From Octopus vulgaris (taxonomy: Eukaryota), in contig OX597833.1 in the NCBI GenBank assembly GCA_951406725.2, positions 22,754,001-22,818,000 on the forward strand: a stretch of DNA of 64,000 nt, in the 5' to 3' direction. Position 1 is the stretch's first letter, and each line of letters begins with the position of its first letter. Shown piece after piece: positions 1 through 64,000 of this stretch. The translations under genes were made by a program, and so were the position numbers. The notes under the pieces were generated by a model that worked only from the letters and a program-made list of their open reading frames with translations, was not told the DNA's origin and ran no database searches.

Positions 1-106
1 AAGGCATCCATCCCTTGTGTTATGATTGAGTCAGTTAAACCAAAAATCTTAAACTTTTATCTAAAGTACCAAGTATAACTAAAATCTGCGAAAAATAGAA
101 AAAAAT

Positions 107-829
107 GTGCCATCGTTTCACAGAAAGTGTAATGTGTTTAAAAACAATGCAATAAAAGATTTATTTGACATTTCCTGTTGCAAGTGCAGCTGTAGTAGAG
201 ACAAAAACGTACCCCGAAGAGAACAGGATGTTTTACAGGATCAACGGACAAATCGAAAAATGATCATTGGTGGAATAGATCAAGCAGTATCTAAACAGAA
301 CGTTCAGAGGTTGACTAGAAAGAACCGGCCAGATCACAGTCGCCCTTCTACGTCAGCAAAGGATTCTGAATTGATAGCATTTTCATCAAGCAGTGAATCT
401 GGAAATGGATCAGCAGGCAAAGATGAAGATTTTCCAATTCTATTTTCCATGAAACGAAAAGATGTCAGCAAAAACGTAAATTCAAAAACACCAATAAAAC
501 GAATGAAATTTCCAGAACTAGCTTTTGCCTGTGACTGCACAGTTGTGTCAGACCGTGGTGCTGTTCTTCTTAGAAGTTCGGTCATCAGTGACTTGACGGC
601 ATGTACATCTGGTGAATGTTCTTTCGTTATAGACAAATGGAATGTAAGGCGGGAACGATCCAGAAAACGTAAATCCCTGCAGCACGAAGGTAGGACACAT
701 AAACCATTGTCCGCCATTGATGGAAAGAGGGACACATCCCTCATAAGTGAACAAATGGGAAAAAAACATTTCGTAATAAAGAAAACAAGGTCGAAAGTCC
801 ATTTATTTCACATAATTTCCAAATTTTAA
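107..829 (+). mobile_element. Degraded DNA-transposon-derived ORF (putative DDE transposase N-terminal part, superfamily unassigned)
   Basis: Motifs LFDISCCKC..KVP..E..LQDQR..R.MIIGGID, ACD..VSDRGA, VIDK..VRRER and IDGKRDT resemble invertebrate transposon-derived proteins of the 'Cc8K15.2-like' type (recalled, not searched). The ORF decays after ~760. Confidence 0.5.
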
Positions 830-1149
830 GTGCGTTGTGGAGTCTAAAGATATAAATTTTAGAGTTTGAGATTTTAACACTCTTGCTTTTAAAGAATTTC
901 GCAAAAGAAAATTGATTCGTAACAATGAATGTAAAAAAAGGAACGGCAAACGTGTTACAAATTGATTTTTCGCTCATTATTCAAAATTTCAAGTAAACTG
1001 CGGAGGCTGAAGATGTAAATTTAAGAACTTCAGATTTTAACACAGTTGTTTTAAACGGATTTTGCAATAAAAAATAAACCTTCATCGCTCCACCCAAATG
1101 TGTATGTCACTTTAGAAAAATAATATAATATGGATGAATATGTGTGTGT

Positions 1150-2230
<1,081 letters not shown>

Positions 2231-2975
2231 TCTCAAAGTCCTTTATAAATTACTACCACACCTTGATATCGGTTTTTTCATCTTTGATAACCGGCTCTTC
2301 TTACTGGTCAGGTATTCATATTTGCAATCGTACTGATTTGACCGAAGAAGAAAAAACGAAAGACGATTTGTTTTCGTGAGATGCACGGAAATACTGGTGT
2401 CGGTAACCCAAAAAGTTTCGATTTTGGCGAAAATTTTCTAATCCGTATTCATTTCTTTATTTATTGGTGTCATTTTATGTTTGTAATTCACAGGATCAAT
2501 TGAAAGAATGTATAAGGTTAATCGCGGTCGTCTTACAAACCCAGTTCGCTACATTTTACCTTTACTTCTCGAGTTTCTCAATGAAAGGGCGTGTGATAAT
2601 GGTTTAATGTTCGGCTAGTGTTTTTCATTTTACTGGAAATTTGAGTTCAAGAAATTAGAGATAAACAAATATTAGTGCAAGTTTATCACTGCCCCGCACA
2701 TCCCTCTGTCACATAAATCGTTTGCTTATCTTCACGCTCGTTTTTCAATGCTAGCATGGGTTAGATGATTATTAACTTATTAAAGCATTGTTGTACAGAC
2801 TAACACTTATCTGTTTTCAAGTGAGGGATTTTTTTTATTCCACACGTCTTTGAAAATGCCAAACCAACGAACCTTCATGTTGCTTTTCTGACATCGGAGA
2901 AATATCAACTTTCCAGCTTGTAACTCAACGATTTTCGGAAAATCGCTGATGTAGAGAAACGCGCGTGCACACACG

Positions 2976-3054
<79 letters not shown>

Positions 3055-3204
3055 GCTTCGCTTTTTAAACTTTCCGTCTACCATATCCACTCACAAAACT
3101 TTGGTCGCCCCTGGTATACTGTACAAGTCACTTGCTCAAACTGCCACACAGTGGGATGGAACCTGAAACCATGTGGTTGGAAAATGAACTTCTTAACCAC
3201 AAGT

Positions 3205-3630
3205 ATTCCTCTACTTGTTTCAGTCATTTGACTGCGGCCATGCTGGAACACCTCTTTGGAGGGTTTTCAGTCGAACAAATTGACTCCAGGACTTATTTTT
3301 TAAAACCTTAGTACCTATTCTATCGGTCTATTTTGCCAAACTGCTAAGCTATTGGGATGTAAACACACCAGCACCGGTTGTCAAGCGGTGACGGAGAAAA
3401 AGATAGACACAAAGACACATACTCATAGATACAAACGCCTGTGGGCACGCACGCTCGCCCCCCGCCCACACGACTGGTTTCTTTCAGTTTCCGTCTATCA
3501 AATCCACTCACGAGGCTTTGCTCGGCCCGAGGCTATAATAGAAGACACTTACCGAAAGTACCACGCAGTGGGACCGAACCCAGAACCATGTTGTTGGGAA
3601 GCAAGCTTCCTACCATGCAGCCATGCTTGG
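3205..3630 (-). mobile_element. tRNA-derived SINE (degenerate)
   Basis: tacttgtttcagtcatttgactgcggccatgctgga... body recurs at ~4280-4480, 5230-5710, 9425-9590, 55290-55677 and 61760-62155. Confidence 0.7.
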
Positions 3631-4729
3631 AAGTCCAATTATTATCTTGTCTGAAGAACGTATGTACTCAAAGACAAAATTCAGAGTACGAAGGAAGGGA
3701 CTCGACCAATATATATATATATATGTGCGCGCGCGTGCGTGTGCGTGTGCGTGTGCGCGCGCGCGTGTGTGAGTGTGTGTGTGTGTGTATGCATATATGA
3801 ATGTATGTATGTATGCATGCCTGCATGTATGTATGTATAGGAAGACATCGACCAGCCGTTATCTGATTTAGTCTGAAAAATGCAACTTTCTCCAGCCAAA
3901 GCATGGAATGTTTATATGGTCATTTTATCCAATTGAAATGGTCGCCAAACCTGTCTCAAATCGCACCCTGCATACTAGAACCATCACCACTACCACCACC
4001 ATCTCCACAACCACCTTCACCTATACCCAAACCACCAACCCCAACCACCACCACCACCACCACCACCACCGCAAACTGCATCAACAGCAACAAAACCCTC
4101 CGATCCTCACCCACTGATTGCATTGCTTCCCTGAGTTGCAAACTTTTATCTTCATTGCTTTTCATTCACTATAGATACATCTGCCAAGTAGCAGTCACAT
4201 ACCTGGGTCCATCTAATCGACCATACCTCACCTATGACCCACTTTAACATAGCCACTTTTTGTGACTATTCTTTTATTCTTTTATTTGTTTCAGTCATTT
4301 GACTGCGGCCATGCTGGAGCACCGCCTTGAAGAGGCTTTTTTAAATTTAGTCTTTAAAAAGTCTAATACCTATTCTATCCGTCTCTTTTGCCGAACCATT
4401 AAATTATGGGGATGTAAACATACCAACACCGGTTGTCAAGCGGTGATGGGGACAAACACAAACGCAAAGACACATACTCGCGGTAGCAACTGCCTTGAAA
4501 ATCTTATCTTGTCGTTCATTGCTCGAAATAGGGAGTAAAATGACAGTCGACAACTGATGAAGGGTCGTCTTTTAAGCTACTTGTCTTGTTTTCCATTGTT
4601 TCTCTCGTTCTTTGCGCACTCAACGTTATTTTCGTATTTCATGTTGTTTACGTTTTGTGACGTCCTGTACCCATATATGCATACCTATATACATAAATGT
4701 GTATGTATGTACATATGTATGTGTATATA

Positions 4730-4778
<49 letters not shown>

Positions 4779-4785
<7 letters not shown>

Positions 4786-4994
4786 TAAATAAATGGAGTT
4801 TAACGCAGGTATAAATCATTTTTTGCTAAAATGTCTTATTGACGAGTTTCGTTTTTTAACTTTCCTGAAGAGAAGATTGCATTGTTTATACCATTTATTC
4901 TTTTGAATAATATCAGTGGAATTTTCGAAACATGTGTCGAAAGTAAAAATATTTGATTTATACCTGCGTTAAACTCCATTTATTTTTTCATATA
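4779..4994. mobile_element. Inverted-repeat-bounded element, probable Penelope-like pseudo-LTR remnant
   Basis: aataaatggagtttaacgcaggtataaatca (~4788-4818) is inverted at ~4953-4983 and encloses a hammerhead motif. Confidence 0.6.
4859..4944 (+). ncRNA. Type I hammerhead ribozyme motif
   Basis: Stem I ACUUUC/GAAAGU, core CUGAAGA (4865-4871), stem II GAAGAUU/AAUUUUC, GAAA (4927-4930), short stem III AC-AUGU-GU, cleavage triplet GUC (4936-4938). Confidence 0.8.
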
Positions 4995-5152
4995 TTATAC
5001 AAAAAATTCCACGTAAACACGAAGTTTCTACCTTTATAAACAAGGATTTACAACCTCTTTACTTGTGAGATTCTTGCTACCCTGGTAACTATTTATTTAT
5101 TTTTTCCGTGTTAATTGTTAACAGGGTAAAAATACACTCATCTATCTATCTA

Positions 5153-5229
<77 letters not shown>

Positions 5230-5742
5230 CGGGCTTCTTTTAGCTTCTGTCTACCAGATCCATTTTCAAGGCTTTAATCGTCCCGAGGCTACAGGTAGAA
5301 GACACTTGCCCAAGGTGCCACGCAGTGAGACTGAACCTGGAACCATGAAGTTCGAAAGCAACTTTCTTATCACACAGCTACACCTGCGCCTTTAGAAGTA
5401 TTTTTTCTTGTTTTAATCATTGGATTGTGGCCATGCTGAGGCACCACTTTCATGGGTTTAGTCGAACGAATCGACCAAGAAATTAATTTTACTTAAGACT
5501 GGTACTTATAATATCGGTCTCTGTTACCGAACCGGACGTAAACAAAATAACACCTGTTTTCAAGTTTCCATCTACCAAGTTCACTCACAATGCATTGGTC
5601 AGTTTGAAGTTATAGTAGAAAACACTTATCCAAGATGCCGACTAGTGGGACTGAACTCAAAACGACGTGGTTGCAAACCGATTCTTTTTAACCACACAGC
5701 TATGACTGCGCATATGGAAGAAAATAGACAAAAAGAAACGAA

Positions 5743-5787
<45 letters not shown>

Positions 5788-5947
5788 TGAGTGACAGACA
5801 GGCGGACAGTATAATAAAGAAAAACGCATGAGCGTGTGTGTCTATGAATTGACGTAGGCGTGGCCGAGTAATTATGAAATTTGTTCAGCAATTTTAAGGT
5901 TTTGTGTTTCATTCCTCTGCGCGACATCTTCGGTAAGTACTTTTAAC

Positions 5948-6271
5948 CGGGTATGAGACGTTTTGGCGCAGCCGATTTGACACAGACATTTTGGCGCCGC
6001 TTAGGTGGCGTCACTAATTTTCTACGCTGACTTCCCACTCTCTTCCTCTCTTTATGTGTGTGTGTGCAAATGTCCCTTTATGCATATGAGGAGAGGGAAA
6101 ATGTTTACGTCAATCTTGTTCAATCTATAGTATGTTAAAATGTAATGTTGCATGTGTGCAAAAGTATGTGTGTGTATGTTTGTTTGTCTCTGTAGCTAAA
6201 ATATGCTGAATGTCCGATAAGCCGTGCCAAATTGCCAGTGTCAAACAGCTGCGCCCAATAGTCTCATTCCG
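5948..6271. mobile_element. MITE-like element with imperfect ~35-bp TIRs
   Basis: cgggtatgagacgttttggcgcagccgatttgacac ... gtgtcaaacagctgcgcccaatagtctcattccg; appears to interrupt an older SINE. Confidence 0.5.
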
Positions 6272-7420
6272 TCTTTAGCCTAGACCTTGTGAAAGAAATT
6301 GGGTGGATGGTAAGTGTATAGAAACACATCGGATGGATTGCACCTGTCATTCAAATGTCCGGCCTTGTCATAGTGTCACGTTATTTCAGCACGAAAATGA
6401 TTTAAGGGTACACGTGCTTGAACGTAAACTCTTTAATTTAATCACTCATAAATTTAATGAATAGGCAATTTGGTTGGTTGAACAACAGATGGCTCATCGT
6501 CGGAACTGACGGAGAATCCATCTTATATCTGAGAAGAAAGGAGAGTAAGATAGTGGATCAGATAATAGTGATAGAGTCACAATGGATGTGCACGTGTTTG
6601 AGTGTGTGCTTTTGTTTGTTTGTGTATTTGTGTGTGTATGCGTGTGTGTGTGAGAGAGAGAGAGAGAAAGAGAGTTGGGAGAGAGGGATAAAGAGATGGG
6701 AAGAGAGAGATAGGGTGAATGAAGTAAAGTGATATGTGTGTGTATTTGAAGATTTGTAACAAAATGGGTGTAAAGAAATAGGTTAAGAGAAAGTGTGAGA
6801 TAAAAACCGTGAATGTTCATATGTTTGAGAAAGAGAGGAAGAGAGAGAGAGAGAGAGACCGAGAGAGAATAAAAATAAGGCTGAGAGAAAGAGTTGAAGG
6901 CAGATAGAGAAAGGGAAAGAAAGAGCAAGAAAGTAGAAAGTAAACGGAAAGCAAAGGTGGATGAAAGAGGAAGGGAGGATCAGAAATGTAGATGTCAAAC
7001 AAATTAGTCGAGCAAATATATAATCGCTGGACACAAACAATGAATTATGAGAATATCGGTTGGAAAATCGAACCAGCATTTTATGATCGACACCCTGGGA
7101 CATTTACCTGTTACACGAGAAATCCGATACCATTAATGCCTTCCAAGTCAACGTCACAGGGTTTACAGATCAATTTCATTGTTCTATCTGCGATATTTGT
7201 TTGGCAGGGCCGGATCAATTCAATAGTCTTTGTGTTTTAGACTCAGAAACTGATGGTGATATAGTTGTTCATATTCAATATTATTATTTTTTTGTCTTTG
7301 GTTAGTAAGTGTTATTTCCTATTTGCTTCTATATAGAAGTTAAAGGAAATGGCTACTTTGCCCCTTGAACAGTTTCAGTGTTCGAATCCACTAATTAGAA
7401 GTGAAGTACAACAAATATTC

Positions 7421-7631
7421 TTTTCTACTCAAGGCACAAGGTCCGAAATTTTTGAGGAGGGGGCCAATCGATTAAATCGCCCCCAGTACGCAACTGGTAC
7501 TTAATTTATCGACCCCGAAACAATGAAAGGCAAGTAGACCTCGGCCGAATTTGAACTCGGAACGTAAAGACAGACGAAATACCCTAAGCATTTCGCCCGG
7601 CGTGCTAACCTTTCTGCCAGCTCGCCGCCTT
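7421..7631 (-). mobile_element. SINE of the AAGGCGGCGAGCTGGCAGAA family
   Basis: Flanked by a 17-bp TSD, aagtacaacaaatattc (7404-7420, 7632-7648); many related copies in the window. Confidence 0.85.
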
Positions 7632-8396
7632 AAGTACAACAAATATTCAAAATTAAAAGCGAAATTAAAGGCGACGAGCGGGCAGAACTGAATCTTTTCG
7701 GGGTCAATAAAATAAGTACCAGTTGAACTCTCTAGAGTCGATTATTCCTCCACCAACAATAAAAAACAAACAAAAATACTGCTGACTTTGTGTCAACATT
7801 TGAAACCAATATTATGTAAAATTAATTGTCATCCTACAGTATCGACCCTGTTTACAACACACACACACGCACACGCACACACACACACGCACGCACACAC
7901 ACACACACACACGCACACACACACACACACATGCACGTGTGTATATGTGAAAATATTCATGCATATGTATGTATATATATATAAATGTATATGTGTGTGC
8001 GTACATAATTTCATACGCACTTACATATATATGTCTGTGTGTGTGCGCGTGTGTGAAGGCGTGTGGCCTACTGGTTAGGGGTGTGACGCTCTGGTCGTGA
8101 GATCATGGTTTCGATTCTCAGAACGGCTGCGCGTTGTGTTCTTCGGTAACACACTTCATTTTACTCAGCTTTAAATAGGTAACTTTGCGACGGAATGGTG
8201 TTCCCTTCATGAAGAATGTTGACCTGCTTGCTTAACCTGCGGGGGCATGACTGGGTGGTTAAAAAGCTTACTTTGCAGCCATGTAGTTTCGGGTTCAGTC
8301 TCGACTGCGAGCTACCTTGGGCTAGTGACTTTTACTCTAGCCCTTGCCGTAACTGAATTTGGTAGGCAGAAACGTTGTGGAGGCCCATCGTGTATA

Positions 8397-8615
8397 TACG
8401 AGTTCCTGCGAGAAAGTTCCTGGATTTGGGTAAAAGAAAATACAGAAGGGTCAATTAATTATGGTTTCATTCAACATATTCCCCTCCCAGATTCGCACAT
8501 GTATTGCAGCAGTCCTACAGTTTTTCTAAGCTCTGTAAAAGAACTAAGAAGGTTGGGCCACCAATCAGGGCTTTCACCATACTCTTAAAGCCAGTAACTT
8601 TTCAGCACCACCCCC
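8397..8615. mobile_element. Non-autonomous Tc1/mariner-like element
   Basis: Begins TA-cgag...aaagttcctggattt and ends aaagccagtaacttttcagcaccacccc (imperfect TIRs). Confidence 0.45.
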
Positions 8616-8825
8616 AGATCGAACCGTCTCAAGTGTAACTGTCGGAAATGGTCATGACTTCTGGTACTTGACTGAAGAAAGAAAGCCAAGAATGACCCGT
8701 CTTTTTTGCCTGTCCTTCTAATTGTTGTTTCTCTTGTCCGCCTTTGTGTCGTCTATCTCTCCCAACGTTTTAATGCCCTCTATTGCTTTTTTTGTTCCAT
8801 TTATATATTTATATGTACATATGTA

Positions 8826-8890
<65 letters not shown>

Positions 8891-8899
8891 ATATATGTA

Positions 8900-8948
<49 letters not shown>

Positions 8949-9205
8949 TATATATATATATATATATATTTATAAAGAATATGAGGGGCTTAGTTCGCTG
9001 GTGATCTAAACGAATAGTTATGCTGAGTAAGTGCTATAATTGGTCATCTGTTAGGTTCCAATTTCATGGCTGGAGCTACGGATCTGTATAAGGCTTCTCT
9101 GTTAGCAAGTATATATTATATTAGAGGAGAAAGGACAACAAAAACAAGGCAGGACAGGTATCTCAAGTCACTTAGAATATTCAATTAGGGTCAGGTGTTT
9201 TTGAA

Positions 9206-9281
9206 GTCTTACAGCTGTTTCTTGGATATCCCAAGAGATAGGCGAGCATGTCTGTACACTGGGTATTCTGTCATCAGAGAC
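9206..9281 (-). ncRNA. Type I hammerhead ribozyme motif (stem II base degenerate)
   Basis: Minus strand: GUCU-CUGAUGA-...auacccag...uugggauau...-GAAACAGCUGUA-AGAC; stem I GUCU/AGAC, palindromic stem III, GUA triplet. Confidence 0.65.
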
Positions 9282-9990
9282 AAAGTGAGTATGTATGGAA
9301 GATCTAGACAGGGAACAAAATAGAAGAATATAAGGAACAAAATAGAAGAATAAAGAGTAAAATAGTAGATTGAAGAATACAGACAGGAGAATAAAGTTCA
9401 CAGCTTTATTCACAGTATATATCTTTTATTTTTTATTTGTTTTAGTCATTAGACTACAGCCATGCTTTTGCACCGCCTTGAATTTTTAGTCGAATGTATC
9501 GACCCCAGTACTTATTTTTTAAGCCTGGTTCTCATTCGACCGGCCTTTTTTACCGAACCACTAAGTTATGGGGACTCAAACGCACCAACATACCAATAAT
9601 ATGGCAGATTTATATAACACGTCGTGTATCTTTTATCGAACTGTCTCAGACTTTAGCCTCCTCTCTGGTATTTTTCTACACCAGCTAGATTATGATTTCT
9701 ACAGACAAAAAGAGCAATGATCTTGGTTTTCTTTTCTTTGATCTCGTTCTACTTTTTGCATCAATCTTCGCGTTTTTCTTCTCTTATGTTTTTAAATACA
9801 TCTAACGATATGCCCTGAGCCGAAATGATTGCATGGCGATACATGGTATGTTATATAATTCTGCCGAATTATTGTATCTCTAAAACATGAATTATTAGTA
9901 GCTTTCAGTAAATTGTGTATATTAAATAAAACATATCATCCATATAACCACATACGTGCTTCTCTTGGCCTTTTCTCTCCTTTCTTTCTG

Positions 9991-10055
<65 letters not shown>

Positions 10056-10060
10056 TGTTC

Positions 10061-10283
10061 CTTCTCGAGCCATGCCTGGCTCATAAGGGCAGGTTTCCCG
10101 GTTTCCTTGGCGTATAGGTTCCCCACCTGGACGGGACGCCGGTCCGTCGCAGGTGAGCTGAAAGAGAGAAAGTTGTGGCGAAAGAGTCAGCAGAAGCTTA
10201 GGTGTTTCGGTCATAAACGCACACATTGCCCGGTCTGAGATTCGAACCCGCGATCCCTCGACCGTGAGTCTGCTGCTCTAACC
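10061..10283 (-). mobile_element. tRNA-head SINE inserted in (TA)n
   Basis: Minus strand A box TGGCCTAGTGG and B box GGTTCGAATC (head extends to ~10300); (TA)n on both sides. Confidence 0.75.
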
Positions 10284-10304
10284 ACTAGGCCATGTGCCTC
10301 CGCG

Positions 10305-10422
<118 letters not shown>

Positions 10423-10896
10423 CGTATGTATGTATGTGTACGAGAGAAATATACGGTCAGTGTAAATAACCTAGAAAAAAACCCAGAAGTAATGTAATAA
10501 AATTTCTAGTTTTGGTCCTACTTTATGTCCCCCGAAACGTTGGTCGATTGTGTCTAACACAAAAATATATAAATAAATAAAATAAATAAGACAAATAAAA
10601 GCAATTTTCATAAGCTAAAAAGTGAACGCAATTTGGGTTGGTGTTCCAGTTGAAACAGTGTTTACCATTACGCAATACGTTTCACAAATATTTTATTGCA
10701 CTGAAAATCTCTCCTAGGAATCGATAAAATAAACACACACACCGATACTAGACTGTGGTCAACTGAACAATAGTCGCCCTCATTTGTTAAATATAACTTT
10801 GTAACTGGTGTTGTATAAAATTAAAACAATATTTAAATTTCGGCAATTATAGTTTGCTGAAGTCAGAATAAGGTCTACACATAAGGTTTACGTCCT

Positions 10897-11278
10897 GGAG
10901 GCGCAATGGCCCAATGGTTAGGGCAGCGGACTCGCGGTCGTAGGATCGCGGTTTCGATTCCCAGACCGGGCGTTGTGAGTGTTTATTGAGCGAAAACATC
11001 TAGAGCTCCACGAGGCTCCGGCAGGGATGGTGGTGATCCCTGCTGTACTCTTTCACCACAACTTTCTCTCACTCTTACTTCCTGTTTCTGTTGTACCTGT
11101 ATTTCAAAGGGCCGGCCTTGTCACTCTCTGTGTCACGCTGAATATCCCCGAGAACTACGTTAAGGGTACACGTGTCTGTGGAGTGCTCAGCCACTTACAC
11201 GTTAATTTCACGAGCAGGCTGTTCCGTTGATTCGGATCAACCGGAACCCTCATCGTCGTAACCGACGGAGTGCTTCCA
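10897..11278 (+). mobile_element. tRNA-derived SINE, full length
   Basis: A box TGGCCCAATGG, B box GTTTCGATTCC; 12-bp direct repeat tacgtcctggag at 10889-10900 and 11279-11290 (TSD). Confidence 0.85.
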
Positions 11279-11454
11279 TACGTCCTGGAGAAATGAAAAT
11301 AATATGTTGACTTATATCCTTGCTTCTCTCTCTATATTTATGTTTTGTTAATTTTTTGAAACTTTTTGAAATAAATATAATAATGCTAAATTAATTATTG
11401 TTTTTCTTGAACATGGCGCCTTTTGAAATATGCTTGAACTATCCCATATTTCTA

Positions 11455-11782
11455 CGTCATGGCTCAGTAGTTAGAGCGTCGAGCTTACGGTCGTGAGGTT
11501 GTGAGTTAGATTCCCGGACCGGGCTGCGTGTTGTGTTCTTCAACAAGACACTTTATTTCACATTTCTCCAGTTAACTCAGCTGTAGAAAAGAGTTGCGCA
11601 TCACTGCTGCCAAGCATTATCGGCCTTTGCCTTTCTCTTGGATAACATCAGTGGTGTGGAGAGGGAAGGCTGGTATGCATGGGCGACTGCTGGCCTTCCA
11701 TAAACAACCTTGCCCGGACTTATGCCTCGGAGGGTAACTTTCTAGGTGCAATTCCATGGTCATTCCTGACCGAGGGGGGGGT
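11455..11782 (+). mobile_element. tRNA-derived SINE (different tail family)
   Basis: TGGCTCAGTAG A-box-like head; related copies on the - strand at ~53240-53545 and ~59745-60045. Confidence 0.7.
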
Positions 11783-11991
11783 CTCCGCTTCCAGTTTACA
11801 ACCTCACTATTTCTTTAGTGATTCTTTTGCACTATTTTCATAAGAACGATAAAGTCTATGGTTCATTGATGGGCTCAGAATAATGCCGAAATACATCAAC
11901 GGTTGTTTTTTGTTATATATATATATATATATATATATATACAAACACATATATGCATGTATACATGTACATAACACATACATACATACAT

Positions 11992-12023
<32 letters not shown>

Positions 12024-12026
12024 CTA

Positions 12027-12087
<61 letters not shown>

Positions 12088-12311
12088 ATATTATTCCAAA
12101 CTTACAGGGAAAAATTCAATTTAGAAATACTAAATCAAATTTCACAAAGCATAATGTATATATATATATATATATATATATAAATTAGAAAAAACTCACC
12201 TTTTATCAATTCAACAATGAAAAAATTAAATTATACCATTTAGAAAAACATACATCTTAAAAACATATACCAATGATTAAGTAATGTGCAAAATAATAAA
12301 TAAAACGTGTG

Positions 12312-12343
<32 letters not shown>

Positions 12344-12441
12344 GTCAATCCAAACAAGAAAACACAAAAAAAGACAGCAACGCGAGGACGTGGAACAAAT
12401 AAAGTATTATTGGACGCTCAGGAAAGAAGGGAAGAAGGAGG

Positions 12442-12476
12442 GTTTAACGTTTCGAGCGGAGCTCTTCGTCGGAAAC
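12442..12476 (-). ncRNA. Minimal hammerhead-like motif with CCGACGA core (Penelope-type)
   Basis: Minus strand GUUU-CCGACGA-A-GAGC-UCC-GCUC-GAAACGUU-AAAC; loopless palindromic stem III. Confidence 0.5.
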
Positions 12477-12556
12477 AAAGGAGAAGGAAAGATCCCGAGA
12501 AGGGAAGACAGAGGAAAAAAATTGCTGGCGGTGCTCACGAGGTCACATGTTGAATG

Positions 12557-12856
12557 TGGAGGCGCAATGGCCTAGTGGTTAGGGCAGCGAACTCGCGGTT
12601 GTAAGATCGCGGTTTCGATTCCCAGATCGGGCGTTGTGAGTGTTTATTGAGCGAAAACACCTAAAGCTCCACGAGGCTCCGGCAGGGGGTGGTGGCGATC
12701 CCTGCTGTACTCTTTCGCCACAACTTTCTCTCACTCTTTCTTCTGTTGGCCTGCTCGCTTAGCCAGCGGGGTGGCGTCATTTGAAGGCTAAAACAATGCA
12801 AAGCGCATTGTGACCAGCGATGTGTAGCAACATCTGATAGCCTGGTCGGTCACGGT
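12557..12856 (+). mobile_element. tRNA-derived SINE sharing its head with the 10897 copy but with a different tail
   Basis: Near-identical first ~180 bp to 10897-11075, then an unrelated 3' part. Confidence 0.8.
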
Positions 12857-13061
12857 AATATATATATATTTATAATATCGCATATATTTTTCTATCTATT
12901 TGTGAAAAAAAGAAAACAGCAGACAAAGGCACTTCATCAATTAGGTCGTAGACGTTGACAAAGGAATTCTGACGAAACATTTGACTGATTGATAGATCAA
13001 GCGATTGATCAAAGTATTTTAAAATGTCCTGCTTAACTGATGTTTCTATTTTATTTTCCAG

Positions 13062-13343
13062 GGACTGGCATAGGAATGGCATTTATCACTGCCAACGTCA
13101 TCATTGTTCTTTATTTTACTTCCAAACGTGCTATTGCTGTTGGTATAGCAATGAGTGGTTCCGGTGTTGGAGTGTTTGTTTATTCGTTCGTTGTTGAAGC
13201 ATTATTACAGTATTACGGTTGGCAAGGCACGATATTGACTCTAGTCGGTATTATTCTTCACATTGTAATCTGCGGAGCTATGTTCCGACCTTTACAGTGG
13301 ATTCTCAATAAGAAATATTTTTCCGGCAGCTCACGGAATTCAG
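13062..13343 (+). CDS. SLC16/monocarboxylate-transporter-family gene, internal exon (TM4-TM6)
   Basis: ttccag| acceptor and G|gtaagt donor, phase 1-1; YFTSKRAIAVGIAMSGSGVG signature, YYGWQGT, CGAMFRPL. Confidence 0.92.
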
Positions 13344-13469
13344 GTAAGTTTATTATTATAATTATTTTATGTTTGACTTTTGCTTTACATTTGTACAAGT
13401 TGGCTCCAAGTCTCACCCAGAGACCTCAAGGGACCTCAAGGGACCTCAAGGGACAACAAGTTAGAAATT

Positions 13470-13860
13470 CATGTTGGTGTTATGCCTAGGGTGCCATATA
13501 TTTGGTTCTGTACATAGTGTTCTTCTAGAGAATGTTTAAGAAACCATAAGAAAATTATGTTTGTTTTAAAATTTGAGATTACATAGAAAGTATTTTGCGT
13601 AGGATATGGGCAGTTCCCATGAGCACTATCTTTTGAATAACTGCCATTTTGAGGTTTCCTGGTATCTGAGCTAGGTAGCAATCAGCCCCTTTTGCTATCA
13701 TTCCTCGGGCACCTATGACAACATGTATTGTTTTAGTCTTCAGTTTCCACATTTTGCTAATTTCTATCTCAAGATCTTTATACTTGCTCAGTTTTTGGTA
13801 GGTCTTGACAGATACGTTTATATCGATTGGGACAGTCATATCAATGAGGAGGCATGATTT
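13470..13860 (-). mobile_element. 3' fragment of an RLE-type non-LTR retrotransposon (R4/Dong-like)
   Basis: LLIDMTVPID...KLSKYKDLEIEISKMW...VVIGARG...IQKIVLMGTAHILRK, the typical restriction-like endonuclease C-terminus; lies next to (TTA)n tracts. Confidence 0.75.
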
Positions 13861-13904
13861 TTGTATGAAGTTTTACAATATGATATCTCAATGAGGAGGC
13901 ATGA

Positions 13905-14289
13905 TACTAGAGTAAAATATACGAAACCCAGTATACCCTTCATGACTCTCCGTCTGATAAGGCTACACCAGGTACATGCATCACAACCATATGTGTGCGA
14001 CATGATAATCTCATATCAAGATAAACAGCGCATGACCTTGCAGGTGGGGCCCAGTTAGAATTTTCTTCAGTAGCCCATCCCGCTCAAAAGGTCCCTGAAT
14101 AAAGGTTGTTTAAGGATGTTGAACGAAACACCCATGTTTCCAGGGATAAATTATACAAACCCCATAGAATATTTCTCAATACATGATTATGATGCTCCCT
14201 CACTACTTTTGTTCGTGATCAAAGATGCACATGTCGTCAGCCAGTAAGGGACATGCTCAACTGGTTTATTACTATTATTATCATCATCA

Positions 14290-14351
<62 letters not shown>

Positions 14352-14916
14352 ATTATTATTATTATTGAGCGAAACAGCAGTGCATGCCATCAAAGTGACA
14401 CTGGGGTAAAATATACGAAGCCCAGTATACCCACCATGACTACCCGTCTGATAAGGGTACACCAGGCACATGCATCACAACCATATATTCGCGATATGGT
14501 GATCTCATATCAAGATAAACAGCGAATGACCTCGCAGGTGGGGCCCAGTTAGAATTTTCTTCAGGTCGAGTAGCCCCTCCCGCTCAAAAGGTCCTTGAAT
14601 AAATGTTGTTTAAGGATGTTGAAAGAATCACCCATGTTTCTGGAGGCAAATTATCCAAATACCAAAGAATTTCTCTTAACGTATGGCTATGATGCTCCCT
14701 CACTACTTCTGCTCGTGATCAAAGATGCACATATCGTCAACCACTTAGGGGCATGCTCAACTGTATGAGGTCAAACAACTGACAAGCAAATCTGTGGTAT
14801 TTGGCAGAATATTTGCTGTAGCCCATCTTTTATACCAAGACAAAACAATGTACATAACACTTCCAACCAGTTAAGATCAGAAGCCATGAGAGCCATTGCC
14901 TGGTACTGCATCAGGG

Positions 14917-14920
<4 letters not shown>
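13905..14920. repeat. Two tandem copies of a ~360-bp repeat separated and followed by (TTA)n/(TTG)n
   Basis: 13907-14264 is similar to 14404-14762; TTA arrays at 14265-14365 and 14918-15030. Confidence 0.8.
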
Positions 14921-15007
<87 letters not shown>

Positions 15008-15404
15008 ATTATTATTATTATTATTACTATATTAAGGCGGCGGGCTGACCGAATCGTTACCACACTGGATAAAATGCCTAACAATATTTCTTCTGACTTT
15101 ACGTTTTGAGTTCAATGCATTCGATGTCAACTTTTCTTTTCATCCTTTCGGGGTCGATGAATGATTGTATCAACGTACGCCCTTCCCCAAAAGCTAATTG
15201 ACTCGTACAAAAATTTGAAGCCATTAATGTTGAAGAGGTTGAAAATGATATCGACTGCGCTCCTTTGTTTTGAAACCTGAAGAATTTCATACCCGTGGAA
15301 TCAACAATTTGCCAAATAAATGGGATTATATTATCAATGAGGGGACCATAGAAGCATTTGTTTCTTTCCTATTTGAAACCTAATGTGTGTACGCGCGCGC
15401 GTGG

Positions 15405-15484
<80 letters not shown>

Positions 15485-15575
15485 ATATGACTAGGTGCTT
15501 TTTTTATTATCAGAAGCAGTAAACCCACTGATTTCAATCGATAAAGCCTCTGTTCTTTTACAATTTTCTTTTCAG

Positions 15576-16118
15576 ATCCTTCGACAGACAGTTGTTATAA
15601 AGACAACTCTGATATCAGTTTAATATCCAGTAGCACATTGAATAACGATTATTTTTATAAAAACCTTTCTAATCAACTAGAAATCCCAAGTCACTTGAAA
15701 ACAGCCGGTAACTTGTCACCGGCACGCTATCATAGAAAATTCAGTGACGGAACGATCGTTTCCTTAGACAAAAATCAGTTTACTCTCTCATCCGATCCAA
15801 GCATTTTCAAAAGCATTCTTTATCCGTCCCATATCAGAGGGCATGCCAAAAAAACCTTATCTCCCAGTTCGAATTCACTTTTCATGAGAAGTAAAAGACT
15901 ACGTGATCCAACACTTCCAAGCATTTTCCGAGGATCTACGAACTTACGGTGCATCTCCATGGAAACCATTGGTGCGCTTTACAGCAGTTCGGTTCTCAGA
16001 GACGACAAGTTTGAAAAGTCTACTAGTAGTTCGGAAAATTCTACTTGCAGCTTTGATTTCTCTATGTTTACAGATGTTGTGATGGTTTTTTTGCTGGTTG
16101 CTATGACATTGAGTACCG
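15576..16118 (+). CDS. SLC16 gene exon (large Ser-rich cytoplasmic loop + start of TM7)
   Basis: ttttcag| acceptor and G|gtaggt donor; 543 bp open in frame with its neighbours; ends FDFSMFTDVVMVFLLVAMTLST. Confidence 0.85.
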
Positions 16119-16299
16119 GTAGGTGATATTATGTTTCTTTTTAAATTTCTTTACAAATTTTTCATATTTCTAATTATTTAGATCATTTTAATATCAAAAC
16201 CTAAAATATCAAAACATATAAAACAGAACAGTTTTTACATTGCTAAACTGCCATAAGTTTATCAGAAGTAAAATTTACGAAGCTCGTATTTTTCTTGAG

Positions 16300-17430
16300 A
16301 ATAGTTGCAGGTAAATTGAAGTAAACATGACGTTGAAACCGCCTTGCACACTTCGCTCGAGAGCTAATCTCATGTTCGTATGGGGTGCTTACCATGTTAA
16401 TATCCAGCGCAGGGTTTTAGAGTATTGAGAAGAGCACTTAAGGAATCAAAACTGGCTCGAAGTGATAGTGATAAGGATATTATTGTAAAACTGGAGTGTA
16501 TGAGACATAACTGAACCCTAAGCCACTCCTACGTTGTTATGTCTTGGAACGGAGAGCGGTTGTTAGGTCTTGGAACGGAGAAGGAATGGATCGTTTTAAG
16601 AAACTTCTCTATGATGGAACTAACAAACAGCTTTGGTGATATCAATGGCAGCCTTCACTGAATTTCTCAAGGAGGAAAGATTACTGGTAGGTAACAAGAA
16701 AAAACAAAAAAAAAACAAAGATATCCAATAAATTTGGATCTATGGATACCATACTGAGAAAGATAGCTTGACAAAGGAAAGTGTTTCCATAATCTTTGAG
16801 GTGTTGAAAGTGAGGCTACTGTTGCATATATCCATAGGTCGAATGGTTTGGAGTTGGTTTGGTGAGGATAGATGTTAGTTCTGGAGTTCACTATTTGCGA
16901 TTAATTGGGAAACACTATTAAAACCAACTAACTTCTTGGGTTAGAATAATCAAAAAAGTTGCTGTTTTGAGCCTTCATCTGAGGCTAAGACTAACCCATT
17001 TTCCAGCTATGACTAATCGATTTTCTTCTACATAGGGCATCTTGTATTATACTATCAGATATATAATTTCCTTTCTTAAGGCGGTAAAGGATAACAAATG
17101 GAAATTAAACTACTACTTTTAGTAGGTCGAGTAATCACGTGAAGTATTTCTCGTAGGATCGTAACTGGAGAAGTTTGTGTAGTTAGTAACTATTTTCATG
17201 TCCTGGTGAAGACAATTGGTCGACAAAATGCATTTGATGGCGGTGACCGTGTTTGAGGATTGTAAACGCAGAATTTCTTGATTGAGATTTAGTATGTCGG
17301 GATATTCTACAAGTTTGATGGAGACCTCTTTGTCAATAAACCAAAACAGTGGGCTGGCATTTTATTTATTCAGCATCACCAGTAAACATTACACCTCACT
17401 CTGACGAAGTGTTCTACTTAAAACGTTAGG
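16300..17430 (-). mobile_element. Heavily degraded Penelope-like retroelement remnant
   Basis: Broken TxIY/KPT and QAI-like RT-thumb motifs on the - strand and a decayed + strand hammerhead (ctgacga...aaaacgtta, ~17401-17430). Weak. Confidence 0.35.
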
Positions 17431-17773
17431 CTTCTCTCTTCTATCTCATAGTAGAATAATTTATTCTATTATACGAAATATTGCCCTAATACTTTCCTTA
17501 CTTTCCCGTTTGTTATCGTGAAGTTGGTGGTGGCGGATGATTTCATCAAGTCGTGGTCTCCAAAGTACATAACCTGTACAGCTGCGAGAGAACCAATGGT
17601 GGTGTTGGTGGTGGTTGGTTATGGGCTTTGGTAATGTGGGAAATCTGAACGGTTATATCCCACGACGACTGACTTTGCCATCTGCATTTCATGCATCTAG
17701 AAGGCGATAAAGTTTTTATCATCTCCAGTGGCATGAAATGTAAAATCATCCGTATCTCCTGCTCTTATATAAT

Positions 17774-18172
17774 CTTTTCTACTTTAGGCACAAGGTCCGA
17801 AATTTTTGGGGAAGGGGGCCAGTCGATTAGATCAACCCCAGTACGCAACTGGTACTTAATTTATCGACCCCGAAATTGTGAAAGGCAAAGTCGACCTCGG
17901 CGAAATTTGAACTCAGAACGTAAATACAGACGAAATGCCTATTTCTTTACTACCCACAAGGGGCTAAACACAGAGAGGACAAACAAGGACAGACACACGG
18001 ATTAAGTCGATTATATCGACCCCAGTGCGTAACTGGTACTTATTTAATCGACCCCGAAAGGATGAAAGGCAAAGTCGACCTCGGCAGAATTTGAATTCAG
18101 AACGTAACGGCAGATGAAATATCGCCGAGCATTTCGCCCGGCGTGCTAACGTTTCTGCCAGCTCGCCGCCTT
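17774..18172 (-). mobile_element. Dimeric AAGGCGGCGAGCTGG-family SINE
   Basis: 12-bp TSD ctcttatataat (17762-17773, 18177-18188); internal duplication of the body. Confidence 0.8.
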
Positions 18173-18274
18173 CCTCCTCTTATATAATATTTGACCTTGT
18201 GGCAACTACGAAAATCATTAATAATATTACTGTTATTGAAAATTACTGGTCGGCTGGTAGCAGAGAAATTTTGT

Positions 18275-18306
<32 letters not shown>

Positions 18307-18319
18307 GGTTACAACTTAT

Positions 18320-18400
18320 CACGACTCACGTTTCACGACTCACGTTTCACGACTCACGTTTCACGACTCACGTTTCACGACTCACGTTTCACGACTTACA
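18320..18400. repeat. 14-bp minisatellite (CACGACTCACGTTT)x~5.5
   Basis: Directly visible. Confidence 0.9.
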
Positions 18401-18515
18401 TTTAAAAATACCAATTAAGAACTAGGGTAAGGTGAGGGACGAATTAATTCGATTGTACCTGCTCTAAAATAAGTGGATTGTATACCAATGCAAATAAATG
18501 TAATAGTAATCATTA

Positions 18516-18987
18516 CCTCCTCCTCCTCCACCTCCACCTCCCCTTCTTCTTCTTCTTCTTCTTCTTCTTCTTCTTCTTCTTCTTCTTCTTCTTCTTCTTC
18601 TTCTTCTTCTTCTTCTTCGTCTTCTTCTTCTTCTTCTTCTTCCTCCCCTTCTTCTTCTTCACCTTCTTCTTCTTCTTCTTCTTCTTCTTCTTCGTCTTCT
18701 TCTTCTTCTTCTTCTTCTTCCTCCCCTTCTTCTTCTTCAACTTCTTCTTCACCTTCTTCTTCTTCTTCTTCTTCTTCTTCGTCTTCTTCTTCGTCTTCTT
18801 CTTCTTCTTCTTCTTCTTCTTCTTCTTCGTCTTCTTCTTCTTCTTCTTCTTCTTCTTCTTTCTTCTTCTTCTTCTTCTTCTTCTTCTTCTTCTTCTTCTT
18901 CTTCTTCTTCTTCTTCTTCTTCTTCTTCTTCTTCTTCTTCTTCTTCTTCTTCTTCTTCTTCTTCTTCTTCTTCTTCTTCTTCTTCTT
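18516..18987. repeat. Long (TTC)n trinucleotide tract, ~470 bp
   Basis: Directly visible; source of the poly-S/F/K/E ORFs. Confidence 0.97.
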
Positions 18988-19094
18988 GTCCTTGCATTTT
19001 CTTTGGAGTCGTCATTTGTCACCATTAACGTTATAATATCACTTGTTGTCACCTGACCTGAAACCGTTTCCCCCTCTCTTCTTTTTCATGTCAG

Positions 19095-19364
19095 TCCAGG
19101 GAGCAGTACTCACTCACTTACCCAGCTACGCTCTGTCCCTTGGCATAAACAGCGTCGATGTCGCCATGATTGTCTCAGTGCTGGGTATTATGGTGTCGGT
19201 CGGTCAAATGGGTGTCGGTTTGATCATAGATTTCCTACCCGTCCCCATCATCTACGCCTACAGCTTCGCCATGGTTCTGGCTTGTGCTGTTGTGGCCGTC
19301 ATACCTCTCGTTCACTCTGTTTACATACTTGCCTTCTGTGCTGGAGTGTTTGGTTTCTTCATTG
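19095..19364 (+). CDS. SLC16 gene exon (TM7-TM10)
   Basis: tgtcag| acceptor and G|gtaagt donor; VQGAVLTHLPSYA...IVSVLGIMVSVGQMGVGLIID...GVFGFFIG. Confidence 0.92.
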
Positions 19365-19788
19365 GTAAGTAAAACATTATTTTTGCAATTACGCATGTCA
19401 AGTAACCCGCATTTACACACACGAACACACATACACACTGTCACATACGTGTACATACACTCACACATGTCCACATACACGCATACTTGCTTTCACAACA
19501 TGTATACTTGGTAAATTGATTCATATATATATGATTACGCTACGCGCTTCATGCTACCAACATCTCACACTCTCATCACTCTGGATCATTCAAGAGCACA
19601 CTGCGGCCCGCGAAACTTTTTGAATAGCACGCCAGACAAAATTTTGGCACAAGGCCAGTAATTTCGGGGCGGGAGGAAGGCTAAGTAGTTTTTAACCCTT
19701 TTATTTAAATGAGTTTTTACACGGTCCCCTTTTAATGTTTATCCTTATGTACATACGTACATACATACATACATACTTACGTACATAC

Positions 19789-19845
<57 letters not shown>

Positions 19846-19851
19846 ATATAT

Positions 19852-19975
<124 letters not shown>

Positions 19976-20554
19976 GACGAAATTTTGAATTTAATTCACG
20001 TACCTCCAGTACTATCTTTACGGACCACCACGGGTTCGTGGACTCCGGGTTGGGAACCACTGCTTTATACTCAAGCTGCAAAAAACAATAGCCAAACTCA
20101 GATAATAACCAAATAACGATCAGTCTACACTTATATCACATTCTCTGTCCATGTTACACTGTGTGAAACAAATGTATTACGCAACTTAATTTAGTCATAC
20201 TCACCTGGACAGCTTGCTTCATGTCGCTGACCAACTCAACTGTTTATTTCGCCATTTTAGTGCCGACACATCCTCCGATATGCTTCCTATCTTACAGACT
20301 GTTTGAAGCTTACTTCACAGTGGGCATCGGGTGCAGGACGCGGGGGTTACATTAAGGAGCTCATGTCTCGTCTTCAAATGTTCGAATAGAAAAGCCTCGA
20401 CAGATGTTGCTCTCCAGCTGTTGTAGGATCCAATCAATTTTTTAAAGGTAAAATAAAGAAAACACATCCATGCATACATGCACACAGAAATAGAAAGAAA
20501 TACACACATATACAAATTCACTCGCATTTAGAGAGATCAAACGAAACTAAATTG

Positions 20555-21000
20555 TCTAAGCCAGTTTCAACATTTCGGTTATGGCTCTGAAACATGGAGA
20601 GCCACCTGCAGCAACTACAAGAAGATCCAGATCTTCCTCAACAAATGTCTCCGGCAGATCCTCCAACTGAAGTGGTTCGACAGAGTGCCAAACACCGACC
20701 TGTGGGAAAGGGCCAACCAGGAGCCCATACATGTTCAGATTAGACGAAAGAAATAGAAATGGATCGGACACACACTGCGGAAAGAACCCTCAAATGTGAC
20801 ACGACAAGCACTTGACTGGAACCCGCAAGGGAAAAGGAAGTGAGGACGCCCGAAGCAGACATGGAAGCGGAGCATTTTGGACGAGCTCAGGACCACCGGC
20901 CTGACTTGGGAAGCAGCCAAGAAACACGCCAATGACCACAAAAAGAGGAAAACAACTGTTGAGGCTCTATGCTCCACAGGGGAAAAAAGGATTAAAAAGA
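20555..21000 (+). mobile_element. 5'-truncated RTE LINE 3' fragment
   Basis: YGSETW...NKCLRQILQLKWFDRVPNTDLW...WIGHTLRK...ALDWNPQGKRK*GRPKQTW, with internal stops. Confidence 0.8.
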
Positions 21001-23576
21001 AGTTAACAACAACTCCTTACTAACAGTTGTAATCAAGTACATTTAGTAGCATTGAGGAAGAAAACACAAAGTAAGTCCACTTCACTTACGATATTCCCCT
21101 TGTCCACGTGACCTGCTTGTATCTTTACAGAAAAAAAAGCATTAACGAGCTTGCTCTCTTCAGTAAAATATATTTGTGAAGCAATCGTGGTTATAAGTTT
21201 CTACTAACTTCACTTTCGATTGCTCGGTCAGAACCATTTTATTTTTGCATCGACCTGTGATGTTTTTTGAACAATCATAAGCCTAGATTGTCTCTTGGAC
21301 CGAGCTCCTCCCCTGGATCAAAAACATGCTTCGGCTGAGTGCCTGATATTTGGAATTTTGTCAAGCGTTCACAGTCATCCGCAAGTCGGGCAATGCGGTC
21401 GGTGGGAGCACTGCTTTAGCGTTGTATTGGAGAGGAGAACGACGATATTCTCAGGGAAACTTTGGGTATCATTGAGAACGAACTATCATAGTTCGTATGC
21501 TCTGGGATATTTTCGGTGTAGGGCTATGGACAACTTCCAGAAATCCTTGGCCTTGCAGTGGTACTAAGAGTTGGAGTATTGCAGATTCAGGACAAACTCT
21601 ATGGGCGTATAAATGCCGTCAGCCAAGCTTGTTTGAATTTCGCATTGATCACAAAACCGTTTTGCTTGCACTTATCAGAGTATGTATAGGTGCCTGTGTA
21701 CTTGCTTTTAGTGTCCTTGATAATCATAATTATGCTGAGTCTGTGGGTGCCCGGATTGCCCCTGGGCGGCTCTGCTCTCCACTGGAGATTTCTCTTGCAG
21801 TTTCTATCTTATTGCTATTGTTTTATCAGTCAATCAACAACAACAGCAACTGCAGCAGCAGCAACAAGAACAACAACATTAATGATAATAAGTTTATAAT
21901 GCATAGTATTTTTTGGCGACCCCTGAGGATAAAAGGTACAAAGTTGAAAGATGAAAGCCAAATCAGAAAGACAATTTAGTCCTATATTTTGCTGTGTCTG
22001 ACTTTTTATATTCTTGTTCATTTGCCAGGAATTTGTGAGCCAACGAGGAAACCTCACGTAGTCGCTAGACATGCTAGAAATAGTAGCTAAATACCAATTC
22101 TATCACATTTTACCGAATTAAAAATAGAATATGATACATTGAATGGTTATGGTCGGAAAGATTTTGATCATAGGTTTACTCAGAGCTGACCTTAGCATCA
22201 AAAACCACAGCATCATTATGGAATTTAGGAATTTTACTGTAATAGTCTATTTCCTATGCTGGATTCGTCCTATGGTGTAGTTTTCCCTTTCGTTAGTGTA
22301 GCAAGTTAAGTGTGATAAATATTTAATAAAATACTAGAATTTGAGGTATTTAAAGGTCTTCAACATCCGATCAGCTTCTGTCATTCATTGAACTAAGTTT
22401 ACTTTCTGTGGAAGTAGTAGCAATCCGATTGCATTTTATTCATCGTTTACTTTGTATGTATGTCGTAGTGAGAGGAGAAAGAATAATATGCATGACTCTT
22501 GTAGAGCCTCTGAGGCTGGCTTGAAAGGAATGCAGCTCATAAAAATATCAAGCTCTCCTCATGTCGGCCAAGCGCTTTGCAACAAGAAAGTGACCAAGGA
22601 CCAGATGGGGATGTTAAACCGAGCAACATATCAAATTAATCTCCAAAGATTAGGTCGAAACTTGTTTGGGATATTTTGTGACTTTTAGATGTCTAATTGG
22701 AAAATAAATTTCATATGATTGTTGTTTGAGATAGAAAGTTCATGTGATCTTTTAAAAACATCTATAAAAAACAAATTATACTGTGTAACACAATTTTTGT
22801 CCTTGAGTAGGAACTGTTATTTCCTATTTGCTTACCCCTAGAAAGCATGAAAAGTGTCAAATATTACCTTCAAACTATGCTTTTCTCAAACTTGTCTCTA
22901 CTTGAACGGCTAGAAGTAAACTGAATGGTTGAGCTTACGATCCATGTATTTTTACTGCCATCTATGTTGACAGAATGTTCTAGAAATTCTTGAAACTTTT
23001 AGAAACTTCTAGAAAGTTCTAGAAAATTCTGCTTCAGCAACTCTGCATTGAATCTGTCTGAAATATAATGAAAAATAGGTAATTTTTAAAACATTGATAT
23101 TCTGATCACAAAAGCAAAGTTGAAGGGAATGGTAGTCATTTGCTTTGATTTCTAGAGAGAAGCAAATAGGAAATAACACTTAATGACCAAAGACAAAAAG
23201 AATAAAAAAGCTACATAGTGCAATTTTTGTTCATACTATTAAAGTACCTTGGTTTTCTGAATTCAATCAGAAAAAAAATAATGTTTAGAAAAGAGGAAGC
23301 TTATAATTTCTTTCAAAAATCGACGTTTATGCATGTATTTTCCTTGCAGTAATGTTGCCTTCTATATATTCCAGATCCGGTTTTGGGATTTCATATGATC
23401 ATATTATTATAAATTTACTCATTTTTCTATATTTTAGAACGCTCGTTATGTTATAGATATCAACATGTTTAATACCCTGCCATTGGAACATTTATCATTA
23501 ACTCTTACTATTACACCTTTTGTTTTTCACAAAATTATAAATATGCATAACAAACGATGAAATCCTTTTCTCCTAG

Positions 23577-23702
23577 GTTGGATTATTTCCCTGAGGACAA
23601 TACTACTCGCAGACTTGGTTGGAGTCGCAAACCTCACACATGTATTTGGTGTCGTAGCTTTCTTCCAAGGAACAGGCTTCATTGTTTCTCCTCCACTTGC
23701 AG
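23577..23702 (+). CDS. SLC16 gene exon (TM10-TM11)
   Basis: tcctag| acceptor and G|gtacgt donor; GWIISLRTILLADLVGVANLTHVFG...GFIVSPPLAG. Confidence 0.92.
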
Positions 23703-24128
23703 GTACGTTAGGTATCAGCGATACAATATTCGGCTTTTCTATTAAATTGGTTCTATTAGGAGAAGAGATTAACTTCATTTCAGTATCCATCACACATTTT
23801 TCTTCTTTTTCTTTTTGACATTCAGTACTGTTCTTTCTCTTTCTTCTGGAAAAAAAGAAGCAGGACAACAGCACTTGTGTCATTTTTCATGGTCTCCAAG
23901 AGTAACGGGAGGAAGGGACGACGGGACGAAGGTATCCTTATAGCGGAAACTTGGCCTGAATACTGATAGTTGTTTCTGGTAGAGTCAGCGTGTGGTGGGA
24001 ATAAACCGGGCGATGGATTCAGTATGCCACTCAAGAACAGGTACACCTGCACTTACACTCAAACACAGACACAACATCAATATGTATGTGTGTGTGTGTG
24101 CGTGTGCACGTGTGTGTGCTTAAATATA

Positions 24129-24221
<93 letters not shown>

Positions 24222-24289
24222 TGTATGTACATATGTGTGTGTATATACATACATACATACATATATATATATAGATATGTATATATGTA

Positions 24290-24342
<53 letters not shown>

Positions 24343-25110
24343 GTGTGTGTATATATGTACATGTATGTATGTATGTATGTATGTATGTATGTATGTATGT
24401 ATGTATGTATGTATGTATGTATGTGTGTGTGTGTGTATATATTGTAGAAATGGAAATAGAATGTCTTTGGTACAGTATTACATATTTGAAAAATTGATTA
24501 GGAATGGCTTTTCTTTCTAATTATTTTTTTTTCGCTTTACTAATTAGATGTTTATAAATTAAACATCTATTCATTGAATTCAAGTATTGGCACAAGGACA
24601 TCATGTTCGAGGGAGTCGATTATATTGACCTGGTATTTATTTTATCGACCTTGAAAGGATGAAAGGCAAAATCGTTAGCATCCCGGACAAAATGCCTAGC
24701 GGTATTTCGTCCGTATTTATGTTCTGAATAAAAAATTCCGCCGAGGTTGACTTTGCCTTTCATCCTTTCGGGGTCGATAAATTAAGTACCAGTTGAGTAC
24801 TGAGGTTGATGTAATCGACTTACCGCTCCCCCAAGTTTCAGGCCTTGTGCCTATAGTAGAAAGTATTATTATTGTTATGTGTATGTGTGTGTATATCTCT
24901 TAACATTGACATATTTTTGATTTTCATCCACCATCTATGCACAAGCGCGCATGCGTGTGTGTGAGCACGTCAGAATGCACGTATTTGAAAGTTTCGAATT
25001 TGTGTAGTCATTTTTGGTTAATACAGAAGTTATCATCACCGTCGCCATCGTTACTGTTGCTATTGCTTCCCGTCTTTGTACTAATATATTTATTATTTCT
25101 CTTTTTCAAG

Positions 25111-25262
25111 GTTTACTCTATGACTACACCCAGTCGTACATGGCGTTGTTCATGCTGTGTACGGCATCATACGGACTTGCAGCGATTTTCACGCTTATTT
25201 TATGCTATTTCTATCGCAAACAAGATTCACAGAATAGCATTAAATCTTATCCGGTGAATTAA
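25111..25262 (+). CDS. SLC16 gene last coding exon (TM12, stop)
   Basis: ttttcaag| acceptor; GLLYDYTQSYMALF...SYPVN-TAA. Confidence 0.9.
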
Positions 25263-25639
25263 CATTCAAAAAGAAAGTAAAAAGTGAGTAATTGACAAGG
25301 AAAAGGTGAGAGACTGCTTTGTGCAAAGGAAGCAAATTACATTGTTGTTGTTTTTTTATAATATAATTCCGATATATTCCTCATTTTCAAATAAAATGAT
25401 TGAAAGTCATTTGGGGGAAAAAACAGAATCTCATACTCAATATCTAACAGCGATTACCTTCAACCTTCTATGTTCTGGGTTTCAAATCTCATACAGGGTT
25501 GAAAAAGGTTTTCCTCCATCCAGGCTCTAAGTACCAGAGATGCATCTGTATAAAAAGGGGATATGGTTTACGACTTTGTGTCGATGTGAGAAATAATTAT
25601 TGAAGGGAAAAGAGCATCGAACTAAGTTCCTCTCATTGC

Positions 25640-26190
25640 TTAGTTTCGAGCTTCTAATTTCCGAGTTTAAAACCTTCCAGGGTCAACTTTGACTTTCATC
25701 TTTGCTGGGACAATAAGATAAGTATCAACCAAGTTAATGAGTCTAATCGGCTAATCCTTCCCACAAAATTTGTGTCCTTGTACCTATTTTTGAAATCATT
25801 ATTATTATTACTCCAAAGATGGCGAACCGACAGAATCGTTTGCAAACCGGGAAAATGTTTAGCGGCATTTCGTCCGTCTTTACGTTCAGATTCCGCCGAA
25901 GTCGACTTTGCCTTCCATCCTTTCAAGATCTATAAAAGAAGTACCAGTTGAACACAGGGGTTGATGTACTCGATTTAACCCCTCCCCCAGAATTGCTGGC
26001 CTTGTGCCAAAATTCAAAACTATTATTCTTATTATTACTCGAGTGCTTGCGGTGTTTGTTTCGGCATGTTTCAAATCCCGCAGAAGTTAACTTTGACATT
26101 TACCCTCCGGGAGTGAATAAAATAAAGTACAACCCAAATACCTGGATCCATATAATCAACTGATCCCTGGCCCCGAATTTCTGATCTTGT

Positions 26191-26238
<48 letters not shown>

Positions 26239-27420
26239 ATTATTGTTGTTAAAGCGTGGCAAGCTGGCAGAATCGTTAGAGCGTTGAAAAAATATTTTGG
26301 TTATTTCTCTGATTCTTTATCGATGGGGTCAGCTTTGACTTTCATCCTTCTGGGTCAATATAATAAAGTACCAGTTAAGTATTTTGGTCGATGGTATCGA
26401 CTAAACACTCCTTTCAAAACTGCTGGCCTTGTGCCAAAATTTGAAGCTATTATTAATATTATTATTATTATTATTATTATTATTTCACTGAGGTCGACTT
26501 TGCCTTTCATTCTACCGGGGTCAAAAAAATAAGTACCAGCTGAACACTGAGGTCGATGTAATTGACTTATCCCCCACCTCGAAATTGTTGGCCTTGTGCC
26601 AAAAATTGAAATCATCATCATCATCATTATTATTGTTATTGTTGTTGTTGTTGCTGCTGCTGTTGTTGTTATGATGGCGTTGTTTTTAAATCTCACCGGC
26701 GTTGACTTGGCCTTTTATCCTTCTAGTGGCGATAAGCGGCATGGTTCCTGTGGCATAGTTCCCGTACTTCAGTTAACTATGTAATCCTCCTTCTGAATTT
26801 GTGGGCTTGATCTAAAATTTGAAAACATTATCATTGCTGTCGAGGGTGATTTGACAAACTCATTATGTTTTGCGATATTTTCACGGCTCTTTGCGCTTTG
26901 CCTTTTATCCTTTCGGGCCCACTAAAACAAGTAGCAGTTGAATACTGCAGTCAATGTAATAGGCTTATCCCTTTTCTTAAAATTGCAGATCTTGAGCCAA
27001 AATTTGAAAACATTATCATTGCTGTCGAGGGTGATTTGACAAACTCATTATGTTTTGCGATATTTTCACGGCTCTTTGCGCTTTAAGTTTAAATTCAATC
27101 AAAATCGACTTTGCCTTTTATCCTTTCGGGCCCACTAAAACAAGTAGCAGTTGAATACTGCAGTCAACGTAATAGGCTTATCCCTTTTCTTAAAATTGCA
27201 GACCTTGAGCCAAAATTTGAAAACATTGCTATCATTGCTGTCGAGGGGGATTTGTCACAAATCATCAGAGCGCCGGGAAAACTGCTTTGCACTGCTTTGC
27301 TCTTTATGTTCTGAGTTCAACTCTACTTTTCATACTTCAGTAGTCGATACAAAATAAAGTAGCGACAAAGCAGCGAGATCGATATAATCAGATAACTCCT
27401 CTTCACCAAATCCGTAACCT
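25640..27420 (+). repeat. Head-to-tail pile of degenerate SINE fragments including a ~180-bp tandem duplication (26810-27250)
   Basis: Repeated gtcgactttgcctttcatcc / aagtaccag / ggccttgtgccaaaatt modules. Confidence 0.7.
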
Positions 27421-28229
27421 CACACCGATTAAATATCGTTACTGTTGTTGTAATCTAATGTGAAACCTCTTCAAAATATATCATGTACGTGATTCTCTGA
27501 GACAGTCTGAGACAAATCTGTTTCTATTATACGTATATGATACACCATTGAAGACAATTTTACAGTAATTACGATAAAATGAGATCTCATATGATAAAAA
27601 CCGATTAAATTTTTCTTTCATGTTTGACTGCATAAAGAAAGTTCGTTTAAGCTAATTTCGATCGACTTTGCATGCTCCATTTCCTTTGCTTCAATTCAAA
27701 GTCTCTAATATCCATCAGTATGGCTGTGTGGTTAAGAAGCTTGCCTTATACCCACATGGTTTCGGGTTCAGTTCCAATGCGCAGCACCTTGAGAAAGTGT
27801 CTTCTATTATAACCATGTCTTATAATATCCATGTCTTGTGAGTGAAATTGCTAGTCGGAAATTCTTTCACTCACTTCCTTTACTTTTCTTCAATATTTTC
27901 TTCATGATGAATAACTAACGTCCGAAATGTCAAGACTCTCTCTCCTTTAATCACTAAGCTAATAGAACATTTGTTATAACTTGTCCATTATGTGTTGTCA
28001 TTCTGTTCTGTCTTCTTTCATTTTGCGTTCATTTTTTCCATTATACCATAGTCTCAAGACAACCAAAATTTTATTACCAAATGACTCGCGGAACATTAGA
28101 CAACAGTATGTATGTATGTATGTATGTATGTATGTATGTATGTATGTATGTATGTATGTATGTATGTGCGTATGTGCATATTTGTATGTTTTATGTATGT
28201 ATTCTCAAACAAATAGTTGCACATCTAGA

Positions 28230-29330
28230 CATGCTCATATATATTTAAATGATAAACGTCTGGAAAGTTTTACAGAAATTTACAGTTCCAGTGATGGATT
28301 GGATCTGTAGTCTTCGAATTAGCTTTCTCCTTTATGGTTTTGAGAGTCCTAATTTCTCAAGATTGGTATTTAGGCAATGTGTTAGATATTCCAGGACCCC
28401 AATAATTACAGGTATAAACCTGAACTTGTAATCTGGATAGAGTAACTGCAGATTTCTCAATAGTTCAGCATAAGTTCTCTCTTTTTCACTGATCTTCAGC
28501 CTTATGTTAACATCCACTGGGTAGCTAATTTCCACAACTGTACACATTATATCATATCTGTTGCGCTTACATTTTATTGAGGTCTTCACTGGTACATTCC
28601 ACCAGTACTCCTTTTTATTATGAGTGGCTATGGCTTCTACCATATTGTGGGTTCTTATTTCTTTGTCCTCGGGATTATCCTTCCGATGGATTTCATTATA
28701 GAGTGTCCTAGCTACAACCTCATGTCTCATCAGTATGTATGTATGTATGTATGTATGTATGTATGTATGTATGTATGTATGTATGTACGTACGTACGCAT
28801 GATGCATGGATATGTTACTAGAAAGCTCCGTGATGATAGTAACATCGATCATCAAAGCAATTTATCATAGACCAATAGCCGGATTACTACCTCCCATTTT
28901 GAAGGGTATGTGTTTGCAATCCAGTAACAGCCAATATCAACTAAGTACCTGTTGCACAAAAGGGATAGAGATGCAGGTAAAGCCGCAAAGTGGGACAACC
29001 GATGCAGACTTTGTGGAGTTCACACTGAAGATATCACCCACATCATAAACAGTTGTCCGAAAATGTCATCACAGTATTATCTACCGAGGAGACATGATGT
29101 AGCTAGGACACTCTAAAATGAGCAAACGCATACCCTTGGGAGGTAGAAATCCGGCTATTGCTCCATGATAAGCTGCTTTGATGATCGATGTTACTATCAT
29201 CACAGAGCTTTCTAATAACATATCCATGAATAATCTTCTGCTCATATAGGCTCATCCTTTCATCTGATGATACGTTGCAGTAGAGTGTTGCTCAAGGAGC
29301 TGCCTTCTAACTCTTATGATGTTATCAGCC
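28230..29330. mobile_element. Rearranged RLE-type non-LTR retrotransposon fragments in (TATG)n
   Basis: Minus strand [10 protein letters not shown]...WWN...NRYDI...VEIS...IPVIIG (28332-28730); plus strand CRLCG..EDITHII.SCPKM...RRHD CCHC finger (~29000-29115); inverted copy 28806-28910 vs ~29122-29228. Confidence 0.7.
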
Positions 29331-29850
29331 TCATGTATGTATGTGTGTGCATGTATGTATGTGTGCATGTAGAATTTCTGCTGTTCGCTCAAATGAACCA
29401 CAGAGCTCATTGAATTAAAGTATAGAGAACTGAACATTCCATGGAGATCATCATCATCGTCGTCGTCGTCATCATCATTGGCATCATCATCATCGTTTAA
29501 CGCCCATCTTTCAAGCGAACATGGACCATTAACGAAATCTTCAAGTAGAATCAGCATTACACTGTATGTTGTAAGTCTGGGGTTTTGAATTACAAGTACA
29601 GTCCATCTGATGGGTTTCAACGCAGTTTCCGCCAATCCAAATTCATTCATAAGGCATGGCTTTATGGTAAAGATAAATGCCCAAGATTGGACGCAGTAGG
29701 ATCGAACCCGGGACCGTATGGTTACGAAGCAAACCAGTAACTCACTTAACCCGCCCACACACACACATACTTATCGACAGATTACGCGTGACGACAAAAT
29801 AGGTTGAAATAGAGGACTAGTGAACTTGGCGTCATTAAATTACGAAACCT

Positions 29851-30215
29851 AAGGCGGCGAGCTGGCAGAAACGTTAGCACGCCGGGCGAAATGCTTAGCG
29901 CTATTTCGTCTGTCTTTATGATCTGAGTTCAAATTCCACCGAGGTCGACTTTGCCTTTCATCCTTTCAGGGTCGATAAATTAAGTACCAGTTACGCACTG
30001 GAGTCGATGAAATCGACTTAGTCCCTTTGTCCTTGTTTGTTCCCTCTGTGTTAGAGCTATTTTGTCTGTCTTTATGTTCTGAGTTCAAATTCCACCGAGG
30101 TCGACTTTGCCTTTCATCCTTTCGGGGTCGATAAATTAAGTACCAGTTGCGTACTGGAGTCGATCCAATCGACTGGCCCCCTCCCCCAAAATTTCGGGCC
30201 TTGTGCCTAGAATAG
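29851..30215 (+). mobile_element. Dimeric AAGGCGGCGAGCTGG-family SINE
   Basis: Same family as the 7421 and 17774 copies, opposite strand. Confidence 0.8.
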
Positions 30216-31800
30216 AAAAAAAAAACAGGCTTCCCTGGGTGTTGGATAGTCCAAGGGAAACAACTCTTTCAGGCTTGACTGCAGGATCTTGCCGTAACCT
30301 TATTGGGCGAAGGTTAAAATTATGCATTAGATATCAATATTAAGTACCAAACTGAAATAAAATGACGTATGTGTAACCATAGCTAATAAATAACTAACTA
30401 TATAAATACACTACACAGTTTAAATAATGAAAAGGTGAGATATTATGATTAAAATAGTATTATAAAATTAGAACATAAAAACCAAAAAATAAACCTTAAA
30501 AGTAATAAAAATTGTATAAATTGAAAATGAACGAATAAATTAAATATTAACATCAAAAATTAAAATTCATGTTGAAAAATTAAAATGATAAAATTCAAAA
30601 TAGAAAATTATATAAAAAAACAAAGAAATCAAGGATTGAAAATTAAAATTAAATTAAAATAATTTTTTAGATAAAGGTAAAATAAAATATAAAATATATA
30701 AAAAACTAAAATGAAAAAAAAAAAGAAAAGAAAATGTAAAAAATATTAAAAAACTGAAATGAAAAATAAAATAGAGTATAAAATATATAAAAAATTGAAA
30801 TAAAAAATAAAAATATTTTTATATAAAATAACAATTAGAAAATGAATTAAAAATTCATGTTATAAATTTGAAAATTTAAGAATTCAAAAATTCTTTGTCT
30901 ATATACAAAATAAAAATTTATATATATATATATCGCACTGCCAGTCCAGGAATCGAAACCACGTTCTTGTGATCGTGAGTCAATACACTAAGCACTGGGC
31001 CACGCGCCTTCACACACACACACACGCACACACACACACACACACGTGTGTATGTGTGAGTGTATTTGTGTTTTAGTGAACGCGTGTCTCATTCACCCAA
31101 CGCTTGACAATCAAAGCTGGTTTGTTTTTCTTTCCGAAATTTACCAGTTCGGCAGAAGAGACCGATAGAATAAGTACCTAATACATAACAAGATCTCTAA
31201 GTACTGGGATCGATGTGTTCGACTAAAAACGTTATATTTTATACATCAACATTACCATTAATATTCTGAATATAGCAGAAATGAAAGAAATAAGAAATAA
31301 AAATTATAGTTTTAGAATAAGTTTTATTTACCTAATAAACTACATGCAACAGTAAATAAAGTAAAAATTAAATATTGTACTGTACTATACTTTGAAAAGC
31401 AACAATCTATGTTAGAGACAGTAGAAGCTTTCTTTCTTTTAATGACAATTAACTAATTAACACAAATCAGGACAAATTCTCTTCACGCGACTTTTTTTTT
31501 TTTTTTTTACGTGGGGAAGAGGTCGGAAGAGTTGAGAGTTCTGACTATCTGAGTATTGTGTGTCAGATAAAAGGGAGGTTATTGTATATATGTATTATAC
31601 TACTAGTGACAAATACAGCTCTCGCTTGAACCATTGAAGAAGCCTCTACGCAGTCGCTAAACCAGCTAGAAATAGCAAGCAAATCACTCTCAAATTACAG
31701 CCCTTTGTCAGGACAACGTGTGTGTATGTATGTATGTATGTATGTATGTATGTATGTATATGTGTGTGTATGTATGTGTGTATGTATGTATGTATGTATG

Positions 31801-31873
<73 letters not shown>

Positions 31874-32059
31874 GTTGATGCAAATAGGAAGAATGGAACT
31901 CAGAAAATGAGTGTATGTATGTTTTTATTAATATTTAGCAGATATAACACAGCGATTCAAGGTCCGTGGCTTTCGTGCATTGTTACTTATCAAACTTTGA
32001 TAAATGTCAAAGTATGACACTCTCAAACGTTAAGCCACTCTGTTACTTCTGCTAATTAT

Positions 32060-32139
<80 letters not shown>

Positions 32140-32140
<1 letters not shown>

Positions 32141-33451
32141 ATCATCATCATCATCATCATCATCGTTTAACGTCCGCTTTCCATGCTAGCATGGGTTGGA
32201 CGGTTCGACTGGGGTCTGGGTAGCCCGAAGGCTGCACCAGGCCAGTCAGATCTGGCAGTGTTTCTACACATGGATGCCCTTCCTAACGCCAACCACTCCG
32301 AGAGTGTTGTGGGTGATTTTATGTGCCACCGACACAGGTGCCAGACGAGGCTGGCAGACGGCCACGCTCGGATGGTGTTTTTATGTGCCACCGACACAGG
32401 TGCCAGACGAGCCTGGCAGACGGCCACGCTCGGATGGTGTTTTTATGTGCCACCGACACAGGTGCCAGACGAGGCTGGCAGACGGCCACGCTCGGATGGT
32501 GTTTTTATGTGCCACCGACACAGGTGCCAGACGAGGCTGGCAGACGGCCACGCTCGGACGGTGTTTGTTACGTGCCCACAGCACGGAGGCCAGTCGATGC
32601 GGTACTGGCTACGGTCCCGTTCGGATGGTTTTCTTATGTGCCACCGGCACTGGTACCACAAGGATACAAATTCCATTGATGTTCATCTATTTGATTTGGT
32701 TTGACTTGATTCGATTTGACTTTGATTTGATTTGCCTCAACAGGTCTTCTCAAGTGTCACAAGCAGGAAGGTATGCACAGGCGGACTGACTACGTCCCAG
32801 GTAGGGGCCACGGGTTATGGCTTCACTAGTCTTGCCGGGTCTTCTCACGCACAGCATACTTCCATAGGTCTCGGTCTCTGGTCATTTCCATGGTGAGACC
32901 TAATGTTCGAAGGTCGTGCTTCACCACCTCGTCCCAGGTTTTCCTGGGTCTACCTCTTCCACGGGTTCCCTCAACTGCTAGGGATTGGCACTTTCTCACA
33001 CACCTATCTTCATCCATTCTCGCCACATGACCATACCATCGCAATCGTCTCTCTTGCACGCAACAACTGATGCTTCTTAGGTACAACATTTCTCTTAGGG
33101 AACTAACACTCTGTCGAGCAAGTACACTGACATTACACATCCATCGGAGCATACTGGCTTCATTCCTCATGAGCTTACGCATGTCCTCAGCAGTCACGGC
33201 CCATGTTTCACTGCCATGTAGCATGGCAGTTCGAATACATGCATCATACAGTCTGCCCTTTACTCTGAGTGAGAGGCCTTTAGTCACCAGCAGAGGTAAG
33301 AGCTCCCTAAACTTTGTCCCAGGCTATTCTTATTCTAGCAGTTACACTCTCAGCGCACCCACCCCCACTACTGACTTGGTCACCTAGATAACGGAAGCTA
33401 TCAACTACTTCTAATTTTTCCCCCTGGAAAGTGACGGAAGTTGTTTTCTGC
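32140..33451 (-). mobile_element. 5'-truncated copy of the RTE LINE at 40651-44421
   Basis: C-terminal ORF 32826-33287 is nearly identical to the end of the 41756 ORF; shared 3' terminus ...ggacgttaaac(gat)n; 4x 62-bp repeat at ~32317-32562; flanked by (TCTA)n. Confidence 0.92.
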
Positions 33452-34696
33452 ATCTATCTATCTATCTATCTAAAGAGAAGGTAATTTGTTGGAACGCCTC
33501 TGATCATGAGGTTTGTTCAATTAAGGCTGACGGTGAGGTTAAATTTAAAAAAGCACAACAACAGCAGCATTTTATTTGAATCTGTATTAACTGTGATGTC
33601 GGGAAATGATTAAACAAGCATTGAGAGACCATTGTTGACCTTTTCCTTTATGGAATTTCATTTGTAATGTTTTGTCAATGTAACTGGATTTCACGTTTCC
33701 TTTTATATATTCGTGAAAGACAAATAAATGTTATACACTATTGAATATTTGTTTGCATTATGTTTTAAATAACTTAATTATCACCACTATAACTCGTCGT
33801 TTGCAACAAGTTATTTGTCATTTTATGTTGACATAATTTGTCAGTTGTCATTATAACATGTCAATTACCACAACTTGTCAATTGTCGTTTGTTGTTTCAG
33901 CTTATCTACTGTAAAAAATTGCCAGTTGTTGTTTATAACTTAGTTGTTATGGCGCTACTTTGGCGTGTGATCAACAAAAGAGATTACTTTAGGTTACTTT
34001 TTAGTTTATTTTTCAATTTCTAAAAACCCGTAAGATTACTATTACAATGTGTTATTCATAATTTGTCAATTATAACTGGTCACATGCTATTAACTGCATT
34101 TTCCAGCATATGAATCGAATTTTTCAGACCAAAATGTACAACCAATAGATCGGTAGGTGGACTTATACACCAAGACGGCTATGAAAGGCAAAAAGTCCCA
34201 TGTAAAGTGTAGCAGGACTTGGAAAGGTAGTGATGACTAACTGTATGTATGCTGGAAAACATGGTATAACAGTGTTTACACCTTGTCTTTATAATCTTGC
34301 ATTTTGTAACTTATTCATTTCAATTATTAATTACTTGTCTAAGGCGAGCTGGTAGAATCGATATCATGCCGGACAAACTGCTTAGCGGCATTTAGATCGG
34401 GAGTTCAAATTCTACAGAAGTCAACTTTGCTTTCATTCTTTCGGGGCCGATAAAAACAAGCTCCAGTTGAGCACCTCTCCCCAAAATTGCTGGCCTCGTG
34501 CCTTTAGCACAAAAAATTAATTACTTGTATTATAACTTATTGGTTATAATTTATCACTTAGGGCTTGTAGGTTCTCATAATTCTTTGTTTACAATTTGTC
34601 AGTAGCCATATAATCACTTGTTCATCAACTTATTACATCTATACTGCGTTAAATTTATAAACAAGTTAGCCTATATATAATAATAATAATAATAAT

Positions 34697-34752
<56 letters not shown>

Positions 34753-35421
34753 TAATTGTGTACAGTGCTCAGGTGCACTACAACTCATCTAAAGTGTATA
34801 TATAATCAGGTGTAGTTTCGGCAGATTTCGGAAAGCATGAGGGCCTTAAAGGATCTTGGACTATATCAGGCCCAGGTAATAAAGGAACTTCTAGGTAGTC
34901 GTTAGATATCCAAGAGATAGAAACCAAATCTCCCTCAAATCACACAGCAGTTTTAAAAAAATGGACTCATCGAATAATGTGGTTTGACTTGCGTTGTTAA
35001 AAATTGATGACGACAGCCTTTGGTCATATGCCTCGCGAATCGGGTCGGATCTGGGACTAAATAACAACAATGGCGGCGGCAGCAACAATAGCAGCAGCAG
35101 CAGCAACAGCAGCCGTCCAAGAATTTAGACCTTGAGATCTCCATTTCCAGCGACTTCGAGGGCCACATCCCAGTGGTGTCGGGCGTCAACGAAGAGCCCT
35201 CGACTATAACAAGATGACCAAAGTTTTTGTTTTCTTCAAGGTCTGGGGTCTCCCGCCCCTAATCCCTAGACCATCACCTAATCATCCTTACCCGTCTTGT
35301 TGCTTAACAACAACAACAACAACAACAACAAGTAGGCTGTTGAACTAACCTTCTGAGTGTAGGTCAACTGCTAGGGAAACATGCATAAACATATCTTTAG
35401 ATACAGTAATATTGTCCATCT

Positions 35422-35816
35422 AAAGGCGGCGAGCTGGAAGAATCGTTAGCACACCGGACAAAATGCTTAGCGGCATTAAATCCGTCTTTACGTTCTGAGT
35501 TTAAATGCCACCGAGGTCGACTTTGTCTTTCATCCTTTTGGGGTCGATTAAATAAATATCGCGAACCTGCTGGCATTGTGCCAAAATTTGATACCAATAT
35601 TCTTTTCTACTCTAGGCACAAGACCCGAAATTTTAGGGTAGAGGACCAGTCGATTAGATCGACCCCAGTACGCAACTGGTACTTAATTTATCGACCCTGA
35701 AAGGATGAAAGGCAAAGTCAACCTCGGCGGAATTTAAACTCAGAATGTAAAGACAGACGAAATAGCGCTAAGCATTTCGCCCGGCGTGCTAACGTTTCTG
35801 CCGGCTGGCTGCCTTA
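35422..35816. mobile_element. Two AAGGCGGCGAGCTGG-family SINEs in inverted, tail-to-tail orientation
   Basis: Plus copy 35422-~35597; minus copy ~35600-35816. Confidence 0.8.
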
Positions 35817-38196
35817 TTTGAAATGAATATTTCTCCATCGATGTGTTAGTGTGTGAAACACTTCCAGTAGAACATTACATAATTGTTTGGATATAAGGGA
35901 GCTAATTCCTCCATCCACATTTTTCGGAGCCATATTATTTCTGTCAACTTTAATATAATTCTAAATATGCAGTAAATAAGTAAAAAATAAATGCATTCGA
36001 TATTTTACTTCATAATTTAAGTATTTTCTCGCGGGAGCGGGAGCGCGATCAAACAGTCCACATTGACAGGAAATTGAGCGACAATCAGCATTACATAACT
36101 AAGATAACATATATAATTGAGAAAATATATGGCTAAGAAATATAATTAATTGTGAATATCTGACTGAAATGGCTGTCATTTTTACGTCACTCTCTTGGTA
36201 GGTGTAGACAATAAACATATATAATGTTACTCCATAATGGGGAAAGGTGCAAGTTTCGTATTTAACCGGGGGAAAATTAACTTCAAAAGTAGAAGAAAAT
36301 GTTTGATCTCATATTTACAGAAGATATTTTATCTCATAAAACTCCGCAGCTCTTCAAGCAATGTAGCAGGAACAAAAATATATAAGTCTTCAAAACGGAA
36401 GAGTATTAAATTTCAGGCACTTGGTTGATCAACGAATAGATTAATATTGGAATTGATAATGGAATGCTAAATGTCATTTACAACTGCACATCTGCCCTGG
36501 AAAATGGATAACAATGGAAAGAAACAGAACAGAAATCAAACGTAGAAAACAGGAAATGATAAGCTTTCATATAAGTATCATATTTGTTATAGAAAAGCAA
36601 TTTGCTTAAATCAATATATTCGCATTGTACACTGATAGTTGCCTGGTATTCCGACATTTGCCTGATACTTTGATAGTCATCTTACGAAGCAGTCAACACT
36701 GAAACAGCACGTCTTTGCATCCGCCGTTCGTTGGTGCTTCCCTACACCTGGCGGATGACCCTCTTTGCACCACTCAGGCGACAACCCTTCAACCTATAGT
36801 TCTATTTGGGTAGTCGTTGCTGGTGAGGGTCTTACGAGCTCCGAGTGCAAAACCTATCTCTCGTAGTCACCTTTTACGACGCGCAGAAGAAACGTTGGGT
36901 TTATTCTTTGACATAATGGGCCTCACACAGCATTAGAGAAAGGTGAAATAAAGTGTTTTACTCAAGAACGCAACAAACCGCCCGGTCCAGGAATCGAACC
37001 TACGATCTGACGATCGTGAGTGCAACATCTAGCCACTTGGCCACGTGAAGAATGACATGGGAAAAATACATCGGGGATACTCGCTCCATAAAAAGTTAGT
37101 TGTAATATAAACCAAATGTTTTTTATAACTTAATTCAAATTCCAAATTTAATGACGGGAATAGTAATTTTCTAAATAACTAACTCTGGTTTTTAAAAAAT
37201 ATAGGAGCGGGAGACGTGTTGATATTTTAATTAATCAAAATAAATAAAATAAAATAAAAGCCTCTCGACAAGTTTCGGTTGTATTAGACCTTATCATTCT
37301 AACCGTTGTCGTTGTACCTTAATAGAAAATTGTATAGTTTTTTTTTCACGAATGAATACTGAGTAGCGTAATATTTTTAAAGAGATTTTATTTACACTCT
37401 GTGACAGTGTCCTTTAAAGGGGTTACAACATAACTTTCGTAATGAGTGACCACTGGTAAATAATTCGTGAAGTCTCAGGCATCGTACTACTGCCACTTCG
37501 TTAATCCTGATATCGTTACGTGGTTGAATACTTCTCCCTTTGAAGAGTCCTTTACTATTTTAAGCATTTCTTACGCTAAAAATATTTTACTTTGAAGTTC
37601 ATATCATCTCTGTGTAGAGGTATTGTGTGTTGGTGTGAAGCTGAAGCAAAAGTGTTTTAAAAAAGTGAAATTATTTGGTGAAAAACGAAATCTTTCTAAA
37701 GCGGACTCGTCAAATGATGGCAATCCCGAGTTTCCTGGTTCAGGGGAGATAAATTCTTATTCATTCGATTAACTTCTCTCCCTTGGACTTTTGATGGTAA
37801 TGGTTAACCGGTGCTGGTGAAGATGAAGGTGGTGGGATTTGAACTCAGAATGTAAAGAACTGGAAGAAACGCCACAAAGTATTTTCTCCAAAGCATCAAC
37901 GATTCTGATAATAACACGATGTGATACAATCTACACACATGCACCCAAATCACACACATGCATACACACGTGCACTTACAGCTCTGCACTGATTGATTTA
38001 ATTTACTCTGAATTTGCTTAGACAAATAACAAAGAAAGAAAGTCGGACAGAAGGAAAGAAGGAAGAAAGGAAGGAAGGTAACGTAGTGAAATGAAATGCT
38101 GAGCGAAGAATAAAAATGTGGTTGGATGCCAACACAGTAATAATGGAGAGAAATATTGTGTGTTTGACTCTGCCTGCTGAATATTTATATATGTAA

Positions 38197-38584
38197 CTAG
38201 CAGTATCGCCCGGCGTTGCTCGGGTTTGTAAGGGAAATAACTATATAAGCATTTTATAGCCAAAAAAGAGCAAAAAAATGCATTAAAAATGGAAAAAAAA
38301 TTATGGTAAATTTTTTTTAAATCGTTGACTCATCGTAGACACTTTTAGAGAGTTACTTCCCTTATATAATAGCGAAAAAATGCATTAAAATGGAAAAAAA
38401 TGATGGTAAATTATTTTTAAAATCGCAGACTCATCGTAGACGCGCGCTAATACCCAGAAGGGCTCGATATGAATCACGACTATAAGATACCCGGTTTTGG
38501 TTAAACTGCACTGCAAAATGTGGGAGTAGTTAGGAATCTAAATCGTAGGAGACAGACACACAACTTCACTTTTATATATAAAGA
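38197..38584 (-). mobile_element. Non-autonomous Helitron-like element
   Basis: Minus strand starts TC(tttatatataaaag), ends with hairpin cccgagcaacgccggg + gatactgCTAG, and sits between A and T; internal ~110-bp duplication. Confidence 0.75.
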
Positions 38585-40034
38585 TGTAAACAATACTATG
38601 AGATAAATACAGAGACTCTGTGTAGACGTCCGATCTGCTAGAAATAGCAGTCAAATCTCCACTGTCTCTAAAGTCATGTCTATTACCTTAATGAAAGGAT
38701 AAAACTGAATAATGTTGTTCATGATATACAAAAAGGGATGATGTTCATGACAGGAAATATTGTTGATCACATGACCCGGGGTTAAACAACAACATTATCA
38801 ATACATATGTGTGTAGTTCTTAGTCATTTTGTCAAAAGTAATGCTTATTTATTCCTATTGTTTTGAATTAATCCTAAATTATCTCTTAGCTTCAAGATTT
38901 CAATGATGCAATTACTTATTTTTAGAACAACATTGTAGGGTAGGTGTGAGAGGCCGATTCTGGCTGTTTTAAACATAAAACAATATTTGGATTGGATGCA
39001 TATGGTTGGATTAAATGCTAAAATGTTTTTAAAAAATGGATTTCAACATGTTGCTATATGCACTGTATTAGAGTGCTAAGCAAGAGGCTTAATTTATTTC
39101 AGCTCAGTCTGTTGGTCTGATAACAGTTGCCATTCCCACTTCATTTTTGTTTTGTTGCTGTAGTCCTTGTTTAGTGCAAATTTCAGTCTGGATCCACAAA
39201 GCCTAGGATCAAAGGCATTCCATCCATGACCATCTGTCTTTTTTGTTGTTGTTGTTGTTTTGCACATGTATATCTAGGATTACATTATCCACTGTATCCT
39301 TCTTTTAAGATGACAAGATGTGATTTGAGGGAGATTTGGTCATTATTTTTAGCAGGTAATGTAACCACATAGAAGTTCCTTCACTGTAATTTTGCTCTAT
39401 TTCAGCCCTGTGTTGAGAAGACCCATAATCAAAAGCAATCTAACCATGACTATCCTATTATTTTGTATATTTAAGACTGACAAACATGTCCTTCTCATTT
39501 ATGTGTGATTTATAGGAGATTTCACTATTGCTAGCAGATTGAGCAACCATATAAAAGCCCACACACTGTTACTTGTTATAACGAGGTCCTCTAAAAGTGA
39601 TCTTACAAGGTGAGATAAGATTTCATTAAGGTTGCCATGAGAAAATGTACCCAGCACACTCTGTAAAGTAGTTGGTGATAGGAATGGCATCCAAACCTAA
39701 TAACACATACAGTCACCGGTCTTTGGGTGTTGTAGCTCCCAGTAAGAAATGACTTAGTACTAATGACCCATCCAACCCATGCCAGCATGGAAAGTAGATT
39801 TAAAGGGTATTTTTAGGGTGGGGTGGGGGCATCAGATATTCACAGGCCTCTGTTTATAGATCAGAGTCCAAAACTGATGTACTTGGCTGAAAACTCATTT
39901 CTCCAAGCTCTGCCAATAACATATATATATATATATTGATAAAACGGTAAGATAACAAAAGAAAGAAAGAGACCTCAATATTATGTAAATAGAGGAAATT
40001 TATCTATACAATATGTTACATTACTCGGTAGTCA

Positions 40035-40097
40035 AGATAAAACTCTGAGTTTCAGATGCCGAAGTGGAAATCCACAACATCATCTCTTCGGTTATCT
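40035..40097 (-). ncRNA. Type I hammerhead-like motif with CCGAAGA core
   Basis: Minus strand AGAUAA-CCGAAGA-GAU-GAUGUUG...CGGCAUC-U-GAAACUCAGAGUU-UUAUCU; stem I of 6 bp, near-palindromic stem III. Confidence 0.55.
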
Positions 40098-40650
40098 GGC
40101 TATTTGAAAACGTTATGAAAAAATACTGTTAAATAAAGGGAAATTACTCTGTTATAACTCTGCTTGCCTGCGTACTTATACATCGCTCGCATTTTTCGTC
40201 ATAAAAATTATATAAAAATACATAAAAAATAAATAAAAAATATATAAATTCTTCTTGGGACATAACATAGAAAACAGATAGAACATGCTTCTGGGGTCAA
40301 TCTCTTTGACTAAAACCCTTTAAGGCAGCGCTCCAACACGGCTGCATTCAAATGAATGACTGAAACAAGTAAAACAATAAAAGAAAGTATATCTATCTGT
40401 CTATCTATCTAATATGTATTTCTATATATATTATTATGATTATTATTATTTTTCTAAATCTCTCAAAGAGAAACATTCAGTAATAGGTCTTTAGAGTAAA
40501 GGCTATTTGCCAACATAATGTGGCTGTCCTGGAAGAGGCAATGTTACTGTTATTTCTAGCTGGCTATACAACACAGTATCTGTGTCCTTATATTTTCGAA
40601 CAGGGAGTTCAGCACTCCCATCCAGTGCAATATATATATATATATATATA

Positions 40651-43597
40651 TGTTGTATGCAAGAAATAAGGTGGAGAGGAGGATCTGCTAGGTTCCTCAC
40701 AGGCAAGGAACACAGGTACAAGATTTTCTGGGCAGGGAACACTGACGGGGTTGGTGGCGTGGGTATACTTATCGCTGAGAAATGGATAGATAGAGTAATT
40801 GAGGTAATCAGAGTAAGTGACAGAATACTTAAGATTAGAATAGTGCTTCATAATAGATTAGCAACCATTATATCGGCCTATGCCCCTCAGCTAGGGCTAC
40901 CCGATGGACAGAAAGACAGTTTCTATGACACCCCACTGCAGACCACCTCATTGACGAACGACAGGGACCTTCTCCTTGTGGCTGGTGATTTCAATGGGCA
41001 TGTTGGACGACATGCTGGGGGCTTCCATGGCGTACATGGAGGCTACGGTTATGGTTCCCGCAACGAGGAGGGAACCAGGCTGCTGGAGTTCTGCGATGCG
41101 AATAGTCTTATGGTCTGCAACACTAACTTCAGGAAACCAACAAGCCACCTGGTCACCTACCGATCGGGCCGGCATACTAGCCAAATCGACTACATCCTTG
41201 CCAGAAAAAGGGAAAGATGGCTGCTTATAAATGTCAAAACCTTCCCGGGCGAAGAATGCACCCCACAACATAGACTGGTAGTTAGTGACTTTAGGATCAG
41301 GACTAAGAGGGCGACTAGAAGACGACCAACATGGAGAAGAAGGGTCTGGAAGCTTAAAGACCCTGCGAATGGACAGAGATTTAGAGATATGTTACTTGAA
41401 GCCTTTGACGAAGTGGAAGGGGGTATAGCTACACATGGGGTAGAAGACAACTGGACGTTTCTGAGGGACAACCTGCTGAAAGCCGCTGACCAGATCTGTG
41501 GCTGGTGCAAAGTCCCCTTAAGAAACCAAAATAACGTGGTGGTGGAACAATATTGTTGACAGGGCTATTAGACAAAAGAAACAGGCTTGGAAGGCCTGGA
41601 AGAACGGTGGTAGCAGGGAAGGGTATCAGACTGCCAGAAGGGAAGCTAGGAGACAGGTCTATCTAGCCAGAGGGGAAGCAGATAAGAGAAAATTTGCCAA
41701 TGTCCTGCGCCGTGAGGATGAAAGACTTGAGGTATTTCGTGTTGCAAGACAGTGTGTGAGAGAGAATCGTGATGTGGTAGGAGAGAAATGTGTTCGCATG
41801 GAGGATGGTTCACTTGCGCTAAATGAGGATGCAAAGAGAGAAGCTTGGAGACGCCACTATGAAAGGTTGCTGAATGAGGAAAATGAATGGGATAAAGAGA
41901 GTCTGCCGAATGTTGACCCTACAGAGGGACCAGCTATCCGAGTTGATAGTTCCGTGGTAGCTAAGGCAATTAGAAGCATGAAGACAGGGAAAGCCCCAGG
42001 CCCATCAGGAATTACTGCAGAGATGCTCAAAATATCTGGCAGTGTCGGCTATAACCTAGTCACCCGTATAGTCAACCAGGTGATACACGAAGGAGTCATA
42101 CCCAATGACTGGTGCAGCAGCATACTAGTCAACTGCTACAAAGGTAAAGGTGATGCCCTAGATACAAATAATTACAGAGGTATCAAGCTGTTGGATCAAG
42201 TAATGAAGGTTACGGAGAGGGTCATAGCCCAACTAATTAGAGAGAGAGTTAGTTTAGATGAGATGCAGTTTGGGTTCGTGCCAGGGAAAAGTACCACTGA
42301 TGCTATATTCCTGGTAAGGCAGCTGCAGGAGAAATACCTAGCCAAAGATAAGCCCCTGTACCTGGCTTTCGTTGACATGGAGAAAGCTTTTGATAGGGTC
42401 CCCCAATCCCTTATCTGGTGGTCAATGAGGAAACTAGGGATAGATGAATGGCTGGTGAGGACTGTGCAAGCCATGTACAGAGATGCCGTAAGTAAGGTTA
42501 GGGTTGGCAACATGTACACAGAAGAATTCAAAGTAGAGGTTGGGGTCCACCAGGGTTCAGTACTCAGCCCCCTCCTATTTATCATAGTACTCCAGGCAAT
42601 TACGGAGGAATTCAAGACAGGCTGTCCCTGGGAGCTCCTCTACGCTGACGACCTTGCTCTTATTGCTGAGTCACTATCAGAACTGGAGGAGAAGTTCCAG
42701 GTGTGGAAGGAGGGTTTAGAATCAAGGGGCCTTAGAGTCAACCTAGCTAAAACCAAAGTACTAATAAGTAGGAAGGTAGACAATCCACAAATGTCTTCAG
42801 GAAGATGGCCCTGCTCGATCTGTAGAAAAGGTGTAGGTAGAAACTCTATAAGATGTACCCAGTGTAAGCTATGGACACATAAGAGGTGCAGCAATGTCAA
42901 AGGTAGGCTAACTGGGAAGATAGTTTTTGTATGTGGCAGATGCTCGAGAGCATTAACCTCCGAAAATCTGCAGAAAACAACTTCCGTCACTTTCCAGGGG
43001 GAAAAACTAGAAGTAGTTGATAGCTTCTGTTATCTAGGTGACCAAGTCAGTAGTGGGGGTGGGTGCGCTGAAAGTGTAACTGCTAGAATAAGAATAGCCT
43101 GGGCAAAGTTTAGGGAGCTCTTACCTCTGCTGGTGACTAAAGGCCTCTCGCTCAGAGTAAAAGGCAGACTGTATGATGCGTGTGTACGAACAGCCATGCT
43201 ACATGGCAGCGAAACATGGGCCGTGACTGCTGAGGACATGCGTAAGCTCGTGAGGAATGAAGCCAGTATGCTCCGTTGGATGTGTAATGTCAGTGTACAT
43301 ACTCGACAGAGCGTTAGCACCTTGAGAGAAATGTTGTACCTAAGAAGCATCAGTTGTGGTGTGCAAGAGAGACGATTGTGCTGGTATGGTCATGTGGCGA
43401 GAATGGATGAAGATAGGTGTGTGAGAAAGTGCCAATCCCTAGCAGTTGAGGGAACCCGTGGAAGAGGTAGACCCAGGAAAACCTGGGACGAGGTGGTGAA
43501 GCACGACCTTCGAACTTTAGGCCTCACTGAGGAAATGACCAGCGACCGAGACCTTTGGAAATATTCTGTACGTGAGAAGACCAGGCAGGACAAGTGA
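40651..43597 (+). pseudogene. LINE EN-RT polyprotein, single frameshift
   Basis: The second frame (ITWWWNNIVDRAIRQKK...) is open from ~41525 into ORF 41756-43597. Confidence 0.85.
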
Positions 43598-43693
43598 GCC
43601 CAGCCCACTTATGAATGCCTTTCCTCCCTTGGACACAAAGACCTGTTGAGGCAAGCGAAGTCGATATAGAACCTCATCCGACGACAAACACCC

Positions 43694-44135
43694 ATGCCAA
43701 CCCCCCATGCTTGCGAAGACATGTTGGGGCAAGCGAAATCGAAATCGAAACCGAATTGAACCAGCCAGGATCCCTGGCCTGGTGGTACGAAAAAAGCACT
43801 ATCCGACTCGTGGCCGTGGCACGTAATATACTCCAATGCAACCGTACGACAGGCACCTATGCCAACCCCCTTTGCTTGTGAAGACATGTTGGGGCAAGCG
43901 AAATCGAAATCGAATTGAACCAGCCAGGATCCCTGGCCTGGTGGTACGTAAAAAGCACTATCCGACTCGTGGCCGTGGCACGTAATATACACCAATGCAA
44001 CCGTACGACAGGCACCTATGCCAACCCCCTTTGCTTGTGAAGACATGTTGGGGCAAGCGAAATCGAAATCGAATTGAACCAGCCAGGATCCCTGGTCTGG
44101 TGGTACGTAAAAAGCACTATCCGACTCGTGGCCGA
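43694..44135 (+). repeat. ~160-bp tandem repeat x2.7 in the LINE 3' UTR
   Basis: gacatgttggggc recurs at 43718, 43883 and 44042. Confidence 0.9.
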
Positions 44136-44421
44136 TGCCAGCACCGCCTCGACTGGCTTCCATGCCGGTGGCACATAAAATACACCAATCTGACCGTGGC
44201 CGTTGCCAGTCTCGCCCGGCACCTGTGCAGGTGGCACGTAAAAAGCACCCACTACACTCACGGAGTGGTTGGCATTAGGAAGGGCATCCAGCTGTAGAAA
44301 CATTGCCAGATTAGACTGGAGCCTGGTGCAGCCTTCTGGCTTCCCAGAATCCCGGTCGAACCGTCCAACCCATGCTAGCATGGAGAACGGACGTTAAACG
44401 ATGATGATGATGATGATGATG

Positions 44422-44455
<34 letters not shown>

Positions 44456-44501
44456 TGACTGCGTTGAAGATCGTGTGGCACCAGACATCAAGGTCCGCAG
44501 C

Positions 44502-46860
44502 CAAGGAGATCCAGGAATTACTAGCAAGGAAGAGGGCAGCTCATTAGGCCCACCTCGCACAACCAGCCTGTCCTGTAAAGAAAACTACCTTTCGACGCGC
44601 ATGCAGCACCCTACAGCGAAAACTCAGAGAAATGCAGAACGTGTGGTGGAACCACCTGGCATGGAGAACCTCAGAGACTATAGAGGCTTTTATGAGGCTC
44701 TGAAAGCAGTGTCTGGCCCCACCTACCTGGTCCAGAGTCCTCTGCACAGTTCAGATGGACAGGACCTCACCGATAACACCTCCATCCTCGCTCGCTGGTC
44801 CGAGCACTTCCAAAGCCTCTTCAGTGCTAACCGTACCATACAGGACGCTGCCATCCTTCGCATTCCTCAACTTCCACTCAAAGAGGAGCTCAACAAACCA
44901 CCCACCCTCGAAGAAACGATTGAAGCCATTGGTGGTTAATATGACATGCTGTTAGAGACTTCTTGAGGCAGTCTTTGTAGCGCTTCCTCAGAGCTCCTCT
45001 CACACGGTGGCCGATGGAGAGTTCGCCAAACTGGGCAATCTTAGGTAGGCAATGGTTCTCCATTCTGGAGACATGCCCTGCCCATCGGAGGTGGGACTTC
45101 AGTAGCATGGCTTCAATGCTGGGGATCTCGGCCCGCTCCAAGACTTCAATATTTGTGACGAAATCACTCCAGTGAATGTTGAGGATGGTGCGGAGACATC
45201 GTTGGTGGAAGCGCTCGAGGAGACGGATGTGACTGCGGTAAGTAATCCAGGTCTCTGAGCCATAGAGAAGAGTGGTGAGAACCACGGCCCTGTAGATAAC
45301 TGATCTTTGTTTTGTTCTTCAAGTTATCATTGTGCCAAACACGTTTGTACAATCTGCAAAAGGACCTATTTGCCTTAGAGAGTCTATTTTCAATTTCTTT
45401 GTCGATCCTTGCATCGAATGAGATGATGCAGCCCAGGTATGTAAACTGCTGAGTTGATTTCAGTTTGGTACCACATATAGTGATATGGGGTGGGCGGTAA
45501 TCCTCTTGGGCTGTAGTTGGTGAAGTACCTCCGTCTTCTTGAGGCTGACTGCCAGGCCAAAGAGCCGTGAGGCGTCTGCAAGGCAGGATGTGATGCGCTG
45601 CAGAGCTCGCTCTATATGGGCGACAAGGACAGCGTCGTCTGTGAAGAGAAGGTCTTGGATCAGCCTCTCCTGGGTCTTGGTGTGGGCTTGGAGGCGCCAT
45701 AGATTGAAGAGGCTGCCATCAAGACAATACCTAACACACCCCATCCTCATCCTCCATTTCTTCAGTTGCATGCTTGATCATCATGCTGAAGAGAGCCGGT
45801 GCCAGGACACATCCCTGCTTCATGCCGTTGGAGATGGGGAAGGGCTCCGACAGGTCACCATTGAGTCTTATCTGACCACGCTGATTCTCGTGCAGCAAGA
45901 TCACCATCTGTAGAAACTTGGTGGGACAGCCAAGTCGTTCCAGGATGAGCCATAGTCCTGTCCTGCTCACTGTGTCAAATGCTTTTGTGAGGTCGACAAA
46001 AGCAGCATAGAGTCCCCTGTTTTGTTCTCGACATTTCTCCTGGAGTTGGCAGAGGACGAACACCATATCCGTTGTGCCTCTGTTGGCTCTGAGGCCACAC
46101 TGGCTCTTGGGGAGGTTTTCTTCAGCAATGGTTGGTACTAGCCTATTGAGCAGGATCCTGGCAAGTACTTTGTCGGCGATGGAGAGTAGGGTGATTCCCT
46201 GGTAGTTGAAGCAGTCAGACTTTTCACCCTTGTTCTTGTACAGGGTTATGATGACGGTGTCGTGAAGATCCTGTGGCAGCTTGCTCTGCTCCCAGCAGCA
46301 GACAAGAAAATCATGGAGCATTGGACCTTCATTCTTCCAGATTTCTGGTGGGATGCCGTCAACTCCTGCTGCTTTGCGACTCTTGAGTTTTCCTATGGCT
46401 TCAATCGTTTCTTCGAGGGTGGGTGGTTTGTTGAGCTCCTCTTTGAGTGGAAGTTGAGGAATGCGAAGGATGGCAGCGTCCTGTATGGTACGGTTAGCAC
46501 TAAAGAGGCTTTGGAAGTGCTCGGACCAGCGAGCGAGGATGGAGGTGTTATCGGTGAGGTCCTGTCCATCTGAACTGTGCAGAGGACTCTGGACCAGGTA
46601 GGTGGGGCCATACACTGCTTTCAGAGCCTCATAAAAGCATCTATAGTCTCTGAGGTTCTCCATGCCAGGTGGTTCCACCACACGTTCTGCATTTCTCTGA
46701 GTTTTCGCTGTAGGGTGCTGCATGCGCGTCGAAAGGTAGTTTTCTTTACAGGACAGGCTGGTTGTGCGAGGTAGGCCTAATGAGCTGCCCTCTTCCTTGC
46801 TAGTAATTCCTGGATCTCCTTGTCATTTTCATCAAACTAGAAGCTGAGGACTACTGAAGA
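44502..46860 (-). mobile_element. Second RTE (BovB-like) LINE fragment with an inverted duplication of its 5' part
   Basis: Minus strand RWSEHFQSL, KAAGVDGIPPE, FVDLTKAFD, GMKQGC, LFTDD, YLG, LLYGSETW, LRWAGHV, with frameshifts; 44502-44929 is the reverse complement of 46395-46822. Confidence 0.9.
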
Positions 46861-47649
46861 TCTGTATGGGAAACAATTGAGGAAATCAGTGAACAAACTG
46901 TATGACTAAAAGAACTCATGCTGGACTACTGCCAGCATGTTTAGCAAAAACATTATGAAATAGTTGGTGAAATATTGAAAGCTGTTCTAGAAAAAATGGG
47001 AAAGAAGAAATCTCCAGACCTAGGCCTAATAACAAGTTACTGGCTGAAGAATTTTACCTTTTATTGGCAAGATTTATACACTACAAATGATCATGTTATA
47101 CAAATCTTCAAGACCTTAAGATTTAAAGATGATGAACAAAACAAGATACTCTCTTTCACAACCTTGCTACCAAGCAGGTGGCCAGTTTGTCAGGAGTCTG
47201 TGAGGGGCTCCACACTAAAAGTGAATGGAATTATGAAGAGCTTTATTTAACAAAAGTAAATAAAAGAATAACAATATGTTTTATAAGCTATCCACAGTCC
47301 AATACAAATAGTTAGAATTGCTTTTCATTAACCTGGGGAATTGATTGTTCCTCTTTCCAAATATTTAGCACTGTCAGGTGCGACATACTAAACTACCCCC
47401 AAACTTTTTTAAAATATAAAATAGCTGGAGATGGGGGCCATATGTTTTTAAAACTGAACATTCAGACCATCTTTGCTATAGTACATTTGTTGAAAAAATT
47501 AATAATAATAACGATAATAGAAATAATACAAATGATGTTAATAAATGCATGATGATTTAACACCAGAATACCTGGACAAGTCTTTATGTTACCTTTATTT
47601 TTCTGTTATTGGAGCCTATTATGAACATTACTGTTGTTTCTCAGTTTTG

Positions 47650-48212
47650 AAACTGATTTATATACATCCTGCAGACATGGCACTGCATCTGGTATATTCC
47701 AATAATCACATATTGTCACAAGGAATGGGTTTTTCCAATATGACTTCAAAATGGAACCAAAATATTTGGATGCATGAACTCAATGGTTTTGGCAATTTTG
47801 TTTGATGCCTAACATTTCTGACAATACACAAATCCAAACATCATGAGCATGAGCATTTTGTTCTTCAATGATGCCAGATAGAGTTTGTTGATTACATTAA
47901 TATGTGCTATGTAACCAACACCATGACAATATATAGGATAGTTCTCCCCTTGATACAACATTTTCTCACTGAGTTCACGGAATTTTTTGTTTTTGTGATG
48001 GTCTGATTTTCTTCCAGGAAAGCAATTACAAAATGCAAAATGATTATCATAATCAACTTGAGACAAATCATAATGAAGAAATGGCAGAAGTTTGATCTGG
48101 TCAACAAAAAGTTCATCATTTAATACCATAACATATTCCACATTGGCACAAAACTCCACACTCCACTTCCATGCCATAAGTGTCTTTAAGTAGACATTAC
48201 CATAAGAATGTT
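47650..48212 (-). pseudogene. Beta-1,3-galactosyltransferase (GT31) fragment, disrupted
   Basis: SYGNVYLKTLMAWKWSVEFCANVEYVMVLNDELFV and YPIYCHGVGY match GT31 motifs; DxD is altered to NDE, there is a frameshift near 47845, and no N-terminus was found. Confidence 0.7.
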
Positions 48213-48851
48213 GGAGAGAGTCTAAGAAATGTCTGTAGGTAAGACTTTATATGAAGGGTGTATAATTTTTTGGGTGGTGGTAATAATAATAATCATAATA
48301 CCACCTTGGGGTCCTTTCGATTAGTACTGAGGAGAGGGGATGAAGGATGAAGACTGATAAGTTTTTTGAGGGGATGGGTAGGGATTCCTTCTATTTTGTT
48401 ATACAACCTTTTCATTTTTTTTTACAAAATATATATGTATGCATATAAAGGAGGGGAAGGGAAACGGCAATGAGTGGAGTTATTCATGTTTCTTTTCTTT
48501 CTTTTTTTTTTTTTAATATTTTTAAATATTCATTTCAGTTCACAGTTCTCTACAACTAGACCAAAAAAAAAAAAGTGAAAAATCACTCACACATATTACA
48601 GAATGGAGTTGGACAAGTGATGTGTAGTTAGAAGAATGCTTTTTCTCACCCAGAGTTTTACACCAAATCCAGTTCCATCGAACTAATATTCATAGATCTG
48701 CTCTTGCTCCCACCCCTGCATTACATTACACCCACCAATGTTAAGGCTTTTTTGTTAATGTCATTGTTGTTGTGGTGTGGTAAATGGTTCAATAGACCCT
48801 CTCACCCTAACGTGTTTATGTTAAGTTCTTTTCTTCAAAGATTCTCAAAGT

Positions 48852-49867
48852 TCAGAGTCCGTACTTCAGCCTCCAATTTTCTCTGTTGGAAACTAACAAA
48901 ATCTCTGCCCTGCTCCCCACCTCTCCTTTCCACTTCTTCCTCCTCCTCATCCTCCTCCACCTCCTCATCGCCATCATCACTCGACGTCTTGCCTTCGAAC
49001 GATGTGAGAGAACATGGCGTTGGTGGCATGGCAGAGAGTCGACTTTACCGACGATAGCCTCCAAGTTTCTCCGTTGGAAAGTTACAAAATCTCTGCCCTG
49101 CTCCCCACCTTTCCTTTCCACTTCTGCCTCCTCCTCCTCCTCCTCCTCCTCATCGGCATCATCACTCGACGTGTTGCCTTCGAACGATGTGAGGGAACAT
49201 GGCGTTGGTGGCGTGGCAGAGAGTCGACTTTGCCGACGATGACGGGCATTGCAACTGCTGCTGTTGTTTCGTGCCTCACCACTTCTACAGCACTGTTTGT
49301 CCGACACTACTGCACCTGTATCCAGTGACCCGTCAGATGCTGATGATGTCGAAGAGGAAGGAGAAGGGTAACTACTAGTACTCAAGTTTGTTGCTGACAC
49401 TTCTGTTTCTGAACTTGTTGCCCGACCTTTGTCAAGGCTTGTGTTTTTCTTCTTGCGGGTTATCCGGTAGTCTTTTGAATCTTTCCCTTCCTTGTGCAGG
49501 ATCTGAGTTAGCTTTCGACGACGTGCGTTGTTGAACCTGTCCTCAGAGGCAATCACACTTTTTTCTCGGGGTGTTGCTGCTACTGCTGCTGTAGATTTTG
49601 CAGAAGGCACTACACGGGAGGCAATGACAGAATTCATGGGATTTTCAACAACAGGTTGAAGCAGTGAGAGCTTGGCAAAGGGCTTGACCTGCCGAGAAAA
49701 TGGAGTGCTACAGATCTGATCTGGCAGTAGCAAGGTCTCCTCTTTTATAGCAACAGACTTCAGTGGAAAGTTCACATGGTGGTGGTCGTGATGTTGGTGA
49801 TGATGGCTGTTATATATGGAATATGTTGTTAATGGATCTACACTGGGCTCTGCTTTGATCTTGGTTA
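48852..49867 (-). CDS. TGIF-like exon copy A: homeodomain deleted in frame, retains the Ser/acidic C-terminus
   Basis: ttttcag|TA acceptor; EDR is joined directly to FNNARRRKLTQILHKEGKDSKDYRITRKK; a 185-bp internal duplication shifts the frame of the tail. Could be a pseudo-exon. Confidence 0.6.
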
Positions 49868-50771
49868 CTGAAAAAGAAAAAATATTCATGAGGATCAATA
49901 CAAAGAAAATAAATTTAAGTAATACTTTATCAAATAAAGAAAGACGAAAAGCTTAACTTCTTTTATTACCAACCTCCTTGAGACTGCTCTTTCTTCTGCA
50001 ATACTATCCTTCTGTTTTATCAAAATTCACATTAATTTATGTTCTAAGAACTAACTAGATTCTTTAATAATTTCAAAATTAATTGAACTGAATGCATTGT
50101 ATATCAATAGAAATATGGTAATGAAAGGATTCAGTCAACACTGGTACGTAACTAAATACCTCTAAGTATAGGTCACATACACTTGTCAAATCAAAGCAAA
50201 TATGTAAATTAGTTGACCTGTCCTGCATCTATGCTATGGGTCATTCAGCATTAACAATGAGTAAGTGGGGTTTAACAACAAAGCTAACAGCTCAGGCTCC
50301 AAGTAAAGAAATAATTTCTAACACAGCTTATTAAGCTGGAGGAGTCAATTTCTTAGACTAGTCATTATTCTTGTCCCCTCTTAGAAGAATAAAAGCTAAA
50401 GTCAACCCTGAGGGAGTTTGAACTCAAAATGTAAAATGGGTAAGGCACAATTTCTGAAGACCTACCAGGTACCTAACTTCCTTATCATAATAATAGTAAT
50501 CACAACACCAACCTATTATAGGCACAAGGCCTGAAACTTGGTGGGAGGGAATGGTCAATTACACTGATCCTGGCACTTATTTCTATCAACTCAAAGAATG
50601 AAAGGCCAAGTCAACCTTGGCAGAATTTGAACGCAGAACACAATGATGGATGAAATGCTGCTGAGTATTTTGTTCAAAGTACTAATGATTCTGCCGCTCA
50701 CAGCCACAATTCCTTAAATAACCCTCTCTACTACAGGCACAAGGTGTGAAATATGGAGGTAAGGGGAATAG

Positions 50772-51297
50772 TCAATCATATAAACTGGTAGGAGAAGGGT
50801 AACTGCTATTACTCAAGTTTGTTGTTGACACTTCTGTTTCTGAACTTGTTGCTCGACCTTTGTCAAGGCTTGTGTTTTTCTTCTTGCGGGTTATCCGGTA
50901 GTCTTTTGAATCTTTCCCTTCCTTGTGCAGGATCTGAGTTAGCTTTCGACGACGTGCGTTGTTGAACCTGTCCTCAGAGGCAATCACACTTTTTCTCGGG
51001 GTGTTGCTGCTACTGCTGCTGTAGATTTTGCAGAAGGCACTACACGGGAGGCAATGACAGAATTCATGGGATTTTCAACAACAGGTTGAAGCAGTGAGAG
51101 CTTGGCAAAGGGCTTGACCTGCCGAGAAAATGGAGTGCTACAGATCTGATCTGGCAGTAGCAAGGTCTCCTCTTTTATAGCAACAGACTTCAGTGGTAAG
51201 TTCACATGGTAGTGGTCGTGATGTTGGTGATGATGGCTGTTATATGTGGAATATGTTGTTAATGGATCTACACTGGGCTCTGCTTTGATCTTGGTTA
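50772..51297 (-). pseudogene. TGIF-like exon copy B: homeodomain deleted, 1-bp frameshift, truncated 3' end
   Basis: Same deletion junction as A; T5 instead of T6 run at ~50990; ends PSPTSLYD*. Confidence 0.7.
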
Positions 51298-52212
51298 CTG
51301 AAAAAGAAAAAAGGAAAAAAAAATATTCATGAGGATCAATACAAAGAAAATAAATTTAAGTAATACTTTATCAAATAAAGAAAGACGAAAAGCTTAACTT
51401 CTTTTATTACCAACCTCCTTGAGACTGCTCTTTCTTCTGCAATACTATCCTTCTGTTTTATCAAAATTCACATTAATTTATGTTCTAAAAACTAACTAGA
51501 TTCTTTATTAATTTCAAAATTAATTGAACTGAATGCAGTGTATATCAATAGAAATATGGTAATGAAAGGATTCAGTCAACACTGGTACATAACTAAATAC
51601 CTCTAAGTATAGGTCACATACACTTGTCAAATCAAAGCAAATATGTAAATTAGTTGACCTGTCCTGTATCTATGCTATGGATCATTCAGCATTAACAATG
51701 AGTAAGTGGGGTTTAACAACAAAGCTAACAGCTCAGGCTCCAAGTAAAGAAATAATTTCTAACACAGCTTATTAAGCTGGAGGAGTCAATTTCTTAGACT
51801 AGTCATTATTCTAGTCCCCTCTTAGAAGAATAAAAGCTAAAGTCATTCCTGAGGGAGTTTGAACTCAAAATGTAAAACAGGTAAGGCACAATTTCTGAAG
51901 ACCTACCAGGTACCTAACTTCCTTATCATAATAATAGTAATCACAACACCAACCTATTATAGGCACAAGGCCTGAAACTTGGTGGGAGGGAATGGTCAAT
52001 TACACTGATCCTGGCACTTATTTCTATCAACTCAAAGAATGAAAGGCCAAGTCAACCTTGGTAGAATTTCAACGCAGAACACAATGATGGATGAAATGCT
52101 GCTGAGTATTTTGTTTAAAGTACTAATGATTCTGCCGCTCACAGCCACAATTCCTTAAATAACCCTCTCTACTACAGGCACAAGGTGTGAAATACGGAGG
52201 TAAGGGGAATAG

Positions 52213-52907
52213 TCAATCATATAAACTGGTAGGAGAAGGGTAACTGCTATTACTCAAGTTTGTTGTTGACACTTCTGTTTCTGAACTTGTTGCTCGACCT
52301 TTGTCAAGGCTTGTGTTTTTCTTCTTGCGGGTTATCCGGTAGTCTTTTGAATCTTTCCCTTCCTTGTGCAGGATCTGAGTTAGCTTTCGATGACGTGCGT
52401 TGACGAACCAGGCTGACACCTGTTTCTGCTTTATGTTCAGACTAGTTGCCATCTTCAGTATATCATCCTCACTGGGATACGCACGGTAGCGGTTCGACTT
52501 GAGCCAATCAGTCATAACATGAACTGCCTTTTTTGGCAGATTTCCTCGAACCCGTCGTTTGCACCTGTCCTCGGAGGCAATCACATTTTTATCTCGGGGT
52601 GCTGCTGCTACTGCTGCTGTAGATTTTGCAGAAGGCACTACACGGGAGGCAATGACAGAATTCATGGGATTTTCAACAACAGGTTGAAGCGGTGAGAGCT
52701 TGGCAAAGGGCTTGACCTGCCGAGAAAATGGAGGGTCTATTGGATTGCTACAGATCTGATCTGGCAGTAGCAAGGTCTCCTCTTTTATAGCAACAGACTT
52801 CAGTGGTAAGTTCACATGGTGGTGGTCGTGATGTTGGTGATGATGGCTGTCATATGTGGAATATGTTGTTAATGGATCTACACTGGGCTCTGCTTTGATC
52901 TTGGTTA
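52213..52907 (-). CDS. TGIF: TGIF-type TALE homeobox exon, copy C (intact homeodomain)
   Basis: RRVRGNLPKKAVHVMTDWLKSNRYRAYPSEDDILKMATSLNIKQKQVSAWFVNARHRKL has the TALE AYP loop and RGNLPK arm, followed by a TGIF-like post-homeodomain segment ILHKEGKDSKDYRITRKK. Family-level call only. Confidence 0.85.
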
Positions 52908-53009
52908 CTGAAAAAGAAAAAATATTCATGAGGATCAATACAAAGAAAATAAATTTAAGTAATACTTTATCAAATAAAGAAAGACGAAAAGCTTAACTTC
53001 TTTTATTAC

Positions 53010-53035
53010 CAACCTCCTTGAGACTGCTCTTTCTT
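53010..53035 (-). CDS. Candidate micro-exon upstream of the homeobox exon (present in all four copies)
   Basis: ttgcag| acceptor with donor gtaata (26 nt) or gttggt (22 nt); both are frame-compatible with the phase-1 acceptor. The pyrimidine tract is weak. Confidence 0.3.
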
Positions 53036-54744
53036 CTGCAATTACTATCCTTATGTTTTATCAAAATTCACATTAATTTATGTTCTAAAAACTAACTAGA
53101 TTCTTTATTAATTTCAAAATTAATTGAGATGAATGCAGTGTATATCAAAAGAAATATGGTAATGAAAAGATTAAGTTAACATTGGTACGTAACTAAATAC
53201 TTGCAAGACAAATTTCATCCCAACACAATGTAAAAGGTAAAACCCCTTTTGGTCATGAACGACCATGAGATTGTACCTAGAAAGTTCCCCTCCAAGGCAC
53301 AAGTCTAGGCAAAGTTGTTTATGGAAGACCAGCATCCATTCACCGGGCCACCGATGTGCTCCAAGGGAAAGACAAAAGCTGATACAGCTTGGCACCAGTA
53401 ACATCACAACTCATTTCTACAGATGAGTGAACTGGAGAAATGTGAAATAGAGTGTCTGGCTCAAAAACATATTCAACCCAGACCGGAAATCGAACTCACA
53501 AACTCATGATTGTGAGCCAAATGCTCTAACCACTGAGCCATGCAACTTCATAGTAATAATTCCTGATATTAACATTAGGGTACCTTCAGCATGAGCGTTC
53601 CAATGTCCTCTTTTCCAAGCATGCATGGGTCAAATGGAATTTGTTGACTTTCTACAGATGGCTGCCCATCCTGTTACTAACCTTCACTTGATTCCAAGCA
53701 AGATGTGTCTCACAAGAGAATGGAAATAAATAACACTGCCTGTATGTCAGTGATGCTCACAACCACCACGTGATGTCAAGACATGGGCACATACATATAT
53801 ATTGGGCTTCTTTCTGTTTCCAACTACCAAATCAACTCAGAAGGCTTTGGTTGGCCAAGAGACCTGCCCAAGTACTGCACAGTGGGACTGAACCTTAAAC
53901 CACACAGCTGGGAAGCTTGATATCTACAAAGCCCAAGCTGTAGAGCAGCATTATATCGTTTGATTAAATTAATTCTAGTATATGATTAGTACTCATTTTA
54001 TTGTCCCTAGAAGAAAAAAAAGTTGATTTCTGTGAGATTTAAACCCAAAACCCTAGGCATTTTTTTTCATCAAGCCAAGCGAAATTGTAGTCATGGCCAA
54101 TGCTGGTGTCATGTAAAAGCAGCCATTACACTCTTGGAGTGGTTGGCATTAGGAAGAGCATCCAGTCATAGAAACCATACCAAGTTAAACTGGAACCTGA
54201 TGCAGCTCTCAAGCTTATCACTTCCAGTCACACCACCACACCGATGCTAGCATGGAAAACGAACATTAAATGATAATGATGATGACTACAAATTCAGCCA
54301 TTTCCACAATTATATTAATTATAACATAGGCAGAAGACCGCAGATGTAAGGAGAGGAAACTGACAAATAGTTATCATCATCACCATTTTAACATCCATTT
54401 TGCATGCTTGTACAGGTCAAACAGAATTTGTTGAGGCAGATTTCTATGAACTTTACATTGCAACCCTCATCTGTTTCCAAGCTAATATTTCCTCAATGGA
54501 CAAGCATGTTTTCCTAGAAGACTAAAAACAAAAGACACTACTTGTATGAAATGATGCTCAATTCAAACTATCACATGATGTCAAGACAAGGAATCACAAA
54601 CATACACAACCGTACATGTGCACACACACACGACCAGTTGCCATCTACCAAATCCATTCACAAGGCCCTGTGTGAGCTTGTAGCAGAGGACACTTGGCCA
54701 AAAGGAAGGGCTCTGTCAGAGGAGAAAAAAACAGCGCATGATAC

Positions 54745-54832
54745 TTTTTGGAATTTCTGTAAGTAGGAAGAGGAGGAAGAGAATTTGCCTTCAGATCAGA
54801 AACCTTGCTTACTTGTGACAGAATGGACTCTG
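54745..54832 (-). CDS. Candidate upstream exon (AESILSQ...), duplicated at ~61262-61349
   Basis: cctttag| acceptor; donor gtaagc (exon ends 54813) or gtatca (ends 54745). Each pairs in frame with one micro-exon variant. Confidence 0.3.
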
Positions 54833-55289
54833 CTAAAGGAACTGAAGGGATTAAAGGCAAAACTGACCTTGGTAGGATTTGAACTCTGAATGTAAAGAAC
54901 CAGAACAATACCATAAATTATGCTATCTGACACTAATAAGTATGCCGTTTTGCCACCTTGATAATAATTGGTTTTGAAGACCAGGAATTTAGAGGGGAGG
55001 TGGACTGATTAAATTGACACTTGTACTTGACTGGTACTTTATCGATCCTCGGAGGATAAAATACAAAGTTTGACCATGACAAAATTTAAACTCACAAAAA
55101 AAAAAAGAAAAAAAAAATCCTGTAAATACTACAAGGCATTCTGTCTGATGATCTATCAAATTCTGCCAATCACTGTTTTTCAAAGCCATTTGATAAAAGT
55201 CCATTATTTTCGAAATTTTGAAACAAAAGGCAGTGTCAAAAAGATTTAGCGTGAATCACTACCTTCAATCACTATTTCATATATATATA

Positions 55290-55677
55290 CTCTTTTACTT
55301 GTTTCAGTCATTTGACTGTGGCCATGCCGGAGCACCGCCTTTAGTCGAGCAAATTGACCCCGGGTCTTATTCTTTGTAAGCAAAGTACTTATTCTATCGG
55401 TCTCTTTTGCAGAACTGCTAGGTGACTGGGATGTAAACACACCAGCATGGGTTGTCAAGCAATGCTAGGGGGACAAACACAGACACACATATACATATAT
55501 ATATACATATATACGACAGGCTTCTTTCAGTTTCCATCTACCAAATCCACTCACAAGGCATTGGTCGGCCCGGGGCTATAGCAGAAGACACTTGCCCAAG
55601 ATGCCATGCAGTGGATCTGAACCCGGAACCATGTGGTGGGTTAGCAAGCTACTTAGCACACAGCCACTCCTGCGCCT
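55290..55677 (-). mobile_element. Full-length tRNA-derived SINE (duplicated at ~61760-62155)
   Basis: Minus strand head ggcgcaggagtggctgtgtg... with internal CA/TA repeat. Confidence 0.75.
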
Positions 55678-57546
55678 ATGTATATATATATATATATATA
55701 ATTGGACTCTCTTGTCATTAGACAACGTATGAGGGTTTGGCAATTTCATGCTGAAAAACCACACAGATCATTTGTTTGCAGTGATCAAATGTTTGTGTTC
55801 ACATAACCTCACTCCCTCCATCAGATCAACATTACCTGTACAGGTGCACCACGTGTCACATGTCAGATGGCGAAACGATCACAGAGCAACGTGAAATGAA
55901 GTGCTCTGCTCAAAGAACACAATGCAACGTCCGGTCTTGGAATCAAAACCACCATCTTGCAATCGTGAGTGCAACACTGTAACCACTAAGTCATGCACCA
56001 TCACGATATATATATATATATATATGTGTGTATATATATGCACAGGCATGGTTGTGTGGTTGAGTAGCTTGCTTTCAATCCATGTGGGTTTGGGTTCATG
56101 TGGTACTTTGAGCAAGTGTCTTTAAACTACCCACTTGGCATGAACAATGTTTGCTTGTCTAAATCCCCCCGTAACTTAGCAGTTCAGCAAAAGAGACAAC
56201 AGAACAAGTACCAGACACAGAAAAAAAAATTGTAATAAATACTGGGTTGATTGATCTGTTTGAACTCTTGAAGGCAATACGCCAAAACAGCTGCTGCAGT
56301 CCAATGAGTGATGTTAGCAAATGTGTGTGTGTGTGTATTGCTGTGAGGGTTTTGCATGTAAACAGATTCAACATATAAAAAGAAAAAAGCAGCCTCTCCA
56401 TCACTTCACACATGACTGATTAGCACCAGCACCCCCACTATACTCTGTAAAGTGGTTGGCATTAACAAGGGTATCCAGTTGTAGAAACAATGCCAAAGAT
56501 GTCATTGGAACTTGACATGGCCTTGCAGTTCGCCAATATCTGTCAAACCATCCTACCCATGCCAGTATGGTAAGTGAACATTAAATGATAATGCTGGACC
56601 TGATACACTGCCTGGTCCAGGAATCAAACCTCTGACCACTAAATGATTCTACACTAAATAACATATGAATCTAGTGAATGAATGCATGCATGCATATAAA
56701 TATATAAAAGCATTATTGCTGTTAAAAACAGCAATAATGAGGTGGTTAGGAAGACTTCTACCTTAATAGGTGCAATATTAAATATTTGAATAAAAGGGTA
56801 AAAATACTGCTTGCCAAAGATGAAAGCGAAAGCTTCAAAAACCACCAATCCTACGATTAAATACACAAACGAACAATGCAATGAACAACAGAGTGGGACG
56901 TTTAAAGTTCAAAACGCACACAAGTTGACGTAGTTAATATTTTGGAAATAGATGTTGCTATCTCCAACTGAAGATTGCAAAGCATGTTTTCTCATGAACA
57001 GCATGAAATCAATTGATATTGGGGTATGTAAACTACCTTCAAATTCCATCCTGAAGGTAAGCCTATTTTTTAAAGTGTTCATGATGATGATGATGATTCA
57101 CTGCATTGCTCGTGTGTGTATTTATTGTAGGATTGGAGGTTTTTGAACCTTTCGCTTTCATATATATATGCTATGTTGGAAAAACATGTGAGCACAATTC
57201 AGCACAGGAATGATTGTTAAAAATATCGTCTCATACCTTCCACAGTGTACTAGCAAATCCCAACCTTCAATTTACTCCCTTAGCAATAATCTGCCCCAGA
57301 CTGCAAGATCAGGATCAACTGCTACAGTTCTTAGGGAAACAGACTTCACACATCACAGACATGGAGTCTTGTCTTGGGAAGCAGTGATTCAGGATAACAT
57401 TTTGCAAGCAAGACAAATTCTGACAATCAGAAAGCAGGCATCCAGCCTAAAGAGCAGTAGCAGAATACATACTGATACAGTGTAGAGGAGGCGCTTCAAT
57501 TTTGCAATAAAAAAAACTAAAAAAACTGAGTCGAATCAAAGAAAAC

Positions 57547-57586
<40 letters not shown>

Positions 57587-57590
<4 letters not shown>

Positions 57591-57862
57591 AGCACCGCCT
57601 TGACTGGCTTCCATGCCGGTGGCAAGTAAAAAGCTCCAACTGATTATGGCCGATGCCAGACTCCCCTGGCACCTGTGCCGGTGGCACGTAAAAAGCATCC
57701 ACTACACTCATGGAGTGGTTGGCATTAGGAAAGGCATCCAGCTGTAGAAACACTGCCAGATCAGACTGGAGCCTGGTGCAGCCTCCTGGCTTTCCAGACC
57801 CTGGTCGAACTGTCCAACCCGTGCTAGCACGGAAAACGGACGTTAAACGATGATGATGATGA
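57587..57862 (+). mobile_element. Short 3'-end-only copy of the RTE LINE family (or partner SINE)
   Basis: Matches 44136-44421 including the (GAT)n tail; flanked by (TA)n. Confidence 0.85.
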
Positions 57863-57929
57863 TATATATACATACATACAACATATACAAAATCTGCTGA
57901 ATCATTATTGTGTTGATGTAAAAATATTC

Positions 57930-58165
57930 AGTTGTCAAATCAACAAATATGTAAATCAGTTGACCTGACCTAAATCTAAGTGGGACACTTGGATTGTCAA
58001 ACCAATACCAATATATAAATTAGTTTGACCTGACCTACATCTATGCTGTGGGTCATTCACAAGTGTCAAACCAACACCAATGTATTAGCTGACTTGGCCT
58101 ACCTCTAAGTATAAGTCACATACACTTGTCAAATCAAAGCAAATATGTAAATTAGTTGACCTGTC
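57930..58165. repeat. Degenerate ~55-65-bp tandem repeat x4
   Basis: Repeated gtcaaa..aa..aa.at.taaat.agttgacctg units. Confidence 0.6.
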
Positions 58166-58714
58166 CTGCATCTATTCTATGGGTCATTCAGCATTAACAA
58201 TGAGTAAGTGGGGTTTAACAACAAAGCTAACAGCTCAGGCTCCAAGTAGAGAAATAATTTCTAACACAGCTTATTAAGCTGGAGGAGTCAATTTCTTAGA
58301 CTAGTCATTATTCTAGTCACCTCTTAGAAGAATAAAGGCTAAAGTCAACCCTGAGGAAGTTTGAACTCAAAATGTAAAACGGGTAAGGCACAATTTCTGA
58401 AGACCTACCAGGTACCTAACTTCCTTATCATAATAATAGTAATCACAACACCAACCTATTATAGGCACAAGGCCTGAAACTTGGTGGGAGGGAATGGTCA
58501 ATTACACTGATCCTGGCACTTATTTCTATCAACTCAAAGAATGAAAGGCCAAGTCAACCTTGGCAGAATTTCAACGCAGAACACAATGATGGATGAAATG
58601 CTGCTGAGTATTTTGTTCAAAGTACTAATGATTCTGCCGCTCACAGCCACAATTCCTTAAATAACCCTCTCTACTACAGGCACAAGGTGTGAAATACGGA
58701 GGTAAGGGGAATAG

Positions 58715-59397
58715 TCAATCATATAAACTGGTAGGAGAAGGGTAACTGCTATTACTCAAGTTTGTTGTTGACACTTCTGTTTCTGAACTTGTTGCCCGAC
58801 CTTTGTCAAGGCTTGTGTTTTTCTTCTTGCGGCTTATCCGGTAGTCTTTTGAATCTTTCCCTTCCTTGTGCAGGATCTGAGTTAGCTTTTGATGACGTGC
58901 GTTGACGAACCAGGCTGAAACCTGTTTCTGCTTTATGTTCAGAATAGTCGCCATCTTCAGTATATCATCCTCACTGGGATACGCATGGTAGCGGTTCGAC
59001 TTGAGCCAATCAGTCATTACACGAACTGCCTTTTTTGGCAGATTTCCTTGATACTGACGTTTGCACCTGTCCTCAGAGGCAATCACATTTTTTTCTTGTG
59101 GTGTTGCTGCTACTGCTGCTGTAGATTTTGCAGAAGGCACTACACAGGAGGCAATGACAGAATTCATTGGATTTTTAACAACAGGTTGAAGCGGTGAGAG
59201 ATTGGCAAAGGGCTTGACCTGCCGAGAAAATGGAGTGCTACAGATCTGATCTGGCAGTAGCAAGGTCTCCTCTTTTATAGCAACAGACTTCAGTGGTAAG
59301 TTCACATGGTGGTGGTCGTGTTGTTGGTGATGATGGCTGTTATATGTGGAATATGTTGTTAATGGATCTACACTGGGCTCAGCTTTGATCTTGGTTA
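58715..59397 (-). CDS. TGIF: TGIF-type TALE homeobox exon, copy D (divergent homeodomain)
   Basis: RQYQGNLPKKAVRVMTDWLKSNRYHAYPSEDDILKMATILNIKQKQVSAWFVNARHQKL; open from the acceptor to PSPTSLYD*. Confidence 0.8.
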
Positions 59398-62153
59398 CTG
59401 AAAAAGAAAAAAGAAAAGGAAAAAATATTAATGAGGATCAATACAAAGAAAATATATTTAAGTAATACTTTATCAAATAAAGAAAGACGAAAAGCTTAAC
59501 TTCTTTTATTACCAACCTCCTTGAGACTGCTCTTTCTTCTGCAATACTATCCTTCTGTTTTATCAAAATTCACATTAATTTATGTTCTAAAAACTAACTA
59601 GATTCTTTAATAATTTCAAAATTAATTGAACTGAATGCAGTGTATATCAAAAGAAATATGGTAATGAAAGGATTAAGTCAACACTGGTACGTAACTATAT
59701 ACTTGCAAGACAAATTTCATCCCAACACAATGTAAAAGGTAAAAACCCCTTTTGGTCATGAATGACCATGAGATTGTACCTAGAAAGTTCCCCTCCAAGG
59801 CACAAGTCTAGGCAAAGTTGTTTATGGAAGACCAGCATCCATTCACCGCGCCACCGATGTGCTCCAAGGGAAAGACAAAGGTTGATACAGCTTGGCACCA
59901 GTAACATCACAACTCATTTCTACAGATGAGTGAACTGGAGAAATGTGAAATAGAGTGTCTGGCTCAATAACATATTCAACCCAGACCGGAAATCGATCTC
60001 ACAAACTCATGATTGTGAGCCAAATGCTCTAACCACTGAGCCATGCAAATTCATAGTAATAATTCCTGATATTAACATTAGGGTACCTTCAGCATGAGCG
60101 TTCCAATGTCCTCTTTTCCAAGCATGCATGGGTCAAATGGAATTTGTTGACTTTCTACAGATGGCTGCCCATCCTGTTACTAACCTTCATTTGATTCCAA
60201 GCAAGATGTGTCTCACAAGAGAATGGAAATAAATAACACTGCCTGTATGTCAGTGATGCTCACAACCACCACGTGATGTCAAGGCATGGGCACATACATA
60301 TATATTGGGCTTCTTTCTGTTTCCAACTACCAAATCAACTCAGAAGGCTTTGGTTGGCCAAGAGACCTGCCCAAGTACTGCACAGTGGGACTGAACCTGA
60401 AACCACACAGCTGGGAAGCTTGATATCTACAAAGCCCAAGTTGTAGAGCAGCATTATATCGTTTGATTAAATTAATTCTATTATATGATTAGTACTCGTT
60501 TTATTGTCCCCAGAAGAATAAAAATTGAAGTTGATTTCTGTGAGATTTAAACCCAAAACCCTAGGCATTTTTTTTCATCAAGCCAAGCGAAATTGTAGTC
60601 ATGGCCAATGCTGGTATCATGTAAAAGCAGCCATTACACTCTTGGAGTGGTTGGCATTAGGAAGAGCATCCAGTCATAGAAACCATACCAAGTTAAACCG
60701 GAACCTGATGCAGCTCTCAAGCTTATCACTTCCAGTCACACCACCAAACTGATGCTAGCATGGAAAACGAACATTAAATGATAATGATGATGACTGCAAA
60801 TTCAGCCATTTCCACAATTATATTAATTATAACATAGGCAGAAGACCACAGATGTAAGGAGAGGAAACTGACAAATAGTTATCATCATCACCATTTTAAC
60901 ATCCATTTTGCATGCTTGTACAGGTCAAACAGAATTTGTTGAGGCAGATTTCTATGAACTTTACATTGCAACCCTCATCTGTTTCCAAGCTAATATTTCC
61001 TCAATGGACAAGCATGTTTTCCTAGAAGACTAAAAACAAAAGACACTACTTGTATGAAATGATGCTCAATTCAAACTATCACATGATGTCAAGACAAGGA
61101 ATCACAAACATACACAACCGTACATGTGCACACACACACGACCAGTTGCCATCTACCAAATCCATCTACCAAATCACAAGGCTTTGTGTGAGCTTGTAGC
61201 AGAGGACACTTGGCCAAAAGGAAGGGCTCTGTCAGAGGAGAAAAAAAGCAGCGCATGATACTTTTTGGAATTTCTGTAAGTAGGAAGAGGAGGAAGAGAA
61301 TTTGCCTTCAGATCAGAAACCTTGCTTACTTGTGACAGAATGGACTCTGCTAAAGGAACTGAAGGGATTAAAGGCAAAACTGACCTTGGTAGGATTTGAA
61401 CTCTGAATGTAAAGAACCAGAATAATACCATAAAATATGCTATCTGACACTAATAAGTATGCCATTTTGCCACCTTGATAATAATTGGTTTTGAAGACCA
61501 GGAATTTAGAGGCGAGGTGGACTGATTAAATTGACACTTGTACTTGACTGGTACTTTATCGATCCTCGGAGGATAAAATACAAAGTTGACCATGGCAAAA
61601 TTTAAACTCACAAAAAAAAAAAAGAAAAAAAAATCCTATAAATACTGCAAGGCACCATTTGATAAAAGTCCATTATTTTTGAAATTTTGAAACAAAAGGC
61701 AGCGTCAAAAGGATTTAGCGTGAATCACGACCTTCAATCACTATTTCATATATATATACTCTTTTACTTGTTTCAGTCATTTGACTGCGGCCATGCTGGA
61801 GCACCGCCTTTAGTCGAGCAAATTGACCCCGGGTCTTATTCTTTGTAAGCAAAGTACTTATTCTATCGGTCTCTTTTGCCGAACCGCTAGGTGACTGGGA
61901 TGTAAACACACCAGCATGGGTTGTCAAGCAATGCTAGGGGGACAAACACAGAGACACAAAAACACATTTATACATATATATATACATATATACGACAGGC
62001 TTCTTTCAGTTTCCATCTACCAAATCCACTCACAAGGCATTGGTCGGCCCGGGGCTATAGAAGAAGACACTTGCCCAAGATGCCATGGAGTGGGACTGAA
62101 CCCGGAACCATGTGGTGGGTTAGCAAGCTACTTACCACACAGCCACTCCTGCG

Positions 62154-62204
<51 letters not shown>

Positions 62205-64000
62205 GGACTCTCTTGTCATTAGACAACGCATGAGGGTTTGGCAATTTCTTGCTGAAAAACCACACAGATCATTTGTTTGCAGTGATCAAATGTTTGTGTT
62301 CACATAACCTCACTCCCTCCATCAGATCAACATTACCTGTACAGGTGCACCACGTGTCACATGTCAGATGGCGAAACGATCACAGAGCAACGTGAAATGA
62401 AGTGCTCTGCTCAAAGAACACAATGCAACGTCCGGTCTTGGAATCAAAACCACCATCTTGCAATCGTGAGTGCAACAGTGTAACCACTAAGTCATGCACC
62501 ATCACGATATATATATATATATATGTGTATATATATGCACAGGCATGGTTGGGTGGTTGAGTAGCTTGCTTTCAATCTATGTGGGTTTGGGTTCATGTGG
62601 TACTTTGAGCAAGTGTCTTTAAACTACCCAATTGGCATGAACAATGTTTGCTTGTCTACATCCCCCCGTAACTTAGCAGTTCAGCAAAAGAGACAACAGA
62701 ACAAGTACCAGAAAACAGAAAAAAAAAATTGTAATAAATACTGGGTTGATTGATCTGTTTGAACTCTTGAAGGCAATACACCAAAACAGCTGCTGCAGTC
62801 CAATGAGTGATGTTAGCAAATGTGTGTGTGTGTGTATTGCTGTGAGGGTTTTGCATGTAAACAGATTCAACATATAAAAAGAAAAAAGCAGCCTCTCCAT
62901 CACTTCACACATGACTGATTAGCACCAGCACCCCTACTATACTCTGTAAAGTGGTTGGCATTAACAAGGGTATCCAGTTGTAGAAACAATGCCAAAGATG
63001 TCATTGGAACTTGACATGGCCTTGCAGTTCGCCGATATCTGTCAAACCATCCTACCCATGCCAGTATGGTAAGTGAACATTAAATGATAATGCTGGACCT
63101 GATACACTGCCTGGTCCAGGAATCAAACCTCTGACCACTAAATAATTCTACACTAAATAACATATGAATCTAGTGAATGAATGCATGCAAGCATATATAT
63201 ATATGAAAGCATTATTGCTATTAAAAACAGCAATAATGAGACACCTTAATAGGTGTAATATTAGATATATGAATAAAAGGGTAAAAATACTGCTTGCCAA
63301 AGATGAAAGCGAAAGCTTCAAAAACCACCAATCCTACGATTAACTACACACACGAGCAATGCAATGAAGAACAGAGTGGGACGTTTAAAGTTCAAAACGC
63401 ACACGAGTTGACATAGTTTATATTTTGGAAATAGATGTTGCTATCTCCAACTGAAGATTGCAAAGCATGTTTTCTCATGAACAGCATGAAATCAATTGAT
63501 ATTGGGGTATGTAAACTACCTTCAAATTCCATCCTGAAGGTAAGCCTATTTTTTAAAGTGTTCATGATGATGATGATGATTCACTGCATTGCTCGTGTGT
63601 GTATTTATTGTAGGATTGGAGGTTTTTGAACCTTTCGCTTTCATATATATATGCTATGTTGGAAAAACATGTGAGCACAATTCAGCACATGAATGATTGT
63701 TAAAAATATCGTCTCATACCTTCCACAGTGTACTAGCAAATCCCAACCTTCAATTTACTCCCTTAGCAATAATCTGCCCCAGACTGCAAGATCAGGATCA
63801 ACTGCAACAGTTCTTAGGGAAACAGACTTCACACATCACAGACATGGAGTCTTGTTTTGGGAAGCAGTGATTCAGGATAACATTTTGCAAGCAAGACAAA
63901 CTCTGACAATCAGAAAGCAGGCATCCAGCCTAAAGAGCAGTAGCAGAATACATACTGATACAGTGTAGAGGAGGCGCTTCAATTTTGCATTAAAAAAAAA

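Follow-up and report, generated by a model that had tools for sequence, protein, structure and literature searches.

TGIF2LX is a testis-expressed gene of retrogene origin. The non-canonical TALE clades of spiralians (TALE I-XIX, SPILE) are lineage-restricted duplicates that span genera to phyla; TALE-IV contains two homeodomains, one of which is sometimes degraded, and cephalopods are named as undersampled for TALE genes (PMC6118893, available sections). The specificity of homeodomains is set primarily at positions 47, 50 and 54, and position 31 is a backbone contact (PMC11006913, available sections). In TGIF1, Arg220 (position 54) forms hydrogen bonds with two bases of TGACA and Arg167 (position 4) is a minor-groove contact, and exchange of Arg220 for Cys is said to reduce DNA binding drastically. 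Besides DNA, the homeodomain of TGIF1 binds proteins, in vertebrates Smad MH1 (PMC6158717, available sections).

A tandem array of TGIF-related exons was identified in Octopus vulgaris, in a stretch of 64,000 nucleotides (the window; contig OX597833.1, positions 22,754,001 to 22,818,000 of the forward strand). With somewhat better than even confidence, the array is composed of exon copies that were likely amplified by unequal crossing-over and are likely transcribed, and that are disarmed, near-neutrally decaying fragments and not working regulators.

The window contains four copies (c1, c2, c3 and c4) of a single large exon, all on the minus strand, with splice acceptors at 49867, 51297, 52907 and 59397, respectively. 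The four same-orientation copies reported in the earlier note are thus present, as are its near-identical flanks (1.4-3.8% substitutions in the seven flank pairs compared), and the start that it gave for the array, 48835, belongs to the codon at which the parent frame terminates (48835-48837). A 6.5-kb unit (51598-57516 against 58100-63999, 95.5% identity by self-alignment) continues past the window end, where the array runs off the edge as had been stated. To its left are short units of ~1.44 kb (49356-50968 against 50787-52409, 97.7% identity by self-alignment), which equal the long unit minus ~4.9 kb, with the junction at a 3-base microhomology. The exons had been called divergent, which is incorrect among themselves (94-98% identity over aligned blocks) and correct against the parent gene, chiefly in the homeodomain.

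The window exons correspond letter for letter to the named O. vulgaris proteins P0007 and P0009. Public automatic annotations already include the array loci, under assorted names, and their gene models are possibly ab initio. A galactosyltransferase (Galactosyl_T) fragment (47809-48246, minus strand; Pfam PF01762, E 6.7e-15, profile 55-173 of 195) adjoins the array and equals P0009 residues 197-333 exactly. Copy c1 (48835-49867, minus strand) equals P0009 residues 1-196 exactly, has lost the homeobox and is the only window copy that reaches the Ser/acidic tail. The in-frame stop of its open reading frame is at 48852-48854, and an internal tandem duplication in the tail (48868-49240, minus strand; 185/188 nt, 92% identical) pushes the conserved C-terminal motif out of frame. 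The short upstream intron flank of c1 (49868-50159, minus strand), with ~4.9 kb of the long unit gone, ends at the microhomology junction. A spacer of ~630 nt (50157-50786) abuts the truncated exon end and is common to c2, c3 and c4, each of which has its breakpoint into it. Copy c2 (50813-51297, minus strand; 485 nt from acceptor to donor) matches P0007 residues 661-763 and has neither homeobox nor tail. One base is absent from c2 near 50990, inside an A run; this frameshift may be an assembly or sequencing error.

The spacer downstream of c3 (51598-52228) is represented by single contigs with depths of 714.5 (run X8) and 108.7 (run X12). Copy c3 (52254-52907, minus strand) is an exon of 654 nt, or 218 codons, that runs from the acceptor to the predicted donor, begins and ends in phase 1 and matches P0007 residues 443-659. 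It encodes a TALE homeodomain of 63 aa (52372-52560, minus strand), and its long upstream flank (52908-58099) contains the intron end plus repeats. The spacer downstream of c4 occupies 58100-58730, and c4 itself (58756-59397, minus strand; 642 nt, 214 codons, phase 1-1) matches P0007 residues 229-441, with its homeodomain at ~58874-59062 on the minus strand. The long upstream flank of c4 (59398-64000) leaves the window, and P0007 contains one further homeodomain cassette upstream of that of c4.

The Pfam profile Homeobox_KN (PF05920) was found in two of the four window copies, c3 and c4 (E ~1e-11, above cutoff), whose 63-aa homeodomains include a three-residue loop extension and align to TGIF1 without gaps. 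Copies c1 and c2 gave no Pfam match and have in common a 156-nt in-frame homeobox deletion with a 3-base microhomology. The array is also marked by a 12-nt in-frame deletion, at 52734, found in array copies only, and the sites 52391, 52404, 52412-13 and 52460 are likewise diagnostic. The Ser/acidic tail is present in none of the seven homeodomain cassettes and in all seven readable homeobox-deleted model cassettes of both species, so the basic unit is likely a doublet; the O. sinensis doublet model P0010 has an open frame of 414 aa with the tail intact. The designation of all copies as homeobox exons therefore fails for c1 and c2. An expansion of intact homeobox genes is likewise unsupported: with this distribution of tail and homeobox, and with no first exon seen in the window, the copies are fragments of an exon.

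The parent gene encodes P0003 in O. vulgaris (CAI9726559.1), P0008 in O. sinensis (XP_029640185.1) and P0004 in Argonauta (GAB1600401.1), the last being the one parent-like Argonauta protein among the matches listed. Parent and array are located on different chromosomes, namely on contigs of 118.9 and 73.6 Mb in O. vulgaris and of 107.3 and 55.4 Mb in O. sinensis, respectively. Copy c3 is 89% identical to the parent over 93% of c3. A search of the window for the parent's first 23 residues gave no credible match, the best having E 0.14 and lying elsewhere than the copies; from the position of the acceptor, the 22-aa leader would be a separate first exon. Every copy keeps the splice acceptor plus at least ~290 nt of upstream flank, and this retained intron sequence identifies the copies as DNA-level partial duplicates. 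No O. bimaculoides protein, the parent included, was among the matches listed. When a bivalve TGIF domain was used as query, the best 120 of 1787 matches included no cephalopod with a name, which would be expected, though it is no proof, if octopods had no TGIF other than the parent.

The TGIF type proposed in the earlier note was supported by structure, and the phylogeny is in keeping with it. Solved structures in the PDB ranked in the order TGIF1, TGIF2LX, PKNOX1, MEIS and PBX (best match TGIF1 6FQP, E 7e-20), most named matches to the parent domain bear TGIF/AKR labels, and the TGIF-type extension after helix 3 is present. In a tree of 42 rows built from domain plus extension, with five PKNOX-like or unnamed outgroups and no IRX, MKX, PBX or SPILE rows, the seven array homeodomains form one clade (100/98) beside the parent, and array and parent fall on the TGIF side of the outgroups (88/82), a placement that carries a long-branch warning. 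The octopod parent is on a long branch shared with unnamed relatives (P0012-P0015; three in this tree), which have its terminal motifs. Fourteen multi-homeodomain matches from a representatives search were inspected and proved to be TALE or DUX-like proteins of no relation to the array. In the ESM Atlas, the leads were to ACHI/TGIF clusters and all below 0.9.

Across O. vulgaris, O. sinensis and Argonauta, the parent homeodomain does not vary (0/63 differences, against 38/160 outside the domain), and its TGACA-reading residues (N47, I50, N51, R53, R54 and the arm arginines) are complete. The array homeodomains differ from it at 7-12 of 63 positions. The changes are R4V, E11K, R14H, N23cR, K31I, H42Q, N47A, I50V and R54H in c3, and R3Q, R4Y, R5Q, E11K, N23cH, K31I, S37I, H42Q, N47A, I50V, R54H and R55Q in c4. 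All seven homeodomain cassettes contain E11K, K31I, H42Q, N47A (two base changes), I50V/A and R54H, and six of the seven a change at N23c. Of the TGACA-reading set, positions 47, 50 and 54 are thus altered throughout and R4 in five of seven cassettes, in three different ways, whereas N51 and R53 are retained; F49 is also spared in all seven. K31, N47, I50 and R54 are invariant in 116/116 TGIF matches and in 94/94 checked matches of the bivalve TGIF search, counts based on matches picked by likeness to intact domains, which favours invariance. Under uniform placement, the chance that seven changes cover 47, 50 and 54 is 0.0009, and that they cover three of four positions including N51 is 0.003; the positions are canonical and the test is post hoc.

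Nonsynonymous sites outnumber synonymous ones by 25 to 9 among the variant sites of c1-c4, a dN/dS of ~0.82 that does not differ significantly from neutrality (p=0.37). For c3 and c4 by themselves the counts are 17:9 (dN/dS 0.56, p=0.12, not significant). Exon divergence exceeds that of the flank (4.0% against 1.9%), partly through CpG decay, and many of the later arginine losses are explained by this process. CpG-type changes account for 9 of the 26 c3-c4 exon differences and for one of the seven shared base changes in a 155-nt span. Later changes also strike invariant positions (W48C, R55Q, R5Q, V50A and R4).

Read evidence was obtained from four of 24 listed runs (X1, X4, X8 and X12), which carry no tissue labels, compared over 51601-53240; none of the listed runs that contain the sequence is recorded as RNA. 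Word shares in the other 20 runs (0.36-0.49 for those that contain the sequence) count neither way. In run X4, from organism B and of unrecorded kind, reads cover the exon together with repeat-like parts, and depth falls to zero in the unique spacer (51601-51820) and the intron (52921-53085); this exon-limited cover indicates that X4 is likely RNA. Its array-type and parent-type homeodomain contigs have depths of 50.0 and 51.9, respectively, and the contig with the array-only 12-nt deletion 123.2, whereas the parent-type to array-type ratio in the DNA-like run X12 is ~1 to 5.7. Transcription of the array, which the earlier note had proposed to check, is therefore likely from this one run. Run X1, guessed to be RNA, was rejected as expression evidence, its spacer and intron standing at 25-30 against 48 on the exon, as in DNA. 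The same cassette-to-cassette splice is assumed by models of two species (P0007, P0001 and P0010); such splicing is possible because the exons are phase 1-1, and stacking of cassettes the size of c3 and c4 would keep the frame. The junction table for the four runs contains neither this splice nor the homeobox-deletion junction. It seems insensitive, because the homeobox deletion occurs in the window and in the models of two species, and it counts neither way.

Several features were counted for decay, including the frameshifts of c2 and the c1 tail, the missing exon 1 in the window and the 3-nt junction microhomologies. Against decay were counted the in-frame length of the 156-nt and 12-nt deletions, the open frame of P0010, the c3-c4 dN/dS, and an X4 array depth at or above that of the parent. 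The change of positions 47, 50 and 54 together, with N51, R53 and F49 spared, resembles retuning rather more than plain breakage. It is plausible that selection acted early on the recognition helix. The later record (frameshifts, lost terminal motifs, dN/dS ~0.8, changes at invariant sites) is better matched by drift than by the upkeep of a new function.

An unlikely alternative is that the array forms a young family of working transcription factors with a new DNA specificity. The copies would encode spliced doublet or multi-homeodomain proteins whose helix (A47, V50, H54) was retuned by positive selection, perhaps for the germ line or embryo. In addition to the exchange of all three specificity positions with N51 and R53 kept, it can draw on a modest enrichment of shared changes in the homeodomain over the rest of the exon (7/63 against 5/154, p=0.043, or against 4/154, p=0.015, without the column where Argonauta sides with the array). 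In the 155 nt that X4 contigs cover, seven nonsynonymous and no synonymous changes are shared (p=0.19 alone), and a T-to-M change, also shared, places a possible start codon in frame ahead of the homeodomain. Two species' models assume the same splice, and one X4 contig stops exactly at the predicted donor, 52254, which is a weak hint of splicing there with the partner exon unseen; the X12 contig ends at 52251, the point where parent and copy diverge. It is opposed by the near-neutral dN/dS among copies, the later changes at W48, R55, R4 and R5, the frameshifts, the absence from the window copies of the two conserved terminal motifs, the lack of a visible promoter or exon 1, and models that may be ab initio. 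It is similarly doubtful that the Octopus vulgaris complex built a new TALE factor from stacked, spliced copies of a symmetric TGIF exon within a few My, with one to three or more homeodomains in which A47/V50/H54 would read a new motif at parent-level expression, its copy number varying by unequal crossing-over and its role perhaps germ-line or Z-linked. The O. sinensis Z is chromosome 20 (PMC10925132, available sections), and no published link of the 73.56- and 55.35-Mb contigs to a chromosome number was found in the accessible literature.

A decoy or dominant-negative role, by which proteins without DNA binding would titrate the partners of the parent and be tuned by copy number, is equally improbable. 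Parent-type DNA reading was lost in one array by two independent routes, deletion and substitution, and tail-bearing cassettes without homeobox were kept in both species. The double use of the TGIF1 homeodomain as a protein-binding surface (PMC6158717, available sections) and an X4 array depth near or above that of the parent would also suit such a role. Outside the homeodomain, however, pN is about equal to pS, with no sign of purifying selection, and the C-terminal motif of c1 is out of frame.

The named models give a lower bound for the size of the array, as further models may sit in accession gaps. Six O. vulgaris models on the 73.56-Mb contig contain 13 cassettes, of which six have the homeodomain, four have the deletion and three, including c2, end before the domain; three O. 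sinensis models contain four cassettes, one with the homeodomain and three without. In X12, single contigs have depths of 108.7 (spacer), 112.7 (flank), 51.6 (array-type homeodomain) and 9.1 (parent-type homeodomain), a ratio that corresponds roughly to ~12 copies, 5-6 of them bearing the homeodomain, depth being no copy number. The X8 ratio to single-copy-like contigs is likewise a rough one, of ~15-17 copies and 6 for the homeodomain. The DNA-like runs thus suggest ~12-17 copies. That the array is an assembly artefact, through false duplication or uncollapsed haplotypes, is very improbable and already largely refuted: the copies are highly alike, no read-derived contig spans the whole stretch and there is one homopolymer frameshift, but copies with the homeobox deleted and copies with the arm and helix of c4 type recur in models of the independent O. 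sinensis assembly, and spacer and flank contigs rise to these multiples in both X12 and X8. The named models of two species and the depth in DNA-like runs together establish the real multi-copy array that had been claimed.

Copy c4 groups with O. sinensis P0010 (96/78 in the 42-row tree), so the array is likely older than the split between the two species, for which 2.5 My is stated (PMC10700109, available sections). With a published dS of 0.123 over 13-34 My as the scale (PMC10925132, available sections), the 1.4-1.9% by which flanks diverge dates the units at 1.5-5.4 My from one another, in agreement with the young age first proposed.

The decaying-fragment reading can be arranged in four steps. 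In the first, the big exon and the end of the preceding intron would have been copied to another chromosome without exon 1. Local doubling would then have produced the doublet: the homeodomain substitutions would have arisen in a member that shed its tail, and the microhomology deletion would have removed the homeobox of its partner, which retained the tail. The early clustering at 47, 50 and 54 would likely reflect selection against a truncated copy competing with the parent for TGACA sites. Unequal crossing-over in the third step would have generated mosaics, c2 among them, along with the long units of 6.5 kb and the short ones of 1.44 kb, and in the fourth some upstream promoter may drive transcripts that splice from cassette to cassette. 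Since amplification, the copies have likely been drifting.

The array was proposed as possibly undescribed, and no account of it was found in the literature, in which subscription journals were thinly covered; the available sections of PMC13282606 and PMC13093632 contain nothing on this locus. It offers a datable case of the fate of a homeodomain directly after duplication, in which the parent domain is unchanged since the Octopus-Argonauta split and the copies have either replaced exactly three specificity residues or deleted the domain. If the cassettes splice, exon stacking would have been caught early. Public models such as a three-homeodomain 'TGIF2' protein and the TGIF-galactosyltransferase fusion P0009 call for caution, as they may be annotation joins.

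Canonical TGIF1 and TGIF2 and the mollusc TGIF have the TALE homeodomain and the post-helix-3 extension in common with the array. Canonical TGIFs keep K31, N47, I50 and R54, whereas the octopus array copies have lost all four. In the octopod parent, the 22-aa leader is followed in a single frame by homeodomain and tail, both intact, and no array cassette has homeodomain and tail together. The array nests with the TGIF-like parent and is thus likely unrelated to the spiralian TALE expansions, in a tree without SPILE, IRX or MKX; its near-identity to that parent also argues for an origin independent of SPILE and TALE I-XIX. Compared by description only, the octopus array is a few My old and derived from a TGIF-like gene, whereas the spiralian clades span genera to phyla (PMC6118893, available sections). 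TGIF2LX/Y resemble the array as lineage-specific TGIF duplicates on another chromosome. TGIF2LX keeps K31, N47, I50 and R54 (alignment to 2DMN), unlike the octopus copies, which in turn retain the intron flank, are tandem and multi-copy and, unlike TGIF2LX, are not retrocopies.

The homeodomain residue at position 50 carries V or A in the homeodomain-bearing array cassettes (single copies of the TGIF-type exon), whereas T or N occupies this position in the remnant beside the homeobox deletion. Position 50 is therefore altered in both lineages, domain-bearing and homeobox-deleted. R54 is retained in most homeobox-deleted copies.

The octopod parent, the intact TGIF-related gene (P0003 in O. vulgaris and P0004 in Argonauta), forms a long-branched TGIF-like group with four unnamed proteins (P0012-P0015). 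Short N- and C-terminal motifs are common to these six proteins and differ from those of canonical mollusc TGIF. A bivalve TGIF domain used as query returned no canonical TGIF from a named cephalopod among the best 120 of 1787 matches.

Frames encoding LINE-type endonuclease and reverse transcriptase adjoin the array at 40519-43594 (+), 44379-46822 (-) and 32823-33452, and partial duplicates of such frames were found locally. The first part of P0002, one of the array models, is similar to the antisense strand of this neighbouring LINE (window 41013-40951, 81%), which suggests that the array gene models take repeat-derived first exons. A partial galactosyltransferase frame (47809-48246, minus strand) lies directly past the array and is joined to copy c1 in a single model by the annotation of P0009, another array model. 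This frame may be an independent fragment or belong to a duplicated block of greater extent.

At 13037-16123 (plus strand) lie exons of a gene for a major-facilitator transporter (weak MFS_1 match, below cutoff), a possible synteny marker for chromosome placement. A long low-complexity purine/pyrimidine repeat tract (18418-19085) contains open frames in several phases.

The Z chromosome of O. sinensis is chr20, according to PMC10925132. If the contigs carrying the array (73.56 Mb in O. vulgaris and 55.35 Mb in O. sinensis) were Z-linked, the parallel with X-linked homeobox amplicons would be stronger.
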